Of a stretch of DNA of 64,000 bases, positions 1 to 64,000 are shown piece by piece. The notes beneath the pieces were generated by a model that searched no databases, had not been told where the DNA came from, and saw nothing but the letters and a program-made list of their open reading frames with translations. How positions within the stretch are numbered: position 1 is the first letter of the stretch; each line of letters opens with the position of its first letter. Position numbers and translations under genes: made by a program. The stretch is from an uncultured Gammaproteobacteria bacterium. GTDB lineage: Bacteria; Patescibacteriota; Patescibacteriia; Patescibacteriales; UBA12465. Location of the stretch: the NCBI GenBank assembly GCA_964470695.1, contig CAYYDR010000002.1, positions 8,401 to 72,400 on the forward strand, in the 5' to 3' direction.

Positions 1-234
1 AATATCAACACCATAATTAGATTGGTCCACATAATAGTGGACTTTTCTATTTAATTTGGCTAATATTAAATAAATAACACATTTAGACAAATTGTGGAAA
101 ACCTGTTATCATTGGTTTTTTGTTTAATATAAAATTAAATTTTTCATTGGCAAAATAATCTGTAATCATATTTGCCTTAAAATTAAAAAAAAATTATAAT
201 TGATAGTAATAAGATAATAATTTTTGTTAAATTT

Positions 235-1173
235 ATGTACGATGTAATTATTGTTGGATCTGGGCCAGCCGGTATGACAGCCGGTATATACGCCGTTAGG
301 AGAGAAATGAAAACTTTAATAATAGGCAGGGAACTGGGCGGCCAGGTCGCTTTGGCTAGCGATATTGAGAATTACCCGGGCTTTGAGACAATTAGCAGTT
401 TTGACCTAATTGATAGGATGAAGAAGCAGACTTTGGCCTGTGGGGCAGAATTAAAGGAGTCTGAGGTTAAAAAGATAGAGAAGACTGCTGATGGGATTTT
501 TAAGCTGTATACTAACCAGGAGACCTTTGAAGCTAAGTCAGTCATAATTGCCATGGGGTTGTCGCCACGGCGTTTAGCCGTCCCAGGTGAAGTAGAGTTC
601 GCCGGACGGGGGGTTTCTTACTGCGCTAACTGTGATGGTCCATTTTTTAGAAACAAGGTGGTGGTGGTAGTAGGAGGGGGAAATTCGGCTTTAGATGCCG
701 CCGAGCTTATGTCTAAAATAGCTAGTCAAGTCTATTTAATTCATCATAATAACTCCTTAAAAGCCTTTGAAACTTTGATTGACGAAGTTAAGGCTAGGCC
801 AAACATTGAGATATTATTGAATCATTCTATTAAGAATATTGTTGGTTCTAATAAAGTAGAGACTGTCCAAGTCATTAATAATGAAGACAAATCAGAAAGA
901 GAGATAAAGGCTGACGGTGTGTTTATAGAGGTAGGGAGGATTGCCAGTACTGATCTAGTGGCTGATTTTGTTGATAGGAATGCTCGCAATCAAATAGTGG
1001 CGGATAGCTTGGGTCAAACTAAAACCCCGGGGTTGTTTGCGGCTGGTGATGTGACTGATTGTGAATTTAAGCAAATTACTATTGCTATCGGTCAGGCTAC
1101 TACAGCTGCTTTGAGCGCTTATCAATATTTACAGCTGAAGCATGGCCTCAAAAATAACGGGAAAAATTATTAA
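235..1173 (+). CDS. trxB: thioredoxin-disulfide reductase
   Basis: 312-aa ORF. FAD-binding GxGxxG near the N-terminus (IIVGSGPAG), redox-active CxxC (CANC), and a second dinucleotide motif (VVGGGNSALD). Length is typical of low-Mr TrxR. Confidence 0.9.
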   Translation: MYDVIIVGSGPAGMTAGIYAVRREMKTLIIGRELGGQVALASDIENYPGFETISSFDLIDRMKKQTLACGAELKESEVKKIEKTADGIFKLYTNQETFEAKSVIIAMGLSPRRLAVPGEVEFAGRGVSYCANCDGPFFRNKVVVVVGGGNSALDAAELMSKIASQVYLIHHNNSLKAFETLIDEVKARPNIEILLNHSIKNIVGSNKVETVQVINNEDKSEREIKADGVFIEVGRIASTDLVADFVDRNARNQIVADSLGQTKTPGLFAAGDVTDCEFKQITIAIGQATTAALSAYQYLQLKHGLKNNGKNY

Positions 1174-1227
1174 TAATCTGTTATAATATAGTCATAATCA
1201 GGTTTATATTGATTTTGATTAATTATT

Positions 1228-2505
1228 ATGAAAGTAAAAAAAGTAAATCTAGTCGCCGCTGATATGGGTTATGGTCACCAGCGAGCTGCTTATCCCTTAT
1301 TAGATCTGAGCGCGGGCGAAATAATTACTATTAATAATTATGAAGGAATTCCTGATTGGGAAAAAGATTACTGGGTTAATAGTTTGCGCTCTTATGAAAA
1401 AATTTCGCGCTTGAAAAAAGTCCCCGTAATAGGGAATTTAGTTTTCGCTGTTATGGATGCTTTTCAGAAGATACAGCCGACTTATCCTCTTAGAGATTTA
1501 TCCGAACCAACCACGCAACAAAAATATTTTTATAAAGTAGTTAAAAAAGGTTTAGGAAAAAAGTTAATAGAATCTCTAAATTCTAATGGCCTTCCCTTTG
1601 TAACTACTTTTTTTGTCGCCTCCTATATAGCGGAGTACCATAATTATCAGGGAGATATATACTGTATAATTTGTGATACAGACGCTTCCCGCGCTTGGGC
1701 GCCTCTTAAGCCGAAGGAAAGTCGGATAAAATTTTTGGTACCGAGTGAAAAGGTAAGAGAGAGATTTCTCATGTATGGCGTTAAACCGGAAAATATAATA
1801 ATTTCTGGCTTCCCTTTGCCTAAAGAAAATATCGGTGCTGATCGCCAGATACTTATTAATGATCTAGGCTGTAGAGTGGGCGTTCTTGACCCGCAAGGAG
1901 TCTATCAGAAACATTATAAATCTTTGTTAGAGACCGTGACGCCAGGATTTTCCCGCCAGCATAATTTGCCTCTGACTATTACTTATGCCGTTGGCGGAGC
2001 GGGAGCGCAAAAAGAGATAGGTGTCACCATCATGCAAAAGTTATCCCGCGATATTAAAAATAATAAATTTAGCTTGAATTTGGTAGCTGGCAATCGTTTA
2101 GAGGTGAGAGATTATTTTGCCGCTGAAATAAAAAAAACGGGCCTAAAAATAGGGAAGGATGTTTCTATTATATATAATGAAGATAAGACCGCTTATTTTA
2201 AGGAATTTAATAAATGTCTTCATGATACGGATATTTTATGGACCAAACCGTCCGAATTATCTTTTTATTGTGCCTTGGGCCTGCCAATAATTATTTCCCC
2301 TCCTGTCGGCAGCCAGGAAGATTTTAATCGTGACTGGCTTTTATCCATTGGCGCCGGGGTAGATAGTTTGGCTCCGGAGTATGTTAATGAGTGGTTGCCG
2401 GATATGTTAGAGTCAGGGCGCTTAGCTAGGGCGGCGGTAGATGGTTTCTTGAATGCCGAACAAATGGGGGCTTATAATATTGAGAAAATAATAGTTGGGA
2501 AATAA
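1228..2505 (+). CDS. putative GT-B fold glycosyltransferase (MGDG-synthase/UgtP-like), function unknown
   Basis: 425-aa soluble ORF. N-terminal AADMGYGHQRAA loop resembles the G-x-G-H motif of GT28/MGDG-synthase-type enzymes. Assignment by eye only. Confidence 0.4.
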   Translation: MKVKKVNLVAADMGYGHQRAAYPLLDLSAGEIITINNYEGIPDWEKDYWVNSLRSYEKISRLKKVPVIGNLVFAVMDAFQKIQPTYPLRDLSEPTTQQKYFYKVVKKGLGKKLIESLNSNGLPFVTTFFVASYIAEYHNYQGDIYCIICDTDASRAWAPLKPKESRIKFLVPSEKVRERFLMYGVKPENIIISGFPLPKENIGADRQILINDLGCRVGVLDPQGVYQKHYKSLLETVTPGFSRQHNLPLTITYAVGGAGAQKEIGVTIMQKLSRDIKNNKFSLNLVAGNRLEVRDYFAAEIKKTGLKIGKDVSIIYNEDKTAYFKEFNKCLHDTDILWTKPSELSFYCALGLPIIISPPVGSQEDFNRDWLLSIGAGVDSLAPEYVNEWLPDMLESGRLARAAVDGFLNAEQMGAYNIEKIIVGK

Positions 2506-2518
2506 TCACCTATAATTT

Positions 2519-3457
2519 ATGTCTTCTTGGATAATGGTCGCGATTGCCGCATATTTGATTTTAGCGGTCGTTAATTTATTGGATAAATTTTTAGTTGGGA
2601 CTGTTTTGAAGAACAGTCGTATTTACGCTTTTTCCGCCTGCGTTATGGGGCTGCTAGTCGTTTCAGCGGCTCCTTGGTTTCTCGTTTGGCCGGGCTGGCC
2701 ACTTTTATGGCTGAATATATTGAATGGAGGAATATTCGCCGTAGCTTTATGGTCTTTGTATGAAGCGCTCAGGCGCGGCGAAGCTTCTAGAATATTAGTA
2801 TTTATCGGCGGGTTAACGCCGATTTTTTCTTTGATTTTTTCTATTTTATTTTTTCAAGCCACATTCTCAATTGGGCAATGGCTCGGTTTATTCTTTATTT
2901 TATTAGGTGTTTTGTTAATTGCCTTTTTGCCGACCAGCCGCAGCTATCTCGCTAGAGTATTTAAAAAATTGCGGTGGGATAACGATAATGAATGGGGCGG
3001 TTTAATGGTCGCCGCTTTATCAGCCTTGGCTTACGCGGTTTATTTTATGGGTACCAAATACGCTTATATTTATCAGCCGTTTGCCAGCGCTTTTATTTGG
3101 ACTCGTTTAGGAGCAGCTCTGTTTGTTTTATTGTTTCTTTTAAAAAAGTCAGACCGCCAGGCGATTTTTAATTCTTTCGGGCGCCGCGGATCATCCCGCA
3201 GTAATTTATTAGTAGTTTTTAACCAGGGGCTAGGCTCTCTCGGCTTCATTCTTCAGAATTATGCTATTTTTTTAGGTTCAGTAGTATTAGTAAATGCTCT
3301 ACAGGGGGTACAGTATGCTTTTTTATTGATTATCAGCACGGTCTTAGCCTTGATGTCTCCTAAATTATTAAAAGAAAGTTTTTCTGGGCCAGTTTTATTA
3401 CAAAAAATTGCGGCGGTTATAATTATAGCGATTGGTCTTTATTTTTTGACTTTTTAA
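2519..3457 (+). CDS. polytopic membrane protein, DMT/EamA-like permease
   Basis: 312-aa ORF with about 10 hydrophobic helices arranged as two similar halves. No catalytic motif seen. Confidence 0.45.
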   Translation: MSSWIMVAIAAYLILAVVNLLDKFLVGTVLKNSRIYAFSACVMGLLVVSAAPWFLVWPGWPLLWLNILNGGIFAVALWSLYEALRRGEASRILVFIGGLTPIFSLIFSILFFQATFSIGQWLGLFFILLGVLLIAFLPTSRSYLARVFKKLRWDNDNEWGGLMVAALSALAYAVYFMGTKYAYIYQPFASAFIWTRLGAALFVLLFLLKKSDRQAIFNSFGRRGSSRSNLLVVFNQGLGSLGFILQNYAIFLGSVVLVNALQGVQYAFLLIISTVLALMSPKLLKESFSGPVLLQKIAAVIIIAIGLYFLTF

Positions 3458-3460
3458 TTT

Positions 3461-4522
3461 ATGTTTTTTAGGAGAATTAAAAAATTGTTAGCCGGATATT
3501 TAAAATGGGAACATCGATCAGTGTTTAGGAGGAGACTTTTGATTATTGCCCCCTTTATTATTTTCGGGGTGATCATTTATTTAATGAAATTTGCTACTTA
3601 TTATCCGTCTTTGATTAATTTACAGCATAAGCCAGATTTTTTTGGCGTTACTTTTTCTACTAAGTTCTGCGACGAACTGGAAATAGACAAAAAAGAAACT
3701 TACCAGGCCATGCTAGATGAATTAAAAGTTAAATATATTCGGATTCCGATTTATTGGGACGAAATAGAAAAAGAAGAGGGCGTATACGATTTTACCATGT
3801 ATGATTATTTGATTAGCGAAGGAGAAAAAAAAGGCGCTAAATTTATAATTAGTTTAGGGCGCCGTGTACCGCGTTGGCCAGAGTGCCATAGTCCGGCTTG
3901 GCTTAACTCCAAGAGCGATATTGCCGCTAAGGTTGCCACTCTAAGGACTATCAGGACTATTGTGGAGCGATATAGTGATAATAGCAGTGTTGAATACTGG
4001 CAAGTAGAAAATGAGCCATTTTTAGGGACATTCGGAGTCTGTCCTCCTTTAGATGAAAATTTTTTGCGCCAAGAATTTGATTTAGTTAAGTCCCTTGATG
4101 ATAGAAAAATTATTATTACAGCTTCTGGGGAAATGGGCTATTGGAAACAGGAGGCAAAAATAGGCGATATTTTCGGTAGCACCTTGTATCGGGTAGTTTA
4201 CAATGCCTGGTTGGGATTTATTAAATACCCAATGCCCACAGCTTATTATAAGATAAAGGCGGGATTAGCTGGCCTATCGCCGGAGAGGTTGATGGTTTTA
4301 GAGCTTCAGGCCGAGCCTTGGGTTCCAGAAGGTAAGATGATTTATTTAAGTCCCAGGGATATTAATAAGACGATGAGTATTGATCAGCTTAAGGCTAATT
4401 TGCAATACGCTATTAATTTAGACTGGCAGCGGACTTATATTTGGGGGGTAGAGTGGTGGTATTGGCAAAAAAAATATGGCAACCCGGAATATTGGCGGAT
4501 TGCCACCGAATTATTTGATTAA
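3461..4522 (+). CDS. membrane-anchored glycoside hydrolase (clan GH-A, GH5/GH42-like)
   Basis: 353 aa. N-terminal TM anchor (LLIIAPFIIFGVIIYL) followed by IPIYWDEIEKEEGVYDF and the acid/base-type motif WQVENEP typical of TIM-barrel clan GH-A enzymes. Confidence 0.55.
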   Translation: MFFRRIKKLLAGYLKWEHRSVFRRRLLIIAPFIIFGVIIYLMKFATYYPSLINLQHKPDFFGVTFSTKFCDELEIDKKETYQAMLDELKVKYIRIPIYWDEIEKEEGVYDFTMYDYLISEGEKKGAKFIISLGRRVPRWPECHSPAWLNSKSDIAAKVATLRTIRTIVERYSDNSSVEYWQVENEPFLGTFGVCPPLDENFLRQEFDLVKSLDDRKIIITASGEMGYWKQEAKIGDIFGSTLYRVVYNAWLGFIKYPMPTAYYKIKAGLAGLSPERLMVLELQAEPWVPEGKMIYLSPRDINKTMSIDQLKANLQYAINLDWQRTYIWGVEWWYWQKKYGNPEYWRIATELFD

Positions 4523-4528
4523 GAATAG

Positions 4529-5602
4529 TTATTTCTCTAATAAATTAATCATTTTATCATCATAGCTATCAACCCATTCTTTGAAGGCTAGAGTCGCGGG
4601 CGAAGAATGGGTTTTTTGTTGGGCTAGAGAAATTTTGCTTAGGTCAAAATTTTTAGAAGCAATTGCTAGGCCGGCTCGTTCCGCATCCAGAGAATTACAT
4701 TCTTGTTCAAAATGTCCCTTCGTGGGGACAACCATGATATTTTTTTGTAAGTAGGCGGTTTCAGCGATTGATTCAAAACCCGCCGTGCTAGCATAAGCGG
4801 AACAGCGAGCGAGCCTGTCCATGAATTTTTCCCCGTTTAAATTATGGAAAGTCAGATCAGGGCTTATAACAGTTACTTCTTGTTCGGGCTTATTCCAAAA
4901 GGCTTCAATTTTGAAGCCGGGATTATTTTTACTCCAATTAATTATATCGCGGCTGTAGCCGGCATTAAGCATGTAGATTAATAAAAATCCTTCCGGATGA
5001 GGATTTTTTTCTTTTATTGATTGTCTAATAAGGGGAGGACAAATATGTAAATCTTTTTGATCAGTTTCATTAGTAAAAGATAGAGCAATCTTATGGCTGC
5101 GGCGCGGAGCATTAAAATAATTATAAACCCGGAAACCTAAGCGGGAAAATAATTGCCCTTTAGGGAAGGGGCAGACAGGATGGTTAATAAAATATTGATG
5201 GCCCAAACAAAAGAGCGGTTTTTTCTCTCGGTAAAGACGATAATAGGTGGAGCCTAGCGGTTCATAAAAGCTGATAAATCTATCCGGCGCGGCTTCTTGG
5301 ACAATCTTGTTGATTTTTTTGATTGATTTTAGATATTCCGGGAACAAAGCAAAAGATTTTAGAATGCTTGATAATATGTTTATTCCTCGCCCCTCTTTGT
5401 CTGGTGAAAAATGCGGGCTAACAACAATAAATAAGGGGACATTTATTTGTTCCTTGAAGAATGCGGGTAATTGATGCCCCGCCTGGCCGCCCACTATTAT
5501 GGCGGCAATAGAATGGCCTCTGTCTTCTAATCTTTTTTTAAGAGTTAGCGCTTGCGTCAGATGTCCTCGGCCTTCGCCTTGGACAAAAAAGAGATATTTC
5601 AT
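4529..5602 (-). CDS. GT-B glycosyltransferase (MJ1255/TIGR00661-like)
   Basis: 357 aa. N-terminal FFVQGEGRGHLTQALTL glycine-loop/His motif and C-terminal STAGFESIAE segment typical of GT1/GT28-type transferases. Confidence 0.55.
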   Translation of the reverse strand: MKYLFFVQGEGRGHLTQALTLKKRLEDRGHSIAAIIVGGQAGHQLPAFFKEQINVPLFIVVSPHFSPDKEGRGINILSSILKSFALFPEYLKSIKKINKIVQEAAPDRFISFYEPLGSTYYRLYREKKPLFCLGHQYFINHPVCPFPKGQLFSRLGFRVYNYFNAPRRSHKIALSFTNETDQKDLHICPPLIRQSIKEKNPHPEGFLLIYMLNAGYSRDIINWSKNNPGFKIEAFWNKPEQEVTVISPDLTFHNLNGEKFMDRLARCSAYASTAGFESIAETAYLQKNIMVVPTKGHFEQECNSLDAERAGLAIASKNFDLSKISLAQQKTHSSPATLAFKEWVDSYDDKMINLLEK

Positions 5603-5609
5603 ATAGATG

Positions 5610-5681
5610 AGCGGGTAAGGGGAATCGAACCCCTATCTTCAGCTTGGAAGGCTGACATAAAAACCATTATACGATACCCGC
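5610..5681 (-). tRNA. tRNA-Gly(UCC)
   Basis: The reverse complement folds as a cloverleaf. Acceptor GCGGGTA/TACCCGC, anticodon stem TCAGC/GCTGA with loop CTTCCAA (anticodon TCC), T arm GGGGTTCGATTCCCC. No encoded CCA. Confidence 0.9.
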
Positions 5682-5755
5682 CTAAGTCGGATTTCTATTA
5701 ATCAGACCGGCCCTATGACGCGTTTATATTATAAAATAATAAAGGTTAAGTCAAA

Positions 5756-6937
5756 TTATCTTGTGTCCTTAATGGACATGACGAAGAAGAAGCCGGATAG
5801 CATGATAACCGCTAGGAATAAGAATAAATATTGGAGGGGGAAGAAAACTAGGATACTAACAGCTAAGATAGAACCAAGAGCTTGGCCTAAGGGCGTAGTG
5901 GCGCGGAAAATATTAATTTCTTCAGTATCTTCTACATCAGTAATTTTGAAAAAATAAGTGTCGCGCATAGCTTCTACTAGAGCCGCTCCGACGCGGCTAA
6001 TAAACAGGATTAAGGCCCAGAGCCAGGCGCTAGGAATGGAAATATAATAAAATAAGAAGAGGGAAACAGTTAGGATTAAGAAGCCAGCTAATAAAAATTC
6101 TTTTTCGCCTAGGTATTTGTCGGCTATTATCCCTGCCGGGATTTCAATGATTATGAAAGGAATTAACATGATAGAAAATATTGGTCCTAATATTTCCCAG
6201 CCCATGCCTAAATTTCTGAAAAGATGGAGGGGGATATAAATAACCGCAGAACTAAAGAATATCTGCAGTAATAAGGAAATAAAGAATATCCCTCTTAAAT
6301 TTGGCCGCCGCCACATTTTTTTAATAGCTAGTAAGAGGGGCTCGTCTTTGTATTTATTATGATCCTGTAACTCTCGCCCCTGATGTAGAAAGATAAAAAA
6401 GAAGGGGACAGTTAGAACAGCGGCGATTAGGAATATTAAAGTATATTCCCCCTTAGCCATGAGATAAACAGCCACTGTTGGCGATATTATCCAGCCGATA
6501 TTTATGAAAGTAAGATAAATAGTTCTTATTCGTCCGGTTAGGGCATTAGTAGAAAAGCTCTTTACCAAGAAGTCCATGTTAATCCAGACCAGGTTTGAAC
6601 TAATAGTAAATAGGATTACAGATATCATGGCTAGTGCGGCGTTGGTAGATATTGCTAGGCCCAGCAGAGAGCTGGCGTATAGAGCTAATGATATTTTAGT
6701 TAAAAAATAATTAGTTAACTCTTTTATTAAGCGGGGAAAAACTAAAATGGCCGCTACTGCTAATAGGTTAGCAACAACAAAATAGACCCCCATTGTTTGG
6801 ATGCTAATAAATTCGCCTAAAAAATTTGATTGGACATAGGCCGGCAGAGCGCCGGAGAAAGCTAAAAGCAAGCTAAGCAGGTATAGAATTGATAGGCGCT
6901 TGTTATTCTTAGCTAATTGTTTTTTGGATTTTGGCAT
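5756..6937 (-). CDS. MFS-type transporter
   Basis: 393 aa with about 12 hydrophobic segments and a central loop. Topology is MFS-like; substrate unknown. Confidence 0.6.
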   Translation of the reverse strand: MPKSKKQLAKNNKRLSILYLLSLLLAFSGALPAYVQSNFLGEFISIQTMGVYFVVANLLAVAAILVFPRLIKELTNYFLTKISLALYASSLLGLAISTNAALAMISVILFTISSNLVWINMDFLVKSFSTNALTGRIRTIYLTFINIGWIISPTVAVYLMAKGEYTLIFLIAAVLTVPFFFIFLHQGRELQDHNKYKDEPLLLAIKKMWRRPNLRGIFFISLLLQIFFSSAVIYIPLHLFRNLGMGWEILGPIFSIMLIPFIIIEIPAGIIADKYLGEKEFLLAGFLILTVSLFLFYYISIPSAWLWALILFISRVGAALVEAMRDTYFFKITDVEDTEEINIFRATTPLGQALGSILAVSILVFFPLQYLFLFLAVIMLSGFFFVMSIKDTR

Positions 6938-7733
6938 GGGATTTTGTCAGTAATAAAACGAAGGCCGCGATGATAACTAGACTGGCTAATTGCGGCCAGC
7001 GTAAGCCCCAAACAACCGGGGCTTCGTCTATCCTAATAAATTCTAAAGAAAATCTTAATATGGAATATGATATCATATAAACACTGACCGAACAAACCTG
7101 AAAGTTATGGTCATTTTTTTTGTTTTTTATGGCGTAGAAGTTCCAAATAATTAGGGCCAGCCCAATAATTAGGCAGCCCAAACTTTCATATAAAAAAGTC
7201 GGCTGGAAAAATGGTGAATTGATATATTGCCATGGCCTATTTATTAAGTTAATAGGAATACCCCATGGCAAATTAGTAGGCAGGCCAAATAATTCTTGAT
7301 TAAAATAGTTGCCCCAGCGTCCTATAGATTGGGCGATAGCTAAACCGGGCGCGAGTATGGCTCCTAGCCGCCAGAAATTTATTTGTTTACGACAGGCAAA
7401 GCTCCAAACGATAAACAGGCCGGCGATAAGGCCGCCGTGGATTGCTAGCCCGCCCTTCCAAATAGCTAATGTCTGCCAGGGGTGCTGGTAATAATAGGGT
7501 AATTGTAAAAAAATATCGTATAGCCGCGCTCCGATTATGCCGCCGATAATTAACCAGAAGGAAAGGTCAAAGATTATGTCCGTGGTCAAATTGTAATATT
7601 TAGCTAGTTGGAAACTGATTGCTAAAGCAGTTAGGATGCCTAAGACAATAAAAAGGCCGTACCAATAGATAGTGATAGGGCCGTAAGATAAGAGAATGGC
7701 CTGCGGCTCAAAAGTATGTAAGAAGCTCATCAT
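6909..7733 (-). CDS. lgt: prolipoprotein diacylglyceryl transferase
   Basis: 274 aa, polytopic, with the Lgt signature GRWGNYFNQELFG. Its 3' end overlaps the downstream MFS gene by 29 nt. Confidence 0.9.
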   Translation of the reverse strand: MMSFLHTFEPQAILLSYGPITIYWYGLFIVLGILTALAISFQLAKYYNLTTDIIFDLSFWLIIGGIIGARLYDIFLQLPYYYQHPWQTLAIWKGGLAIHGGLIAGLFIVWSFACRKQINFWRLGAILAPGLAIAQSIGRWGNYFNQELFGLPTNLPWGIPINLINRPWQYINSPFFQPTFLYESLGCLIIGLALIIWNFYAIKNKKNDHNFQVCSVSVYMISYSILRFSLEFIRIDEAPVVWGLRWPQLASLVIIAAFVLLLTKSHAKIQKTIS

Positions 7734-7776
7734 ACTTAAATTTTAGCAATTTTAAGTCCGCCTCGCAACCGTTAAT

Positions 7777-7805
7777 ACAAAAAACAGGAGCGATTAGCCC
7801 CTGTT
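7777..7805 (-). terminator. rho-independent terminator after tRNA-Leu(UAG)
   Basis: The minus strand reads CAGGGGC-TAATC-GCTCCTG (7 bp stem, one mismatch) followed by TTTTTTGT. Confidence 0.5.
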
Positions 7806-7811
7806 TAAAAG

Positions 7812-7893
7812 TGCGGACGGAGAGACTCGAACTCTCAAGGGTTGCCCCGCTTGGTCCTAAGCCAAGTGCGTCTACCAGTTTCGCCACGTCCGC
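7812..7893 (-). tRNA. tRNA-Leu(UAG)
   Basis: The reverse complement is GCGGACG...CGTCCGC. Anticodon stem CTTGG/CCAAG with loop CTTAGGA (anticodon TAG), long variable arm, T arm GAGAGTTCGAGTCTCTC. Confidence 0.9.
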
Positions 7894-7984
7894 GCATTTT
7901 TATCTTAAATGATTATTTTTATAATGTAAAGATTGTGCTATAATAAAAAAATAAATAAGGTTATCCAAAGTATAAATTTTTTTT

Positions 7985-10396
7985 ATGTTAAAGAACAAAT
8001 TCATTCATTTTTTTAGAGAGCTATCAATTAAAGATGTCCCGCAGGTAGGCGGTAAAAACGCTTCTTTAGGGGAAATGTATGGCCATTTAGTAAAGAAAGG
8101 AGTTAGAATCCCTAATGGTTTTGCCACCACGGCCTCCGCTTATAATTATTTCTTGGATTCTACCGGCCTGAAAAAGAAAATTAAAGAAATTTTGAAAGGG
8201 CTTGATACTAAAAATGTTAAAGACTTGATGCGACGGGGCGCCGAGATTAGGAAGTTGATTATTGCAACAGAAATGCCTAAAGATTTTCAGGCAGCTATTA
8301 TTAAAGCTTATAGAGAATTATCAGCCGAATATAAAACTAAGAATTTAGATGTAGCGGTCAGATCAAGCGCTACGGCCGAAGATTTGCCGGACGCTTCATT
8401 CGCTGGTCAACAGGAAACATTTTTGAATATTACTGGAGAAGCTGATCTTTTGTTAGCGGTTAGAAAATGTATTGCTTCATTATTTACAAATCGCGCTATT
8501 TCTTATCGGGTTGATAAAAACTTTGATCATTTTTCCATTGCTCTTTCAGTCGGGGTCCAGAGAATGATCAGATCGGACCTGGGCTCCTCCGGAGTAATGT
8601 TTACCATAGACACCGAATCTGGCTTCCGTAATGTAGTATTAATTAATTCTATTTTTGGACTAGGAGAGAATATTGTTCAGGGGCATGTCACGCCTGATGA
8701 ATTTTATATTTTTAAACCGACTAAGTCCATTATATCTAGATCAACTAGCCGTAAGGATATCAAGATGGTTTATAATACTAAAGGTAAAAATCCGGTTAAA
8801 AATGTTCCCTTATCTTTAGCTGATCAGACTAGGCCGTCTTTGACCGACAAGCAAGTTCTGCAACTAGCGAAATGGGGCATGTTAATTGAGGAGCATTATA
8901 AAAAGCCGATGGACATGGAGTTTGCTTTAGATGGGCGAACTAATGAATTATATATAATTCAGGCCAGACCAGAGACCGTCCAGAGCCAAAAAGATTGGAA
9001 AATAGTTGAAAAATATAGATTAGTTAAGAAGGGCCGGGTGATTATATCAGGACAGAGCGTTGGCAATAAAATAGGGGCCGGCAAGGTTAATCGCATGATG
9101 AGCATTAAAGATATTAATAAGTTTAAGCCGGGCCAAGTATTGGTAACTGACATGACGGACCCAGATTGGGAACCGATTATGAAAATGGCTTCAGCGATAG
9201 TAACGGATAAAGGGGGGCGTACTTGCCATGCGGCCATTGTTTCTAGGGAATTGGGAATTCCTTGCGTGGTTGGGACAGGAAAAGGTTCTTCAATAATTAA
9301 AACCGGGCAGTCGGTAACGGTCAGTTGCGCGGAAGGTGAAGAGGGTTTTGTCTATGAGGGGAAATTAAACTTTAAGGTAGATAAGACCGATATTAAAGAT
9401 TTAAAAAAACCAAAAACTAAAATAATGATGAATATTGGTGAACCTGATTTAGCTTTTGCCAACTCTTTTTTGCCTAATGATGGCGTTGGTCTCGCTAGGT
9501 TGGAGTTTATAATTAATAATTATATTAAGATTCATCCTTTAGCTTTGATTAATTATAATAAGCTAACTGATAAGGCGGTTAAGGCAAAGATTGACGCTTT
9601 GACAGTCGGCTATAAGAATAAGACCCAATATTTTGTGGATCGCTTGGCCCAAGGCGTAGCGACCATTGCCGCTGCTTATTATCCCAAGGATGTTATTTTA
9701 CGCCTTAGCGACTTTAAAACTAATGAGTATGCGAATTTGATCGGCGGGGAAGAATATGAACCGGTAGAATCTAACCCAATGATTGGATTTAGAGGCGCTA
9801 GCCGCTATTATTCCCCGCTTTTCAAGCCAGCCTTTATCCTAGAGTGCCAGGCGATTAAGAAGGTTAGGGATGATATGGGGCTAAATAATTTGAAAGTAAT
9901 GGTTCCATTTTGTCGGACAGTAGAAGAAGGTAAAAAAGTACAGGCTATCATGGCAGAAAATGGATTAAAGCGTGGTCATAATGGATTAGAAATATATGTG
10001 ATGGCCGAAATTCCGGCTAATATCATATTGGCCGATAAGTTCTGTCATATTTTTGATGGGTTTTCTATCGGGTCTAATGATTTAACCCAATTAACTTTAG
10101 GAATTGATAGAGACTCGGGGGGAACTTTAGAGGTCGCTGGCGTCTCCAATGAAAAGAACGAGGCTGTTAAAGATTTAATTAGGCAGCTTATTAAAGTAGC
10201 CAAAAAATATCGTCGTAAGGTAGGTATTTGTGGACAGGGTCCGAGTGATTTTCCGGATTTTGCGGAGTTTCTGGTCGCCGAAGGTATTGATAGTCTATCA
10301 TTAAATCCTGATACCGTAGTTAATACGACTATGGCCATAGTCCAAAAAGAAAAGCAGTTGCGCCGCAGTAAGGGGATACTTGGTTTATTTTTCTAG
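7985..10396 (+). CDS. ppsA: phosphoenolpyruvate synthase (pyruvate, water dikinase)
   Basis: 803 aa. N-terminal GGKNASLGEM, phosphohistidine swivel motif GGRTCHAAIVSRELGIPCVVG, and a C-terminal PEP-utilising TIM-barrel segment (FSIGSNDLTQL). Confidence 0.92.
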   Translation: MLKNKFIHFFRELSIKDVPQVGGKNASLGEMYGHLVKKGVRIPNGFATTASAYNYFLDSTGLKKKIKEILKGLDTKNVKDLMRRGAEIRKLIIATEMPKDFQAAIIKAYRELSAEYKTKNLDVAVRSSATAEDLPDASFAGQQETFLNITGEADLLLAVRKCIASLFTNRAISYRVDKNFDHFSIALSVGVQRMIRSDLGSSGVMFTIDTESGFRNVVLINSIFGLGENIVQGHVTPDEFYIFKPTKSIISRSTSRKDIKMVYNTKGKNPVKNVPLSLADQTRPSLTDKQVLQLAKWGMLIEEHYKKPMDMEFALDGRTNELYIIQARPETVQSQKDWKIVEKYRLVKKGRVIISGQSVGNKIGAGKVNRMMSIKDINKFKPGQVLVTDMTDPDWEPIMKMASAIVTDKGGRTCHAAIVSRELGIPCVVGTGKGSSIIKTGQSVTVSCAEGEEGFVYEGKLNFKVDKTDIKDLKKPKTKIMMNIGEPDLAFANSFLPNDGVGLARLEFIINNYIKIHPLALINYNKLTDKAVKAKIDALTVGYKNKTQYFVDRLAQGVATIAAAYYPKDVILRLSDFKTNEYANLIGGEEYEPVESNPMIGFRGASRYYSPLFKPAFILECQAIKKVRDDMGLNNLKVMVPFCRTVEEGKKVQAIMAENGLKRGHNGLEIYVMAEIPANIILADKFCHIFDGFSIGSNDLTQLTLGIDRDSGGTLEVAGVSNEKNEAVKDLIRQLIKVAKKYRRKVGICGQGPSDFPDFAEFLVAEGIDSLSLNPDTVVNTTMAIVQKEKQLRRSKGILGLFF

Positions 10397-10418
10397 AGTT
10401 AATAATAAGAGCGGAAAT

Positions 10419-10450
10419 AAAAAACGACCCTGATAATTGGGTCGTTTTTT
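10419..10450. terminator. bidirectional terminator between convergent ppsA and the 3D-domain gene
   Basis: AAAAACGACCC-tgataatt-GGGTCGTTTTTT: 7-bp GC-containing stem flanked by an A-run and a T-run. Confidence 0.7.
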
Positions 10451-10471
10451 ATTATGTTATTTAAAAATTAT

Positions 10472-11074
10472 TTATTCAATAACCTGGATCTTAGCGGTCT
10501 TAACTCCAAAGTGGACAGCATCATGTCTTTCTTTCATCCAGACATCAACGCGGTTAGGGTGTTTCTTATTCATTCGGTCTCTAACTATGAAGACGCGATC
10601 GCCAAACAGCTCGGGGATTTGGACCTTGGTTCCAAATTTTAAAAAGTTGGCTGCGATAGTATCTTCCTCGCCGTGGTCGCAGACATTAAATCCGTTAGCA
10701 GTGGTACAAGGATCATCGTCAGTTTGGGCGGCCTCAGAGTTATAGGCAGTTATGACATGTACGCTGGTTTTTAGAACTTTAGAGGCGGGGGCAACTGGAA
10801 GGACGCGTCTACCGGTTTCAGTTTTACTATTAGGTGAAGACAAGTCAGAAGTCTGTTGGGAAATAGTCTCATCCATGTCCGAGTTTTTGATTAGGGAATC
10901 ATTGATGATAAGGTCTTGTTCGCTAGCCTTTGCCTGGCTAACCGCTTCGTCGGCTAAGGCCGGTGTGTAGAATAGGACAAATTGGAAGAAACAGGCAATA
11001 ATTATCAATAAAATTAGCTGGTGGCGGCTACTGAGAGGCACAATTTCCTCCTTTATAATCTGGAGCATTTTCAT
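10472..11074 (-). CDS. 3D-domain protein (MltA/RlpA-like double-psi beta-barrel; putative peptidoglycan-lytic)
   Basis: 200 aa. N-terminal TM/signal anchor, low-complexity linker, then a C-terminal segment whose spacing of conserved Asp residues matches 3D domains of YabE/YocH-type wall hydrolases: ITAYNSEAAQTDDDPCTTANG...DTIAANFLKFGTKVQIPELFGDRVFIVRDRMNKKHPNRVDVWM. Confidence 0.65.
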   Translation of the reverse strand: MKMLQIIKEEIVPLSSRHQLILLIIIACFFQFVLFYTPALADEAVSQAKASEQDLIINDSLIKNSDMDETISQQTSDLSSPNSKTETGRRVLPVAPASKVLKTSVHVITAYNSEAAQTDDDPCTTANGFNVCDHGEEDTIAANFLKFGTKVQIPELFGDRVFIVRDRMNKKHPNRVDVWMKERHDAVHFGVKTAKIQVIE

Positions 11075-11207
11075 ATTTTATTTAATATTAGCTAGATTAA
11101 AAAACCCCTACTTTATCATGAGCATGATAGTTAAGCAGGGATTTTCTTAACTGCTAAGTGTAGCATGGGTTAGCTAAAAAGTCAATGTATAAGTTGTGGA
11201 TAATCTA

Positions 11208-11236
11208 TTGACGTATTTTGTTAATTATGATATTAT
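11208..11236 (+). promoter_or_regulatory. sigma70-like promoter for the lipoprotein gene
   Basis: TTGACG, 17-nt spacer, TATTAT, about 100 nt upstream of the ATG at 11336. The AT-rich background makes such matches common. Confidence 0.4.
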
Positions 11237-11335
11237 GAGATGATAGTTAAATAGAAAAAATCGCTTAAAAAGACTATTTTTGTTCGTTTAAAACGGAATT
11301 CAATAACTTATAATAAAGGAAGGAAGGGTAGAAGG

Positions 11336-12094
11336 ATGAAAAACACAATTTTTTCATTGTTTTTGTTAATTATCGCCATTATTTTTTCTGGCTGCGCCGA
11401 AACAGCTACTATCTCTTTGGGAGGTAAGACTACCGAAGAAATCGCGGCTTCCCAGAAATTATTTTGGGAACAGATTGATCAGTATAAAGAAAATATTGCC
11501 AATTTAGAAAGTAATAATAACGCTTTGGCAGCCAAAATGTCAGTCTCGGGTCTATCAAAGGAAGTAGCGGTAAAATATTCTGAGCAGATTAAGGCTAACG
11601 AATTGTTGATTATAAAGTATCGTAGTCGTATTCTTAATTTGGAGGATATGGTTGACGACTTTACAGTTCGAAGCGCTGGTAGTGATCAGCAGAAGTATAT
11701 TCATCTTAATGGACGTGATGTTAAAAAAACATCTGAAGCCTACATGATGATAGAATATGCCGAGAACGCCGGAAGGAAAGCTATCAATAATGCGGACCAG
11801 TTGGGACTTAATAGTGCGGCTGGACTTCAGGGTATTTTGGAGAACAATCGCAACGACGAAGTAATAGCCACTACTACTGGTCCTGGAGGGTTTTTAATTG
11901 AATTCAAGATTGGCCGAAAGAGCAAAAGCCAGACATTTCAATTGCCATGTATGGGCGAATTCACAACGACTTTTGTATCGTGTGAAAATGCACTGGACAG
12001 GGAAAGTATAAAAAAAGTGGTGGCGCCTGGCGTGACTTATTACGACGGCACTACCCCGTATGCCTACAAGGCAACGGCGATTAGAAAAAACTAA
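11336..12094 (+). CDS. lipoprotein of unknown function
   Basis: 252 aa. Signal peptide ending in the lipobox-like IFSGC. AGGAAGG Shine-Dalgarno upstream. No recognisable domain. Confidence 0.55.
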   Translation: MKNTIFSLFLLIIAIIFSGCAETATISLGGKTTEEIAASQKLFWEQIDQYKENIANLESNNNALAAKMSVSGLSKEVAVKYSEQIKANELLIIKYRSRILNLEDMVDDFTVRSAGSDQQKYIHLNGRDVKKTSEAYMMIEYAENAGRKAINNADQLGLNSAAGLQGILENNRNDEVIATTTGPGGFLIEFKIGRKSKSQTFQLPCMGEFTTTFVSCENALDRESIKKVVAPGVTYYDGTTPYAYKATAIRKN

Positions 12095-12102
12095 TTGATA
12101 CA

Positions 12103-12132
12103 AAAAGGGGAAGTCTTTAAACTTCCCCTTTT
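12103..12132. terminator. bidirectional terminator
   Basis: AAAAGGGGAAGT-ctttaa-ACTTCCCCTTTT: perfect 12-bp stem between convergent genes. Confidence 0.75.
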
Positions 12133-12152
12133 ATAATATCTTTTGTTAATAT

Positions 12153-12554
12153 CTATACCGCCCCCATTGATCCACCCGTTCCGCTAAAAGGCAGGTATTT
12201 AAAGACAAAATAAGTTATCCCCCAGGCCGCTAGGACTATGATTAGTCCGATTAAAGCGGTTTTTATTGTGCTTTGCGCTTCCTTAACCATTTCTTCATTG
12301 CCCTGCGATGTCATCCAGCGGAAGCCTGATAAGACGATAAGAACTACAAATATCACCGCTAGAAGGCTCAGAGAGGCCTTGATCACATTAGCGACAATAT
12401 CACCAATACTAACTTGGGTGAAGCCCGCCTCTTGTTTTACTTCGCTGGCAAAACTGCTGGCCGTGTCCGTATTGATTAGACCCTGGGCATAGACGGTAGA
12501 AATGGTTGAAGCAAGCATGGCGATAGAAAAAATAGTAGCTAATATTTTTTTCAT
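12153..12554 (-). CDS. VirB2/TrbC-like small pilin-family protein, array copy A6 (last in operon)
   Basis: 133 aa. Signal peptide (..TVYA|QG), variable exposed segment, two TM helices joined by the conserved core SGFRWMTSQGNEEMVKEAQSTIKTALIGLIIVLAAWG. Confidence 0.7.
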   Translation of the reverse strand: MKKILATIFSIAMLASTISTVYAQGLINTDTASSFASEVKQEAGFTQVSIGDIVANVIKASLSLLAVIFVVLIVLSGFRWMTSQGNEEMVKEAQSTIKTALIGLIIVLAAWGITYFVFKYLPFSGTGGSMGAV

Positions 12555-12564
12555 ATTTTTATTT

Positions 12565-12951
12565 TTAACCCAGGATAAATCTATCTAAAATAAAGGTCCA
12601 AATAGCCCAGGCTGATAAGGTTACGATTAATCCGATGATCGCTCGTTTTATATAGTTTTTGGCTTTAGTAACTTTTTCTTCGCTGCCCTCTGCTATCATC
12701 CATTCGTATCCACCTAGGATAATCAAAATTATAAAGACAGCACCCAAGAGACTAAAGGCGGCGCGGATGATGGTGCCGACTATGATAGGTAGGGATGATT
12801 GCTCGTATCCGCCAGTTTCAGCTACTGCTTTTAACATTCCTAAAGATGAGCTAGCTTCTGAGACGCCAGTTTGCGCGAAAACAAAATAGGGAAGAATTAA
12901 GATAGCAATGAGAAAGAATAAAGATAGGATGGGCCGTAAATGTTTTTTCAT
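12565..12951 (-). CDS. VirB2/TrbC-like small pilin-family protein, array copy A5
   Basis: 128 aa. Signal peptide (..FVFA|QT). Core GGYEWMIAEGSEEKVTKAKNYIKRAIIGLIVTLSAWA. 10-nt gap to A6. Confidence 0.7.
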   Translation of the reverse strand: MKKHLRPILSLFFLIAILILPYFVFAQTGVSEASSSLGMLKAVAETGGYEQSSLPIIVGTIIRAAFSLLGAVFIILIILGGYEWMIAEGSEEKVTKAKNYIKRAIIGLIVTLSAWAIWTFILDRFILG

Positions 12952-12962
12952 AATATTTTTAT

Positions 12963-13328
12963 TTATTTTCCGCCAAGAATTTTAACAAAGAAGTAGGTCA
13001 GAGCGTAGGCGCCGACGACAACTATTAAACCGATAATCGCTTCTTTAATGGTTTCTTTACCTCTTTCAACATTTTGTTCGTTGCCGCCTGCCATCATCCA
13101 GTTTATTCCGCCGTATATAACAAGGAGAAGAAAAATGGTTCCGAGAATTGATAAAATAATAAAAATAACATCGCTTAAAGCCCCAGTCACAGTAACATTG
13201 GGGTTATAGGCTTTACCCGCTGTTTTAAGAGGAGAATTGAAAGCATCGCTTAAGTTCTGCCCGGCTTGAGCGGATTTTGTGTATGATAGAGAAAGTAGTC
13301 CTGATAGATAATATATTATCTTTTTCAT
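12963..13328 (-). CDS. VirB2/TrbC-like small pilin-family protein, array copy A4
   Basis: 121 aa. Signal peptide (..KSAQA, cleavage position ambiguous). Core GGINWMMAGGNEQNVERGKETIKEAIIGLIVVVGAYA. Confidence 0.7.
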   Translation of the reverse strand: MKKIIYYLSGLLSLSYTKSAQAGQNLSDAFNSPLKTAGKAYNPNVTVTGALSDVIFIILSILGTIFLLLVIYGGINWMMAGGNEQNVERGKETIKEAIIGLIVVVGAYALTYFFVKILGGK

Positions 13329-13337
13329 AGATAATAA

Positions 13338-13736
13338 TTAAGTTAAAGCTTTATTACTGAAATATTCAATCACGAAGTAGCTGATAGCATAAGCCGCCAT
13401 AACTATTATAAAGCCAATAATTCCGGCCGTAATAATATTTTTAGCCGTGTCTACCTTAGATTCATTGCCGCTTGCTAGCATCCAGGTTATTCCTCCGTAT
13501 ATCATTAACCCTAGAAAGACCACTCCTAAGAAGGTTAGGAGCTGCCTAACAACAGTGCTCGCTACGCTTTCAGGAGTTAAGCCTTTAAGGTAATCACTGT
13601 ACCCGGCCTGGTTAGCGGTCGCATCAAGGCCGCTTTCTTTTTTAAAATCATAAGATTGAGCCAGGGCGACACTGCATAACATCAGGAACGCGATAACTGA
13701 AGTAAATAGTATTGTTTTTAGTTTATTGCTGGTCAT
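13338..13736 (-). CDS. VirB2/TrbC-like small pilin-family protein, array copy A3
   Basis: 132 aa. Signal peptide (..VALA|QS). Core GGITWMLASGNESKVDTAKNIITAGIIGFIIVMAAYA. Its start overlaps the A2 stop (ATGA). Confidence 0.7.
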   Translation of the reverse strand: MTSNKLKTILFTSVIAFLMLCSVALAQSYDFKKESGLDATANQAGYSDYLKGLTPESVASTVVRQLLTFLGVVFLGLMIYGGITWMLASGNESKVDTAKNIITAGIIGFIIVMAAYAISYFVIEYFSNKALT

Positions 13737-14137
13737 TGTTGTGCGAATTTACTGCCCAGAAATACCGTTATAGCATAAGCGGCGAAAACAATTATTATAC
13801 CTATAGTAGCATTAACTAGGAGGTTCTTTGATTGGCTTATTTGCTGGTCATTACCGGCGGCTGTCATCCAGAGTATGCCAGCATAAATCATTAAGCCGAA
13901 GAAGAGGACGCCAATAAATGATAAGACTAGGCCGATGACCTGGCCAGTTTTCGTTGATATAAAATTTTTGTATTCGGAATCTGGTTTGGCGACCTGAGCT
14001 TTAAAGGCTTGTACCTTGCTGGCGGACAGGTCTAGCCCGCCGACTGTCTGGCTTATGTCCTGGGCTTGGGCGGCAAAAGAAAAGAAAGCTGACAAGCCGA
14101 CTAAAATCAAGCAAAATGATAATATTTTCTTTTTCAT
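13733..14137 (-). CDS. VirB2/TrbC-like small pilin-family protein, array copy A2
   Basis: 134 aa. Signal peptide (..AAQA|QD). Core AGILWMTAAGNDQQISQSKNLLVNATIGIIIVFAAYA. Confidence 0.7.
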   Translation of the reverse strand: MKKKILSFCLILVGLSAFFSFAAQAQDISQTVGGLDLSASKVQAFKAQVAKPDSEYKNFISTKTGQVIGLVLSFIGVLFFGLMIYAGILWMTAAGNDQQISQSKNLLVNATIGIIIVFAAYAITVFLGSKFAQQ

Positions 14138-14153
14138 ATTAAGAAATATTTAT

Positions 14154-14196
14154 TTACTGCTTTAAATACGAAATATATTCCTATTTAAAGCAGTAA
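14154..14196 (-). promoter_or_regulatory. 15-bp perfect inverted repeat between array genes A1 and A2 (candidate intra-operon attenuator/partial terminator)
   Basis: TTACTGCTTTAAATA (14154-14168) and TATTTAAAGCAGTAA (14182-14196) with a 13-nt loop. A second short GC hairpin (CCCTCAT/ATGGGGG on the minus strand) lies just upstream at about 14197-14216. Confidence 0.4.
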
Positions 14197-14229
14197 CCCC
14201 CATTCTCCATGAGGGCTACTATTTCCCCT

Positions 14230-14607
14230 TTAAGTTAAAGTATTGTTAAGGGTGTCAATAACGTAGAAGGCAATACCCCAAGAAGCCAAGATGATTATTA
14301 AGCCGATTACACCAGCGCCTAATAATTTTTTAGCTTCGCCAGTCTTTTCTTCATTACCGCCAGCTGTCATCCATTTGAAACCGCCTAATAAGATGATGCC
14401 GACTGCGATAACGCCCAAGAAGCCCAAGGCTAGGTTTATTACCTTGCCGATAATAGTTCTTGGATCGGTGTTAGTCAAAGTGCCGTTTAGGCCAGTGCTA
14501 ACTTTGTCTGTACCGAATAGATCGTTACTTTGAGCCATGGTTACGGCTGGGATAACTAATAAGGAAATAATCGCCAAAGAAATTAAATGCTTAGAAATTT
14601 TTTTCAT
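14230..14607 (-). CDS. VirB2/TrbC-like small pilin-family protein, array copy A1 (promoter-proximal; candidate major subunit)
   Basis: 125 aa. Signal peptide (..VTMA|QS). Core GGFKWMTAGGNEEKTGEAKKLLGAGVIGLIIILASWG. It is the only array gene with a strong SD (GAAAGGTGGTGAAAT-ATG). Confidence 0.72.
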   Translation of the reverse strand: MKKISKHLISLAIISLLVIPAVTMAQSNDLFGTDKVSTGLNGTLTNTDPRTIIGKVINLALGFLGVIAVGIILLGGFKWMTAGGNEEKTGEAKKLLGAGVIGLIIILASWGIAFYVIDTLNNTLT

Positions 14608-14655
14608 ATTTCACCACCTTTCTAGTTTTTATGATTTTTAAATTTTATATCTTTA

Positions 14656-14706
14656 ATTTTAGCACATTATTTTAAACAAGACAAATAAAATTGGCTGTGC
14701 TAAAAT
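14656..14706. promoter_or_regulatory. 11-bp perfect inverted repeat in the divergent promoter region (candidate operator)
   Basis: ATTTTAGCACA (14656-14666) and TGTGCTAAAAT (14696-14706), 29 bp apart. It lies between the pilin-array start and the divergent 533-aa membrane protein gene. Confidence 0.3.
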
Positions 14707-14738
14707 AGCTATAGAATCGCCTATATTAGCTAGTTTTT

Positions 14739-16340
14739 ATGCTTAATTTTTTTAAAAAAGTCAATTTCAGCCATTGTTTTTGGTTTTTATTTTATTTTTT
14801 TATTTTTTGTCTCTTATTGCGTAACTCCTACAATTATTTAGACCCGGACTTCGGCTGGCATTTACAAGTCGGTCAGGAAATAGCCCTGAACCACATCGTT
14901 CCCGACCTTAATCATTATAATTATCCGTATACTGGTTCTTGGGTAGATCATGAGTGGTTAGCAAACTATTTGCTATATTTAGGTTTTCAAGAGGGCGGGT
15001 ATTTATTAGTTTCTTTATTTTTTGCCCTTTTAATAGTGATTATATTAGTTTTACTCCATCTCTGGGCGCGTAGAACCTGGCCGGATATACCGACAGGACT
15101 GGTAGTTTTTTTTCAGTCTCTAGGAGTAGCGGCCTCTTTGCCGCACTTCGGCGTTCGCATCCAAGAAATAAGCTTATTGTTTCTGCTACTGACATTACTG
15201 ATTATTGATAATTATAATCGTAACAGAAATTGGCGAGTTTTATGGTTTCTGCCGCCGCTATTTTTTATTTGGTCGTGTTCTCATGCCGGATTTTTAATGG
15301 GCTTATTTATCTTAGGCGCTTGGCTAGGCATTAAAGTCGGCGAGCGATTGCTGGCTAGGTTTTGGCCAAGAATAAAAATAGATTTTTCTCGTTTATTATC
15401 TAAAAAAGACGGTCTGTTATTTGCTGTCGTTGCCGTCGTCGCTTTTCTGGTTACTTTGTTAACCCCGTATCGCTTGGAACTGTATTCTTTCTTGAGCGGG
15501 TATGGCAATATCTTTTACCAATCGCATATTCAGGAGTGGCTCCCCCAATCCTCATTCCCCTTTAATTATTGGCAGCTTTTTTATTTGAGTTTAGTGGTAG
15601 GATTGTTTGGTTTGTATGTATATGAGGTATTTAAAGGTCCTAAATTTTCTAAATTAGATCTCTGGCAGGCGTTCTTAGTCGTTTTGTTCGTGGCCCTAAG
15701 TTTTAAATCGCGCCGTCATTTTCCCTTGATGTTCGTGGCGACCTTTGTCGGGCTTCTTCAAGCTTGGCGCCATATTTTTTATGATTTAAAAGTCCCTAGT
15801 CGGATTTGGGGAAACTATTGGCTGAGAGCTTATTTAGTTTTTTGTATTTGTCTGGTAGGCATCTTTCAGCTAATCCAGACCAGATTTACAACCAACCCGG
15901 CCCAAGCCTTTTGCGGAGAGTATCCCTGTGGGGCGGTTAAGTTCCTGCAAGCTAATCAGGTATACCGCAGCCTTAATATATTTAATAATTATGGCTGGGG
16001 CGGATATTTAATTTGGCAGCTTCCTGGCTGGCCGTTATTTATTGATGGCCGTATTCCCCAGACAGTTCTGACACATCAGACATATTTAGAAGAGTATTAT
16101 GAATTTTTTACCACCGATGATAATATTGCCAAGAAATTAAATCAGTACGACATAAAATTAGCTTTAATTCCGGCTGTTTATAAATCTATAGAAGCTAAAA
16201 ATTGGGAAAAAATATTTTTTATGATTAGGGATGAAGAATTAAGGCCTAACACAGCCTTGAGAGATTATTTCTATAAAACAAAAGATTGGGAATTAATTTA
16301 TAACGACGGTTCGGCGTTATTATTCAAACGAATTTATTAA
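14739..16340 (+). CDS. large polytopic membrane protein, GT-C-like (putative polyprenyl-phosphate-sugar-dependent glycosyltransferase)
   Basis: 533 aa. At least 10 hydrophobic helices followed by a soluble C-terminal domain of about 130 aa. A GT2 gene follows 3 nt later, the usual GT-C/GT2 pairing. No diagnostic motif recognised with certainty. Confidence 0.35.
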   Translation: MLNFFKKVNFSHCFWFLFYFFIFCLLLRNSYNYLDPDFGWHLQVGQEIALNHIVPDLNHYNYPYTGSWVDHEWLANYLLYLGFQEGGYLLVSLFFALLIVIILVLLHLWARRTWPDIPTGLVVFFQSLGVAASLPHFGVRIQEISLLFLLLTLLIIDNYNRNRNWRVLWFLPPLFFIWSCSHAGFLMGLFILGAWLGIKVGERLLARFWPRIKIDFSRLLSKKDGLLFAVVAVVAFLVTLLTPYRLELYSFLSGYGNIFYQSHIQEWLPQSSFPFNYWQLFYLSLVVGLFGLYVYEVFKGPKFSKLDLWQAFLVVLFVALSFKSRRHFPLMFVATFVGLLQAWRHIFYDLKVPSRIWGNYWLRAYLVFCICLVGIFQLIQTRFTTNPAQAFCGEYPCGAVKFLQANQVYRSLNIFNNYGWGGYLIWQLPGWPLFIDGRIPQTVLTHQTYLEEYYEFFTTDDNIAKKLNQYDIKLALIPAVYKSIEAKNWEKIFFMIRDEELRPNTALRDYFYKTKDWELIYNDGSALLFKRIY

Positions 16341-16342
16341 AT

Positions 16343-17089
16343 ATGTTAGTAGATTTTTGTTTGCCGGTAAAAAATGAAGAGAAAATTTTACGCCATAGCC
16401 TGGATAGATTGTTAGAGTATTGCCGGCTGGCAAAATTTAGATTTTCTTGGCATATTGTCGGCGTAATAAATGGTTCCGACGATAGCTCATTAGATATTTT
16501 TAAGGAATACGCGAATCGTTATCCCGATGAGATTAGCTGGTTTGAAGTTAAAGAAGCAGGCCGCGGCGGAGCGTTAAAAAAGTATTGGTCCCTCAGCCAG
16601 GCCGACATTCTTTCTTATATGGATTCTGATTTGGCCGTTTCTCTGGATAACATTCCCGCCTTAATTCGCCCTATTTTAGATGGTGAAAGCGATTTAGTAA
16701 TCGGTTCTCGTCTACTGGCGGGAGCGGAGTTAAAACGATCTTTAGGGCGTGAAATTATTTCTCGGGCCTATATTTTTATTTCCCGCCTATTGCTGCAAGA
16801 GCGGGTTTCTGATTATCAGTGCGGATTTAAGGCCTTACGCCGCGACACTTTTAATAAATTAAAACCTTTTCTTCAAGATAACTATTGGTTTTTTGATACA
16901 GAGTTAATTGTTTTAGCTAAACGTTTAAACTACCGAGTTCAAGAAATCCCTACTAATTGGCAAGAAGCTCGTTATGGTCGGAGGCCCACAACAGTTAAGT
17001 TAGTACGAGATAGCTTAATTTTTATGAAGAATCTGTGGTTTTTCAGACAGCGTTTAAAGCACGTTATAAAATATCCTGATAATGTTTAA
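16343..17089 (+). CDS. family-2 glycosyltransferase (polyprenol-phosphate sugar synthase, DPM1/GtrB-like)
   Basis: 248 aa. GT-A features: N-terminal CLPVKNEE, DxD-type YMDSDLA, and a C-terminal FFDTEL segment. Confidence 0.7.
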   Translation: MLVDFCLPVKNEEKILRHSLDRLLEYCRLAKFRFSWHIVGVINGSDDSSLDIFKEYANRYPDEISWFEVKEAGRGGALKKYWSLSQADILSYMDSDLAVSLDNIPALIRPILDGESDLVIGSRLLAGAELKRSLGREIISRAYIFISRLLLQERVSDYQCGFKALRRDTFNKLKPFLQDNYWFFDTELIVLAKRLNYRVQEIPTNWQEARYGRRPTTVKLVRDSLIFMKNLWFFRQRLKHVIKYPDNV

Positions 17090-17423
17090 AGCGTACTAAT
17101 TTAGTTGATTGGTTGATTAAAATTACTAGCATATCCAAATGAGCCGCATCTAGGTTGATGCGGTTTTTTGCGCAGTAGGCGCTTATTCCTTTTCTAAGGT
17201 TGCTAATTTGTTGTTTAGTAATCAGAGTGTCACGGAAAAAATCGGTCGCCTTGTTTCTCGTTTTAATTTCCCAGAAAATAATTTGCCCAGGTTTTTTAGA
17301 AATTAGATCAAATTCAAAACGTCCTATCCTGTAATTCTTGGCAATTATTTTATAATCATGGCGTTTTAAATAGTCCGCGGCCAATTGTTCTCCGTAGCCA
17401 CCTAATATTTTATGATTAGTCAT
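17064..17423 (-). CDS. yraN: YraN-family endonuclease (UPF0102)
   Basis: 119 aa. GGYGEQLAADYLKRHDYKIIAKNYRIGRFEFDLI matches the UPF0102 pattern. Confidence 0.75.
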   Translation of the reverse strand: MTNHKILGGYGEQLAADYLKRHDYKIIAKNYRIGRFEFDLISKKPGQIIFWEIKTRNKATDFFRDTLITKQQISNLRKGISAYCAKNRINLDAAHLDMLVILINQSTKLVRFKHYQDIL

Positions 17424-17425
17424 AT

Positions 17426-17453
17426 AAAAAGCCCCTTGAAAAAGGGGCTTTAT
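17426..17453. terminator. hairpin terminator
   Basis: AAAAGCCCCTT-gaaa-AAGGGGCTTT. Confidence 0.65.
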
Positions 17454-17474
17454 TCTAATATGTAATAGATTTGG

Positions 17475-17858
17475 TTAGGGGATATATTTTTTTAGCTCCT
17501 TTTCATGCTCTATCTGCTTCTTTTTAGCGGGGATAGATTTAAGATCTTTCAAGATGCAGGCTAGCCAGATAATCATTAATATCGCCCATAACCCTAGCCA
17601 AAAGCGAGCTGAGAAGAAAGGCACTGTTTCGTAGTTAAAAAATAATATTATTACGCCCAGGATAGTGTTAGCTAGAAAAAAAGAATATAGGCGCTTTAAT
17701 AAGCCTCGGTATAGGCTATTTTTCATTTTTAGCCAAGCGGTAACAATAGCTAGGACGGCTAGCAATATTAGAAAGCCAACTAACATTTTATAGGCGGATG
17801 GGACTAGTGGCTCTGGTCTCAGGTTAAACCAATAACTCAGAGTAATTAGATTTTTCAT
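17475..17858 (-). CDS. small membrane protein, unknown function
   Basis: 127 aa with 3-4 hydrophobic helices and a basic C-terminal tail. Confidence 0.5.
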   Translation of the reverse strand: MKNLITLSYWFNLRPEPLVPSAYKMLVGFLILLAVLAIVTAWLKMKNSLYRGLLKRLYSFFLANTILGVIILFFNYETVPFFSARFWLGLWAILMIIWLACILKDLKSIPAKKKQIEHEKELKKYIP

Positions 17859-17859
17859 A

Positions 17860-18411
17860 TTATAATTTAGTTAAAATTAATCCAAAATGGAATGGCCCAG
17901 CCACGAACTCTTCTTTAATATCTAAACCTATTTTTGGCGCCGCCGCCTTTAGAGAATCAAGATTTACTCTTTTTTCGGGGGTCGGCCCTAGAGGGGAGTC
18001 GGCATTCTTCCATTCAATAATAAGCATTTGGCCGCCTCGCTTCAACAAGCGGATTGCTTCGCGCAGTACTTCTATTTTTTTATCAGATTGATGCAAGACA
18101 TTTATGAGTAGCACATGATCTAGGCTACTAGTCTCTATCTTAGTGGCTTTAAATATCTCCAAGTTGCTCCAAACAGTGACGACTTGAGGGAGATTTTCTT
18201 TTTTTGATTCTTTCTTTATTTCCTCTAAAGTGCTTTTTAGAATATCAACCGCGTATACTTTTCCTTGTTTGCCGACTAGGCGCGCCAGAGGATAGACAAA
18301 GAAGCCAAAATTACCACAGCCCAAATCGGCTACATGCTGTCTTTCACCTAAGCCCATTTTACTTAAAATTGTGGCAATGTCAAATAGGGCAGTTCTTTTT
18401 ATTTCTGGCAT
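17860..18411 (-). CDS. class I SAM-dependent methyltransferase
   Basis: 183 aa. Motif I is VADLGCGNFGFF. A post-motif acidic residue and a LKRGGQMLIIEW motif are present. Confidence 0.7.
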   Translation of the reverse strand: MPEIKRTALFDIATILSKMGLGERQHVADLGCGNFGFFVYPLARLVGKQGKVYAVDILKSTLEEIKKESKKENLPQVVTVWSNLEIFKATKIETSSLDHVLLINVLHQSDKKIEVLREAIRLLKRGGQMLIIEWKNADSPLGPTPEKRVNLDSLKAAAPKIGLDIKEEFVAGPFHFGLILTKL

Positions 18412-18442
18412 ATATTTTGTTTAATGTTTTTGTAGTTTTAGA

Positions 18443-19102
18443 TTATTCAACAATCACTTGGCGGACAACCACCTGCTCCCGGCTATATTTTTTCTTAGCA
18501 CTGATAATAAGGCTATTTAAACCTTTTTTTAAGTTAATATCTTGAGAAAAATGTCCGCCGTGATTATTTAGAATAATGGTGTTATTTATCCTGACTTCGG
18601 CTTCTGGCTCAGTCTGCCCCGTAACGGTTATGACCAGAGATTTTACTAAAATATTTTTGGCTGGCTGGCTCACTAATAAATCAGGAGGGAAAATAATTTT
18701 TTTAAAGTAGGATATTAAATAAAGGAAACAGACAAGAACAGCGATAATTATTAGAGCGTTTCTAATAATCTTAGGAAATATAATAAATTTATTTTTTTTA
18801 ACAATTTTTTGCGAGAAGGGATCTTCGGTATCATTGTGAGGCAGACCTTCCTCTAGGCTTTTCATGATGTCGGTTAATTTAAAGCCGAGAAATGCGGCGT
18901 ACTCTTTAAGAAAATTTTTCCCGTATAGCCCGGTGGGTAATTTATCAAAGCGCTCCTCTTCTAGGGCAATTAAATATTCTGATCTGATGTTCAATTTTTT
19001 AGCAATATCCTCAATCTTTAAATTCTTGAAAAGGCGGGCTTGCCGTAATTTTTCTCCGGCCGTTTCCGCTAGAGGTAATTTTTTAGGGATGAATGGGGAC
19101 AT
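18443..19102 (-). CDS. RodZ-like HTH membrane protein
   Basis: 219 aa. N-terminal Xre/HTH_25-type helix-turn-helix (GEKLRQARLFKNLKIEDIAKKLNIRSEYLIALEE), a central TM helix and a C-terminal beta-rich domain. Confidence 0.6.
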   Translation of the reverse strand: MSPFIPKKLPLAETAGEKLRQARLFKNLKIEDIAKKLNIRSEYLIALEEERFDKLPTGLYGKNFLKEYAAFLGFKLTDIMKSLEEGLPHNDTEDPFSQKIVKKNKFIIFPKIIRNALIIIAVLVCFLYLISYFKKIIFPPDLLVSQPAKNILVKSLVITVTGQTEPEAEVRINNTIILNNHGGHFSQDINLKKGLNSLIISAKKKYSREQVVVRQVIVE

Positions 19103-19114
19103 TTAAGCTGGATT

Positions 19115-19615
19115 TTATTGGTTTGGTGCGGCTGGCTGGTCGGGCAACTGCTTTATCTTTATAGGCTGTTCATTGCTATCAAATGCTTCGCCATTCCAAT
19201 CTAGCCCAATTATTCCTAAGGAGGCTTTAATAATTAAGAAGCTGCCTAAAACTATTAATAATCCGATAATAGCCGCCACAAATATTTTTTTACCTTTTTG
19301 GACTTTCTCGCTAGATCCGCCGGATAGAAGCAGCTCCTGTCCGCCCATGATGAACATGAACAAGCATAATGAGCCAACTATGCCTAATATCCATCTAGCA
19401 ATATTAATTCCTAAACGGATAAAATCGTTAAGTTCGTAATTGCCGCAGTAAGTTCGGGGGTCCTGTTTTAGTTCGGCCGCTCTGTTTACGCAGTTAGCGT
19501 CGGCCGCCGCACCATGGGCGTCGGGCAGTATACCGGTAGATGCGGTTTGGGCCAAAGCAATATTACATATCAGTAATCCAAAAATGATGAGCGGGAAAAG
19601 GCTTTTTTTAAACAT
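19115..19615 (-). CDS. VirB2/TrbC-like small pilin-family protein, distal copy A7
   Basis: 166 aa. Signal peptide (..IALA|QT), exposed segment with two Cys, core GGQELLLSGGSSEKVQKGKKIFVAAIIGLLIVLGSFL that aligns gap-free with the array, plus a C-terminal tail of about 35 aa ending PDQPAAPNQ. Confidence 0.6.
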   Translation of the reverse strand: MFKKSLFPLIIFGLLICNIALAQTASTGILPDAHGAAADANCVNRAAELKQDPRTYCGNYELNDFIRLGINIARWILGIVGSLCLFMFIMGGQELLLSGGSSEKVQKGKKIFVAAIIGLLIVLGSFLIIKASLGIIGLDWNGEAFDSNEQPIKIKQLPDQPAAPNQ

Positions 19616-19629
19616 ATAATTTTTGTATA

Positions 19630-21009
19630 TTAATTAACAGTCTGTTGTACTTTAGAGGCGGCAGTATCAATAATGTCTTGTATTTTCTCGCCGGTATTTT
19701 TAACTACAATATCAATCATTTCTTTAAGAGCACTTTCGGCCGCTTGGACATTTTTACCTTTATACCAGCTTTTAGCGGTTAATACTTGGTCGGCAAAGAC
19801 GCCAATCTCATTGTCAGCTCTCTGGGTAGCTACTAGAGAGCGAAGAGCGGTTGGACGCTTGGTTTTTTCTAGATAACTTTTAACTTGTTCTTCTTTGGTA
19901 ATAAATTGGATAAAATCCCAGGCCTCGTCTTGGTGAGCGCTTTTTTTAGAAACGACTTCAACCCAGTAATTAGCAAAATTAATATTGGTCGGCGGGTTTC
20001 CTTCTATTTGGGGCATTTTAGCCACCGAAAAATTTAATTTTGGAGCCTGAGCCTTAATAGTAGCTAAATCATAGGAGTAACTAAACATTATTGCTAAGTT
20101 ACCGCTAATGAACATGCTTAAAGAATTTGGTAAATCACTATTCCAAGAATATGATTCCTTGGCGGGGTTAGAAAAATCGGTGTAAAAACGCAGAGCTTCT
20201 ATACCTGGGTTATAGTTGCTTTCTCGGCCAAATGGAGGGATTAGATTAAAAGCGACTTGTTTCCCGTCTGCCATCATAGTTGCTCCGTTTTGAGCCATTA
20301 AGACTGAGAGGATGTCACTGAAACGATTTATATTAGAACTACCGCCTAAGGCAACGCCAGCTTGGATTATTCCTTTTTTAGGATCTTGTTTAGTTAATTT
20401 CTTAATGTCTTGAAGGAATTCTTTATTCCAGTATTGAGGCGCCTGGCTAATCCCGGCATTATTAAATAAATCTTTATTATAGAACATCGCTAGGGTGTCT
20501 ACTGATAGAGGGAGGCCGTATATCTTTCCGTCGCTTAATATAACGTCATGGCTAACGGCATCAACAAAATTATCCTTTAATTCTTTCAAGGTTAAGCTAT
20601 TAGTCGTGCGCATTTCTAAAACCACTTCTTTCTTGACGGTTCCCTTGGCTACTGGGTAAACCATGCTGATAGTAGCCGGGATGGGGGCTAGTTTTGGCTG
20701 GTATTTTTCCATCCAAGTATTATGAATAGAAAATATATCCGGCCCGCGGTCTTCAGCTAAAGCATTTAAGAGTTCTGTTTCGTATTCTTCAAAACGAAGT
20801 TTGCGGTACTCAATAGTAATAAAGGGATGGATAGTCTTATATTTTGTAATAATATCCTGGAAAGCGTCTGGTCCATCAAAAACGCGCCAGTAGGTAATTT
20901 TGATGGGCTTCATGGCTTCTTGAGTTTTTTGGTCAGTCACTTTGCAGCCGAAACCGGAGCTTAATAAAAAAATGGCCAGCAGTAATAAAATACTTATTTT
21001 TTTAGACAT
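19630..21009 (-). CDS. ABC transporter substrate-binding lipoprotein (family 1, sugar-type)
   Basis: 459 aa. Lipobox LSSGFGC. Length and composition match extracellular solute-binding proteins. No permease or ATPase genes are adjacent. Confidence 0.65.
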   Translation of the reverse strand: MSKKISILLLLAIFLLSSGFGCKVTDQKTQEAMKPIKITYWRVFDGPDAFQDIITKYKTIHPFITIEYRKLRFEEYETELLNALAEDRGPDIFSIHNTWMEKYQPKLAPIPATISMVYPVAKGTVKKEVVLEMRTTNSLTLKELKDNFVDAVSHDVILSDGKIYGLPLSVDTLAMFYNKDLFNNAGISQAPQYWNKEFLQDIKKLTKQDPKKGIIQAGVALGGSSNINRFSDILSVLMAQNGATMMADGKQVAFNLIPPFGRESNYNPGIEALRFYTDFSNPAKESYSWNSDLPNSLSMFISGNLAIMFSYSYDLATIKAQAPKLNFSVAKMPQIEGNPPTNINFANYWVEVVSKKSAHQDEAWDFIQFITKEEQVKSYLEKTKRPTALRSLVATQRADNEIGVFADQVLTAKSWYKGKNVQAAESALKEMIDIVVKNTGEKIQDIIDTAASKVQQTVN

Positions 21010-21055
21010 ATTAGCTAATTATATTTTCAATTTCATTATAGCAAAAATGTGTTTA

Positions 21056-22570
21056 TTATTCCAATTTAGGGCGGTATTGTAGAGCTTCGCTGAGGTGAGA
21101 GGGGAGAATATTTTTTTCTGAGCCTAAATCAGCGATAGTGCGAGCTAATTTTATGATACGGAAACAGGCCCGAGCTGATAATTTTAGGCTATGGCTTGCT
21201 CTAGAAAGCAGATCAAGACAGGGCTGGTCTAAATAACAATATTTTTTTAATAGAGAGTTAGACATTTCAGAATTTGTGATAATCGGATGATTTTTAAAAC
21301 GTTCGGCTTGTTGGCGCCTAGCCCTCTCAACTCTTTTTTGTACAGTAGCGGAATTTTCGCTCGGCTCATCTCCAGTCAGATGGGCAAAATTTAAGCGTGG
21401 CACTTCTACGTGTAATTCTATTCTATCTAGCAGTGGTCCAGATAGGCGTCGCTTGTAGGCTGTAATTTGCCCAGCGCGGCAGGAACAGCGCGTTGATTTA
21501 TCGCTGGCATAACCACAGGGGCAGGGGTTCATGGCGGCCAGTAATATAAATTTGGCGGGAAAGCAAACGTGGTTAGCGGTACGGCTGATATTAATTTCCC
21601 CGTTTTCTAATGGTTGGCGTAAATTTTCTAGAACAGATCGGGAGAACTCAGGAAATTCATCTAGGAATAGGACGCCGCGGTGAGCTAGAGATATTTCTCC
21701 TGGTTGAGGCCAGGTGCCGCCGCCGATTAAAGAAATAGCCGAAGCACTGTGATGGGGCGATCTAAATGGCCGGTCAGAGATTAATTGTTCATTTCCGTTA
21801 AATTTTCCAGCTACGCTATATATTTGGGTCACCTCTAGTCGCTCCTCAAAACTAAGGGTGGGCAGAATATTAGGCATTGCTTTAGCTAGTAATGTTTTGC
21901 CAGAGCCGGGCGGACCATATAAGAGCAGGTTGTGGCCGCCAGCCGCGCTTATTTCTAAAGCCCGTTTAGCCTTGGCTTGTCCTTTAATATCTGATAAATC
22001 AGTATAAGATCTGACTCTAGTTTTTGCTACATGGTAATTATGGCCCGGATCAGCTAGTTGCCCCTGTTTTAAATATTTTATCAACTCCGATAAATTATGA
22101 AGAGAAAATATTTTTAGTCCTTTGACTAGGCTAGCTTCAGCGGCATTTTGGCTGGGCAGGAAAATATTTTTTAAGCCGGCTTTTTTCGCGGCTAAAGACA
22201 TAGATAGGGCGCCATTTACCGGCCTTACCTCGCCTTGTAGAGATAACTCACCGAAAATCAGACATTCAGATAGGTTCGTAAAAAATTTATTTTTTAAAGC
22301 TAGAATGCTAATAGCGATAGGCAAGTCATAAGCTGAACCATGTTTTTTTAATCCGGCCGGAGCAAGATTAACGGTAATTTTGCGACGGGGAAATTCCAGG
22401 CCGCAATTTCGTAAGGCGCTTTTGACCCTTTCCTTTGCTTCCGACAAAGCGGCGTCAGGCAATCCAACTATGGAGATCTGCCCAAAGTCGCCGCCGCCCG
22501 CGTCCGCCTCTACGGTGACAATGACAGCCTCTAGGCCGTTGAGAGCGGCCGTCCATACTTTAGTAGCCAT
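21056..22570 (-). CDS. comM: YifB/ComM family Mg-chelatase-like AAA+ ATPase
   Basis: 504 aa. N-terminal Lon-like domain, Walker A GPPGSGKT, Walker B VLFLDEFPEF, and a C-terminal ChlI-like helical domain. Confidence 0.85.
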   Translation of the reverse strand: MATKVWTAALNGLEAVIVTVEADAGGGDFGQISIVGLPDAALSEAKERVKSALRNCGLEFPRRKITVNLAPAGLKKHGSAYDLPIAISILALKNKFFTNLSECLIFGELSLQGEVRPVNGALSMSLAAKKAGLKNIFLPSQNAAEASLVKGLKIFSLHNLSELIKYLKQGQLADPGHNYHVAKTRVRSYTDLSDIKGQAKAKRALEISAAGGHNLLLYGPPGSGKTLLAKAMPNILPTLSFEERLEVTQIYSVAGKFNGNEQLISDRPFRSPHHSASAISLIGGGTWPQPGEISLAHRGVLFLDEFPEFSRSVLENLRQPLENGEINISRTANHVCFPAKFILLAAMNPCPCGYASDKSTRCSCRAGQITAYKRRLSGPLLDRIELHVEVPRLNFAHLTGDEPSENSATVQKRVERARRQQAERFKNHPIITNSEMSNSLLKKYCYLDQPCLDLLSRASHSLKLSARACFRIIKLARTIADLGSEKNILPSHLSEALQYRPKLE

Positions 22571-22590
22571 ACCATTAAATATAAAATAAT

Positions 22591-22620
22591 AAAAACTAGC
22601 CCTGAGAGCTAGTTTTTATT
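22591..22620. terminator. terminator after smc
   Basis: AAAAACTAGC-cctgaga-GCTAGTTTTT. Confidence 0.6.
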
Positions 22621-22669
22621 TTAGTTTATTTGGTATGAAATAAATTTAAATTTTTTTTAAAGAATTACT

Positions 22670-25600
22670 TTATTTTTTTAGTTCATCTAATTTTACACTT
22701 AGTAATTTACTGACTCCGTCTGATTCCATCGTTACCCCATATAAGATACTGGCCTTGCGCATGCAGGCGCGATTATGAGTAATAACAATGAACTGGGTCT
22801 TATTGGACAAATCATCCAATATTTTAGCTAGACGTTCGGAATTAGCTTCATCAAGAGCCGCGTCTACCTCATCTAAAACCACAAAAGGAGAGGGATTAGC
22901 GCTGATAATGGCGCAAATAAGGGCAATGGCCGTTAAAGCTCTTTCTCCGCCCGATAACATGGTTACTGTTTGAATCTTTTTCCCGGGCGGGGTGGCTTGG
23001 ATTTCTATCCCCGCTAGTCCGACGGCATTATGCTTCTTGAGGAATTTTATCTTTTTTAACTTCTCGTCCATAGCGGTTTTAATCGCCACTTCGGCCGGGG
23101 TTAATCCGCTAGTCGCTTCAGTCCCGTTATTATTCTGATTATTTTTAGCTTCTTCAGTTTCCAAGTCATCAACCATTAGTTTGGATATTTTGGCTGTCCC
23201 GCCATTAAAAAGAATCTTGAAATAGTCGTTGAATTTTTCGGAAATAACCCTAAATTCAGCGTCAAAACGATTTTTAATGTTTAAGTCTAATTCGTAAATT
23301 ATTTCTTCCAGAGACTTAATGGCTTTATCTAGATCTTCAGTCTGGCCGCTTAAGAAATCGTAGCGCTCCTTTGTCTCTTGATATTCTTTTTCCGCTTCCG
23401 GATCAATCCCGCCTATTTGTTCTAGTTGGCTCTTATTAGTATTAATGTGTTTTGATAAGCGATCTATGTCTAAATTGTTTTCGCTGGGCTGATAATTTTT
23501 AATATCAAGGACATTTAACTCTTCATTGCGGATGTTAGTCTCTAGATCCTCTAGTCTGGTTTCTTGTCTGGTTGCTTCTATCTTTAAATTATTTATTTCT
23601 GACAGAACGTCATTCAGCTCTTGTTGCAAGGCTTGAATATTTTTTTGGATGGAGAACATCTGGGCTTTTTCCGCCTCTTTGGCCTGGCTAAGCTCATCTA
23701 AGGATTTTTCTAAAGTTTTTATCTCTTCGTTAAGAGGGGCGATTTTTTGGTTAATAGCTTTTTTTTCATTTTCAATCTGGCCGGCGTCAAATTTAATTTG
23801 GCTCTTGGCGATTTTTCCCTGTATACTATTTATTTCATTTTCGGTCTGGATTTTTTTAGCTTGTAATAATCGTAATCTCTCGCTGATAGTAGAAGTCTTT
23901 AGCCGTAAATCTTGAAGCCGGGATAATAAAAGTTGTTTTTTATCATTTAGTTCTGTTGAGGAGTCTTCCTTGGCTAGCAAGCCAATTTCTTTATCCAGGG
24001 CACTGATTTTTTTGTTGATTTGTAATTTTTCCTCCTCAATTTTACTAGCGTCAAACTTAACTTGTGCTTTCTCTAGTTTAACCTTAATATCTTTGAGTTC
24101 GCGAGTAATTTGAATTTCCTTATCTTCCGATAGCCTTAGTCTCTCGCTGATAGTAGAGAGGCGTAAGCGCTCTTCATTTAAGCGATTATTTATTTCTTGT
24201 CTTTCCTCGGTTAGGCGGATTATTTCTTCCTGAATAGATTTTATTTTAGCTAGCTCGTCTTGGTTTCCGCCGGCCATTAATATTTCTATTTTATCTTTAA
24301 ATTCCTTCTTGGCCTCCGCGATAATTTTTTTAATTTTATTCAGGTCATTTTCCCCTTGGGCCGCTTCAAGCTTAGTTAAGAATTCATCAACTAGTTGGCT
24401 TAATTGTTCAGTTTGGCTGCCCGCTGCTCCGGCCTTCTTTAAATTTTTATTAATTATTTCAATTTCTTGATTAAGCTCTCTCAGCCTTTGGTTTAAGGAG
24501 TCAAATTTATTCTCTAAAATTTTTCTTTCTTGCGGATTGCTAGCCAGACGCAAGTCGTCTAATTCTTTAGTTAATTTAGCCAGCTCCATTGTTAATTCTT
24601 CCTGCTTGTTATTAAGCCAAGAAACATCAAATTGCCCTTGTACTTCTAGATTTACTTCTAAAATGGCTTCTAATTTAGAAATCTGCTTCAGGTATTGTCC
24701 TTTCTCTTCTTCTAAGCGGTTAACCTGTCTCTTGATATCAAAAGCCTTTTCTAATTCTTTATTTATTATGCTTAATTCGGCGCGTAATTCGTCTTCCTCA
24801 TGGCTGGATTGATTCTTGTTGAGAGACTCTATTTCCAAATTAAGATTATCTAACTCGGTTGTCAGCTCGCCTTGCTTGTTATTAAGCCAAGAAACGTCAA
24901 ATTGCCCCTGAGCTTCTAATTGGACCTCCAGCTCCGCCTGTAATTTAGCTAGCTGTTTTAGATATTGATTTCTTTGATTTTCTAATTCTCTTAACCGCGG
25001 TTGCAATTCGTTTATTTTCTGGGAGTTGTCGGTTGTGCGGATTTTATTTAAGTCATCATTAAGTTTATTTAACTTTTTTTCGCGTTCTATTTTTATTTTT
25101 TCATTTTCTAGAAAACGCTGGTTAGCGGTTTCTAACTTACGATTAATATCCTGCCAGAGGAAACCATAATATTCTAACTGATCTTGGCGCAGCGCTGTTT
25201 CAATTTCTCCTCGTTTCTTTAATTTTTCCACTTGTCTAGTCAGACTTTTTAGACGCGGTTTTATTTCGGAGAGAAGCATGTCTACCTGTTGCAAGTTTTC
25301 GTAGCTATTTTCTAGCTTGTTCAAGGCAGAGTCTCTTTTAATTTGGAATTGTTTAACCCCAGTCGCTTCGTCAAAGAAATCTTTGCGTTCGGCCGCTGAA
25401 GAGCTTAAAAAATTTTCTACCATCCCCTGGCCGATAACACTATAGGTTTTTTGTCCGAAATTGGCTTTAGCGAGCAGCATTTGAATATCAGCCAGGCGAA
25501 CGCGGCTGCCGTTCAATAAATATTCGCTATCGCCGTTCCTATATAATCGCCGGGTAATTAATATTTCCGGACAGCTCAAAATTATTTGGTCTAAGTCGCT

Positions 25601-25930
25601 TTCTTTTTCAATTGCCTCAGGCTGAGCCGCTTTATTTTTAGCGGCCTCTGCATTATTAAGATATAAAGAAACCTCGGCCAGGCTGAGTTGGTTTTTTTGA
25701 TCGGAACCAGAAAAAATGACATCTTCACTTTTTTTGCCACGCAGAGTTTTTAGACTTTGTTCCCCAAGTGCCCAGCGGACCGCATCGGCTACGTTGGACT
25801 TGCCTGAGCCGTTAGGACCGACAATGGCGGTTAGGCCTCTTTTTTGGCCATCAAGCAGGCCGGAGAATATAAGTTTGTTTTTATTAGCAAATGATTTAAA
25901 CCCTTGGACTTCCAGTTTCTCTAAATACAT
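22670..25930 (-). CDS. smc: SMC-family chromosome segregation ATPase, apparently hinge-less
   Basis: 1086 aa. Canonical N-head (FKSFA, GPNGSGKSN, DAVRWALGEQS) and C-head (LSGGERALTAIAL signature, FVVLDEVDAALD Walker B). Residues ~190-900 are continuous heptad-like sequence with no globular hinge motif. Confidence 0.85.
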   Translation of the reverse strand: MYLEKLEVQGFKSFANKNKLIFSGLLDGQKRGLTAIVGPNGSGKSNVADAVRWALGEQSLKTLRGKKSEDVIFSGSDQKNQLSLAEVSLYLNNAEAAKNKAAQPEAIEKESDLDQIILSCPEILITRRLYRNGDSEYLLNGSRVRLADIQMLLAKANFGQKTYSVIGQGMVENFLSSSAAERKDFFDEATGVKQFQIKRDSALNKLENSYENLQQVDMLLSEIKPRLKSLTRQVEKLKKRGEIETALRQDQLEYYGFLWQDINRKLETANQRFLENEKIKIEREKKLNKLNDDLNKIRTTDNSQKINELQPRLRELENQRNQYLKQLAKLQAELEVQLEAQGQFDVSWLNNKQGELTTELDNLNLEIESLNKNQSSHEEDELRAELSIINKELEKAFDIKRQVNRLEEEKGQYLKQISKLEAILEVNLEVQGQFDVSWLNNKQEELTMELAKLTKELDDLRLASNPQERKILENKFDSLNQRLRELNQEIEIINKNLKKAGAAGSQTEQLSQLVDEFLTKLEAAQGENDLNKIKKIIAEAKKEFKDKIEILMAGGNQDELAKIKSIQEEIIRLTEERQEINNRLNEERLRLSTISERLRLSEDKEIQITRELKDIKVKLEKAQVKFDASKIEEEKLQINKKISALDKEIGLLAKEDSSTELNDKKQLLLSRLQDLRLKTSTISERLRLLQAKKIQTENEINSIQGKIAKSQIKFDAGQIENEKKAINQKIAPLNEEIKTLEKSLDELSQAKEAEKAQMFSIQKNIQALQQELNDVLSEINNLKIEATRQETRLEDLETNIRNEELNVLDIKNYQPSENNLDIDRLSKHINTNKSQLEQIGGIDPEAEKEYQETKERYDFLSGQTEDLDKAIKSLEEIIYELDLNIKNRFDAEFRVISEKFNDYFKILFNGGTAKISKLMVDDLETEEAKNNQNNNGTEATSGLTPAEVAIKTAMDEKLKKIKFLKKHNAVGLAGIEIQATPPGKKIQTVTMLSGGERALTAIALICAIISANPSPFVVLDEVDAALDEANSERLAKILDDLSNKTQFIVITHNRACMRKASILYGVTMESDGVSKLLSVKLDELKK
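23651..24169 (-). repeat. in-frame tandem duplication (about 88 codons x2) in the C-proximal SMC coiled-coil arm
   Basis: Residues ~588-676 and ~675-760. STISERLRLSEDKEIQITRELKDIKVKLEKAQVKFDASKIEEEKLQINKKISALDKEI against STISERLRLLQAKKIQTENEINSIQGKIAKSQIKFDAGQIENEKKAINQKIAPLNEEI. TCTCTCGCTGATAGTAGA occurs at 23876 and 24140 (offset 264 nt). Confidence 0.85.
24461..25003 (-). repeat. in-frame tandem duplication (90 codons x2) in the N-proximal SMC coiled-coil arm
   Basis: Residues ~310-399 and ~400-489. For example, QYLKQLAKLQAELEVQLEAQGQFDVSWLNNKQGELTTEL against QYLKQISKLEAILEVNLEVQGQFDVSWLNNKQEELTMEL. At DNA level 24601-24640 and 24871-24910 differ at only a few positions, offset 270 nt. 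Confidence 0.85.
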
Positions 25931-26051
25931 AGATGATTGACTATTAGCGTTTCAGATAAAGCGCCTTTAAGGCGCTTACGCTATTCTTTTTAATTTTTTA
26001 AAAATGGTTTATGATATCAGTATACAAAAAATTGATTACAAAAGCTATATT

Positions 26052-26621
26052 ATGATTATATCTTTCAGTGGAGCCCCAGGATCGGGCAAAAGCACTATCG
26101 CCCAGATGTTAGCCGATAAATTAGGCTGGCCGCGTTATTATATGGGTAATATATGGCGCCAAATGGCCAAGGAGAAGGGCGTTGATGTGGCCGCTTTTAG
26201 TAAATTAAACGAAGATGATCCTTATAATGATAAGGAGGTTGACGAATATCAGAGGAAACTAGGCAAAGAAAAGGATAATTTTGTAATTGAGGGCAGAACT
26301 TCCTGGTATTTTATTCCCCATTCCCTCAAGATTTATTTGGATGTTGATAAGGAAGAGGGCGCTAAAAGGATCTTTTCTAGTTTGCAGAAGGGAAATTCTA
26401 GAAATGAAGCTCATAATTTGTCAAGTTGGCAGGAATTAGTAGTTAATACACAGGAAAGAGTCGTTAGCGATGATTCACGCTATTTTAAATATTATGGTAT
26501 TCATGTCTTTGATCAGACTAACTATGATTTTTGCCTAAATACGACAAATTTAAGCCCACAACAGGTTTTTGATAAAGTTTATGAGTGGGTAGCGGCACAT
26601 CTTGACAATACAAAAAATTAA
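26052..26621 (+). CDS. cytidylate kinase-like P-loop kinase (archaeal-type Cmk family)
   Basis: The P-loop [11 protein letters not shown] lies directly after the ATG at 26052. The track ORF starts 16 codons earlier at 26004. The pattern G-x-IWRxMAKEKG...VIEGR...IYLD resembles TIGR02173-type (d)CMP kinases. Confidence 0.6.
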
Positions 26622-26704
26622 TTATAATATTAGACAAGATTTGCCTTATTAATAAGCATTTTTTAAAAACGAGATTTAAGATCTCGTTTATAATATTTAA
26701 CCAT

Positions 26705-27031
26705 ATGGTTGAGACCAAATTAGACCTTAAACCGGGAATGACTGTCCGGGTCCATCAAAAAATTAAAGAATTAAACTCCAAGGGTGAAGAAAAGGAGAGA
26801 ATTCAGTATTTTGAAGGGATGATAATTGCTCGCAAGCACAATAAAGAGACTGGCGCGACTATTACTGTTCGTAAAGTTTCTGAGGGCATTGGAGTGGAGA
26901 AAATTTTTCCTTTGAATCTGCCTACTATTACTAAAATTGAAATTAAAAAACAGGCAGAGGTTAAACGGGCTAAATTATATTTCTTGCGCGACGGCTATAA
27001 GAAAAAGTTAAAAGAAAAAGTCGTCAAATAA
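26705..27031 (+). CDS. rplS: 50S ribosomal protein L19
   Basis: 108 aa. [12 protein letters not shown]...[14 protein letters not shown]...[28 protein letters not shown] is the L19 pattern. Confidence 0.9.
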
Positions 27032-27049
27032 TTGACGATTTTTTTCGTC

Positions 27050-27136
27050 GGGCGAATGGTGAAATTGGTAGACACGCAAGCTTGAGGGGCTTGTGGCCGC
27101 AAGGCTGTGGAGGTTCAAATCCTCTTTCGCCCACCA
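27050..27136 (+). tRNA. tRNA-Leu(GAG)
   Basis: Acceptor GGGCGAA/TTCGCCC, anticodon stem CAAGC/GCTTG with loop TTGAGGG (anticodon GAG), long variable arm. It is the only tRNA here with a genomically encoded CCA. Confidence 0.9.
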
Positions 27137-27170
27137 TTCATAGAAAAAGTTTCGGCGTCATGCCGACATC

Positions 27171-27244
27171 GGGCGCATAGCTCAGCTGGTTAGAGCACTT
27201 CGTTTACACCGAAGGGGTCCAGGGTTCGAATCCTTGTGCGCCCA
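27171..27244 (+). tRNA. tRNA-Val(UAC)
   Basis: GGGCGCATAGCTCAGCTGGTTAGAGC..., anticodon stem CTTCG/CGAAG with loop TTTACAC (anticodon TAC), T arm CAGGGTTCGAATCCTTG. Confidence 0.9.
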
Positions 27245-27287
27245 CTAACAAAAATAACTCCACCTGCGTGGAGTTATTTTTGTTAGT
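27245..27287. terminator. 19-bp perfect hairpin terminator after the tRNA-Leu/Val pair
   Basis: CTAACAAAAATAACTCCAC-CTGC-GTGGAGTTATTTTTGTTAG. Confidence 0.75.
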
Positions 27288-27364
27288 GTTAAATTAACTA
27301 GAAGTGAGTTTATTGTTTTGGATAATTAAAAAACCCGTTCTCTTCAGAACAGGCTTTTACTAAA

Positions 27365-28195
27365 TTACAACGCGACTCTTTTCACGCTGGCTAAATAGTT
27401 AATAATGCTTCCCATGGCTAGTGGAATAGAGCACACAAACATTACTTGTGAGGCCAGAGGAAAAATATCGTGCAATGGGCATAGAAATAGCAATCCTCCG
27501 CCGATAAGCTCAAAGACGAGCTTTGTTTTTCCCCAGTAGTTAGCCTGGGTGGCCATTGTAAAAGGTAATTTTTCAGCTATCCATTTTAAGCCGCTGATGA
27601 CTAAAAGAAATGATTCCTGTCTTATTACGGCCCAGAAAGTAAATGATGGCATGTATATTATGCCCATCGTTAAAAATACTGAGGCCAGTAATATTTTGTC
27701 AGCAACCGGATCAAGCTTTTTGCCTAATTCACTAATTTCGTCTAGAGCCCTTGCTGTTGCGCCATCCAGAAGATCTAATAAACTAGCCACAATAAAAGTA
27801 AAAAGGGAAAAGAATAAATATAGAAAGTCTTGGGTTAGATGGTGGATAATTAATAACAGGCTGACTATGACTGCCAACAGGATTCTCAGCAGAGATATCA
27901 AATTAGCAATTGTTCCTGTGTATTTTTTTAGCTTGATGATGGGGATGAATAATTTCTCTATTAGTTTTAATTCCCCAGACTCATACCTTCTCCGCACATC
28001 TTGAGCATATGCTCTTATAGCCGACTCTAGCCAGCTATCTTTAATCTTTTGCTTTGCTTTTCCTATCTTTGGAGAGAATTTGCCAGTTAATTTTTGATAA
28101 AACTCACTCCTTTTTATTATGACTCCGATTATAATTATCATGAGCCATAATATATTTTCCGGTACAGCGTACTCGGCGTATTCATAGTAGCTCAC
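27365..28195 (-). CDS. CDP-alcohol phosphatidyltransferase (PgsA-like) with N-terminal extension
   Basis: 276 aa. The signature D-G-x2-A-R-x8-G-x3-D-x3-D is present as DLLDGATARALDEISELGKKLDPVADK, but it starts near residue 140 rather than about 50. The extra N-terminal part has one TM helix plus a basic amphipathic stretch. Confidence 0.75.
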   Translation of the reverse strand: MSYYEYAEYAVPENILWLMIIIIGVIIKRSEFYQKLTGKFSPKIGKAKQKIKDSWLESAIRAYAQDVRRRYESGELKLIEKLFIPIIKLKKYTGTIANLISLLRILLAVIVSLLLIIHHLTQDFLYLFFSLFTFIVASLLDLLDGATARALDEISELGKKLDPVADKILLASVFLTMGIIYMPSFTFWAVIRQESFLLVISGLKWIAEKLPFTMATQANYWGKTKLVFELIGGGLLFLCPLHDIFPLASQVMFVCSIPLAMGSIINYLASVKRVAL

Positions 28196-28373
28196 AACTC
28201 CTCCTTTTATTATCTATTTATAAAAAATTTAAGGTACAAATTAATATATAAAATTACCTTATTTTTTTTATTTTGTCAATATGGTTATTTTTGTCTAATC
28301 TATCTATAAATTTGACATATTTTGATTATTATAATATTATTTGATATCAATAATGTTCTTTATAATGGACTGG

Positions 28374-28419
28374 ATTGATTAATAAATTCTCCAAATAATT
28401 GAGGAATTTATTAATCAAT
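28374..28419 (+). promoter_or_regulatory. 16-bp perfect inverted repeat in the leader of the 28453 gene
   Basis: ATTGATTAATAAATTC (28374-28389) and GAATTTATTAATCAAT (28404-28419) with a 14-nt spacer, 34 nt upstream of the ATG and just before the SD GGAGGAG. Confidence 0.3.
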
Positions 28420-28452
28420 TCAGTAAAAAATTAAAAATACAGTGGAGGAGTA

Positions 28453-28860
28453 ATGTTAAAAACTAATGAAGCCAGGATACTTTCCTTGGCTAAGTTCGTA
28501 ATTAGGGAGTCTGTGCTACCGGCCTTAATATTTGGCGTGGCTACCGGACTAGGTGTTGGTTTCGGCAATAACGTCATTAGAGGCATATCCGTTGGCCTAA
28601 TAGTGGGGATTGTGTCTGGACCAGCGGTCGGCCTATTAATAAGGTTGAGAATTAACCTTAATTATGATCATAAATTTGGCCTGATCTTTGGCATTTTGTA
28701 CGGAATTATTTTTTCCTGGTCCTATGGAATTATGTTCGGTTCTATATTTGGCGCAGTTTTCTGTCTATTTTTTTCCTTTAGGTACTTATGGGAAAAATTA
28801 TTAGATATCTGGAGTGCCATTAAGCATAAATGGGCTAAAATGTCAGACGCTATTTTTTAA
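28453..28860 (+). CDS. small glycine-zipper membrane protein, unknown function
   Basis: 135 aa. Strong SD (GTGGAGGAGTA-ATG). Four hydrophobic segments rich in GxxxG-type repeats. Confidence 0.5.
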   Translation: MLKTNEARILSLAKFVIRESVLPALIFGVATGLGVGFGNNVIRGISVGLIVGIVSGPAVGLLIRLRINLNYDHKFGLIFGILYGIIFSWSYGIMFGSIFGAVFCLFFSFRYLWEKLLDIWSAIKHKWAKMSDAIF

Positions 28861-28936
28861 CGGTTGAGGGCTTATCATTAAGCCCTCTTTTCATATCTAA
28901 CTTTATTTTTCCCGATAAATAACATAAACTGTAAAT

Positions 28937-29359
28937 ATGAGTAAGGTCATAACTAAAAATGAAGAAGAAACTTTTCGCTTAGGCAAGAAGATGGGGCGAC
29001 AGTGCCTGGGCGGAGAAATTTTTGCGCTTTACGGAAATTTAGGCGCTGGTAAAACTAAGTTTTTACAAGGACTAGCTGATGGTCTGGGGATTAAAGATAA
29101 GGTTAATAGTCCGACTTTTAATATTCTGAAAATCTATAATAGTTCAGGAAAGGCTAAAATTTTTTGTCATGTTGACGCTTATCGCTTAAATTCCGGTCAA
29201 GATTTAGTTAGTCTTGGAATAGAGGAATTTTTTAGTTCACCTAAAACAGTAACGGCTATTGAATGGTCGGAAAAAGTAAAAGATATTATCCCAGTTAGAG
29301 CAAAAAATATTTATCTAAAAGTTGTTTCTGAGAACGAGCGAGAAATACAATTAAATTAA
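28937..29359 (+). CDS. tsaE: tRNA t6A37 biosynthesis ATPase TsaE
   Basis: 140 aa. GNLGAGKTKFLQGLADGLGI P-loop, SPTFNI motif, and HVDAYRL. Confidence 0.85.
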   Translation: MSKVITKNEEETFRLGKKMGRQCLGGEIFALYGNLGAGKTKFLQGLADGLGIKDKVNSPTFNILKIYNSSGKAKIFCHVDAYRLNSGQDLVSLGIEEFFSSPKTVTAIEWSEKVKDIIPVRAKNIYLKVVSENEREIQLN

Positions 29360-29365
29360 TCAATT

Positions 29366-29394
29366 AAAAAATCTCGGCCGGGCCGAGATTTTGT
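29366..29394. terminator. hairpin terminator between tsaE and lspA
   Basis: AAAAAATCTCGGC-cgg-GCCGAGATTTT. Confidence 0.7.
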
Positions 29395-29406
29395 ATATTA
29401 GAGAGA

Positions 29407-29877
29407 CTATTTATTAGTCTTTTTTAGATTTTTTAGTATTAGGATAATGGCTCCGCTGCTAATCATTACGTCAGCTAAATTAAAAACCGTAAAGTAGCGT
29501 AGGGACAAATAATCAATTACGTATCCGTAAGATAAACGGTCAATGATATTGCTAATTGCTCCGGTTATCATAATAGCGAAACAGATTATTTCAAAACGAC
29601 TTACTTTATTCTTGGTGATTAAGTAGGTTAGATAGGATAGTAAGGCAATAATTAAGATAATTATTAAAATATTTAGTAGCTGGCCGCTGAGTGGTATAGA
29701 AAAAGCGATATAGTAGTTCGGGGCGAAATGGAAAGTAAAAATATCTTTTAATATTGATATATCTTTTGAGGATAATATTAGGGCGGCTTGTTTGAGGGTC
29801 CTGTCAATTATAAAAAACATAGCTATCGCCAGGGCAATAGCTATGTTATAAATAGTATTTTTGGTCAGTTTATTCAT
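29407..29877 (-). CDS. lspA: lipoprotein signal peptidase II
   Basis: 156 aa with four TM helices. Conserved NIIDRLSYGYVIDYL and FNLADVMIS Asp-containing motifs. Confidence 0.85.
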   Translation of the reverse strand: MNKLTKNTIYNIAIALAIAMFFIIDRTLKQAALILSSKDISILKDIFTFHFAPNYYIAFSIPLSGQLLNILIIILIIALLSYLTYLITKNKVSRFEIICFAIMITGAISNIIDRLSYGYVIDYLSLRYFTVFNLADVMISSGAIILILKNLKKTNK

Positions 29878-30253
29878 TTTCTTGTAATTCCGTTTTGCAG
29901 CTTACGCAAGAATTCGCGGTGGGCCTAGCTAATAGACGTTTTTCCGCGATAGGATTGTCACAATATTTGCAACGGCCGTAATTACCCTTTTTAATGCGGT
30001 CCAGGGCATTATTAATATCAACTAAACTCTTTTCTAAAACTTTCTCGGCCATCATGTTAGTCGTGTAGTCATTTATCTCCTGAGCATTTTCATCTGGCTT
30101 GTCGCCATATTCGGGAAATTTGGAAGTTCTATCATCATTTTCATGCTCATCATGGCGCGATATACCAGACAAATCTTCCATGATTTGTTTCTTTTGACCT
30201 AATAATTGTTTTTCTATTGTTTTGACTGTTTTCTGGTCTATCTCTTTATCCAT
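29870..30253 (-). CDS. DksA/TraR-family C4 zinc-finger protein
   Basis: 127 aa. Coiled-coil N-terminal part and C-terminal CKYCDNPI...(17 aa)...CVSCK. Overlaps the lspA start by 8 nt. Confidence 0.75.
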   Translation of the reverse strand: MDKEIDQKTVKTIEKQLLGQKKQIMEDLSGISRHDEHENDDRTSKFPEYGDKPDENAQEINDYTTNMMAEKVLEKSLVDINNALDRIKKGNYGRCKYCDNPIAEKRLLARPTANSCVSCKTELQENE

Positions 30254-30435
30254 ATTAGTGTAAATTAAAAAAACTAGATAAAATGTAGTTTTCTGATAAA
30301 ATTATAGGGTATTTAGCAATTTTTAGCAAGTTTTTAGGCTCTTTTATGGTTATTTAGCATTTTTGACAAGATTAAATCTTTTTGCTATGCTTTTTTTGTG
30401 GCTAAATAGGAAATGGCCATTTTTTAAGACTTATT

Positions 30436-30509
30436 GGAGTGGTAGCTCAGTTGGTTAGAGCGTCTGCCTGTCACGCAGAAGGTCGCGGGTTCGAGCCCCG
30501 TCCATTCCG
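30436..30509 (+). tRNA. tRNA-Asp(GUC)
   Basis: GGAGTGGTAGCTCAGTTGGTTAGAGC..., anticodon stem TCTGC/GCAGA with loop CTGTCAC (anticodon GTC), T arm GCGGGTTCGAGCCCCGT. Confidence 0.9.
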
Positions 30510-30635
30510 CTAGAAAAATCAACCCAACCTGCGTTGGGTTGATTTTTTGTATGTCAGCAAGACGGGGCGAGAAAGGCGAGCCGATGCGCACTTGTGCGCC
30601 GGCGAGCCCCGGGTAATGAGCCCCGTCCATTCCGC
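30493..30635 (+). repeat. 18-bp direct repeat of the tRNA-Asp 3' end bracketing a 107-bp insert
   Basis: GAGCCCCGTCCATTCCGC occurs at 30493-30510 (T-arm/acceptor of tRNA-Asp) and again at 30618-30635. The sequence between holds the terminator hairpin plus a stretch of about 60 bp that is visibly much more GC-rich than its surroundings. Confidence 0.8.
30514..30548. terminator. 15-bp perfect hairpin terminator after tRNA-Asp
   Basis: AAAAATCAACCCAAC-CTGC-GTTGGGTTGATTTTT. Confidence 0.75.
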
Positions 30636-30636
30636 C

Positions 30637-30674
30637 AATTAAAACAACCTGCCTCGTGGCAGGTTGTTTTAATT
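30637..30674. terminator. 17-bp perfect hairpin after the second repeat copy, facing the 3' end of tRNA-Arg
   Basis: AATTAAAACAACCTGCC-tcgt-GGCAGGTTGTTTTAATT. Confidence 0.65.
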
Positions 30675-30688
30675 TGAGTTTACTTTTG

Positions 30689-30760
30689 TGCCTCCAGGGG
30701 GAATTGAACCCTCATCTTGAGATCCGGAATCTCACGTTCTATCCGTTGAACTATAGAGGC
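30689..30760 (-). tRNA. tRNA-Arg(CCG)
   Basis: The reverse complement is GCCTCTATAGTTCAACGGATAGAAC... Anticodon stem TGAGA/TCTCA with loop TTCCGGA (anticodon CCG), T arm GAGGGTTCAATTCCCCC. Confidence 0.88.
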
Positions 30761-30787
30761 CGCTAATTACTTGTTTTCCTTTAAATG

Positions 30788-30875
30788 CGGAGAGGGGGAG
30801 ATTCGAACTCCCGAAGGACTTTCGCCCTTGCCGCTTTTCGAGAGCGGTGCATTCAACCAGCTCTGCCACCTCTCC
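30788..30875 (-). tRNA. tRNA-Ser(CGA)
   Basis: The reverse complement is GGAGAGGTGGCAGAGCTGGTTGAATGC... Anticodon stem CCGCT/AGCGG with loop CTCGAAA (anticodon CGA), long variable arm, T arm GGGAGTTCGAATCTCCC. Confidence 0.88.
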
Positions 30876-30880
30876 CCTGG

Positions 30881-31198
30881 CTATTTCATCAAGAATAGAG
30901 CAGTAAATGATAATAATAATAAAACAAATAAACTGAATCCCGTATAAATAAGTAGTCTTACCCCTTCTTTTTTAAGACCGTCTAAATATAGAAGTATTGG
31001 TTTGCCAAGAACTAGACTGCTAGTTACCAGGGCTGATAAGACAAAGAGCATCAAAAAAACAATTGGACTAATGAATTTATCATCAACTGATCCAAACATT
31101 TTTTCGGCATTGTTCATAAACAAGGAAACCAGGGAAATGTAGGCTAGTACTCCTAAAGAATTTAAAATAGATCGTTTTATTAAGGCAGAGTTGTTCAT
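30881..31198 (-). CDS. small membrane protein, unknown function
   Basis: 105 aa with three hydrophobic helices. Confidence 0.45.
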   Translation of the reverse strand: MNNSALIKRSILNSLGVLAYISLVSLFMNNAEKMFGSVDDKFISPIVFLMLFVLSALVTSSLVLGKPILLYLDGLKKEGVRLLIYTGFSLFVLLLLSFTALFLMK

Positions 31199-31210
31199 AT
31201 ATTTTATTAA

Positions 31211-31924
31211 TTATTTAATTAGTCTATTAATTTCTTCGGCGGTTAAATTGGCCCAGGCTCCTTCAGGCAGGCGGTCTAATTTTATGCCCGCGAAATCAAT
31301 TCGTTTTAAATCCGAGACGGTAAAGCCTAAAGTGCCCAACATCCGTCGTATCTGTCTTTTTTTCCCCTCGCTTAAGGTTATTATAAAAGATTTAGTTTGT
31401 AAATACTGGGCCGATTTAGCTTTAACCAGGCCGTCTCCTTCGCCGATATCAACGCCGGATACTAGGCGCTTGCAAATGGCAAATCCATCGCCGGCCTCTT
31501 CTTTTATTTTTACTTCGTAAATTTTATCATGCTGGAATTTAGGGTGGGTAAGTTTTTGAGTCAGTCCGCCGTCATTAGTGAGGAGGATTAAGCCATGGCT
31601 GCCTTTATCTAGTCGGCCGATAGCAAATAGCCTATCTTTAATATCAACTAAATCAAAAATATTCTCCTCGCCTTTAAAGCGGCGGTTAGTGCAGGTGTAG
31701 CCGACCGGCTTGTTTAGTTTAATATATATTTTGGCGATGGCGGGATTTAATTCTCGGCCCCTAATACTTACCCTATCTAAAGCCGGATCGGCCCGTTCGC
31801 CAATAAAAGCTAATTGCCCATTAATTTCTACCTGGCCGTCCCTAATTAGTTCCTCGGCTTGCCGTCTGGAAGAATAGCCACTATCGGCAATAAATTTCTG
31901 TAAAACTATTTTCATAAGTATCAA
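31211..31924 (-). CDS. RsuA/RluB-family pseudouridine synthase
   Basis: 237 aa. N-terminal S4 domain (LQKFIADSGYSSRRQAEELIRDGQVEING) and the catalytic motif GRLDKGSHGLILLTNDG. Confidence 0.85.
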   Translation of the reverse strand: MILMKIVLQKFIADSGYSSRRQAEELIRDGQVEINGQLAFIGERADPALDRVSIRGRELNPAIAKIYIKLNKPVGYTCTNRRFKGEENIFDLVDIKDRLFAIGRLDKGSHGLILLTNDGGLTQKLTHPKFQHDKIYEVKIKEEAGDGFAICKRLVSGVDIGEGDGLVKAKSAQYLQTKSFIITLSEGKKRQIRRMLGTLGFTVSDLKRIDFAGIKLDRLPEGAWANLTAEEINRLIK

Positions 31925-31935
31925 ATTTTTATTGA

Positions 31936-33342
31936 TTAATTTTGGAGGCTGTTTTTTTCTCTCTGGTTAATTATATTTAAGAACCCTAACAGAGCTAGTA
32001 GGATCCAGAACATAGCCGATAAATCATTTTTAAAATAAGGAACGTCAACTAAGCCGTGTACAACGATAGCTATCATCGCAGAGAATAACCCCAAAATTAA
32101 ATATTTATCATTGGTTCCATTATTGTTTAATTTTTTAGTTAGCTGCCAGGCTGACCATAGGTAGCGCATAATCAGCCAAATAAATACTAAGGCCCCTAGT
32201 AGGCCTAACTCTGTCCAAAAATTTAGAAAAATATTATGAGGGTACATATATATTTCTACGGGCTGCCAATACTTGGTGCGCAAAGTAGAGCTAGCGTAAG
32301 TGATGGTGCCAAAATTTTCTAAGTTATCTCTGTTAAAAAATATTCCTTCCTGATGGTAGGGTTTTATAGCTGATTGATATTGGCTTAATCCAGCGCCCGT
32401 AATTAAACGGCCGTTCTTTAACATCTGTCCGGTTTCTTTCCATTGCTGCAGCCTGATTTGGCCCGATAAATCTTGCAGACTTAACTTAGTCATCACCAAA
32501 TTTTTGGCCGGTGTATTTAGAAAAATGCCGGCGGTTATAATAATGCCAGCCGTAATAACGATTAGTCTCGGTTTTTTACCTGCTAGTAATCCAAAAACCA
32601 ATAAGGCGGCGGCAACTCCAATTAGGGCCCCTTCAGAATGAGCGGCGTAAATAGCTGATAGAGAGATTATGATAGTCAGAGAGATAAATAATTTTTCTGG
32701 GTATTTGTCTTTGATATTTTTCCAATTATAAGACATAAGCCAGCCGCTAAATAATATTGTCAGTGGTGCGAGGTAGAGACCAACAGCGTTTGGATAACCG
32801 AAAAAAGAAACCGCCCGCCGCGTTTCCTCGGCCGCCCAAAATGGATTAGAAATAAAAAGGCCGGTTATTTTTTGAAATAAGGCAAAAATAGATACGGCGG
32901 CCGCAGAGATAAGAAGCGCCCACCAGATTTTTTTTAGCTCAGCTTTATTTTTAAAAACATTAAAGATTAAAAGGAATAGTAGTATTGGTTCAAAAAAATA
33001 AGCTTTCCATACACCCAGAGCACTGGCACTAAATCCGGCCGTCCAGACCGCCGCCCAAGAAACTATTAAGACTAGAATAACTTCCCAGGAGAATGGGTAA
33101 TAAACTTTATTGTTAGGGCGTTTAAATATTTCTTTAAATTGGGGGAGAAAATTTTTAATTGTCCAGGCAGTGAAATTAATCAGAATCATGGCTTCTAATA
33201 AGGTGAAAGGCAGCCCAAAGATTTTGAAACGAATTAAATAGGTCGGCAGTGAAGCTATTAGTAATAAAAGAGCCCAGTCTAAGCGCTTGAAGGCTAAGAC
33301 TGTAAATCCAACGATAAAAATAAATAAAGCCACGGTTGTCAT
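31936..33342 (-). CDS. O-antigen ligase (Wzy_C) family membrane protein
   Basis: 468 aa with at least 10 TM helices. Wzy_C-type motif YPHNIFLNFWTELGLLGALVF following a periplasmic loop. Confidence 0.7.
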   Translation of the reverse strand: MTTVALFIFIVGFTVLAFKRLDWALLLLIASLPTYLIRFKIFGLPFTLLEAMILINFTAWTIKNFLPQFKEIFKRPNNKVYYPFSWEVILVLIVSWAAVWTAGFSASALGVWKAYFFEPILLFLLIFNVFKNKAELKKIWWALLISAAAVSIFALFQKITGLFISNPFWAAEETRRAVSFFGYPNAVGLYLAPLTILFSGWLMSYNWKNIKDKYPEKLFISLTIIISLSAIYAAHSEGALIGVAAALLVFGLLAGKKPRLIVITAGIIITAGIFLNTPAKNLVMTKLSLQDLSGQIRLQQWKETGQMLKNGRLITGAGLSQYQSAIKPYHQEGIFFNRDNLENFGTITYASSTLRTKYWQPVEIYMYPHNIFLNFWTELGLLGALVFIWLIMRYLWSAWQLTKKLNNNGTNDKYLILGLFSAMIAIVVHGLVDVPYFKNDLSAMFWILLALLGFLNIINQREKNSLQN

Positions 33343-33397
33343 AGGTAGTTAATTAAGCACTAATATTATATCATCAGGCCGAGAAAGGGACAAAGTA

Positions 33398-33430
33398 ACA
33401 AAAAACCGCCCCCGTCTTAAGGGGGCGGTT
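33398..33430 (-). terminator. terminator after efp
   Basis: AACCGCCCCC-gtcttaa-GGGGGCGGTT with an A-run on the plus strand (a T-run on the minus strand). Confidence 0.8.
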
Positions 33431-33434
33431 AAAG

Positions 33435-33998
33435 CTAATTAGCTCTTTCTACGTATTCGCCGGTGTCAGTATTGATTCTTATCACATCCCCTTCATTAAT
33501 AAACATGGGAACGTTTATCTTAGCACCAGTTTCTATTTCTACTTGCTTGTTAACATTGCCGGCAGAATTGCCCTTAACTCCCGGAGGAGCACTCACGACT
33601 TTAAATTCCATTTTAATTGGCAGGCTAATAGAGACTGGCCGGCTTTCAAAATATAAGACGTCAACGTCAACGCCCTCTTTTAGAAATTGATGGGCCGATT
33701 CGCCGATCTCCTCTAGGGGAAGGTTGAATTGTTCAAAGCTAGCATTGTCCATAAAGTAGGCTTCATCTTTATCTTTATACATGAAGTTAGCTTTTTTGGT
33801 TTCAGTCTCGGCTTCTTCCTCTTTTTCCGCTCCTTGGTAGGTTCTCTCTAAAATATTGCCGTTAATTAAGTTGCGGCATTTTACTTTTAGAACCGCCCCG
33901 CCCCTGCCCATCTTATGATGATCAGTCTTAATGATTATGTAAGGCTCGCTATTCACTTTAATAACGCGGCCAGTTTTTATTTCGTTAAAATTCAACAT
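33435..33998 (-). CDS. efp: elongation factor P
   Basis: 187 aa. N-terminal FNEIKTGRVIKVNSEPYIII...HHKMGRGGAVLKVKCRNL, the EF-P KOW-like domain pattern. Confidence 0.9.
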   Translation of the reverse strand: MLNFNEIKTGRVIKVNSEPYIIIKTDHHKMGRGGAVLKVKCRNLINGNILERTYQGAEKEEEAETETKKANFMYKDKDEAYFMDNASFEQFNLPLEEIGESAHQFLKEGVDVDVLYFESRPVSISLPIKMEFKVVSAPPGVKGNSAGNVNKQVEIETGAKINVPMFINEGDVIRINTDTGEYVERAN

Positions 33999-34007
33999 AG
34001 GCGTCGG

Positions 34008-34220
34008 TTATTTATGAGTTGGAGATAAAAGGGCCATTACGCGAGAACGTTTAATGGCATCGGCTAGTTTTCTTTGGTGCCAAGAGCAGACGCCAGTTCT
34101 AGCTCCCGGTAAAATTTTCATATAGAAATTGACGAAGCGGCGTAGAGTGCGCGTGTCTTTATAGTCAACGTCTAAATTATTAACACAGAAATAACATTCT
34201 TTAGCTTTTTTGTTGGTCAT
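34008..34220 (-). CDS. rpsR: 30S ribosomal protein S18
   Basis: 70 aa. CYFC...DYKDTRTLRRFV...ILPGARTGVCSWHQRKLADAIKRSRVMALL. Confidence 0.9.
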   Translation of the reverse strand: MTNKKAKECYFCVNNLDVDYKDTRTLRRFVNFYMKILPGARTGVCSWHQRKLADAIKRSRVMALLSPTHK

Positions 34221-34236
34221 AATTTTATTATTTTAT

Positions 34237-34689
34237 TTAGAAAGGGATATTTTCAACGCGGATTTCTTCATCGTCCATAGGTTCCTCGGGAATTTCTATG
34301 GTCGGCTCGCTAGATGATGCGCCGCGTGGGCTGGAAAAATTATCATTCATTCCCGCTCCGCCTTTATTATCTAGCATGATCATGTTTTCGGCGACTATTT
34401 CCGTTCGGTAACGCTTAACGCCGGCGTTATCAGTCCAGTCGGTAGTTTGCAAGCGTCCTTCAATATATACTTTAGAGCCTTTGTGTAAATATTTAGCACA
34501 AATTTCCGCTAATTTGCGCCAGGCGCTAATATTATGAAATTCAGTTTTCTTTTGTTGTTGGCCGCTTTGATCTGTCCAAACTAAGTTAGTAGCGATGGAA
34601 AAAGATACCACGCTTTGTCCCGTCGCTGTATTTCTCAGCTCTGGGTCACGGGTTAAATTTCCGATAAGCATTGCTTTGTTTAGATTCAT
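34237..34689 (-). CDS. ssb: single-stranded DNA-binding protein
   Basis: 150 aa. OB-fold N-terminus (MNLNKAMLIGNLTRDPELR), Gly-rich linker, and acidic tip ending ..VENIPF. Confidence 0.9.
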   Translation of the reverse strand: MNLNKAMLIGNLTRDPELRNTATGQSVVSFSIATNLVWTDQSGQQQKKTEFHNISAWRKLAEICAKYLHKGSKVYIEGRLQTTDWTDNAGVKRYRTEIVAENMIMLDNKGGAGMNDNFSSPRGASSSEPTIEIPEEPMDDEEIRVENIPF

Positions 34690-34723
34690 ATTTTTGGACT
34701 AGCTCATTTTTGAGCTCTCGTTA

Positions 34724-35239
34724 TTAAATTAAATCTTTGGCACTAAGGATGCCTTCTAATTTTTCGTCCAAGTCTTTTAGGTCTACTCTCTTGTCGCCAA
34801 CCGTTTTGGCCGCTACTTCAGATTTGGACGCAGTTTTTGTTTTTTCTTCTAACTTTTTTCCTTCAGCGGCTTTTTTAGAATCGATTTTAGCGCGGATTTT
34901 ATTCTCTTTAGCAATTTCTTTTTCAGTTTTAGCTTTTTTGACAATTATTTGATGGCGCAGGACATCAGCGGATAGGCGGAGGTCCTTATCGATCTTGGCC
35001 AACTTGGCTCCTTCTAGATCAAATTCAAATAGGCCGTAATACCCAAAAGCATTGTGTTTTATCTCGTAAGCTAAGCGCTTTTTCCCCCAGTATTCACGTA
35101 GGGTGATTTCCCCGCCACCCGCAGTAATGGTTTTTTCAACTTGGCCGGCGATGGTTTTAGCTTCATCGTCGGTGAATTTGTTGGGAACGATAAATAAAAT
35201 TTCGTAATGGGTCGCTCCGGATGTTTTGGTTTTTGACAT
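34724..35239 (-). CDS. rpsF: 30S ribosomal protein S6 with Lys-rich C-terminal extension
   Basis: 171 aa. HYEILFIV...GGGEITLREYWGKKRLAYEIK core. Sits in the classic rpsF-ssb-rpsR order. Confidence 0.88.
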   Translation of the reverse strand: MSKTKTSGATHYEILFIVPNKFTDDEAKTIAGQVEKTITAGGGEITLREYWGKKRLAYEIKHNAFGYYGLFEFDLEGAKLAKIDKDLRLSADVLRHQIIVKKAKTEKEIAKENKIRAKIDSKKAAEGKKLEEKTKTASKSEVAAKTVGDKRVDLKDLDEKLEGILSAKDLI

Positions 35240-35566
35240 AGTTATTATAAATGATGGGTGTTAAAAATTATTTAAATTTTTTTTAAATAATTTTTAAAGG
35301 CCCTTATTAAATAAAATCCCTAAGTATTCTAAAGACTTAGGGTCAAAGAATACCTCTAATTCCGCTCTAATATTGGCGGAATTATCTTGAAACTGGTCAA
35401 GATATGGGAAAGATATTAGTAAATATTAATTTGTAAACCTAATTTAGCACGAAGATTAAAAAAAGGCAAGGGATGTATAAGGGGGGGGCGGTAAACCCCA
35501 TGGCCTGAATACAGGAGCCAAAATAAAAAAGCGCCATTATTATGACGCTTCCAAAATTGTGATTTT

Positions 35567-36439
35567 TCAATCAAATATACTTTTAATATATAGATCTCTT
35601 TGCTCTTCTTGGACTTTAGCCCAAACTAGATGGATTATTATGGCTAATCCGGCTATTACTAAATAATACCAGATATAGTTCCAAATAGGGTCAGCCGGAG
35701 CATGGTGATTACTAAATAGGCCGGCGTAGGTACCAGTAATGGTGCCGCTGGCTATACCAGCTATAGGGCCGGCTAATAAGCCAAAGTCGCCAGAAATTGA
35801 GTAGCCGAGAATGGCGCCCATTATAGCCATTAGCATAAATCCGATTAGGGCTCCTAATATAGCCCCATTATCAAAGCCGATAGTAGCAATGCTTATTAAG
35901 GCTATTGAGCTCATGGCGGAAAAAATAATCATTCGCCAAGTATTACGGCCGGCTGATTTAATAGCCATAACGATTATTAGAAGAGTTGGCAGAAAGATCC
36001 ATAGAATTGATAGCCACCAACTAATTGTTACCTCTCCTCGTTCAAGGTAATTTTTTGGCCATAGTTGTGTGACATATTTTTTTATGGTTTTTTCTGGACC
36101 ACCTGATGTTCGGACAGATTTGACTATAAATGAGCCGAGACGGTATGTCCGTTGGATCTTTACTAGAGGAAAAACTTCTGTCGGCAAGGTTGATTTAGTC
36201 TCTCTAACAATTACTTCGCCGGTTTCTTCCAATTTTTTTATATCGTTATTGGAAAAAATTGATTGGTCAATATTTTTGAAAAAAAATCTTGTTGTGTACC
36301 TGACGTCCCCCTTTTTAATTAATAAATCTATGTAGCCGCGGCTTCTGATAATTAAGGTGTCTGTCCGAGGGCTAGTCTTAGGGTCGGCCTGAGCTAAAGC
36401 AATCGTTGCTATAGCTAAAATGAAAAAGAGCTGCTTCAT
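35567..36439 (-). CDS. secreted/membrane protein, unknown function
   Basis: 290 aa. Signal peptide (..ALA|QA), an extracytoplasmic domain of about 120 aa, and a C-terminal bundle of glycine-zipper TM helices. Confidence 0.5.
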   Translation of the reverse strand: MKQLFFILAIATIALAQADPKTSPRTDTLIIRSRGYIDLLIKKGDVRYTTRFFFKNIDQSIFSNNDIKKLEETGEVIVRETKSTLPTEVFPLVKIQRTYRLGSFIVKSVRTSGGPEKTIKKYVTQLWPKNYLERGEVTISWWLSILWIFLPTLLIIVMAIKSAGRNTWRMIIFSAMSSIALISIATIGFDNGAILGALIGFMLMAIMGAILGYSISGDFGLLAGPIAGIASGTITGTYAGLFSNHHAPADPIWNYIWYYLVIAGLAIIIHLVWAKVQEEQRDLYIKSIFD

Positions 36440-36570
36440 GTTTTGTCCTCACATTGATGGTGGTAGGTTATTGTGGAAAGAACTGTATCAACAGATAAGA
36501 ACCTATCACGTATTTTTAGTTCATGTCAAGCAATTGCCAGTTTAACTTCCTTAAGATATCATGGATATAT

Positions 36571-37755
36571 ATGAAATATTTTTTTGTCCTAGGAACTAAT
36601 ACCGCCCTATCGGTTGCTGAACTTTTAGCCGTTCATAAATTTACTAATTTACGGCTTTTAGCAGCTGATTTTTTAATAGGAGAGTCTGACGCTGAGCCGG
36701 ATTTATCCCGAATGATTAAGCGTCTGGGGGGAATTATTAAAGCCGGGATAATCCTGTCGGAAACCACTCTAGATAAAGGGAAATTAGAAATAAAGATACA
36801 GCAGATAGTGGAGCAGAAACAATCATCGGCTAAAGAAGGAAAATTTAATTTTGGTTTTTCTGACTACGGCAAGTCTAATTTTAATAAACAGGACTTGGGG
36901 TTAAAATTAAAAAAATATTTAAGCACTAAGGGAATTAGCTCTCGTTTTGTAGTGAGTCGCGAGAAAACTTTATCAAGCGTAGTTGTTGCTCAGAATAAAC
37001 TACTCACGAGAGGCATAGAAATTGTCTTGTCGGTTGATGGAGTAAATACTTTGATTGGAGAAACTTTAGCCGTCCAGCCGTTTAAAGATTTATCATTACG
37101 TGATTATGGGCGACCCGCTAGAGATGATCTGTCCGGCATGTTGCCGCCAAAATTAGCTCAGGCCATGATTAATTTAGCGCAGGTAGAAAATAGCGAGTCG
37201 GTTATTATTGATCCATTCTGCGGCTCAGGAACAATTTTGAGCGAGGCGGCTCTGCTAGGTTATAAACATTTATTCGGCTCCGATGTGTCTGCTAAAGCTA
37301 TTGATGATACTCATAAGAATATTAGCTGGCTTAGAGAATTATATAAGATTGAAGGGCTTAGATTAAAGTTGGCTGTTAAGAAGGCAGAAAATTTATCAAA
37401 GTTTATTAAAGCTGATTCGGCTGATGCCATTATTACTGAGCCGTTTCTCGGTCCACAACGGGGACAAATAAACTTTTCGGTGGTAATTAGCAATTTGGAA
37501 GCGATGTATTCAGAGGCTATTAAAGAGTTTTTTAAAGTTCTAAAGGCTAATGGTCGGGTTGTTATGGTTTGGCCTAATTTTTATGGGCAGAAGCCGATGA
37601 CTCCGCTACATGCCGGGTTTAAAATAATAAGTATGATTCCCGATGACTTGCGCGGTAGCGAGTTTATTAAAAAAACTGGTCGGGACACAATTATTTATGG
37701 CCGCCCCGGGCAGAAAGTATATCGAGAAATAGTTGTTTTAGAGAAAATGGGATAG
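36571..37755 (+). CDS. SAM-dependent RNA/DNA methyltransferase (UPF0020/Trm11-like)
   Basis: Motif I is IIDPFCGSGTILSEAALLG and motif IV-like is IITEPFLGP (a D/N-PP-Y/F variant). The track ORF starts at 36523; the ATG at 36571 (MKYFFVLG) is the more likely start. Confidence 0.65.
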   Translation: MKYFFVLGTNTALSVAELLAVHKFTNLRLLAADFLIGESDAEPDLSRMIKRLGGIIKAGIILSETTLDKGKLEIKIQQIVEQKQSSAKEGKFNFGFSDYGKSNFNKQDLGLKLKKYLSTKGISSRFVVSREKTLSSVVVAQNKLLTRGIEIVLSVDGVNTLIGETLAVQPFKDLSLRDYGRPARDDLSGMLPPKLAQAMINLAQVENSESVIIDPFCGSGTILSEAALLGYKHLFGSDVSAKAIDDTHKNISWLRELYKIEGLRLKLAVKKAENLSKFIKADSADAIITEPFLGPQRGQINFSVVISNLEAMYSEAIKEFFKVLKANGRVVMVWPNFYGQKPMTPLHAGFKIISMIPDDLRGSEFIKKTGRDTIIYGRPGQKVYREIVVLEKMG

Positions 37756-37786
37756 GTAGAGTTTAATGAAACAAATAATACAAAAT

Positions 37787-37820
37787 AAAAAAAAGAGAGT
37801 CTCGCGACTCTCTTTTTTAT
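37787..37820. terminator. bidirectional terminator
   Basis: AAAAGAGAGTC-tcgc-GACTCTCTTTT flanked by A and T runs, between convergent genes. Confidence 0.8.
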
Positions 37821-37827
37821 GTATTTA

Positions 37828-38892
37828 CTATTTATTGATTAGGAAGTTGCAGACATCGCCATCTGTTACTACATATTCTTTCCCCTCAGTTCGGACCAGG
37901 CCCTGTTCTTTGGCCTTTGCCTCGCTGCCGCATTCAACGAACTTTTGCCAGTTTATGACCTCAGCCCTGACAAACCCTTTTATAAAATCGGTATGGATAA
38001 CCCCAGCCGCTTGAGGAGCTTTAGTTCCTTTCTTGATGGTCCAAGCCCTGGTTTCGTCACTACCAGTAGTAAAGAAAGTATCTAGCCCTAATATTTTATA
38101 GGCGCTTTGAATCAGCTTGTCTAAACCGCTCTGCTCTAGGCCAAGCTCTTTAACATACTCGGCCTGTTCGTTTTCTGGCAAACTAGCAATTTCTTCTTCT
38201 AATTTTACATTAATTTTGATAATTAAGTCATTCGTTCCGGACAGAACATCTCCGGCATGGCTTTCGTCTATATTTAAGAGATAGATGATCGGCTTAATAG
38301 TTAGTAATGTTAATGTTTTAACGAATATTAGCTCATCATCTTCAAAAGACATGTCTCTAATAGGCAGGCCGTCTGACAAATGTTTATATATTTTTTCTAA
38401 TACCTGGTTTTGAAAAATAAGCTCCTTGTCCCCGCTCCGAGAATCTCGTCGAGTTCTTTCCAGTCTTTTTTCTACAGTAGCTAAATCAGCGAATATTAGC
38501 TCCATATTAATTGTTTCCTTGTCTCCGGATGGGTCTATTTTCCCCTGAACATGGATAATATTGCCGTCTTTAAAGTCTCTAATAACTTCGCAGATAGCAT
38601 CGCATTCCCTAATATGAGCCAAAAATTTATTACCCAGCCCCTCGCCCTTGTGCGCACCCGCTACTAAGCCAGCAATATCCACAAATTCTATAGTAGTAGG
38701 GGTAATTTTAACTGGTTTAGAAACCGCGGCTAGCTGATCTAAGCGAAAATCTGGCACTTTAACCACGCCGACATTAGGGTCTATAGTACAAAAAGGATAA
38801 TTAGCCGCTTCCACGCCCTTTTTGGTTAAAATATTGAATAAAGTTGATTTGCCGACATTAGGTAGGCCGACTATTCCGATTGATAATGGCAT
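37828..38892 (-). CDS. ychF: ribosome-binding ATPase YchF
   Basis: MPLSIGIVGLPNVGKSTLFN G1 motif at the ATG at 38892, and a C-terminal TGS-like FIKGFVRAEVINW. The track ORF (to 39042) adds 50 non-conserved codons that run through a terminator-like hairpin. Confidence 0.9.
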   Translation of the reverse strand: MPLSIGIVGLPNVGKSTLFNILTKKGVEAANYPFCTIDPNVGVVKVPDFRLDQLAAVSKPVKITPTTIEFVDIAGLVAGAHKGEGLGNKFLAHIRECDAICEVIRDFKDGNIIHVQGKIDPSGDKETINMELIFADLATVEKRLERTRRDSRSGDKELIFQNQVLEKIYKHLSDGLPIRDMSFEDDELIFVKTLTLLTIKPIIYLLNIDESHAGDVLSGTNDLIIKINVKLEEEIASLPENEQAEYVKELGLEQSGLDKLIQSAYKILGLDTFFTTGSDETRAWTIKKGTKAPQAAGVIHTDFIKGFVRAEVINWQKFVECGSEAKAKEQGLVRTEGKEYVVTDGDVCNFLINK

Positions 38893-39436
38893 AAGTTTAG
38901 ATTCATTTGGAGTATAGCTAAGAATAAGGGTTTTGCCAAATATGGCTTTTTGAAATAAAAAAGAAGCCCAGACGGGCCGCTCTTTATTAAATAAAGAATA
39001 AATAAATAATAGGCCTTGTCTGAGCTTCATTCCCAATAACATAGGATTGTTCCGATGTGTTATCGAGAAAAGGGCTCATCTGCTGACTTAAAGAGCGGTT
39101 CTACCAACTCTTTGCAGATTAATGATTTGTTTTGATTATTTTGCTAATTTAATCAGGTTTGGTAAAAATTCTTTTTGGTTTTTATCAAAGCTTATTTTTT
39201 GATTAGCCGATATAATCTGCTCAGTTATATTCTTTGCCACGTCAGCGTTGGCAATGAAATCAAGAGTTAGTTAATGAACGTATCTATATTATAGCACTTT
39301 GTAACATGGGGGTCAAATATAGTGGACTTAAAATGGCTATTTTAATATATCTTAGCTAATTTTAAATAAATATTGTCATTTTTTAGGTATTTTTTAATAT
39401 TTAAGTCTATGCTATTTTAGACTTAAAATCGCTTCT

Positions 39437-39488
39437 TATACACACAAAACACAAGTTATCCACAGATTTTGGGTGTTTTGGGTGTATA
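39437..39488. promoter_or_regulatory. 16-bp imperfect inverted repeat enclosing a perfect DnaA-box 9-mer
   Basis: TATACACACAAAACAC (39437-39452) and GTGTTTTGGGTGTATA (39473-39488) are 15/16 complementary. TTATCCACA sits at 39456-39464 between the arms, about 40 bp upstream of the -35 element. Confidence 0.3.
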
Positions 39489-39525
39489 CTTAAACACATG
39501 TCTCGGTGTTTATACTTGTTATAAT

Positions 39526-39554
39526 TTGACTTATTTGTGATTTTATAGTATAAT
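39526..39554 (+). promoter_or_regulatory. near-consensus sigma70-like promoter for the orphan gene
   Basis: TTGACT, 17-nt spacer, TATAAT. This gives a leader of about 130 nt containing the palindrome CCTAGTCATG-TA-CATGATTAGG and ending in the SD AAGGAGG. Confidence 0.5.
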
Positions 39555-39685
39555 ACTTTAAGTGTTATATTGAAAGATCTTTAACAAAAATTCCTAGTCA
39601 TGTACATGATTAGGTGCGTCTTTGGGCGAACGGATTAGGTGGTTATCCATAATAAACTACTAAAAAAACAAAAGAAGGAGGCCGT

Positions 39686-40306
39686 ATGGCTAAGATTAAT
39701 GAAGTATCCGCAAGAGTGGGTTTAAATAATGGATTTTCTAAACATGATTTAGATCTTGCTCTTTTTGGCTCACATGTATATGGCGAGAATCCACATTACC
39801 CGTTATTAAGAGTAGAATTACTCAAGATCCCCGTGCTATTTGGTTGGTTACCAAAAACTGTCTGGCTATTAATAAAGTCAGTGGAACGACAATCTGATGT
39901 ATTAGATCGATGGGTAATAAAGGCGGATATTTTTGAGAGATATATGCCTAAAGGTGACCAAAAATATTGTTACCCTCTCCAGTTTATTGGCACTTATTCT
40001 ACGCATGATCGCATTGGCGCTGGTCAAATAATATTTTCTGGGTTTAAATATGGTTCTACAGATTCAGATAAATATTTAGCGGAAAATCTTCACAATATTT
40101 TCGATACTACGATAGCCCTGGAAAAGGAAGGCTATCAAAATAAAATTAAAATTGGACTCTCAATTTGTTATTTACTTTGGAAATGTCGTCATAATCAAAG
40201 CGATTTTTTAAGAAATTCTATATTATCTATAGCGAACTCTCTGGCTAATTCTACCGATTATCAGGTAAAATATTTAGCAGAGAAGTTAATTATTACAATG
40301 AGCTAA
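39686..40306 (+). CDS. hypothetical protein (orphan; no motif recognised)
   Basis: 206 aa. Consensus SD (GAAGGAGGCCGT-ATG), its own promoter and two downstream hairpin terminators. No signal peptide; one weakly hydrophobic stretch. Confidence 0.6.
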   Translation: MAKINEVSARVGLNNGFSKHDLDLALFGSHVYGENPHYPLLRVELLKIPVLFGWLPKTVWLLIKSVERQSDVLDRWVIKADIFERYMPKGDQKYCYPLQFIGTYSTHDRIGAGQIIFSGFKYGSTDSDKYLAENLHNIFDTTIALEKEGYQNKIKIGLSICYLLWKCRHNQSDFLRNSILSIANSLANSTDYQVKYLAEKLIITMS

Positions 40307-40331
40307 GATAAGTAGAGGTTGGGTTTTAGGG

Positions 40332-40357
40332 GCTCTGGGTAATCTCAGAGCTTTTTT
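40332..40357 (+). terminator. terminator after the orphan gene
   Basis: GCTCTGGG-taat-CTCAGAGC followed by TTTTTT. Confidence 0.7.
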
Positions 40358-40361
40358 AATT

Positions 40362-40387
40362 AAAAATACCCCATATGGGGTATTTTT
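40362..40387. terminator. palindromic hairpin facing the tRNA-Cys 3' end
   Basis: AAAAATACCCC-atat-GGGGTATTTTT. Confidence 0.65.
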
Positions 40388-40388
40388 G

Positions 40389-40462
40389 AGGCTCGAGTGG
40401 GAGTCGAACCCACGAATGGCAGTTTTGCAAACTGCAGCGTTAGACCACTTCGCCATCGAGCC
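40389..40462 (-). tRNA. tRNA-Cys(GCA)
   Basis: The reverse complement is GGCTCGATGGCGAAGTGGTCTAACGC... Anticodon stem GCAGT/ACTGC with loop TTGCAAA (anticodon GCA), U discriminator, T arm GTGGGTTCGACTCCCAC. Confidence 0.9.
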
Positions 40463-40486
40463 TTAACATCTGAATATTAACTTATC

Positions 40487-41527
40487 TTATTTAAGTTGTA
40501 AACTGGCATCAACCCTTAGTTTTTTGAAATTAGCGGATCGGTTCAGGCTAAAAGCTGCGGCCGCGGCAATCATAGCCGCATTGTCGGTAGTATATTCTTT
40601 AGCCGGTACTAGGAAGTTGGTTTTTTGAAGCTTGGCCATGACAGCCGCCTCTAACTGAGATCGCAGTTCATTATTAGCGCTTACTCCGCCGGACAGCATA
40701 ACTGTCTTAGCTCTGTATTTTTTAGCGGCTTTAAGAGTTTTACTAATTAATATATCAATAATAGCTTGTTGAAATTCATAGCAGTATTCAGGAATACGTT
40801 TTTTCCAGACTGAATCTTTTTGGAGCTGGTACAGTAGGGAAGTTTTGAGACCGGAAAAAGAGAAGTCAAAATCAGCCGAATTTATCATAGGGCGAGGAAA
40901 GTTTAGTTCGCTGGCTTTATTCTTATTCTTTCTGTTTTTGTGTTTAGCGGCATATTTAGAAATGATTGGACCGCCCGGATAGCCGAGATTCATCATTTTA
41001 GCTCCCTTATCATAAGCTTCTCCAGCCGCATCATCCCTAGTTTCGCCGATAATCTTAATTTTGTGGTTTTTATCCATTAAAACTAAATTGGTGTGACCGC
41101 CAGAAACGGTTAGGATCATGGCTGGAAATTTAATCGGTGTGGCCGGGTTAATAAAGTTAGCATGAATGTGTCCAGAAATATGGTTTACTTCTATAATCGG
41201 TTTATTCCAGGCAAAGGCTAGAACTCGCACAGTTTCTATGCCGGTCATAAGAGAGGTGATGAGTCCTGGACCTTTGGTAATACCAATTGCTTTAATTTGT
41301 TGTGGTCTTATTTTAGCTTTAGCCAAAGCTTCATGTATAACAGGAAGGATGTTTAAGACATGTTCACGGGCGGCTACTTCCGGAACGACGCCGCCATATT
41401 TTTGATGGATTTCTATTTGGGAGGATATTATGTTAGATAAAACTGAAAAATTCCGAAGTTTATTGTCGGTTTTGATAATTGAAGCTGCTGTTTCATCGCA
41501 GCTGGTTTCTATGCCTAATATATACAT
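40487..41527 (-). CDS. tsaD: tRNA N6-adenosine threonylcarbamoyltransferase
   Basis: 346 aa. ILGIETSCDETAA N-terminus, HISGH metal-binding motif, and SGGVSAN near the C-terminal domain. Confidence 0.92.
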   Translation of the reverse strand: MYILGIETSCDETAASIIKTDNKLRNFSVLSNIISSQIEIHQKYGGVVPEVAAREHVLNILPVIHEALAKAKIRPQQIKAIGITKGPGLITSLMTGIETVRVLAFAWNKPIIEVNHISGHIHANFINPATPIKFPAMILTVSGGHTNLVLMDKNHKIKIIGETRDDAAGEAYDKGAKMMNLGYPGGPIISKYAAKHKNRKNKNKASELNFPRPMINSADFDFSFSGLKTSLLYQLQKDSVWKKRIPEYCYEFQQAIIDILISKTLKAAKKYRAKTVMLSGGVSANNELRSQLEAAVMAKLQKTNFLVPAKEYTTDNAAMIAAAAAFSLNRSANFKKLRVDASLQLK

Positions 41528-41593
41528 ATTATGTATTGTAGGTTATTTTAGGAAAAAGACAAATTATTAGCTAAATGCGCTGTTTAGTAATAT

Positions 41594-41622
41594 TTGACAG
41601 AAAAGAACTTTATCTATAAAAT
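41594..41622 (+). promoter_or_regulatory. sigma70-like promoter upstream of tRNA-Glu
   Basis: TTGACA, 17-nt spacer, TAAAAT, about 50 nt before the tRNA. Confidence 0.45.
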
Positions 41623-41670
41623 AAAGTTAAATCTAAGAACTTAGATTTTTATTTTGGCCAATTTAAGAGA

Positions 41671-41742
41671 GGTCCCTTCGTCTAACGGTTAGGACACCAG
41701 GTTTTCATCCTGGTAACAGGGGTTCGATTCCCCTAGGGACTA
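41671..41742 (+). tRNA. tRNA-Glu(UUC)
   Basis: GGTCCCTTCGTCTAACGGTTAGGAC..., anticodon stem CCAGG/CCTGG with loop TTTTCAT (anticodon TTC), T arm AGGGGTTCGATTCCCCT. G1-U72 wobble in the acceptor stem. Confidence 0.88.
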
Positions 41743-41856
41743 CAAAGATAAAAAGATCTGACTAAAGCCAGGTCTTTTTATTAATATTCGCCAAAGTAAT
41801 TTATTTATTAATTTACTTAATACCCCTTATGGTGTAAAATTGCCAATAATAACTTT

Positions 41857-43599
41857 ATGAAATTACTATTTAAATATTTAAGAAAATATAAGAAGGCCTT
41901 GATTTTGGCCTTGTCGCTAGCGGCAGTTAATCAAATTTTTTCTTTAGTTGATCCGCAGATTTTTCGTTTGATAATTGATAATTATGCTTCTAAGGTCGCA
42001 ATTCTAGAAAGGCATGAGTTTTTGACTGGGACATTATTATTGTTGGCGGCGGGAGTCACGTCCGCTCTTATTTCCCGAACCGCTAAGAATTTTCAGGATT
42101 ATTTTGTAAGTTCTGTTACTCAAAAGGTTGGTGCCGCTCTTTATGCTGACATGATTAGTCATGCCTTTTCTTTGCCTTATCAAATATTTGAAGATCAGAG
42201 ATCGGGTGAGCTTTTGCAAAAAGCAGATAAAGCCAGAAAAGATTCCCAGGCCCTTATCGCCAGTTTGATTAATATAGTTTTTTTAGCTGGCCTTAGCATG
42301 TCTATTGTTACGGTTTATGCTTTTTATGTTAATTGGCTGGTTGGTTTAGTTTATGTTTCTATTGTCCCCATTATGGGGTTAACAACATTAGCTATAAGTA
42401 AAAAAGTCAGAGTGGCTAGTAAAAAAATTGCCATAGAATCTTCTAGTTTAGCCGGATCAATAACGGAAACTTTGCATAATGTAGAGTTGGTGAAAAGTTT
42501 GGGGCTAGAAAAACAGGAAGCGGATCGGTTAAGCAAGGTTAATAATGATATTTTAAAATTAGAGCTGAAAAAAATTACCATTATCAGAACTTTAAGTTTT
42601 ATTCAGGGGACGATGGTTAATGTTAGTCGTTCGGCCTTAATGTTTTTGATGCTCTGGCTTATTTATTCCGGTCAAATTAGTTTAGGCGAATTTTTTACGT
42701 TAATGTTTTATTCTTTTGCTATATTCAGTCCGCTTTATGAATTTGGTAATGTCGTTTCTCAATATCAGGAAGCGCGCGCTAGCTTAGAAGTGGCTCAAGA
42801 AGTTTTTAGCCAGCAGCCAGAACCAAAGCCAGCTAATCCACGGAGCGTTGAAAATTTGGAAAAAATATCTTTCCAAAAAGTTAGTTTCCGCTACAATGAA
42901 GCCGACGGCGAGGCTCTATCAAACGCTTCTTTTGAAATTAGTAAGGGGAAAACTGTTGCTTTTGTTGGTTTATCGGGATCAGGCAAGTCAACCATTATTA
43001 AGTTATTAGTCGGCCTTTATCATCCCGCTCAAGGGCAAATTATGGTCAATAGTTTTGATAGCCGAACTTTGGATTTAGAAAGTTGGCGTAAGAACATTGC
43101 TTATGTTTCGCAGGACACGCAGCTTTTTGCCGGGACAATCGCAGAAAACTTGCGGTTTATTAAGCCGGAGGCGACGGATGAGGAATGTTTATTGGCTTTA
43201 AAGGAAGCGGCTATCATTAATATAGTAGAAAGGGATAGTGCCGGGTTGCAGGCGAGAATAGGCGAAGGCGGGCTTAAATTATCGGGAGGAGAAAAACAAA
43301 GACTGGCAATCGCGCGGGCCTTGCTGCGTAAGCCGAAATTAATTATTTTTGATGAAGCGACTTCCAGTCTGGATTCTTTGACGGAAAAAACGATTACGCA
43401 GACTATCTCAGAAATCAGTCGGGAGAATAGGGATTTAATTACTATTTTAGTGGCGCACCGGTTAGCGACGGTCGCCCAGGCGGATATAATTAATGTTTTA
43501 GAGAATGGCCAGATTATAGAAAGCGGTACCCATGAACAATTACTAAAAAATGGTTCGCTCTATGCGGCGATGTGGCGGGAACAGCAGGCCAAAGAATAA
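41857..43599 (+). CDS. ABC exporter, fused permease/ATPase (MsbA/multidrug-type half transporter)
   Basis: 580 aa. Six-TM N-terminal domain, Walker [10 protein letters not shown], signature LSGGEKQR, Walker B LIIFDEATS. Confidence 0.85.
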   Translation: MKLLFKYLRKYKKALILALSLAAVNQIFSLVDPQIFRLIIDNYASKVAILERHEFLTGTLLLLAAGVTSALISRTAKNFQDYFVSSVTQKVGAALYADMISHAFSLPYQIFEDQRSGELLQKADKARKDSQALIASLINIVFLAGLSMSIVTVYAFYVNWLVGLVYVSIVPIMGLTTLAISKKVRVASKKIAIESSSLAGSITETLHNVELVKSLGLEKQEADRLSKVNNDILKLELKKITIIRTLSFIQGTMVNVSRSALMFLMLWLIYSGQISLGEFFTLMFYSFAIFSPLYEFGNVVSQYQEARASLEVAQEVFSQQPEPKPANPRSVENLEKISFQKVSFRYNEADGEALSNASFEISKGKTVAFVGLSGSGKSTIIKLLVGLYHPAQGQIMVNSFDSRTLDLESWRKNIAYVSQDTQLFAGTIAENLRFIKPEATDEECLLALKEAAIINIVERDSAGLQARIGEGGLKLSGGEKQRLAIARALLRKPKLIIFDEATSSLDSLTEKTITQTISEISRENRDLITILVAHRLATVAQADIINVLENGQIIESGTHEQLLKNGSLYAAMWREQQAKE

Positions 43600-43622
43600 T
43601 AAATTGGATTTTATTGAGGATG

Positions 43623-43654
43623 GGCCGGGTTCATATCCGGCCTATTTTTTTTTT
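43623..43654 (+). terminator. terminator after the ABC exporter
   Basis: GGCCGG-gttcatat-CCGGCC followed by a T10 run. Confidence 0.65.
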
Positions 43655-43659
43655 GATTC

Positions 43660-43688
43660 TTGCCAGTTAGAGAAATATAATTTATAAT
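43660..43688 (+). promoter_or_regulatory. sigma70-like promoter for pflB
   Basis: TTGCCA, 17-nt spacer, TATAAT, 58 nt upstream of the ATG. Confidence 0.45.
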
Positions 43689-43746
43689 GTTTTTTGAATG
43701 AGGCAAAACCAGCCCCATTTTATATTGTTTCATTAATTATTTTATT

Positions 43747-45960
43747 ATGTTGGAAAATAAAACCGATAATATAGATGTGCGTAGTTTTTTGTTCAGTAAT
43801 CTTAAGCCTTATGACGGCGATTCGTCATTTTTAGTCGGGGCTAGTTCAAAAACAAAAACTTTGTGGGCTAAATGCCAGGAACTTTTGGCTCAAGAATTTA
43901 AGCAGGGAGGCATTTTAAGTATTGATGCTGATAATCCTTCTGCTATTATTAGCCATCAAGCCGGATATATTGATAAAGACCTAGAAGTTATTGTCGGTCT
44001 TCAGACTGATAGACCATTACACCGAGCCATCAAACCCTTCGGCGGTATAAAAATTTTAGAGAAAGCCTGTGAAGAGAATAATGTTGAGTTAAGTCAAACC
44101 GTAAAAGATATTTTTACCAAATATCGTAAAACTCACAATGACGGAGTATTTGATGCTTATACTGATGAGATGCGCGCCTTGCGTAAAGCGGGAATATTAA
44201 CTGGCCTGCCAGATGGCTATGCTCGGGGGAGGATTATTGGTGATTACCGCCGGGCGGCTTTATATGGACTAGATGAATTAATTTCGGAAAAACAAGCTGA
44301 TAAGAAAAAGCTAGTCGGAGAAATGACTGATGAGCTTATCCGTTTACGAGAAGAAGTCAGCGAACAAATAAAAGCCCTTGAAGATATAAAAAAGATGGCA
44401 GCTAGCTATGGTTTTGACATTTCTCGTCCAGCTGAATCGGCGGCTGAAGCGGTCCAATGGACATACCTAGCTTATTTAGCGGCTTTAAAAGAACAAGACG
44501 GGGCGGCGATGAGCCTGGGTAATGTCAGCGGTTTTTTTGATATTTATATTGAAAGAGATATTGCTGCCGGAAAATTAACCGAAGAGACAGCTCAAGAATT
44601 AATTGATCAGTTTATCATTAAGTTGCGCCTAGTCAGGCATTTAAGGACTAGTGAATATAATCAGCTTTTTGCCGGTGATCCCACTTGGTTAACTGAATCT
44701 TTGGGCGGTTGTTGGAATAATGGTCAGCATAAAGTAACAAAAACTAGTTATCGTTTTTTACAGACTCTATATAATATCGGCCCATCGCCTGAGCCGAATT
44801 TAACTGTCCTATGGTCTAAAAAACTGCCTGATAACTTTAAGAAATTTTGCTCACAGGTATCACTAGACACTTCTTCCATTCAGTATGAAAACGATGATGT
44901 TATTCAGACTGTCTGCAAGGGAGATGATGATTACGGAATAAGTTGTTGCGTTTCTAAATTAAGTATCGGCAAGCAGATGCAATTCTTTGGCGCTCGCTGT
45001 AATTTAGCTAAGGCCTTGCTCATGGCTATTAATGGCGGCCAAGACGAGATGGCCGGCCTTAAAATTATTAATGGTTTAGAGGCATTACCCGATTCCGAGT
45101 ATTTGGATTATGAGGAGGTGATGGGTCGTTTTAAAAAAGCCATGCAATATTTAGCCGGCGCTTATATCAATACCATGAATGTTATCCACTACATGCATGA
45201 TAAATATTATTATGAAAAAGCGCAGATGGCTTTCTTGGATACTGATTTACGGCGAGTGATGGCTTTTGGAGTGGCTGGGCTTTCTGTCGTAGCCGATTCT
45301 TTAGCAGCGATTAAATTTGCTAAAGTAAAAGTGTTGCGCGATGATAGGGGGCTTAGCAAGAGTTTTGAAGTAATTGGAGAATTTCCTAAATATGGCAATG
45401 ATGATGACCGGGTTGATTCTTTGGCCCAAGAAGTAATTAGTATTTTTAATGAGGAATTAAATAAACATCATATTTATCGTGCCGCTAAGCCGACTTTATC
45501 AATTTTAACCATAACTTCTAACGTTGTTTATGGCCAAAAGACCGGAGCGACTCCAGATGGCCGTTTGGCTGGCCAGCCCTTTGCTCCCGGAGCAAACCCT
45601 ATGCATGGGCGAGATACGCTGGGCGCTATATCTTCTTTAAATTCAGTGGCTAAGCTGAATTATGCTGAAGCTCAAGACGGAATATCTAACACATTTTCAG
45701 TAACTCCTAATACTTTAGGAAAAAACCGAGAAGAACAAATCGCTAATTTAGTTTCTCTACTAGATGGTTATTTTAGCCGTCAGGCTTTTCATCTTAATGT
45801 TAATGTTTTGAATAAGCAGACCTTGTTAGCGGCCATTGATAATCCGGAACAATATCCGCAATTAACGATTCGGGTTTCTGGCTATGCGGTTAATTTTGTT
45901 AAGTTAAGCCGTGAACAGCAGCAAGAAGTTTTGGCTCGGACTTTTTTTGAATCAATGTAA
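43747..45960 (+). CDS. pflB: formate C-acetyltransferase (pyruvate formate-lyase)
   Basis: 737 aa. Glycyl-radical motif RVSGYAV near the C-terminus and the active-site Cys pair in GISCCVS. Confidence 0.92.
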
Positions 45961-46010
45961 ATTTATTCGTTGAGCTGCCGCCTATTTGTCTTTAGCCATA
46001 ATATGAAAAT

Positions 46011-46736
46011 ATGTTGAGAATCCATTCTCTAGAAACCTTTGGCACTCATGACGGACCAGGCATTCGTCTGGTTATTTTTACTCAGGGCTGTAATATGCGC
46101 TGTCTATATTGCCATAACATTGATACGCGCTTAACCGGGGGCGGACAAGAAATTAGCAGTGAAGAAATAATTAGTAAGCTAGAACAACAAAAAGAATATT
46201 TTCAGAACGGAGGCGGATTAACTATTTCTGGCGGAGAGCCGCTATTACAGGCGGAAGAACTTTTGCCGATTTTACGGGCGGTTAAAAAAAAGGGATTTAA
46301 CATCAGCTTAGATACTAATGGCTCTGTCTTTAATGAAACAGTTCGTAATTTATATGACCTTTGTGATTTGGTTTTATTTGATATCAAACACATCGGTGGC
46401 GATAAGCATCGCGCGCTCACTGGTTTAGATAATCAAATAACTTTAGACTCCATTAGATATAGAGAAGAATCAGGCCGCCCCTTCTGGCTGCGTTATGTAT
46501 TAGTTCCTGGTTATAGCGACGAGGCGTCTGATTTAGAAAACTTAGGAAAATATTTTAAAGACTATAAAAATATAGAGCGTTTAGAAATTTTGCCTTATCA
46601 TACTTTTGGCGTTTATAAATTTAAGGAAATGGGGTTGGATTATCAGTTAAGCGATGTGCTCCCTCCTACTACCAGCCAGATTCAGGCCGCTCAGACTATT
46701 TTGAGCCCTTATTTCAAGAATATTTATATTGGTTAA
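46011..46736 (+). CDS. pflA: pyruvate formate-lyase activating enzyme (radical SAM)
   Basis: 241 aa. CNMRCLYCHN cluster motif, GGGLTISGGEPLL, directly downstream of pflB. Confidence 0.9.
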   Translation: MLRIHSLETFGTHDGPGIRLVIFTQGCNMRCLYCHNIDTRLTGGGQEISSEEIISKLEQQKEYFQNGGGLTISGGEPLLQAEELLPILRAVKKKGFNISLDTNGSVFNETVRNLYDLCDLVLFDIKHIGGDKHRALTGLDNQITLDSIRYREESGRPFWLRYVLVPGYSDEASDLENLGKYFKDYKNIERLEILPYHTFGVYKFKEMGLDYQLSDVLPPTTSQIQAAQTILSPYFKNIYIG

Positions 46737-46840
46737 AGGTGTTTTAGGCTTGTTAATAATAATTAAAAGCGGTCTGATTGGCTTGGACAAGCCGCTGTTT
46801 TAGAGGTATTATTTATAATAGTAAGAAATAATTTAATTCT

Positions 46841-48937
46841 ATGGATTTGAACAAAGTTTTCTACCCCAAAAATATCGCTATCGTTGGGGCTTCTACAAAA
46901 CCAGGCAGCGTCGGCAATGATATTGTTAAAAATTTAGCTCAGCAAGGTTTTGCGGGACAGGTTTTTCCCGTTAATCCTAAAGCTGATGAATTATATGGCC
47001 TGAAGTGCTATCCGACTTTATCAGATATTAAACAACCTATAGATTTAATGGTGATTGTCGTGCCAGCCGCGATAGTGCCAGCTGTTTTAGAGGAGGGCGC
47101 TAGATTGGAAATTAAGGGAGCAATTATTATCTCAGCCGGATTTAAAGAAATAGGGCAGATTGAGCTAGAAAAACAAATAGAAAAGATTTGTATTGATAAT
47201 GATATTGCTTTAATCGGGCCAAACTGTTTGGGCGTTATTAACCCTGAGGTTAAAATGAATGCCTCTTTTGCAGCCTTAATGCCCTCGGCTGGATCGGTCG
47301 CCTTTATTTCCCAGAGTGGTGCTTTATGTACAGCAGTTTTAGATTACGCTCAGAAACTTAATTTAGGTTTTTCTAAATTCATGAGTATTGGCAATAAAGC
47401 GGTTATAGATGAACTAGAAGTTTTAGAATATTTAGCTAATGATGAAAAAACCAGAGTAATTGCCATGTATGCTGAACAGCTAGCCAAGTCTCAGGAGTTG
47501 ATAGCCATGATTAAAAAAATAACGCGTGGGCCAAAAGCTAAGCCAGTTATTGTTCTTAAGTCGGGACGTACTAGCGCCGGAGCTAGCGCGAGTGCCTCTC
47601 ATACCGGAGCCTTAGCGGGTAATGATGTTGCCTATGAAGCTTTGTTTAGGCAGAGCGGAGCGATTAGAGCTTATAGTGTTAGTGAGTTGTTTAGCTATAT
47701 TCAAATATTTACCGATAATTTGGTGGGTGCGGCGAAAAATGTAGCGGTTATAACTAACGCCGGCGGGCCAGGAGTCTTGGCAGCCGATGAAATAGTTACC
47801 TGCGGTTTAAGTTTAGCCAGTTTAAGCGATAAGACTAAGAATGCTTTAAAGAAAGCGCTGCCTGCTTGCGCTAGTTTTCATAATCCGGTTGATGTTTTAG
47901 GCGACGCTATGGCCGATCGTTACGCCCAAGCTCTAGAAATTGTAGCAGCTGATTCCAATGTGGATTCTCTACTAGTGATATTGACCCCGCAATCTATGAC
48001 CGAGATTGAAGAGACGGCCCAAGCGATTAAAAATATTAAGAATAAATGCCCGAAACCAATCGCTGTTAGTTTTATGGGCGAGAATACTGTTAAGCCAGGA
48101 GTGGATATGATGCGGAGCGGATCAGTGGCTAATTTTTTATTCCCTGAACAAGCTAGCCGAGCCTTGTCCATAATGGAACGTTTCCAATTAGGCGCTAAAA
48201 AGATCACGGAAAAAGAATTTAATTTTACGGATGTTAATAAAGAAGGAGTAAGAGCTATTTTTGAGTCCGCCAAGAAGGAAGGAAGGCATTCTTTTCCGGA
48301 GACCGAGGCTTTGAAAATATTAGCTCTTTATAACTTCCCGGTTTTACATGGTCAGGTTGTTCATAATGCCATTGAAGCTGAGGCGGCTGCTATAAAAATT
48401 AATGGCCGCTTAGCCATGAAAATAGTCTCACCCGATATCTTACATAAAAGTGACGTAGGCGGCGTAATATTAGATATTGAACCGGCCGAGGCTGGTAAGA
48501 GATATGAAGAGATGATGGCTCGTGTCGCTAAGAATAAACCTGACGCTAAGCTGGATGGAGCTTTAATAGTAGAAATGATTCCTCATGGCGCTGAAATGAT
48601 TTTAGGCAGCAGCCGCGACTCTAATCTAGGCAATTTAATCATGGCTGGTTTAGGGGGAATTTATGTAGAAATATTAAAGGATGTTGTTTTCGGTCTCTCT
48701 CCTTTAACGGTTGATGACGCGAGAAGAATGATTGATGGTATTAAGGCCAAGAAGATTTTTAGCGGTGTCCGCGGGCAAGAACCGTCTGACGTTGAAGCTT
48801 TAGTAGAATGCTTAGGGCGCTTGTCGCAACTACTAACCGATTTCCCAGAAATCAAAGAATTAGATATTAATCCGCTTCGTCTTTTAGCAGTTGGCGAAGG
48901 AGCGCGCGTTTTAGACGCGAGAATATTGATTGATTAA
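46841..48937 (+). CDS. acetate--CoA ligase (ADP-forming), fused alpha/beta
   Basis: 698 aa. N-terminal CoA-binding Rossmann domain (NIAIVGAS), succinyl-CoA-synthetase-like domains with the His segment SASHTGALAG, and a C-terminal ATP-grasp domain. Confidence 0.85.
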   Translation: MDLNKVFYPKNIAIVGASTKPGSVGNDIVKNLAQQGFAGQVFPVNPKADELYGLKCYPTLSDIKQPIDLMVIVVPAAIVPAVLEEGARLEIKGAIIISAGFKEIGQIELEKQIEKICIDNDIALIGPNCLGVINPEVKMNASFAALMPSAGSVAFISQSGALCTAVLDYAQKLNLGFSKFMSIGNKAVIDELEVLEYLANDEKTRVIAMYAEQLAKSQELIAMIKKITRGPKAKPVIVLKSGRTSAGASASASHTGALAGNDVAYEALFRQSGAIRAYSVSELFSYIQIFTDNLVGAAKNVAVITNAGGPGVLAADEIVTCGLSLASLSDKTKNALKKALPACASFHNPVDVLGDAMADRYAQALEIVAADSNVDSLLVILTPQSMTEIEETAQAIKNIKNKCPKPIAVSFMGENTVKPGVDMMRSGSVANFLFPEQASRALSIMERFQLGAKKITEKEFNFTDVNKEGVRAIFESAKKEGRHSFPETEALKILALYNFPVLHGQVVHNAIEAEAAAIKINGRLAMKIVSPDILHKSDVGGVILDIEPAEAGKRYEEMMARVAKNKPDAKLDGALIVEMIPHGAEMILGSSRDSNLGNLIMAGLGGIYVEILKDVVFGLSPLTVDDARRMIDGIKAKKIFSGVRGQEPSDVEALVECLGRLSQLLTDFPEIKELDINPLRLLAVGEGARVLDARILID

Positions 48938-49763
48938 GAAAATAAGCGGCAAACAATTATATATGAATCAGAGAAAAACAATTGGCCTAGCCTTAGGGTC
49001 AGGAGCATACCGAGGGTTTGCTCATATTGGAGTTATCCGCTCTCTGCAGAAACATGGTATCCCGATAGATTATTTGAGCGGCGCTAGTATCGGCGCCTGG
49101 GTAGCCGCTTATTATGCAATTTATCAGGACTTAGATTTGTTAGAAAATGATTTGACTCAGAATGGCCGGGAGAATGTATCTCTTTTATTTGATTTCAGCC
49201 GGGGTGGAGTCATTGGCGGCCAGAAATTTTCTAGTTATTTAGAGCAGAAATTACAACGCCATAGTTTTTCCGATTTAAAAATCCCTCTGCAAATAGTCGC
49301 TACGGATTTAACTAGCGGCCTTCCTTATATTTTTAAAGATGGTGATGTCGCTTTAGCGGTTAGGGCCAGCACTTCCGTGCCGTTAGTTTTTAAACCGCTC
49401 GCTTATGAAGAAAAATTATTAGTTGACGGCGGTATGAGTAATCCCGTCCCCTGTAATTTAGTTAAGGGCATGGGGGCTGATGTTGTTATCGGGGTCAATC
49501 TTTATAATAATAATGAGTTTTCCGATAAGAGTTCGTCAATTACTGATTTAGCTTGGCGCAGCTCCGTGATTATGCTCTATAACTTAGCTCAAGCATCGCT
49601 GTCTTCAGCCGATGTGGCCATAGAGCCGGACTTATCTTCTTTTCGGCAGAAGAGCAGCTTAGCTAAATATTTTGACAGGGAGACAGCTCAAAAAATGATG
49701 GAGGTTGGTGAACGAGCGGCTGATCAGGCAATACCAAAAATCAAAAAATTGTTAGGCCTATGA
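48930..49763 (+). CDS. patatin-like phospholipase
   Basis: 277 aa. Oxyanion GSGAYRG, nucleophile elbow GASIG, catalytic Asp in LVDGGM. Its start overlaps the acd stop by 8 nt. Confidence 0.85.
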   Translation: MIKKISGKQLYMNQRKTIGLALGSGAYRGFAHIGVIRSLQKHGIPIDYLSGASIGAWVAAYYAIYQDLDLLENDLTQNGRENVSLLFDFSRGGVIGGQKFSSYLEQKLQRHSFSDLKIPLQIVATDLTSGLPYIFKDGDVALAVRASTSVPLVFKPLAYEEKLLVDGGMSNPVPCNLVKGMGADVVIGVNLYNNNEFSDKSSSITDLAWRSSVIMLYNLAQASLSSADVAIEPDLSSFRQKSSLAKYFDRETAQKMMEVGERAADQAIPKIKKLLGL

Positions 49764-50797
49764 AGTATCAACTTTATACTACTTCGCAAAAGGCTTGGGA
49801 TGGCATGTTCAAAGCCATGGCCACTGCCCAGAAGTCCATCTATTTAGAGATGTATATTTTTCTGGACGACACTCAGATAACTCATAATTTTTTACAGCTT
49901 TTAAAAGATAAAGCGGCGGCCGGTTTAGAGGTAGTAGTTATTGTTGATTCTTATGGCAGTTCATCACTGCGGCCGGGAGCGATTGAGGAGTTGCGGGCGG
50001 CTGGCGGAGAATTTATTTATTTCAGCCATTGGCTCCATCGGACGCATCGGAAAATATTAATTATTGATAATAAAATTGCTTTCATTGGCGGAGTTAATAT
50101 TTATGAGGCGATACGAGGTTGGAATGATATGCAAATACGCATGGAAGGAAAAATAGTTGGACCATTACTTAAATCCTTCGCCTATAATTATGAAATTGTC
50201 GGCGGTAAAAAAGAAAGTATTTTAAAATACAGCCGAATGCCTTTGGTTCAGAAGATTAAATCTTGGGTGACTGACAATTTAGCTGTAACCACTAAGAGAT
50301 ATTCTTTAAATGAATACTATAAAAAAAGAATTATTGAAGCCAAATCATCAATTGTCATAGTTACTCCTTATTTATTACCGCCGCGGTGGTTAATTGCCAT
50401 TCTTGATGATGCTTGTCGTCGGGGAGTAAAAGTGGAAATCATTATTCCTAATGATACGGATGTTAAACCAATTAATAAAGTTAACTATTTGAATTCCTGC
50501 CGGCTAGCTGCCCTCGGCATTAAATTTTACCTGCTGCCAGTCATGAACCATGCCAAGGTTATGCTAATTGACGGTGAAGAGGGCGTTATTGGTTCACAAA
50601 ATATGGATGTTTTATCCTTTAACTTTAATATAGAGCTGGGAGTATTTTTTCGGCAGAAGGGGCTGGTCAACCAATTGAGCAAGATAGTTGACCAATGGAA
50701 GAATACGGCTATCATCTTTGAGGCGTCTGGCCGCAAGATTAAGTTTATTGATAAGGTTTTAATTATTATTCTCAGACTGTTCTACCCTCTCTTTTAG
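49760..50797 (+). CDS. phospholipase D / cardiolipin synthase-like protein
   Basis: 345 aa with two HKD motifs (HRKILIIDNKIAFIGGVN and HAKVMLIDGEEGVIGSQN). ATGA overlap with the patatin stop. No N-terminal TM helices. Confidence 0.8.
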   Translation: MKYQLYTTSQKAWDGMFKAMATAQKSIYLEMYIFLDDTQITHNFLQLLKDKAAAGLEVVVIVDSYGSSSLRPGAIEELRAAGGEFIYFSHWLHRTHRKILIIDNKIAFIGGVNIYEAIRGWNDMQIRMEGKIVGPLLKSFAYNYEIVGGKKESILKYSRMPLVQKIKSWVTDNLAVTTKRYSLNEYYKKRIIEAKSSIVIVTPYLLPPRWLIAILDDACRRGVKVEIIIPNDTDVKPINKVNYLNSCRLAALGIKFYLLPVMNHAKVMLIDGEEGVIGSQNMDVLSFNFNIELGVFFRQKGLVNQLSKIVDQWKNTAIIFEASGRKIKFIDKVLIIILRLFYPLF

Positions 50798-50919
50798 ACT
50801 ATTAAGATAGTAAGGCTAAACGAGGCTAATCTAGTTGGCCTTGTTTTTTTTGGTTTTTTCCTCTATAATAAACGTAATTATTTTTATTTTTTATTGGGAC
50901 ATATTAATCTATATCATTT

Positions 50920-53412
50920 ATGATAGAGAATTTTATCAAGGTTAGGGGGGCAAGAACAAATAATTTAAAAAATATAAATTTAGATATCCCCAGAGATAAG
51001 CTAGTGGTTATTACCGGTTTATCTGGTTCTGGCAAGTCGTCTCTGGCTTTTGACACTATTTACGCTGAGGGACAACGCCGTTATGTTGAATCCCTATCAT
51101 CTTATGCTAGACAGTTTGTCGGTCTAATGGACAAGCCGGACTTTGATTTAATTGAGGGTTTGTCACCGGCTATTTCCATTGATCAGCGAACGGTCGGTCA
51201 TAATCCTCGTTCCACGGTTGGTACTATTACGGAAATATATGATTATTTGCGCTTGCTTTATGCTAGAGCCGGCCAGCCCTATTGTCCTAATTGTGAGACT
51301 ATCATGACCAGATCGGCGGAAGAAAAAAAATCCAGCAAAACAGTCCGGGGCCGAGAAATAAAATCCGCTAAGACAGAAAGATTTTTTATTTGTCCTACTT
51401 GCTCTTATCGCCGCCCGGAATTAGAGCCGCGGGATTTTTCTTTTAATTCTGGACATGGCGCCTGCGTTACCTGCGGAGGATTAGGGACAAAAGCAGAAAT
51501 AGATCCGGAATTAATTTTTAATAATAATTTGAGTATTTTAGAGGGGGCAATAAAGCCGCTTTCCCACGCTAATTGGAATGGCAACGGCCTCTTTCTAGGT
51601 TTAAATGAGTTAGCAACTCGTCATAATTTTAGCCTGCGCCCCGCGGTTAAGGATTTAACGGTTGATCAAAAAAAGTTAATTATCAAAGGCGACAGCCAGT
51701 TTCCTGGTTTACTCTCTATCTTAAACGATAAGTATCAAGAAACAAAATCTAGCTTTGTTAAAACGGAAATTGAAAAGACTATGCGGACGTCTCTGTGTCC
51801 GGTTTGCCGGGGTGCCCGTCTTAAATCAGAATCGCTAGCGGTTAAAGTTAATAATTTATCAATTATAGAGGTTACTGATAAGAGCATTAAAGAGTTGGCT
51901 CCGCTATTTGCGATGTGGTTAAAAAATCCGTCTTACGCTAATGGGCAGGCTAAAATAATTGAGCCCATTATTAAAGAGATGATCAAGGATTTAGAATTAC
52001 TTAATAATGTCGGATTGGGATATCTTACTTTAAGCCGGGCGGCCATTACTTTGTCTGGCGGAGAAGCGCAAAGAATAAGGTTAGCCTCGCAAGTCGGATC
52101 AACTTTGAGTGGCGTCTTGTATGTTCTTGATGAACCATCTATTGGTCTGCATCAGAGAGATAATGATAAATTAATCGCCACCCTTAAAGAGCTGCGTGAT
52201 AACGGCAATACGGTTATTGTTGTAGAGCATGATGCTGCAACGATGTTAGCTTCGGATTGGTTAATTGATATCGGTCCGGGAGCGGGCGATGATGGCGGGC
52301 AGGTTTTATTCACAGGCACGCCCGAAGGAATAAAAAAATGCAATGAATCTCTAACCGGCGCCTATTTATCCGGCAAGAAAGAAATTAAAATGCCGGCCAA
52401 GTTTAGAACCGGCCATAATAAGGCTATTAAAATATTAGGCGCGACTGAACATAATTTAAAAAACATAGATGTAGAAATTCCGCTCGGCAAGTTAGTGGCG
52501 ATAACGGGCGTCTCCGGCTCCGGCAAGTCTACTATCATGAGCGATATTCTAGCTAACGCCCTGACGCGCAAGTTTTATAGAGCTAAAGTGGAGCCAGGCG
52601 CTCATAAGCAATTAACTGGCTTAGAATTTATTGATAAAGTAATTGATATTGATCAATCGCCGATTGGCCGGACGCCGCGCTCTAACCCCGCGACTTATAC
52701 AGGATTGTTTACTTATATTCGGGATCTTTATGCTGAATTACCAGAAGCGCGGGTAAAGGGTTTGGGGGCCGGACATTTTTCTTTCAATGTTCCGGGCGGG
52801 CGTTGCGAAAATTGTTCCGGTGATGGCGTCATTAAGGTAGAAATGCAATTTTTATCCGATGTTTATCTGACTTGCGAAGTTTGCGGCGGCCATAAATTTC
52901 AACCTAAGATACTAGAGGTACTTTATCAAGGGAAAAATATCGCGGAAGTTTTAAATATGACCGTTGAAGAGGCTAAGGATTTTTTTAAGGATCACTCGGC
53001 TATTAGCCAGAAATTAAAGACTCTTTATGAAGTTGGCCTGGGTTATATAAAATTAGGCCAAAGCGCCACGACTTTCTCGGGCGGCGAAGCGCAGCGTATT
53101 AAGCTAGCTACCGAGCTTTCGCGCCGTGCGACCGGCAAAACTCTCTATATATTAGACGAGCCGACTACCGGGCTGCACTTCGCGGATATTGATCGCTTGC
53201 TTAAAGTTCTTAATATGTTAGTGGATCAAGGCAACACGGTTTTGATTATTGAACATAATTTGGATGTTATAAAATCGGTGGACTGGGTGATAGACTTGGG
53301 CCCGGATGGCGGAGAAGCCGGCGGGTATTTAGTAGCGGCCGGGACGCCGCTAGAAGTTTCCAAAGTAGCCAAGAGCTATACTGGGCAGTATTTGAAGAAA
53401 TTGATTGGCTAG
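50920..53412 (+). CDS. uvrA: excinuclease ABC subunit A, short form lacking the UvrB-binding domain
   Basis: 830 aa. Two ABC modules (GLSGSGKSS / GVSGSGKST; LSGGEAQR twice) and zinc modules. Only 35 residues separate CPNC and CPTC where canonical UvrA carries a domain of about 135 aa. Confidence 0.85.
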
Positions 53413-53455
53413 CTATTAAATATGGGATGCCGACCTTTGGCCAGAGGTAATAAAT

Positions 53456-53489
53456 AAAAATTCCTTACCAAGTATGGTAAGGAATTTTT
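53456..53489. terminator. bidirectional terminator
   Basis: AAAAATTCCTTACC-aagtat-GGTAAGGAATTTTT: 14-bp perfect stem. Confidence 0.8.
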
Positions 53490-53535
53490 ATTTGAAAGTG
53501 TTCTTTACGTATATGTTTAGTCGGAGGAATCTTTG

Positions 53536-54036
53536 TTAAACAAGATCAGCAATTATTTTTAATTCTAATTTTTTATTACTAACATTTAAGATGGCGAAAG
53601 TCGCTTGATGCCAGACGCCCGCGACATTACCAGGATTCACTATAGTTACATTATCACGTTTTTCTAGCCAGGGTTTATGGGTATGACCGTAGAAAATAAA
53701 ATCTGGCTTAGAATGGGAGCTATTTAAAATTTTTTCTATTTTAATTGGCTCATGGCAGAAGGCAATATTTGTTTCAGCTATTTTAATTCGCCCTACTGCC
53801 CCGAATGATTTTATATTTTTTAAACCAGCTAGTTCATCATCCTCATATATTTCAATATTGCCGCGAACAACAAAAATCTCGCCCGGAAAATTAGTGGCGA
53901 GATAATTTATTGTTTCTAGAGTCGTCGTGTCACCGCAACAGATTAGTTTAGTAATTTTATTTTGTTGGCAGCATTTGAGAACTTTAGCTAAATTAGCTAG
54001 GTTATCATGAATATCGGAAATTACCGCGATTAGCAT
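53536..54036 (-). CDS. YfcE/MJ0936-family metallophosphoesterase
   Basis: 166 aa. Motifs SDIHDN, GDT, GNIE, GHTH in canonical order. Confidence 0.8.
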   Translation of the reverse strand: MLIAVISDIHDNLANLAKVLKCCQQNKITKLICCGDTTTLETINYLATNFPGEIFVVRGNIEIYEDDELAGLKNIKSFGAVGRIKIAETNIAFCHEPIKIEKILNSSHSKPDFIFYGHTHKPWLEKRDNVTIVNPGNVAGVWHQATFAILNVSNKKLELKIIADLV

Positions 54037-54047
54037 ATGAAACTAAT

Positions 54048-54623
54048 TTATTTTTGACCGCGGATTTTTATTTCGTAGGCCATTTGCTCTAGTTTTCTTA
54101 GGTGTCCGCGCGCTTGGTCGTATTTAGTTCTTAGGTAGCCCGTCATATCAAAATCCACTAATTGGGACATTATGTCGTCGGCAGTTTTTTTTGTTTTGGC
54201 CACGGCGCTGAATTTTCCGGCGGCCGCCTGGTTAGTCGCGTAGCGGACCAATTCGCCGACCATATCGCAGACTCCGCCCAAATAAGATTCATAGTCTAAA
54301 CGCAATCCTTTGACGGCCTCAATTTTTTTATTTTTTATAATAGCGTATAGGGTTTTTCCCTCCAAATATTCTTCAGCCGCCGCTTTGTAGGCCCCCTCTC
54401 TATGCAAGCGTTCAAAACCGAAACGTTCCTCTAAATTCTGTAAGGCCTTTTCCATGCCGATTAACTTTTCCTCCGCTTCCTTAAGATTTTGTCTTTGCAA
54501 AGCAAAAATTGTTTTTTTAGCTTCAAATAAAATATTATTGGAAGCGCTGATTATTTGCCGACGCTCTGATTCGTTGGCCTGATAGTCCTTTTTTAATTCG
54601 CCTAAAAATTTATCATTGATCAT
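54048..54623 (-). CDS. translin-family protein (putative nucleic-acid binding)
   Basis: 191 aa, all-helical. YLGGVCDMVGELVRYA and a C-terminal LRTKYD...KLEQMAYEI resemble the Translin/TRAX pattern. Recognised by eye only. Confidence 0.45.
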   Translation of the reverse strand: MINDKFLGELKKDYQANESERRQIISASNNILFEAKKTIFALQRQNLKEAEEKLIGMEKALQNLEERFGFERLHREGAYKAAAEEYLEGKTLYAIIKNKKIEAVKGLRLDYESYLGGVCDMVGELVRYATNQAAAGKFSAVAKTKKTADDIMSQLVDFDMTGYLRTKYDQARGHLRKLEQMAYEIKIRGQK

Positions 54624-54652
54624 ATTTACTCCTAAAATGAATTAATTACTCT

Positions 54653-57600
54653 TTAAATTACTCTGAAGACTTCTTCCAGGCTAGTTTCTCCGTTAATTGC
54701 CTTGAGAATACCGTCTTGAAGCATGGTAACCATACCGTTTTTAACAGCCGCCATTTCAATATCGGTATCAGTGACATTTTCGGTTTGAATAAGCTTCTGA
54801 ATGTCAGAATTCATGGTAATAGTTTCATATAAACCCAAGCGGCCTTTATAGCCGATTTGTCCGCATTTTTCACAGCCAACACCAGTATAGAAAGTTAATT
54901 TTTCTGGTATTTTTATTTCAGGGTTGTTAATAGTCGCTAAAATATTTTTTATCTTGGTTAATTCGGTTGGGTCAACTTCCAGCGGTTTTTTGCAATGAGG
55001 ACAGAGCCGTCTTACCAAGCGTTGGCCGATAGTAAATTCAATGGCATTAGCTAAAGTCTGCCTATCTAACCCCAGGCCGACAAAACGCGAAATAGCGGCC
55101 GCGGCGCTATTAGCATGAATAGTGGAAAGGACTAGGTGGCCAGTCAGAGAAGCTTCAATAGAAATTTTAGCCGTCTCGCTATCGCGGATTTCCCCTATCA
55201 TCATGATATTAGGATTTTGGCGCAAGAGGGAGCGCATCGCCGAAGCAAAAGTATAGCCCCGGTCTTCGTCTATCTGAGTTTGCATAATGCCGGGGAGCTG
55301 GTATTCAATCGGATCTTCAACGGTGATTATTTTAACATCAGGCTTATTTAATTTATTTAAGACGCTATAGAGAGTAGTGGTTTTACCGCTGCCGGTCGGA
55401 CCGGTCGTTAAAATTATGCCCCGCGTCTTCTTCATGGCTAATTGCAAAGAGTTAAACGCGACTGAAGTTATGCCTAATTTATTCATGTCTAAATTAGCGG
55501 CTGAAGTTGATAGGAGGCGGATAACAATAGTTTCCCCGTAGCCGCCGGCAATGATTGATAAACGGCAGTTTACTTTACTGTCGGGCAGATAAACGGTAAA
55601 GCGCCCATCAAAAGTCGCCCGCTTAATGTTAGTTGGCGCGCCCGCTAAGATTTTTATTTCCGATAGTAACTGCAAATAACTGGTCTTTGGAAGATCAAGA
55701 ATATCATGCAGGACGCCGTCAATTCTAAAGCGAACTTTTACGTCTTTTTCGGTCGGTTCAATATGGATATCGCCGGCGTCATTAGAAAATCCTAGAGCCA
55801 TTACCAGATTGATCAGCTGTCCAGTGGGGATTTCTTTAACGGCTGGCGCTATTTTTGTTATGTCACGGCTGAGATCTTCGGCCTGTTTTATTTCTTCAGC
55901 ACTTATTTTAACACCGCGGCCGATAGTTTGGGAAATAACAATATCATAAAGCTCATCAACATAATCAAAATTGCCAATAACGCGATAAATTTCTTCTAAA
56001 GAAGTAACTCCATCCAAAACTTTTAGAACGCCATCTTGAAGCATGGTAATCATGCCGTCTTCAATAGCTTGCTGCAGTATTTTAAATGATGGCGCCTGGT
56101 CAATGGTTAGCTGTTTAATCCTATCGTTCATGGTAAATATTTCGTAAATACCGATACGCCCTTTGTAGCCGATAAAGTTGCATTCCGCACAACCAGGGCC
56201 CGCTTGATAAAGCGGGGGAAGATTTGAAGCAATCTCAATACCGGCCTTAGGAGAAACTACGGCCAATATTTTATCAACCCGTTCTTTCTCTTCCTCGTTT
56301 AAAGTATGTTCTAGCCGACAGTGTGGACAAAGTTTTCTGACTAAGCGCTGTCCGATGACGACGTTAATTGATGGGACTAAGAAATATGGTTTTACACCAA
56401 TATCTATTAAGCGAGGAATGGTGCCGGCTGAATCATTAGTATGCAGGGTTGATAAGACTAAGTGGCCGGTCAGCGAGGCTTGGACGGCAATTTCCGCTGT
56501 TTCTAGGTCGCGGATTTCTCCGACCATTACGACGTTGGGATCTTGGCGCAATATAGAACGTAAACCATCAGAGAAAGAATAGCCATGCTTACCATCAACC
56601 TGGCTTTGGTTGATCCCTTTAAGCTGGTATTCAATCGGGTCCTCTAGAGTAATTATTTTAGTGCCGGGTTTGTTTAGTTTATTCAAAACCGCGTATAAAG
56701 TCGTAGTTTTACCGCTACCGGTAGGACCAACGGTCAGGACTAGCCCGTTTGGTTTAGCAATTTCTCTAGATAAAATGGGCAGTATTTCCGGTCGGACGCC
56801 TAATTTCTCAAATTCTAAAGCGGCCGCGGCTGAATCAAGCAAGCGCATAACCACGCTTTCTCCGTAAGCGGTTGGCAGGAAGGAGCAGCGGACATCTATC
56901 TTTTTATCTTTAAGAAAGATAGTATAGCGGCCGTCTTGAGGCGAGTCGGTAATATTTATTTTAACGCGTGCTAAAATTTTTAAACGGGAAATTATTTTAT
57001 GCCATTTCTCCCGGCTGATAACCGCTGCTTCCTGGAGAACGCCGTCAATTCTGATTCTGATTGCCACTCCGTGTTCTTCGGCTTCAATATGGATATCGCT
57101 GCCACCGGCTTTTAGTGCGGTTGCTAGCATTAAGGTAACGATATCAGTTATATTGACTTCGTTTATTTTTTCATTGAGGCTTTTATAGTTATCAATCGCT
57201 TCCTTAAATTTTTCTAGACTCTCTTCATTTATTTCTACCCCATTATTATATTTTTTTACTTTTGGCAGGCTTTTGTAGGCCTCTATAGCCATGGATAGGC
57301 TGGTTGGCGAGATTAGATATAATTTGGCAGCCGCGTAATATTGATCCGCCAGTTGGGCCATTTCATTTTCTGCTTCTTCGGTTAATTCCAGGCAGCCTAA
57401 ACGAATATTAGTCCCATCATAATAAAAGCAGATAGTATTTATGGCTCGAGCTTGTTCCTCTGGGATTAATGATAGAGCTTCCGGACTAATTGGAAAACGA
57501 GATAAGTTAACGTATTCTAAACCTAAATCATCAGCTTTTTGTTTAGTTTCTCTCTCTATCTCTTTCAGCTTAATTTCTACTTGTTTTTTTGCAAAACGAC

Positions 57601-57670
57601 CGGCGACGCTTTCTTCGTCATCGGTCGGATTGGTTAAATTTTTAATTGAAGCAAAGTCGCTCATAATCAA
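54653..57670 (-). CDS. tandem-fused double PilB/GspE-type secretion ATPase
   Basis: 1005 aa. Module 1 (res 1-565) and module 2 (res 566-1005) each carry Walker A GPTGSGKTTTLY, an Asp box, Walker B (VMVGEIRD / MMIGEIRD), a His box (GHLVLSTLHTN / GHLVLSTIHAN) and a tetracysteine motif (CPHC..CAEC / CPHC..CEKC). The track start is TTG at 57670; an ATG at 57664 lies 9 nt after GGAGAG. Confidence 0.85.
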   Translation of the reverse strand: MIMSDFASIKNLTNPTDDEESVAGRFAKKQVEIKLKEIERETKQKADDLGLEYVNLSRFPISPEALSLIPEEQARAINTICFYYDGTNIRLGCLELTEEAENEMAQLADQYYAAAKLYLISPTSLSMAIEAYKSLPKVKKYNNGVEINEESLEKFKEAIDNYKSLNEKINEVNITDIVTLMLATALKAGGSDIHIEAEEHGVAIRIRIDGVLQEAAVISREKWHKIISRLKILARVKINITDSPQDGRYTIFLKDKKIDVRCSFLPTAYGESVVMRLLDSAAAALEFEKLGVRPEILPILSREIAKPNGLVLTVGPTGSGKTTTLYAVLNKLNKPGTKIITLEDPIEYQLKGINQSQVDGKHGYSFSDGLRSILRQDPNVVMVGEIRDLETAEIAVQASLTGHLVLSTLHTNDSAGTIPRLIDIGVKPYFLVPSINVVIGQRLVRKLCPHCRLEHTLNEEEKERVDKILAVVSPKAGIEIASNLPPLYQAGPGCAECNFIGYKGRIGIYEIFTMNDRIKQLTIDQAPSFKILQQAIEDGMITMLQDGVLKVLDGVTSLEEIYRVIGNFDYVDELYDIVISQTIGRGVKISAEEIKQAEDLSRDITKIAPAVKEIPTGQLINLVMALGFSNDAGDIHIEPTEKDVKVRFRIDGVLHDILDLPKTSYLQLLSEIKILAGAPTNIKRATFDGRFTVYLPDSKVNCRLSIIAGGYGETIVIRLLSTSAANLDMNKLGITSVAFNSLQLAMKKTRGIILTTGPTGSGKTTTLYSVLNKLNKPDVKIITVEDPIEYQLPGIMQTQIDEDRGYTFASAMRSLLRQNPNIMMIGEIRDSETAKISIEASLTGHLVLSTIHANSAAAAISRFVGLGLDRQTLANAIEFTIGQRLVRRLCPHCKKPLEVDPTELTKIKNILATINNPEIKIPEKLTFYTGVGCEKCGQIGYKGRLGLYETITMNSDIQKLIQTENVTDTDIEMAAVKNGMVTMLQDGILKAINGETSLEEVFRVI

Positions 57671-57703
57671 CAGCTCTCCGCGCCAGTGGGCGGGGTGATA
57701 AAA

Positions 57704-58684
57704 TTAATTTCCTCTTTGAAAAAGACGTTCTAATTTAGCTATTCCTCCTTTATCCTTTAGAGTTAAGAAGAGATTAGTCCAGGTAGCGGTTTGGAAGGTT
57801 GTGAGAGCGGAGCCAAAGAAAACAATAATGATAATAGCTAGTAAGATAGTTAAAATTACTAACCAGCTTAACTGGAAGATTAGGCCGAGTAGTAATAATG
57901 GCAATAAAATTAAAGCCATTATGATGAGCAATACGCCGCTGGCCAAGAAATTAATGATAAATAAGATAATGGCCGCTTCTAAACTGATTAACCAGTTTTT
58001 TCGGAATAATTTTTCAGCCGCTTCTATAGCGCTAACAAATGATTTATTATCTAAAACTTGGTAGGCGATAGCATATTTAATCATCAAAGATAGCCCCATG
58101 GCCGCTGGGATAAAGATTATAAATAAGACAACGTAGGTAGTCGCTAGAAGAGGGGTGTCGCTAAGAACCATAAATAACAGCGGGAGGCTTGCAATGAATA
58201 ATAGGAAGGAGATTAAAACCTTGGTTAATAGATTTAGACTAAAAATTTGCCAGAAGTAGCGATGGCCCGCGGTTAAACCTTCTCTAATACTTAAAGTTAG
58301 ATCTTTTTTCTTAGAGTTTGCTATTTTTTTAACGTCCCAGACTAAAGCGGCTTGGCAGGTTATAGCTAGCCAGACAAAGAAGGCTAGTAAAAATAAGCTT
58401 AGCAATAATATGGTTAGGGCATTAATGACGGTCCAAAAATCGTATTGGAGTAGACTAACTAATCCTAAGCAAAAGTTCTTGACAATTTCGCCTAAAGCTA
58501 ATATTCCGCTTAGACGAAAATAAGAACCATCCACCATGCTTTGATTTAGATTTTGCGTTATGATTTGGTATTCCCAGGACCCGCCGCCAGCGACTAAAGT
58601 CGCAAATAAGCCGAAAAACCAAAGATATTTGTGTTTCCAGGTGATTTCCCAGGCCTGGCGTAATAAAGAGCGATAAGAAAACAT
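57704..58684 (-). CDS. polytopic membrane protein, unknown function
   Basis: 326 aa with 6-7 TM helices, immediately upstream of and co-oriented with the double ATPase. No T2SS-F/PilC motif recognised. Confidence 0.5.
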   Translation of the reverse strand: MFSYRSLLRQAWEITWKHKYLWFFGLFATLVAGGGSWEYQIITQNLNQSMVDGSYFRLSGILALGEIVKNFCLGLVSLLQYDFWTVINALTILLLSLFLLAFFVWLAITCQAALVWDVKKIANSKKKDLTLSIREGLTAGHRYFWQIFSLNLLTKVLISFLLFIASLPLLFMVLSDTPLLATTYVVLFIIFIPAAMGLSLMIKYAIAYQVLDNKSFVSAIEAAEKLFRKNWLISLEAAIILFIINFLASGVLLIIMALILLPLLLLGLIFQLSWLVILTILLAIIIIVFFGSALTTFQTATWTNLFLTLKDKGGIAKLERLFQRGN

Positions 58685-58742
58685 AGGTTTAAAAAGCTAA
58701 ATTTGACCTTAGCTTATTTAATTTTTATTTATTTAAAATTAA

Positions 58743-58771
58743 TTGAAAAATAAAGAAAAGTCTGATAATAT
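58743..58771 (+). promoter_or_regulatory. candidate promoter for tyrS
   Basis: TTGAAA, 17-nt spacer, TAATAT, in an AT-rich context. Confidence 0.3.
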
Positions 58772-58816
58772 TATAACATAATTTCTAATTATCAACAAAC
58801 CATAATACCTATATAT

Positions 58817-60043
58817 ATGTCTCAGGCGGCTAACGATAAAAAATTAATTAAAGACCTGTTAACTAGAGGGGTGGAGAAGATTTATCCTAGTTACGGCGAG
58901 CTGGAAAAAAAGTTATTGAGCGGTCAGCCTATCCGCTTATATTGCGGCTATGATCCCTCGGCCCCCGCTCTTCATATCGGTAATGCCATTACTTTGAATA
59001 AATTGAGCCAGTTTCAGGCTTTAGGCCATGAGGTTATCTTTTTAATCGGCGACTTTACCTGTATGATAGGCGATCCGACCGATAAAAAGGCGGCCCGAAA
59101 GAAAATGACCAGAGAAGAGGTTTTGAATAACGCTCGGGACTATCAGAAGCAGGCATCGGCCTATTTAAGATTTGATGGCCCTAACCCCGCTAAAATTTTA
59201 TATAACAGCGATTGGAATGATAAATTGAATTTTCAAGAGTTGATTGAGCTTTCCTCGTATTTCACTGTGCAACAGATGATACAGCGCGACATGTTCCAAG
59301 AGAGGTTGAAGGAAGAAAGACCGATTTATCTTAATGAATTTCTCTATCCTCTTACCCAGGCTTATGATAGCGTTATGATGGATGTTGATTTAGAAGTCGG
59401 CGGCAATGACCAGATGTTTAACATGATGTGCGGGCGCGATTTAATGAAGGCTAAAAAAAATAAGGAAAAATTTGTTTTAACGCTTAAGCTGCTTGCCGAT
59501 GAAAATGGTAAAAAAATGGGTAAGAGCGAAGGTAACGTCGTCTTCTTAAATGAAGCGCCTAATAATATGTATGGCCAGATTATGTCTTGGCCGGATAAGG
59601 TTCTCTATTCCGCTTTTGAATTATGCACTAATATTCCAGCTTCGGAACTAGAAAAAATTGGTACCCAGTTAAAGGACGGTCAGGTTAACCCGCGCGATTT
59701 AAAGATGAGGTTGGCCTTGGAAATAACTAAGACTAACTATGGCGCCTCGGCCGCTCAAGAGGCGCAAGATAATTTTGTTAGGACTATCCAGAAAAAAGAA
59801 GCGCCGACGGAAATTACGGAATGGAAGGCTGAGCGAGCTAAATATAGCCTGGTTGATCTTTTAGTTGATACAAAACTGGCTGATAGTAAAAGCGAAGCGC
59901 GCCGCTTAATAGAACAAGGGGCGATTAAAATGGGAGTTGGTGAGGAATGGCGTTCTATTAAAGACGTCAAAGAACAAGTAGACATTAAATCAGATATAGT
60001 TTTGCAGAGAGGAAAGTTGCATTTTATCAAAGTAATCCGTTAA
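58817..60043 (+). CDS. tyrS: tyrosine--tRNA ligase
   Basis: 408 aa. HIGH-type LHIGNAI, KMSKS-type KMGKS, and a C-terminal S4 domain (SKSEARRLIEQGAIKM). Confidence 0.92.
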   Translation: MSQAANDKKLIKDLLTRGVEKIYPSYGELEKKLLSGQPIRLYCGYDPSAPALHIGNAITLNKLSQFQALGHEVIFLIGDFTCMIGDPTDKKAARKKMTREEVLNNARDYQKQASAYLRFDGPNPAKILYNSDWNDKLNFQELIELSSYFTVQQMIQRDMFQERLKEERPIYLNEFLYPLTQAYDSVMMDVDLEVGGNDQMFNMMCGRDLMKAKKNKEKFVLTLKLLADENGKKMGKSEGNVVFLNEAPNNMYGQIMSWPDKVLYSAFELCTNIPASELEKIGTQLKDGQVNPRDLKMRLALEITKTNYGASAAQEAQDNFVRTIQKKEAPTEITEWKAERAKYSLVDLLVDTKLADSKSEARRLIEQGAIKMGVGEEWRSIKDVKEQVDIKSDIVLQRGKLHFIKVIR

Positions 60044-60047
60044 AAAA

Positions 60048-61751
60048 TTGTCAGTTATGTTTTTAGAAGAGTTAAAAAGAGAAATTATTTCTTCCCTAAA
60101 TTTATCCGAAGCGGATTTTTCCTATCCGCCTAACTCGGATTTAGGCGATTTAAGCCTAGCTTGTTTTAAGCTAGCTAAAAAATCTGGGGAGTCGCCCATT
60201 ACGGTAGCAACGCGCTTGGCGAATGAGATTAAAAGCCGCCAAGACTGGGCCAATAAATTTTTAGATGTTAAGGCAACTGGGCCTTATTTGAATTTCTTTA
60301 TTAACCCTAGTTATTTAAGTCCCCAAGTTATTAGTGAAGTAGTTAAAAATAAAACCAGCTATGGTTTTAATCAGTCGGGGCAGGGTCGCAAGATAATGAT
60401 AGAATATTCTAATGGTAATACCCATAAAGAATATCATGTGGGGCATTTACGTAATATCGCTTATGGCGATGCCATTAATCGTTTGTTGTCTGCTAGCGGT
60501 TATGAGTCCATCCCAGTTTCTTATATTAATGATTTTGGCATTCATGTCGCTAAGACTATCTGGAATTGGCGCCGGACTCCAGTTTACGCGGAGCGTCCTG
60601 AGGCTAAAGGATATCTGCTCGGTAACTGCTATGCCAAAGCTAGCCAGGCCTTAGAAAATGATCCCGAAGGGAAGCTGGAAGTAGCGGCTATCATGAAAGA
60701 AATTGAAAGCCGGCAAGGAGAAAATTATAAATTTTGGCAAACCTCGCGTCAGTGGAGCATTGAATATTTTGATGCTATATACGAAGAACTTGATATTAAG
60801 TTCAAAAATATTTTTTATGAGAGCGAAGTAATTGAGGATGGTCTTAAATTAGTGGATGAGCTTACCAGTAAGAATATTCTAGTTAAAAGCGAGGGGGCAA
60901 TTATTGCGAATTTAGAAAAGTATGACCTGGGAGTTCTCCCTATTATCAGATCAGACGGCACTGCTCTTTACCCAGTCGGTGATTTGGCTCTAGCTTCGGT
61001 TAAGTTTAAGGCTTATGATTTAGATGAATCAATTTATGTTATTGATGTTCGCCAGAGCCTGTATTTTAAGCAATTATTTAAAATTTTAGAACTGACTGGC
61101 TATAAACCGGCTGTTTCCCATTTATCTTATGATTTTGTTACTTTGCCGGACGGCATGATGTCATCCCGCACGGGTAATATTATTACTTACGAAGAATTAA
61201 AAAATAAAATTTTTGATAAATTATTTAAAGAGACGGTTAAACGGCATAATGATTGGACGCCGGAGCGCTGCAAGAGAACCGCTCTTAGTTTGGCTCTCTC
61301 CACGATTAAGTTTGAGATGTTGAAAGTAGGGGCCGATAAAACAATTACTTTTAATATTGATGAAGCCTTGCGTTTTGACGGCTATACGGCTTGTTATTTA
61401 CAATATAGCTATGCCCGCCTGAAGAGTATTATCCGTAAAGAAGGGTTTAATTGGCGGATTGGGCAACCAGATTATAGTGTTTTAAAAGAAGAAATAGAAA
61501 AAAAATTACTTCTTAAGATTGCTAGATATCCGGAAGTAGTTAAAATGTCTGGCTTAGAGTATAATCCCAGCGAACTAACCAAATATCTTTTTGAACTGGC
61601 GCAGCTTAGTAATGATTATTATCACGGGGTTAATATACTAAAATCGGAAACATCGCTGCGGCGCGCGCGCCTAGCCCTGGTTAAGGCGGTCGCCCAGGTT
61701 TTGAATAACGGTGGGGCTATTTTAGGGTTCCGAGTTTTAGAAGAAATGTAA
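60048..61751 (+). CDS. argS: arginine--tRNA ligase
   Basis: 567 aa. HVGHLRN (HIGH) and a C-terminal DALR anticodon-binding region. The track start is TTG at 60048; the alternative ATG is at 60057. Confidence 0.9.
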   Translation: MSVMFLEELKREIISSLNLSEADFSYPPNSDLGDLSLACFKLAKKSGESPITVATRLANEIKSRQDWANKFLDVKATGPYLNFFINPSYLSPQVISEVVKNKTSYGFNQSGQGRKIMIEYSNGNTHKEYHVGHLRNIAYGDAINRLLSASGYESIPVSYINDFGIHVAKTIWNWRRTPVYAERPEAKGYLLGNCYAKASQALENDPEGKLEVAAIMKEIESRQGENYKFWQTSRQWSIEYFDAIYEELDIKFKNIFYESEVIEDGLKLVDELTSKNILVKSEGAIIANLEKYDLGVLPIIRSDGTALYPVGDLALASVKFKAYDLDESIYVIDVRQSLYFKQLFKILELTGYKPAVSHLSYDFVTLPDGMMSSRTGNIITYEELKNKIFDKLFKETVKRHNDWTPERCKRTALSLALSTIKFEMLKVGADKTITFNIDEALRFDGYTACYLQYSYARLKSIIRKEGFNWRIGQPDYSVLKEEIEKKLLLKIARYPEVVKMSGLEYNPSELTKYLFELAQLSNDYYHGVNILKSETSLRRARLALVKAVAQVLNNGGAILGFRVLEEM

Positions 61752-61760
61752 AATAAAAAT

Positions 61761-63149
61761 ATGACTAAAAAAGAAACTGATAAATCCATGGATAAATTGG
61801 TCGCTCTAGCTAAGAGGCGCGGCTTTGTTTTTCCTTCCTCAGAGATATATGACGGCTTTACCGCTGTTTATGACTTTGGTCCGTATGGTGTTGAGCTGGC
61901 TAATAACATTAAAAAGGAATGGTGGAAGGCTATGACGCAGTTGCGCGATGATGTGGTCGGTTTGGATTCAGCTATATTTATGAGCCCGAAAATTTGGGAG
62001 GCTTCAGGGCATGTTAAGGGTTTTTCTGATCCTTTAACAGAATGCAAAAAATGTCATGCTCGCTTAAGGCTAGACACTTTACTGGAAGAGGCGGGAATTT
62101 TTGCGGATGAAAAGATGTCTGAAGAAGAAATTAATAAAATATTTGATGAGAATAAAAGTAAAATCAAATGCCCGACTTGCGGCGCCTCGGATTTTACTCC
62201 TGGCCGTAAATTTAATTTGCTGGTCCAGTCTAATCTAGGTAATTTTACCGGCGATTGGAGCAAGGAGCCGACTTATTTGCGCGGCGAAACTTGTCAGGGT
62301 ATTTATGTAAACTTTAAAAATGTGGTTGATACGGCGCGCGTTAAAATTCCTTTCGGGATTGCTCAGATTGGCAAGGCTTTCCGCAATGAGATTACTGCCC
62401 GGCAATTTATTTTCCGGACCAGAGAGTTTGAACAGATGGAAATGCAATATTTTATTAAGCCAGGTGATGACGCTAAATATTATGAAGAATGGAAAGAGGC
62501 ACGCTGGAATTTTTATTTGAATTTAGGGATTAAGCCGGTTAATTTAAAATGGCATAAGCATGAGAATCTGGTTTTTTATGCTAAAGAAGCTTATGATATA
62601 GAATATAATTACCCTTTTGGATTTAAAGAATTAGAAGGAGTGCACGCTCGGGGCGATTATGACTTAAGTCAGCACAGTAAATATTCTGGCCAGGAGTTAA
62701 ATTATTTAGACTCAGCGACTAATCAGAAATTTATTCCTCACGTGGTTGAAACTTCTGCGGGCGTCGGCCGAACCTTCTTGGCCGTCTTATGCGAGGCCTA
62801 TCAGGAAGAAGAGTTGGAAGGGGAAGTTAGAGTGGTTTTGAAATTAGCACCGAAATTAGCGCCCATTAAGATTGCCGTTTTTCCTCTTTTGAAGAATAAA
62901 CCGGAACTGGTAAAGAAAGCCCGGGCGGTTTATGACCAATTGAAATTAAATTGGCGCTGCGAGTTTGATGATAACGGTAATATTGGTAAGCGCTACCGCC
63001 GCCAAGATGAAATTGGCACCCCCTATTGTTTGACGGTTGATTTTGATACTATGGAAAATGAGGAAGTAACGGTCCGTGATCGTGATACTATGCAACAAGA
63101 GAGAATTAAGATATCTGATTTAGAGAATTTTTTCCGCGCTAAGATTTAG
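61761..63149 (+). CDS. glyQS: glycine--tRNA ligase (dimeric class II type)
   Basis: 462 aa. N-terminal RRGFVFPSSEIYDGFTAVYDFGPYGVEL, class II motifs (FRNEITARQFIFRTREFEQME; GVGRTFLAV), and a C-terminal anticodon-binding domain. Confidence 0.92.
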   Translation: MTKKETDKSMDKLVALAKRRGFVFPSSEIYDGFTAVYDFGPYGVELANNIKKEWWKAMTQLRDDVVGLDSAIFMSPKIWEASGHVKGFSDPLTECKKCHARLRLDTLLEEAGIFADEKMSEEEINKIFDENKSKIKCPTCGASDFTPGRKFNLLVQSNLGNFTGDWSKEPTYLRGETCQGIYVNFKNVVDTARVKIPFGIAQIGKAFRNEITARQFIFRTREFEQMEMQYFIKPGDDAKYYEEWKEARWNFYLNLGIKPVNLKWHKHENLVFYAKEAYDIEYNYPFGFKELEGVHARGDYDLSQHSKYSGQELNYLDSATNQKFIPHVVETSAGVGRTFLAVLCEAYQEEELEGEVRVVLKLAPKLAPIKIAVFPLLKNKPELVKKARAVYDQLKLNWRCEFDDNGNIGKRYRRQDEIGTPYCLTVDFDTMENEEVTVRDRDTMQQERIKISDLENFFRAKI

Positions 63150-63207
63150 AAGATTATTATCGGTTAAAATTTTAGTGAGCGGATAAGCTCTTGTGAACAA
63201 AAAAATA

Positions 63208-63246
63208 AAAATCCGCCTCTCTCGGAATCGAGGGGCGGATTTTTTT
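63208..63246 (+). terminator. terminator after glyQS
   Basis: ATCCGCCTCTC-tcggaatc-GAGGGGCGGAT (11 bp including one G-U) followed by TTTTTT. Confidence 0.75.
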
Positions 63247-63266
63247 ATAAAAAACTTGAAAAACTA

Positions 63267-63295
63267 TTGCTAGTTATTTTAATTAGTTATATAAT
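63267..63295 (+). promoter_or_regulatory. candidate promoter for the Lys-rich small ORF
   Basis: TTGCTA, 17-nt spacer, TATAAT, about 80 nt upstream of the ATG at 63377. Confidence 0.4.
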
Positions 63296-63376
63296 ATAAG
63301 TAAGAGTAAATTTTTTAGAGAAAATTTATTATTTAAAAAATTAAATCAATTTATATTTAAGAAAGGGGGTGATATT

Positions 63377-63505
63377 ATGAAAAAGAAAGCAGCCAAAAAA
63401 GTGGTGAAGAAAGTCGCTAAAAAGAAAGTCGCCAAGAAGGTAGTAAAAAAGGCGGTTAAAAAGGTAGTTAAGAAAGCGAAAAAAGCCACCAAAAGAAAAA
63501 AATAA
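63377..63505 (+). CDS. 42-aa lysine/alanine/valine-rich basic protein (histone H1-tail-like)
   Basis: Not in the ORF track because it is under 60 aa. Hand translation: MKKKAAKKVVKKVAKKKVAKKVVKKAVKKVVKKAKKATKRKK*. Strong SD (AAAGGGGGTGATATT-ATG), an upstream promoter-like element and a downstream hairpin plus T-run. Confidence 0.6.
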   Translation: MKKKAAKKVVKKVAKKKVAKKVVKKAVKKVVKKAKKATKRKK

Positions 63506-63558
63506 TATTTTAAATTTATTTTTAATAAATTTTATATTATTTAAAAATTATACAAAGG

Positions 63559-63585
63559 TCGTTCTACTTCAGTGGAGCGATTTTT
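63559..63585 (+). terminator. terminator after the Lys-rich ORF
   Basis: TCGTTCTAC-ttca-GTGGAGCGA (9 bp including two G-U pairs) followed by TTTTT. Confidence 0.55.
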
Positions 63586-63630
63586 GTATTTAAAAGAGAC
63601 TGGGTGCTTATTAAAATTAATTAGACAAAG

Positions 63631-63660
63631 AAAAAAGCCGGCGCGGGAGCGACGGCTTTT
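63631..63660 (-). terminator. terminator after the partial minus-strand gene
   Basis: The minus strand reads AAAGCCG-tcgctcccgcgc-CGGCTTTTTT. Confidence 0.6.
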
Positions 63661-63751
63661 AGAGAGAAATGTTTGTACAGGGTTGTTTGGTGGGTAGAGA
63701 TTAGGTGAGGCCAATAGACTTTTTTAAAATTAATTTAAAGCTTAGTAGAAT

Positions 63752-64000
63752 TTAACCGATTTTTTCAAAAGCGATAAATTTTTCGGTTCCGGGTATTTGG
63801 TACCCATCTGTTTCTGGCGCTTTATCAGTACCGACTTTTAAACGCCAGCATGGCTTCTGAACATTAACATCGGCCGGGGTGATGTTTAAAATAATTGATT
63901 TGCTGTCTTCGCGAGCATGATCGGTTTTTTCAATCACTTCAACATTGACGATGATTTTTGAACCTTGCAGTTTTTCATTGATGAAAAAATGTTTGGTTAC
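63752..64000 (-). CDS. hypothetical protein, 3' part (gene continues beyond the window end)
   Basis: The reading frame stays open from 64000 down to the stop at 63752. The track's start codon at 63935-63937 is an internal GTG. Hand translation upstream reads ..VTKHFFINEKLQGSKIIVNVEV-IEKTDH... No motif recognised. Confidence 0.5.
   Translation of the reverse strand, partial: VTKHFFINEKLQGSKIIVNVEVIEKTDHAREDSKSIILNITPADVNVQKPCWRLKVGTDKAPETDGYQIPGTEKFIAFEKIG

Follow-up and report, generated by a model that had tools for sequence, protein, structure and literature searches.

The explanation that we favour, with moderate confidence, is that six pilin genes (A1-A6), a lipoprotein gene and a glycosyltransferase gene form a conserved chromosomal module for a surface filament of the type IV secretion system (T4SS; VirB2-like) kind, whose pilins are glycosylated by the adjacent GT-C enzyme. 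The core order of the module is lipoprotein (plus strand), A1-A5 and A6 (minus strand) and GT-C (plus strand), usually followed by a GT2 gene. The linkage suggests pilin glycosylation, which we infer from it together with the Ser/Thr-rich exposed segments of the pilins and the topology of the enzyme. An earlier sequence-only reading of the window (the whole stretch of DNA analysed, 64,000 nucleotides) had proposed a self-contained module for wall penetration, filament subunits and their glycosylation. The tie between the pilin array and GT-C/GT2 held, but the wall-penetration hydrolase did not belong to it. All ten ORFs were found where that reading had placed them, and its family calls for the five gene types (3D hydrolase, lipoprotein, pilin, GT-C and GT2) stand (Table 1).

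Table 1. Positions and properties of the module genes, RNA and control elements, and other genes of the window referred to in the analysis.
Feature	Position	Strand	Properties
Membrane-anchored protein, C-terminal double-psi beta-barrel (3D/YuiC/RlpA-like)	10472..11074	-	200 aa; Foldseek
Secreted lipoprotein	11336..12094	+	252 aa; signal peptide, lipobox IFSG-C
GC-rich hairpin and U-run, predicted intrinsic terminator	12100..12135		fold -24.2 kcal/mol, z = -3.5
Pilins A1-A5, putative minor subunits	12153..14137	-	PF18895
A1	12153..12554	-	
A2	12565..12951	-	
A3	12963..13328	-	
A4	13338..13736	-	
A5	13733..14137	-	
Structured RNA, two adjoining hairpins, A6-A5 spacer	14155..14219	-	z = -7.0
A6, promoter-proximal VirB2-like pilin, putative major subunit	14230..14607	-	PF18895, 41.3 bits
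Divergent control region	14608..14738		131 bp; promoter scan
GT-C-fold glycosyltransferase (predicted), polytopic	14739..16340	+	533 aa; structure model, Foldseek
GT2	16343..17089	+	PF00535 at 1.3e-19
A7, seventh pilin paralogue	19115..19615	-	PF18895, 34.4 bits
Orphan SBP_bac_1 gene	19630..21009		A7 directly downstream
Tandem T2SSE (PilB-type) ATPase	54653..57670		
Lgt gene	6909..7733		

Conservation of the gene neighbourhood

Of the 67 related species loci that extend at least 3 kb upstream, 56 had the pilin array divergent from the GT-C gene, a signal that across the 80 loci largely reflects shared ancestry within one lineage, where blocks such as MTase-RodZ-A7-SBP are equally stable. Among the 47 loci whose flanks were complete, 44 had pilin genes within 10 kb. 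On the GT-C tree, loci with the array occur on both sides of the deepest splits, and the array-less loci are scattered over six small clades, which is consistent with secondary loss. Spacer lengths between array and GT-C cluster at 117-133 bp, and sequence blocks of this control region are conserved across 42 species. A promoter scan of the region predicted back-to-back extended -10 promoters with overlapping -35 hexamers, one on the minus strand (14684-14656: TTGTCT, 17-nt spacer, TGcTAAAAT) and one on the plus strand (14678-14706: AAGACA, 17-nt spacer, TGcTAAAAT), at which the pilin and GT-C operons would start.

More distant contexts of the GT-C family were also informative. PF18895 (T4SS pilin) genes adjoined the GT-C gene in 7 of 10 such contexts, the other three having no pilins, and at least five geometries were seen (divergent, upstream on the same strand, downstream, GT-C inside the array, and GT-C-SBP-array). 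At one distant locus (L094) the lipoprotein, six pilins and GT-C were kept while the flanks were entirely different. No pilin gene was found within 10 kb of the GT-C gene in L062, L072 and L075, or in the available sequence of L067, which shows that array and GT-C can come apart. Conservation of the neighbourhood, which had been put forward as a check, was found for its pilin/GT-C part, in other gene orders as well.

The lipoprotein belongs to the pilin module as its conserved convergent partner. In addition to the lipobox it has a coiled coil and, in a beta-rich C-terminal domain, the motif LPGxY; it is fast-evolving, and no match was found in Pfam or PDB. With an iterative HMM, 44 of 55 arrays were found to have a family member convergent to A1 at a distance of 51-121 bp, and another signal-peptide ORF filled the position in 5 more loci. 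Two arrays that have lost their adjacency to GT-C (L022 and L050) retained the lipoprotein. The lipoprotein thus goes with the pilin array instead of forming the pair with the wall hydrolase that had been suggested.

The product of 10472-11074 matched no Pfam model, the 3D model included, but the C-terminal domain of its AlphaFold2 model (pLDDT above 85) shares its fold with double-psi beta-barrel/3D-domain proteins; Foldseek matches were RlpA-like PA4485 (E 1.7e-4), YuiC (24% identity, E 2e-3) and MltA, and JGI labels the homologues '3D (Asp-Asp-Asp) domain-containing'. Judging from motif spacing, the first of the three Asp is presumably replaced by an invariant Asn. The model makes the protein a putative peptidoglycan lytic enzyme. 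Like the VirB1-type lytic transglycosylases of T4SSs, it would be an enzyme that opens the wall close to a secretion locus, but VirB1 is lysozyme-like (SLT) and of a different fold, and the hydrolase is not kept with the pilin module outside its own lineage: most distal-clade loci lack it beside the array, as do all the distant contexts. The hydrolase is lineage synteny only and lies outside the conserved core; it is a neighbour by descent, and any role in opening the wall would be auxiliary at most.

The glycosyltransferases and their possible acceptors

Neither Pfam, NCBIfam nor PDB yielded a sequence match to the 533-aa protein, and a Pfam search of 50 members of its family was equally empty. 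In a Foldseek comparison of its structure model (pLDDT 89, pTM 0.89) with PDB, all top 30 matches were GT-C enzymes, STT3 coming first (TMq 0.64, probability 1.0), followed by DPY19, AglB, AftA, PglB and ArnT. Invariant residues comprise D35-x-D37 directly after TM1, and E72, R140, H182, E266, R326 and D436-G-R438. The model thus predicts that the protein adopts a GT-C fold, and the acidic motif usual for such enzymes follows TM1, in agreement with the earlier GT-C-like call; none of these 30 matches pointed to a non-glycosyltransferase family. The D-x-D after TM1 is common to STT3/AglB/PglB and DPY19, the closest structural matches, and the C-terminal extracytoplasmic globular domain resembles that of AglB, an enzyme that glycosylates archaeal pilins and archaellins. 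In contrast to STT3/AglB/PglB, the WWDYG motif is absent (the corresponding region reads NYGWGGY), and the protein, at 533 aa, is shorter and does not match the Pfam STT3 model. The pilins here also lack a conserved sequon.

The GT2 gene starts 3 nt past the end of the GT-C gene. Its product resembles polyprenyl-phosphate sugar synthases of the Dol-P-Man synthase/ArnC/GtrB class in sequence: the best PDB relatives were Dol-P-Man synthase (5mlz, 4.5e-11) and ArnC (5e-6), and among NCBIfam models AglJ, Dol-P-hexose transferase, ArnC and PpgS matched below threshold. The presence of such a neighbour points to a monosaccharide-phosphate donor and not to a pyrophosphate-linked oligosaccharide. Of 61 loci, 38 had GT2 within 100 bp of GT-C and 52 had it within 4 kb; it was absent within 10 kb downstream in 9 (including L007, L021, L029, L030 and L051), and was also missing from most distant contexts. 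Of the GT-C/GT2 pair read earlier, the adjacency stands in the window, but GT2 is less constant than GT-C.

A GT2 polyprenyl-phosphate sugar synthase and a GT-C likewise share an operon in the three-component extracytoplasmic glycosylation systems (GtrA/GtrB/GtrX, CsbB/GtcA/YfhO and ArnC/ArnT; PMC11127046, PMC5836110) and in actinobacterial Ppm1/Pmt. The Pfam families represented in these systems do not include the GT-C here, however; no flippase was identified, and none of the GtrA type lies near GT-C/GT2. Their acceptors are usually O-antigen, teichoic acids or lipid A, whereas the conserved neighbour here is a pilin array. A similar adjacency is known for TfpW of Pseudomonas aeruginosa group IV strains (bioRxiv 10.1101/2020.04.19.049825), a GT-C-fold enzyme encoded directly beside its substrate pilin pilA, which uses a polyprenyl-phosphate sugar donor and targets Ser/Thr of the exported pilin. 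TfpW, however, modifies type IV pilins with D-arabinofuranose, whereas the putatively modified pilins here are of the T4SS (VirB2) type, and no sequence relationship between TfpW and this GT-C was detected.

It is unlikely, though the alternative deserves real weight, that GT-C and GT2 carry out general envelope glycosylation of many secreted proteins, wall polymers or lipids, in a way resembling Ppm1/Pmt, CsbB/YfhO or GtrB/GtrX, with no pilin-specific action, and that they adjoin the pilins because the synteny was inherited or because surface genes are co-expressed. This would suit the very large GT-C family (2,413 clusters at E<=1e-30, 23,346 at E<=1e-3), the pilin-free loci where some members have a GT2, another polytopic protein or genes for the cell surface as neighbours (L062, L072, L075, L082, L092 and L093), the single MAG that carries both a pilin-less paralogue (L067) and a copy linked to pilins (L008), and the equal synteny of other gene blocks in these genomes. 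Adjacency to PF18895 genes in at least five gene orders with differing flanks is, however, not predicted by passive synteny. The conserved sequence of the overlapping-promoter region also speaks against it, as does a similar pairing in another class, Saccharimonadia (PMC10633639). In Southlakia epibionticum ML1, SEML1_0023, a protein of STT3/PglB/AglB fold without a Pfam domain, is encoded directly beside the T4SS pilin SEML1_0024, not far from the T4SS cluster, and both were non-essential in co-culture (PMC10633639).

We consider it quite improbable that GT-C serves the filament by modifying the local wall or membrane (peptidoglycan, a secondary polymer or the lipoprotein partner), letting the filament pass or anchoring it, and does not glycosylate pilins. 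The linkage evidence is the same for both explanations, and the lipoprotein, whose gene has a strong Shine-Dalgarno site and is predicted to be highly translated, is no less constant a partner. The pilin paralogues do not all share a single Ser/Thr position or sequon, and the module at L094 is adjoined by a PBP1-type peptidoglycan synthase and BacA. The top structural matches (STT3, AglB with its C-terminal globular domain, DPY19) are nevertheless protein-modifying enzymes, and Ser+Thr make up 19-20% of the exposed pilin segments against 10.6% in other window proteins, about twice the background, which bears out the Ser/Thr enrichment noticed earlier. N-x-S/T sequons in the pilins were in modest excess (234 observed vs 184+-11, kinship uncorrected).

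Pilin types, subunit ratio and motor

All six array genes (12153-14607, minus strand) exceeded the gathering threshold of PF18895, T4SS_pilin (27.7-44.3 bits; cut-off 26.6 bits), and encode Sec signal peptides ending in A-x-A/Q. Neither a prepilin-peptidase motif (G/FxxxE) nor a match to type IV pilin families was found in them. By this family assignment they are VirB2/TrbC-type T4SS pilins and not type IV pilins. They are ancient paralogues whose order is fixed, with positional orthologues across 48 species arrays; spacers between the A1-A5 genes are 9-11 nt, and A5 and A4 overlap by 4 nt. The hairpin between A1 and the convergent lipoprotein gene is predicted to terminate the pilin operon. 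A7, of the same family but outside this module, has two conserved Cys and a C-terminal extension. At each of the 43 loci with a pilin copy beside the RodZ-like gene, that copy was of the A7 type, and the SBP-pilin pairing recurred in L087, L090 and L091.

A strong Shine-Dalgarno site was found among the pilins only at A6 (AAAGGTGGTGA; complement at 14611-14621), such sites being absent from A1-A5. A6 was the most conserved pilin (median identity 63.5% vs 41-53% for the others) and adjoined GT-C in 48 of 48 six-gene arrays. The RNA element between A6 and A5 consists of two hairpins without a U-run; 13 of 15 other species and the distant locus L094 share this architecture. Across 28 species, compensatory changes occurred at 17 of 26 pairs, and 92.8% of cells were paired vs 37-45% in slid controls, a level reached by 0 of 500 shuffles; no Rfam family matched. 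From the sole pilin Shine-Dalgarno site, the highest conservation and the covarying RNA directly downstream, we infer that A6 is likely the major subunit and A1-A5 are minor subunits.

That the two-helix proteins are membrane-resident GT-C partners (accessory subunits or a channel), resembling PF18895 merely because both form a hairpin from two hydrophobic helices, is very improbable. No pilus has been observed for any Patescibacteria PF18895 protein, and the constant number of six beside GT-C might indicate a membrane complex of set stoichiometry; VirB6 is absent from the window, as is a VirB4-like ATPase among all ORFs of 400 aa or more. All seven pilins nevertheless exceed the curated PF18895 threshold, the strong asymmetry of A6 and A1-A5 suits a filament of major and minor subunits better than an equimolar complex, and in Saccharimonadia the family lies inside an essential T4SS cluster (PMC10633639).

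Since the pilins are of the T4SS type, VirB4 is the expected motor, and the PilB-like ATPase proposed earlier for this role belongs to a different machine. A type-IV-pilus-like filament energised by that tandem ATPase is extremely improbable: the gene is present in the window but lies 40 kb off amid housekeeping genes, and the Sec-type signal peptides, the missing G/FxxxE and the PF18895 assignment already contradict it.

On the favoured explanation of a glycosylated T4SS-type filament, GT2 would load a monosaccharide on polyprenyl phosphate at the cytoplasmic face, the lipid-linked sugar would be flipped across the membrane, and GT-C would move the sugar, outside the membrane, to the pilins after their Sec export, at their Ser/Thr-rich N-terminal segments and C-tails, and perhaps also to the lipoprotein. 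A6 would polymerise with A1-A5 at low abundance, in a ratio set by the Shine-Dalgarno difference and the A6-A5 RNA element, and assembly would be driven by a VirB4-type T4SS encoded elsewhere. VirB2-like pilins and pilin arrays are known from Patescibacteria T4SSs, with virB4 loci in ABY1 genomes (PMC12102498), and S. epibionticum has an essential pilin series, SEML1_0014-0019 (PMC10633639). These arrays also consist of tandem, divergent PF18895 paralogues on the chromosome with no relaxase nearby. Unlike them, the array here does not adjoin virB4, has a GT-C glycosyltransferase gene and a convergent lipoprotein gene as linked partners, and shows a putative major/minor expression architecture with a structured RNA. 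Known arrays are variably amplified, whereas six positional orthologues are fixed here in at least 48 species, and the published view that variation in pilin arrays is an adaptation to different hosts does not fit this fixed set of six.

Pilin identity and gene neighbourhood

All ten ORFs that the sequence-only reading had joined into a surface-filament module were present in the window (see table), and its six pilin-family genes were confirmed. PF18895 (T4SS_pilin) scores for A1-A7, the six array genes and their paralogue, were 40.2, 44.3, 41.6, 37.0, 27.7, 41.3, and 34.4 bits, all above the Pfam gathering threshold of 26.6 bits. The alignment revealed a shared layout: a Sec signal peptide ending A-Q precedes a variable exposed stretch of some 33 residues, and TM1, loop, TM2, and a short tail follow, the conserved charged loop between the two helices being WMxAxGNEExxxxAK. 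The N-termini were Sec-type with the cleavage context A-x-A/Q, the prepilin-peptidase site G/(F,M)xxxE was absent from them, and no type IV pilin family was matched. Judged by sequence, A1-A7 are VirB2/TrbC-type pilins and not type IV pilins. Their scores against NF045849 (Mbov_0395 pilin-like conjugal transfer protein) were 24.9-36.4 bits, under the 40-bit NCBIfam cut-off, and they appear related to that family yet outside the equivalog. All seven signal peptides end A-Q or A-x-A-Q, and the mature proteins probably begin with Gln; the VirB2 of Agrobacterium is cleaved before a Gln. The exposed segment of A7 contains two conserved Cys and the protein ends in a long C-terminal tail; a DPR motif is kept in A6 orthologues.

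Features of the window, with strand and product size
Feature	Coordinates	Strand	Length (aa)
3D-fold protein	10472-11074	-	200
Lipoprotein	11336-12094	+	252
Pilin array A1-A6 (A6 nearest GT-C)	12153-14607	-	
GT-C	14739-16340	+	533
GT2	16343-17089	+	
Membrane protein mem127	17475-17858	-	127
Pilin paralogue A7	19115-19615	-	
Orphan SBP_bac_1 gene	19630-21009	-	
Wzy_C protein	31936-33342	-	468
Pyruvate formate-lyase cluster	43747-48937	+	
Tandem T2SSE ATPase	54653-57670	-	1005

A scan of one genome per species yielded 80 loci with relatives of the GT-C protein (36-53% identity) in Falkowbacteria-like and other ABY1-type Patescibacteria. The ORFs of these loci were compared with an HMM built from all seven pilins of the window and with its remaining proteins. 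A pilin array was divergent from GT-C in 56 of the 67 loci having at least 3 kb upstream. These arrays almost always comprised six genes, and the spacer to GT-C clustered at 117-133 bp. The divergent-array state spanned the deepest splits of a neighbour-joining GT-C tree, with array-less loci scattered in six small clades; their condition looks like secondary loss. Only three loci (L062, L072, and L075) were pilin-free within 10 kb on both sides. Much of the signal in the 80-locus set is shared ancestry, other blocks such as MTase-RodZ-A7-SBP being equally stable, and more distant members of the GT-C family were therefore examined (E 1e-72 to 1e-124 against the profile; ten informative contexts). 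PF18895 genes were directly adjacent to GT-C in seven of these ten, in differing geometries: divergent (P0337 and P0385), immediately upstream on the same strand (P0373 and P0370), downstream (P0369), with GT-C inside the pilin array (P0372), and with GT-C followed by an SBP gene and then seven pilins (P0366). The distant locus L094 retained the lipoprotein, six pilins with the A6 type beside GT-C, and GT-C itself, flanked by NusA/H+-PPase and a PBP1 gene. That the pairing recurs despite rearrangement argues more strongly for functional coupling than any other observation. The original module proposal depended on a conserved neighbourhood, and its pilin/GT-C pairing was conserved in both sets of loci.

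Southlakia epibionticum ML1 adds an independent case of a pilin paired with an STT3-like protein: SEML1_0023, which has no Pfam domain and was assigned STT3/PglB/AglB folds, lies directly beside SEML1_0024, a T4SS pilin gene; the essential T4SS cluster is roughly 2 kb away, and both SEML1_0023 and SEML1_0024 are dispensable in co-culture (PMC10633639). The word glycosyltransferase is never used in the main text of that paper.

No ABC permease or ATPase gene neighbours the orphan SBP gene, which lies 14 nt upstream of A7; SBP-pilin pairing recurs next to GT-C in three distant loci (L087, L090, and L091). The SBP may act as a binding protein associated with the filament and not as part of a transporter. 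GC content of the window was even (0.37-0.42) except for one 2-kb stretch at 0.33, and the flanks consisted of housekeeping genes. A phage or mobile-element origin was rejected on this uniform composition, the housekeeping flanks, and the lack of any GT-C relative in viral contigs. Elsewhere in the window, pyruvate formate-lyase, its activating enzyme, and an ADP-forming acetyl-CoA synthetase-like protein are clustered in what looks like a fermentative energy block.

The GT-C enzyme and the membership of its neighbours

Searches of Pfam, NCBIfam, and PDB sequences returned nothing for the 533-aa protein, and a profile of 40 sequences did no better. The GT-C Pfam families (PMT, PMT_2/ArnT, STT3, YfhO, and others) were matched neither by 40 members at E<=10 nor by ten more distant members at E<=0.1, and these ten had no Pfam match of any kind. 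The fold was thus identified by structure comparison alone. An AlphaFold2 model was built from the 40-sequence alignment (pLDDT 89, pTM 0.89), and its 30 best Foldseek matches in the PDB were all GT-C enzymes (probability 0.92-1.0, and 1.0 for the top 26), including yeast and human STT3 (TM-score up to 0.64, query-normalised), DPY19, AglB, AftA, PglB, ArnT, ALG9, Pmt4, and EmbB. A separate match was to the C-terminal globular domain of AglB. D35-x-D37 was invariant in the 40 sequences and lies directly after TM1, in the predicted first extracytoplasmic loop; E72, R140, H182, E266, R326, and D436-G-R438 were also invariant. The WWDYG motif of STT3/AglB/PglB is absent from the window protein, the nearest conserved string being NYGWGGY at 416-422. 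The model indicates a GT-C-fold glycosyltransferase of a family that has no Pfam model, and the earlier GT-C-like call was borne out at the level of fold. In a profile search of 1.84 billion cluster representatives the family comprised 23,346 clusters (at 50% identity) at E<=1e-3 and 2,413 at E<=1e-30.

GT2 starts 3 nt after the end of the GT-C gene, matches PF00535 at 1.3e-19, and is closest among solved structures to the Pyrococcus Dol-P-Man synthase 5mlz (4.5e-11) and ArnC (5e-6). These similarities agree with its first description as DPM1/GtrB-like and place it, as a putative member, nearest DPMS/ArnC in the polyprenyl-phosphate glycosyltransferase class; NCBIfam equivalogs scored far under their cut-offs, so no specific orthology is claimed. 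From the operon with this Dol-P-Man-synthase-like GT2 we infer that GT-C uses a polyprenyl-phosphate sugar donor. GT2 was intermediate in module membership: of 61 loci, 38 had it within 100 bp of GT-C, 52 had it within 4 kb, and 9 lacked it in the 10 kb downstream. Three-component Gtr-type systems encode a GtrA flippase alongside, whereas no GtrA-like match was found among the neighbours of GT2 and GT-C. The 127-aa membrane protein (three helices predicted by eye, no Pfam match, no GtrA similarity) was weighed as a flippase candidate; it is kept within a YraN-mem127-MTase-RodZ-A7-SBP block across most related loci. A second large polytopic protein of 417-823 aa, which may be a second GT-C-type enzyme, lies between GT-C and GT2 in L038, L043, L047, and L062, four loci that have no divergent array. 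A further enzyme of the window that may transfer glycans on the extracytoplasmic side is the Wzy_C protein (O-antigen ligase / PglL-PilO type).

The lipoprotein belongs to the pilin module. It carries a lipobox, and the same genome encodes Lgt. In iterative profile searches, 44 of 55 arrays had a member of its fast-evolving family (median identity 29%) in convergent orientation 51-121 bp beyond A1; five further loci had another signal-peptide ORF at that position, and the lipoprotein accompanied the array in the rearranged loci L022 and L050. Searches with the family returned only coiled-coil noise and insignificant beta-sandwich hints.

The 3D-fold protein, proposed as the wall hydrolase of the module, does not belong to it: it was retained solely where PPDK-side synteny was retained and was absent from all distant contexts. 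Its sequence alone identified nothing. Foldseek comparison indicated a C-terminal double-psi beta-barrel, behind an N-terminal membrane anchor, with matches to RlpA-like PA4485 (1.7e-4), YuiC (2e-3), and MltA (0.086). The 3D-domain call stands for the barrel fold; the Pfam 3D model (PF06725) was not matched by the window protein and was matched by one of 25 homologues (E 0.03). D166 and D177 are invariant, and N143 presumably occupies the place of the first 3D-domain Asp, judged by motif spacing. E10, P13, S15, L22, F30, F35, and P38 are invariant in the short cytoplasmic N-terminus and membrane helix, a pattern suggesting that this anchor does not merely act as a signal peptide but also takes part in a conserved interaction.

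The PilB-like ATPase had been put forward as one candidate energiser. Its gene is one ORF with a TTG start, encoding two complete T2SSE (PilB-like) domains in tandem plus an MshEN domain, and its neighbours are a Translin-family gene and tRNA synthetase genes instead of pilus genes. An ATPase of this class is part of the type II/type IV pilus machinery, and VirB2-type subunits would be expected to use a different motor; this part of the proposal was abandoned. VirB4, VirB6, and other T4SS core genes were absent from the 64-kb window, and no neighbour resembling a T4SS core gene was seen in the 10-kb flanks of related loci. ABY1 genomes do contain virB4 loci elsewhere (PMC12102498).

Array order and the A6-A5 RNA element

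In 48 six-gene arrays, positions 1, 2, 3, 5, and 6 from GT-C were occupied by the A6, A5, A4, A2, and A1 types in 48, 44, 46, 48, and 48 cases, respectively; position 4 (A3) was the most divergent. The pilin copy beside the RodZ-like gene was always A7. Since each position holds the same paralogue type, the paralogues are old and not interchangeable. Arrays of this kind have been suggested mainly to supply variation (PMC12102498); the fixed six-paralogue order argues against this and suggests major and minor subunits instead.

A6 is promoter-proximal, is the most conserved pilin (63.5% median identity vs. 41-53%), and alone among the pilins has a strong Shine-Dalgarno sequence. The 92-nt A6-A5 spacer forms two adjacent hairpins (z = -7.0), which 13 of the 15 other species examined share, as does L094. 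A 28-species alignment showed compensatory changes at 17 of 26 pairs; 92.8% of cells paired, vs. 37-45% with slid partners, a value reached by none of 500 shuffles. The element has no U-run, and the hairpin after A1 is a canonical terminator. No Rfam family matched the A6-A5 hairpins, and a loose search for the hairpin 1 motif elsewhere gave no information because the motif is palindromic. The double hairpin has good support as a candidate new cis-regulatory RNA, and it would hold A6 at a high ratio to A1-A5, making one major and five minor subunits. Across 42 species the sequence of the 131-bp region separating A6 from GT-C was conserved; the region contains two outward-facing extended -10 promoters, with a five-base overlap between their -35 hexamers. 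Only one exact site came back when the conserved core of the promoters, AAACAAGACAAAT, was used to look for a regulon.

Proposed pilin glycosylation and its alternatives

We hypothesize, tentatively and with more doubt than confidence, that Patescibacteria carry their VirB2-type pilins in glycosylated form, the sugar being added by a dedicated, hitherto unrecognised GT-C family whose genes adjoin those of the pilins, and that one major and five minor subunits make up an ordered heteromer whose stoichiometry is set by the conserved A6-A5 RNA. The acceptor is the weakest step of the proposed glycosylation mechanism. Pilins are favoured as acceptor by their Ser/Thr-rich exposed segments (19-20% vs. 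10.6% in other window proteins, about twofold) and by the protein-modifying nearest structural relatives of GT-C. They are disfavoured by the lack of any site conserved across paralogues, by a small sequon excess, and by the presence of GT-C without pilins in some genomes. A GT-C linked to the filament and acting on the wall or the lipoprotein would keep the recurrent pairing and need no pilin site, with the Ser/Thr enrichment on the other side of the balance. A general envelope glycosylation system made up of GT-C and GT2 would fit the genomes in which GT-C occurs without pilins, and has the pairing through rearrangements against it. N-glycosylation at conserved sequons was rejected, as no paralogue group contained a conserved sequon.

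VirB2-like pilin arrays in Patescibacteria are already published. The literature searched held no report of their coupling to a GT-C family without a Pfam model, of a fixed six-paralogue order with a major/minor design, or of either the A6-A5 structured RNA or the lipoprotein partner. To our knowledge a glycosylated T4SS pilus would be the first, and we know of nobody who has looked for a post-translational layer on T4SS pili. A conserved link between pilin and glycosyltransferase would add such a layer, and would give a large GT-C family a role. In the one patescibacterium that is genetically tractable, epibiotic life requires the T4SS together with its pilin series (PMC10633639). The hypothesis of pilin glycosylation is testable now in that existing genetic system, S. 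epibionticum, on the adjoining and dispensable SEML1_0023 and SEML1_0024. If it is true, a glycosylated pilus would be a lineage-wide surface feature of these episymbiotic ultrasmall bacteria.

What the first reader, a model, noticed from the sequence alone, without database searches (positions are those of the whole stretch)
22670..25930. SMC with canonical heads but no hinge domain, and matched ~90-residue duplications on both coiled-coil arms
The N-terminal head (FKSFA, GPNGSGKSN, DAVRWALGEQS) and C-terminal head (LSGGERALTAIAL, FVVLDEVDAALD) are textbook SMC. Between residues ~190 and ~900 I find only heptad-like, charged, helical sequence.

Nothing resembles the globular hinge of about 150 aa expected mid-protein (glycine-rich dimerisation motifs, and the G-R-A-T-F-L-P-L type segment). 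There is also no CxxC zinc hook of the Rad50/SbcC type. The only helix-breaking spots near the centre are KKAGAAGSQ (about residue 499) and LMAGGNQ (about residue 551).

The ascending arm carries an in-frame tandem duplication of 90 residues (junction near residue 400). The descending arm carries one of 88 residues (junction near residue 676). The midpoint of the two junctions is about residue 538, between the two Gly-rich spots.

In an antiparallel intramolecular coiled coil, arm lengthening must be matched on both strands, and that is what is seen here. The repeats are still nearly identical over about 40 nt at DNA level (24601-24640 against 24871-24910). This points to a relatively recent, compensated arm extension, with a minimal apex of about 50 residues replacing the hinge. 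How such a protein would dimerise and entrap DNA is an open question.
Basis: partly seen in the sequence, partly recalled or inferred. Interest (0 to 1): 0.7.

Follow-up and report, generated by a model that had tools for sequence, protein, structure and literature searches.

The report
Hingeless SMC with period-matched arm duplications
This is the chromosome-organising SMC gene of a Patescibacteria (candidate phyla radiation) bacterium in which the normally defining hinge domain is replaced by a short helical hairpin and both strands of the coiled-coil arm were lengthened by one matching block of about 90 residues; it belongs to a large, apparently undescribed group of hinge-free SMCs.

Summary
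ORF 22670-25930 (-) encodes a 1086-aa protein with a canonical Smc ATPase head: it scores above the curated cut-off of TIGR02168, and the predicted head matches the B. subtilis Smc head at TM 0.90. No hinge is detectable: there is no PF06470 hit even at E<=10, hhalign against a hinge profile gives 0.1% probability, and AlphaFold2 predicts continuous helix from residue 179 to 908. There are no cysteines in the arm. In-register tandem repeats of 90 aa (N strand) and 88 aa (C strand) score 217 and 195, against 53 +/- 7.5 for shuffles.

The two copies share only about 50% DNA identity, and both duplications occur in all 113 full-length relatives examined. The 40-nt near-identity encodes an invariant motif, QGQFDVSWLNNKQ.

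This is not an assembly artefact. The nearest 150 cluster representatives are mostly hingeless SMCs of about 745, 885 or 1040-1090 aa, mixed with hinge-bearing forms of about 1020 aa. The gene sits at the ancestral smc-rpsP-khpA-trmD-rplS locus, so it is probably the Smc orthologue.

The duplication adds one ~90-aa unit. This matches the 91-aa functional period of Smc arms and takes the arm from about 260 to about 345 aa. How the protein dimerises and which kleisin it binds remain untested.

The parts
22670..25930 (-). smc gene: hingeless Smc, 1086 aa
   Evidence: ORF listing. TIGR02168 SMC_prok_B scores 605.7 bits against a cut-off of 567.35. Full-length AF2 model has pLDDT 77.9.
25361..25930 (-). 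N-terminal half of the ATPase head (aa 1-190). Contains Walker A GPNGSGKSN (aa 38-46), the Q-loop region SVIGQGMVE (aa 164-172) and a variable insertion at aa ~95-118.
   Evidence: Pfam SMC_N E 2.6e-52. phmmer to B. subtilis Smc head 5XG3/3ZGX gives E~1e-93. Foldseek 5XG3_B TMt 0.90, rmsd 3.6.
25183..25360 (-). Head-proximal 'neck' of the N strand (aa 191-249). It is nearly invariant in the family and is the candidate kleisin-N binding site (inferred).
   Evidence: Column entropy is 0.07-0.43 for aa 191-240, against 1.3-2.8 in the mid-arm. The corresponding region binds ScpA-N in B. subtilis (PDB 3ZGX, listed). Binding was not tested here.
24752..25021 (-). N-strand repeat unit 1 (aa 304-393), with motif QGQFDVSWLNNKQ at aa 341-353 (window 24872-24910)
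   Evidence: Offset-90 repeat, score 217. Motif entropy 0.23. Helix break at aa 341-343 in the model.
24482..24751 (-). N-strand repeat unit 2 (aa 394-483), with motif QGQFDVSWLNNKQ at aa 431-443 (window 24602-24640)
   Evidence: Helix break at aa 431-433. Missing from the 880-896-aa sister proteins, where the alignment gap spans query residues 381-467.
24260..24439 (-). Tip that takes the place of the hinge (aa 498-557). Order of elements: Gly-rich break KKAGAAGSQ, helix 505-525, turn 526-529 (GEND), helix 530-551, Gly-rich break MAGGNQ.
   Evidence: AF2 secondary structure. Invariant hydrophobic residues F517, L521, L530, I537, A540, F544 and I548. hhalign against a hinge profile gives probability 0.1%.
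23930..24193 (-). C-strand repeat unit 1 (aa 580-667), with ISERLRL at aa 594 and KFDA at aa 625. In the antiparallel arm it pairs with N-strand unit 2.
   Evidence: Offset-88 repeat, score 195. Motif positions. Helix break at aa 623-628.
23666..23929 (-). C-strand repeat unit 2 (aa 668-755), with ISERLRL at aa 682 and KFDA at aa 713. It pairs with N-strand unit 1.
   Evidence: Helix break at aa 711-716. Missing from the 880-896-aa sister proteins, where the gap spans query residues 657-743.
22670..23299 (-). C-terminal half of the ATPase head (aa 878-1086). Contains signature LSGGERALT (aa 992-1000), Walker B/D-loop FVVLDEVDAALD (aa 1016-1027), H-loop ITHNR (aa 1050-1054), and a ~45-aa variable insertion at aa ~918-965.
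26705..27031 (+). rplS (ribosomal protein L19), a remnant of the conserved smc...rpsP-khpA-trmD-rplS neighbourhood
   Evidence: The homologous gene in L081/L083 carries PF01245. tblastn synteny survey.

Best explanation
What it is. This is the organism's Smc, the condensin-type chromosome-organising ATPase of a Patescibacteria (Falkowbacteria-like) genome. Head, neck and joint are canonical. The globular hinge is absent. In its place the two arm strands are joined by a helical hairpin of about 46 residues, set off from the arm by a Gly-rich break on each strand.

How the arm grew. Relative to its closest shorter relatives (880-896 aa, also hingeless), the arm gained one extra ~89-residue block on each antiparallel strand by tandem duplication. 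The two blocks face each other in the folded arm. This lengthens the arm by about 13 nm, from roughly 260 to roughly 345 residues per strand. The increment equals the ~91-residue functional period (one coiled-coil superhelical turn) found experimentally for B. subtilis Smc. Each duplicated unit carries a lineage-specific arm discontinuity: G-Q-F-D-V-S-W-L on the N strand, opposite K-F-D-A on the C strand. Both copies of it are kept under very strong selection.

Shown here: the anatomy, the absence of a hinge, the age and register of the duplications, the family-wide distribution, and positional orthology with smc.

Inferred: the protein still forms a two-armed complex bridged by a kleisin at the heads and acts on DNA like Smc-ScpAB. 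The tips are probably held together by association of the two hairpins (a four-helix-bundle or RecN-like apical helix contact), by arm-arm zipping, or both. The ATPase cycle then works as in canonical Smc.
For: Head identity:
- TIGR02168 scores above its curated cut-off.
- The best PDB sequence matches are B. subtilis and Geobacillus Smc heads, E 1e-93 to 1e-78.
- The predicted head superposes on the Smc head-ScpA complex 5XG3_B at TMt 0.90.

No hinge.

The duplications are real and old.

Polarity of the change:
- In a head-domain NJ tree, all 17 long hingeless proteins plus three 880-896-aa hingeless sisters form a clade with 97% bootstrap support.
- The alignment to those sisters shows exactly two gaps, at query residues 381-467 and 657-743.

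The hinge was replaced while the arms were kept:
- Hinge-bearing P0144 and hingeless P0143/L003 share 55% identity and sit in a clade with 100% support.
- Their arms are collinear, and the ~183-aa hinge segment is replaced by ~58 helical residues.

Wide distribution:
- 41 of 48 sampled relatives lack the hinge.
- 9 of 10 named CPR species representatives lack it, including Saccharibacteria, Uhrbacteria and Azambacteria.

Orthology:
- rpsP/khpA/trmD/rplS follow smc in 11 canonical Firmicute loci, in hinge-bearing CPR locus L015, and in 13 or more hingeless CPR loci. rplS lies next to smc in the window.
- Each of 17 CPR assemblies gave only one smc-like locus.

Arm-length logic (PMC5344682):
- Arm-length modes lie at 163, 238 and 341 aa.
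- The viability period is 91 aa.
- Replacing the hinge with a Rad50 zinc hook supports normal growth.

Extra packing surface at the tip: 34-37% strongly hydrophobic positions against 28% for the arm, with a conserved a/d/e-type stripe.
Against: - No kleisin (ScpA) or ScpB gene was found among the window ORFs scanned. The rest of the genome could not be searched, so neither the partner nor the absence of a second, canonical smc is demonstrated.
- Dimerisation through the tip is pure inference. A dimer prediction could not be run. The tip is only moderately conserved (entropy 1.3-1.6). An HMM of it does not recognise the tips of the ~745- and ~885-aa classes.
- The deep branches of the tree are unresolved, so the number of hinge losses is uncertain.
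- My arm-length estimates depend on where the head and tip boundaries are drawn (321-346 aa).
Confidence: 0.72

Rival explanations
1. Assembly or annotation artefact: a hinge-encoding segment was lost, or repeats were mis-assembled, in this contig.
For: Repeat-containing genes can be collapsed by assemblers. Three relatives (P0101, P0105, P0106) do lack one repeat unit, with breakpoints inside repeated sequence.
Against: - The same 1080-1095-aa hingeless architecture is found in more than 115 independent clusters from NCBI, JGI, ENA and Logan, none with PF06470.
- All full-length members have both duplications.
- The reading frame is intact and the arms are in register.
Confidence: 0.02
2. A highly divergent hinge is still present in the central ~120 residues.
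For: The centre has two Gly-rich spots, and the tip is somewhat more hydrophobic than the arm.
Against: - No PF06470 hit at E<=10.
- hhalign of a 16-sequence tip profile against a 16-sequence hinge profile gives probability 0.1%.
- Only about 55 residues lie between the arm breaks, against ~140-180 for a hinge.
- AF2 predicts two helices and no strand.
Confidence: 0.03
3. It is an extra SMC-like paralogue with another role (repair or defence, in the manner of RecN, Rad50/SbcC or Lamassu/Wadjet ATPases), while a canonical Smc is encoded elsewhere in the genome.
For: - Hinge-free SMC-like proteins are typical of repair and defence systems.
- Only 64 kb of the genome was visible.
- No ScpA/ScpB was found nearby.
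Against: - It scores as Smc (605.7 bits, above the cut-off). It falls far below the cut-offs for RecN (26.5 against 407.85) and Rad50 (about 40 against 1000).
- It occupies the ancestral smc position next to rpsP/khpA/trmD/rplS, as canonical smc does in Firmicutes and as the hinge-bearing smc does in CPR.
- Hinge-bearing and hingeless forms are interleaved in the tree rather than forming two paralogue clades.
- There is one locus per CPR assembly in the genome scan.
- There is no nuclease or defence gene context.
Confidence: 0.12
4. The protein does not dimerise at the tip at all. It works as a single-armed or head-only dimer, with a kleisin or ATP-engaged heads as the sole bridge, so DNA is not entrapped in a hinge-closed ring.
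For: - No recognisable dimerisation domain, and the tip is only moderately conserved.
- The tips of the three length classes are not alignable by HMM.
- The strongest arm constraint lies on mid-arm motifs, not on the tip.
Against: - Selection for arm lengths that fit the Smc periodicity suggests that the arms still act as paired rods.
- In B. subtilis an unrelated dimerisation module suffices, but a dimerisation module was still supplied.
- The tip has a broadened, invariant hydrophobic stripe.
Confidence: 0.2

Closest known systems
Bacterial Smc of Smc-ScpAB (B. subtilis Smc; TIGR02168; PDB 5XG3, 3ZGX, 4I99)
   Same: - ATPase head motifs, neck and joint sequences.
- Predicted head fold (TM 0.90).
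- Long antiparallel intramolecular coiled coil of about the canonical length (~345 aa per strand).
- Chromosomal position next to the rpsP-khpA-trmD-rplS cluster.
   Different: - No hinge domain (PF06470). It is replaced by a ~46-residue helical hairpin flanked by Gly-rich breaks.
- Arm built with an internal duplicated ~89-aa unit on each strand.
- Lineage-specific GQFDVSWL / KFDA arm discontinuity.
- ~45-aa insertion in the C-terminal head half.
Hinge-bearing short-arm Smc of other Patescibacteria (e.g. P0144; L015, Candidatus Buchananbacteria; ~1000-1040 aa)
   Same: - 36-43% identity to the query.
- Same conserved Trp motif 158 residues after the FDEATG head motif.
- Same genomic locus.
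- Arms collinear with the ~885-920-aa hingeless forms (55% identity for P0144 against P0143).
   Different: - They keep a canonical hinge (E 1e-26 to 1e-32).
- Arms of about 238 aa.
- No arm duplication.
'Hinge-less' SMC cluster from ocean metagenomes assigned to Actinomycetes (PMC12153180, 2025)
   Same: - SMC-type heads.
- Antiparallel coiled coil.
- No hinge and no CxxC hook.
- Reported as apparently the only smc in the genomes that carry it.
   Different: - A different lineage (it branches with Actinobacteria), reported as a small cluster.
- No arm duplications or length classes are described.
Engineered B. subtilis Smc(Zh) and resized 'mini-Smc' variants (PMC5344682)
   Same: - They show that Smc works with a non-hinge dimerisation module.
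- They show that only arm lengths spaced by ~91 aa are functional. The natural 90/88-aa duplication is exactly one such step.
   Different: - These are artificial constructs that still carry a defined dimeriser (a zinc hook).
- Here the tip has no known dimerisation motif.
RecN and Rad50/SbcC (SMC-like repair ATPases without a hinge)
   Same: - The coiled coil is closed by something other than a hinge.
- RecN dimerises through apical helices (PMC4255302), a plausible analogue for the tip.
   Different: - RecN has a coiled coil about a quarter as long, and its model scores far below cut-off here.
- Rad50/SbcC use a CxxC zinc hook (absent here) and pair with a nuclease (no such neighbour here).

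Membership tests
Smc (Smc-ScpAB condensin, TIGR02168) | Whole-protein profile score above the curated cut-off | tested here: met
   605.7 bits against a cut-off of 567.35.
Smc (Smc-ScpAB condensin, TIGR02168) | ABC-type head with Walker A, Q-loop, signature motif, Walker B/D-loop and H-loop, and a fold like solved Smc heads | tested here: met
   Motifs at aa 38-46, 164-172, 992-1000, 1016-1027 and 1050-1054. phmmer to 5XG3/3ZGX gives E~1e-93. Foldseek 5XG3_B TMt 0.90.
Smc (Smc-ScpAB condensin, TIGR02168) | Long intramolecular antiparallel coiled-coil arm | tested here: met
   AF2 predicts helix from aa 179 to 908 with a turn at aa 526-529. Breaks and motifs are symmetric about aa ~529. This rests on prediction, not experiment.
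Smc (Smc-ScpAB condensin, TIGR02168) | Central globular hinge dimerisation domain (PF06470) | tested here: not met
   No hit at E<=10. hhalign probability 0.1%. No strand in the model between residues 145 and 911. No PDB hinge hit.
Smc (Smc-ScpAB condensin, TIGR02168) | Kleisin ScpA and kite ScpB partners encoded in the genome | not testable with these tools
   None found among 48 window ORFs scanned with Pfam.
Smc (Smc-ScpAB condensin, TIGR02168) | Orthologous genomic position (smc upstream of rpsP-khpA-trmD-rplS, as in Firmicutes) | tested here: met
   tblastn survey of 88 loci. rplS lies at window 26705-27031.
Smc (Smc-ScpAB condensin, TIGR02168) | Homodimer joined at the end of the arm distal to the heads | not testable with these tools
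There is only indirect hydrophobicity evidence.
Rad50/SbcC | CxxC zinc hook at the apex and an Mre11/SbcD nuclease partner | tested here: not met
   No Cys between aa 121 and 1005. Rad50 models score <=42.6 bits against cut-offs of 700-1087. No nuclease neighbour.
RecN | ~550-aa protein with a short coiled coil that matches TIGR00634 | tested here: not met
   26.5 bits against a cut-off of 407.85. The arm is about four times longer.
MukB/MksB/JetC | MukB-type head and hinge with MukEF-like partners | tested here: not met
   No MukB-family Pfam or NCBIfam hit. MukB and JetC structures are only weak fold matches, TM <=0.21.
Hinge-less SMC of marine Actinobacteria (PMC12153180) | SMC head plus coiled coil, without hinge or CxxC, as the single smc of its genome | tested here: inconclusive
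   The architecture matches. Sequence relatedness and single-copy status could not be tested.

The most novel reading that the evidence does not exclude
Loss of the SMC hinge is a widespread and probably recurrent feature of Patescibacteria. Their only Smc closes its arm with a bare helical hairpin, so chromosome organisation in this large radiation proceeds without the domain thought to provide dimerisation, DNA binding and a gate. Arm length in these proteins evolves in quanta of one coiled-coil superhelical turn, by matched tandem duplications on both strands. This would be a natural counterpart of the engineered 91-residue periodicity.
Probability: 0.45. Interest if true: 0.8.

Novelty: new variant of a known kind. 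Interest (0 to 1): 0.68.

Why it matters
The hinge is treated as a defining and functionally central part of SMC proteins. It is credited with dimerisation, DNA binding and, in recent work, gating.

A large natural clade of positional Smc orthologues without it, sitting next to close relatives that keep it, is a ready-made comparative system. It could show what the hinge is really needed for and what minimal structure can replace it.

The matched 90/88-residue duplication is also the first natural 'before and after' pair I am aware of for the arm-length quantisation seen in B. subtilis. The 880-896-aa sisters and the ~1086-aa proteins show how an SMC can move between permitted arm lengths.

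Some cultivable Saccharibacteria-type organisms appear to carry the ~850-aa hingeless form, so the questions are experimentally approachable.

Tried and rejected
- Tandem Repeats Finder and the DNA repeat finder did not report the 270/264-nt units, because the copies are too diverged. BLASTP self-comparison returned only the identity hit. A custom diagonal scan was needed.
- A tip HMM built from the close family recognises only the long (~1040-1090 aa) class, at E 1e-5 to 1e-23, and essentially nothing in the ~745 and ~885-aa classes. I therefore dropped the claim that all hingeless tips are demonstrably homologous.
There is no structural test of dimerisation and no survey of AFDB.
It gives only weak evidence that the gene is single-copy.
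- I looked for gene conversion between the two motif copies. Within-genome copies (43/51 and 46/51 identical bases) are barely more alike than between-genome orthologous copies (40-43/51). The shared synonymous choices fit genome codon bias, so this was not pursued.
- Literature searches for hingeless SMC in CPR/Patescibacteria found nothing. The only precedent is the marine actinobacterial cluster.
- The listing of cluster members added no useful taxonomy.
- The first AF2 model, built from a shallow alignment, had unfolded heads (pLDDT 66). It was superseded.

Full report
**1. Observation**

The window carries an ATG-started ORF of 1086 codons at 22670-25930 on the minus strand.

Pfam finds SMC_N (E 2.6e-52) and generic P-loop families, but no SMC_hinge even at E<=10. 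NCBIfam's equivalog model for bacterial Smc, TIGR02168, scores 605.7 bits, above its curated cut-off of 567.35. The RecN and Rad50 models score far below theirs. The only cysteines are C120, C1006 and C1056, so a zinc hook is excluded.

A scan of all self-diagonals gives two outstanding repeats:
- offset 90: residues 304-490 against 394-580, score 217;
- offset 88: residues 539-654 against 627-742, score 195;
- the next best diagonal scores 80.

Residue shuffles give 53 +/- 7.5 (maximum 85) and heptad-block shuffles give 56 +/- 7.

**2. Is there a hinge?**

No, on four independent counts:
- No solved hinge structure is matched by sequence, while solved Smc heads match at E 1e-93.
- A profile of the central 121 residues from 16 family members, compared with a profile of 16 hinges (8 from related Patescibacteria, 8 canonical), gives hhalign probability 0.1%.
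- Two AlphaFold2 models were built, the second from a 122-sequence alignment (mean pLDDT 77.9, pTM 0.49, heads well folded). Both predict uninterrupted helical secondary structure from residue 179 to 908, with short breaks only and no strand.
- Only about 55 residues lie between the last arm breaks. A hinge segment is about 140-180 residues.

The chain reverses at residues 526-529. The breaks and conserved motifs are mirror-symmetric about residue ~529: 503-505/552-556, 431-433/623-628 and 341-343/711-716. This is what an antiparallel intramolecular coiled coil requires.

**3. The duplications are matched but old**

The N-strand units are residues 304-393 and 394-483. The C-strand units are 580-667 and 668-755. 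They cover the same physical stretch of the arm, since 304+755=1059 and 483+580=1063.

The copies are only 46% / 43% identical in protein and 53% / 50% in DNA. About half of the identical residues use different codons.

Both duplications are present in all full-length relatives found: 113 proteins of 1070-1120 aa at 61-84% identity, from NCBI, JGI, ENA and Logan assemblies. They are also present in more distant cluster representatives at about 50% identity.

The 40-nt near-identity is the footprint of an invariant motif. Both copies of QGQFDVSWLN have column entropy 0.23-0.24, as low as the ATPase motifs and far below the surrounding arm at 1.3-2.8. 'Relatively recent' is therefore not supported.

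**4. Relatives**

An exhaustive phmmer search of 1.84 billion cluster representatives returned, as the best 150, complete SMC-like proteins in discrete length classes. Measured between the FDEATG and F..LF.GG head motifs, the arm-plus-centre span clusters as follows:

| Span between head motifs (aa) | Protein length (aa) | Hinge |
|---|---|---|
| ~411 | ~745 | no |
| ~545 | ~885 | no |
| ~665-677 | ~1000-1035 | yes |
| ~697-715 | 1040-1090 (query 713) | no |

Pfam finds a hinge in 7 of 48 sampled proteins. Those proteins are exactly the ~1000-1035-aa class, with E 1e-26 to 1e-31.

Among named species-representative genomes, nine lack the hinge at E<=0.1, including Saccharibacteria, Uhrbacteria and Azambacteria. 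A Buchananbacteria genome has it.

A neighbour-joining tree of head domains (374 columns, 165 sequences, 100 bootstraps) shows:
- canonical ~1190-aa Smc separated from the rest (100%);
- all 17 long hingeless proteins grouped with three 880-896-aa hingeless sisters (97%);
- hinge-bearing forms interleaved with hingeless ones (clades at 100% and 80%).

The deep backbone is unresolved.

Hinge-bearing P0144 and hingeless P0143/L003 are 55% identical with collinear arms. About 183 residues of hinge are replaced by about 58 helical residues. Aligned to its three shorter sisters, the query shows exactly two extra blocks, at residues 381-467 and 657-743.

Hinge loss therefore came first. The matched arm extension followed, inside an already hingeless lineage.

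**5. Orthology**

In 11 canonical Firmicute loci, rpsP, khpA, trmD and often rplS lie within 6 kb downstream of smc. The same genes follow the hinge-bearing CPR smc (L015) and 13 or more hingeless CPR smc genes. In the window, and in L081-L083, rplS lies next to smc.

Further points bearing on orthology:
- No second SMC-like gene and no ScpA/ScpB is present among the 48 window ORFs scanned. However, the window is only about 64 kb of a 313-kb contig.
- Hinge-bearing and hingeless forms are interleaved in the tree.

Together these make an 'extra paralogue' reading unlikely. It is not excluded.

**6. Mechanism**

Bürmann et al. 2017 (PMC5344682) reported four relevant results:
- Natural prokaryotic Smc arms cluster at 163, 238, 341, 423 and 515 aa.
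- Resized B. subtilis arms work only at lengths spaced with a 91-aa period, close to the coiled-coil superhelical period.
- Arms of 253-267 aa and 321-344 aa are functional, while those in between are not.

I calibrated my motif-based span on canonical sequences. On that basis the hinge-bearing CPR forms have arms of about 235-240 aa. The ~885-aa hingeless forms measure about 238 aa to the joint and about 262 aa to the apex. The query measures about 321 to 346 aa.

The 90/88-aa duplication is therefore one period. It carries the protein from the ~238-267 regime to the canonical ~341-344 regime. This explains why the change had to be matched on both strands and why the unit has that size.

What holds the two tips together is not known. 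The tip helices carry an invariant, broadened hydrophobic stripe (L510, L513, V514, F517, L518, L521 on one helix; L530, I533, I536, I537, F544, I548 on the other). They have 34-37% strongly hydrophobic positions against 28% for the arm. This is compatible with a four-helix bundle, or with a RecN-like apical contact (PMC4255302). It remains inference.

The most constrained arm element is the GQFDVSWL / KFDA discontinuity. It lies 158 residues after the head motif in the ~885-aa hingeless and the hinge-bearing CPR forms. In the query's own subfamily it lies at +156/157 with a second copy at +246/247. It is absent from the ~745-aa class and from canonical Smc. AF2 is unsure of it. It may be a structural knuckle, an arm-arm contact or a partner site.

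**7. One-arm variants**

P0101 and P0106 (996 aa) lack one C-strand unit, and P0105 (994 aa) lacks one N-strand unit. P0101 and P0105 come from sibling JGI samples and are 99.4-100% identical in DNA elsewhere. Each breakpoint lies in repeated sequence: 46 nt at 98% identity and 89 nt at 90%. They are derived collapses or deletions of a gene that has both units, not ancestral states. Whether they are real alleles cannot be decided here.

**8. Comparison and novelty**

The protein works like, and by position and head sequence is, an Smc. It fails the hinge criterion, so strictly it is an Smc variant rather than a standard member.

Hinge-free SMC-like proteins are known (RecN, Rad50/SbcC). A 'hinge-less SMC' cluster was reported in 2025 from marine Actinobacteria as 'a new kind of biology' (PMC12153180).

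I found no description of hingeless Smc in Patescibacteria, of its length classes, or of matched arm duplications in the searchable literature. Databases call these proteins 'AAA family ATPase' or 'chromosome segregation protein'. I rate it a new variant of a known kind, of considerable interest to SMC specialists.

Noticed in passing
L081 3001-5985, L082 1189-4173, L083 3001-5991 (relatives P0105, P0101; also P0106): Near-identical genes from sibling metagenomes each lack a different ~90-aa arm unit (270 nt or 264 nt), with breakpoints inside the repeats. They are either assembler collapse or real recombinational deletion alleles with mismatched arm strands.
   Followed up: partly
window 24872-24910 and 24602-24640 (aa 341-353 and 431-443): QGQFDVSWLNNKQ is as conserved as the ATPase motifs in both copies (entropy 0.23). 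A G-x-x-[DN]-[LI]-[ST]-W-[LI] motif lies 158 residues after the head motif in the ~885-aa hingeless and the hinge-bearing CPR Smc (one residue or so earlier in the query's subfamily). It is missing from the ~745-aa class and from canonical Smc, which have a conserved 'EG' about 25 residues earlier. Its function is unknown.
   Followed up: partly
window 23036-23179 (aa ~918-965): A ~45-residue, variable, low-confidence insertion lies in the C-terminal head half, between the F..LF.GG strand and GIEIQATPPGKK, relative to B. subtilis-type heads. There is a smaller variable insertion at aa ~95-118 in the N-terminal half.
   Followed up: no
relatives P0121-P0270; loci L001-L015, L070, L074: Hingeless Smc proteins fall into discrete length classes (~745, ~885 and ~1040-1090 aa). 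These roughly track the published arm-length modes (163, 238 and 341 aa). The ~745-aa proteins would be among the shortest complete Smc proteins.
   Followed up: partly
window 54653-57670 (-): A 1005-aa ORF has two T2SSE (GspE/PilB-type) secretion-ATPase modules in one polypeptide (E 2e-229, two stretches). It appears to be a tandem fusion.
   Followed up: no
window 54048-54623 (-): A 191-aa ORF matches the Translin family (PF01997, E 7e-19), which is mainly eukaryotic and archaeal. It is adjacent to a calcineurin-like phosphoesterase gene (53536-54036).
   Followed up: no
window 19115-19615 (-) and 18443-19102 (-): There is a T4SS-pilin-like ORF and an HTH/Glucodextranase-B-domain ORF downstream of the solute-binding protein gene. 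The same trio follows smc in relative L083, so the block is conserved.
   Followed up: no
window 50920-53412 (+): A UvrA-like ABC ATPase of only 830 aa (UvrA DNA-binding domain plus two ABC halves), which seems short for a UvrA.
   Followed up: no
window 23649-23915 (+) and 24537-24812 (+): Two ORFs of 88 and 91 aa lie antisense within smc. They have low-complexity translations typical of the reverse strand of a coiled-coil gene and are almost certainly not genes.
   Followed up: no
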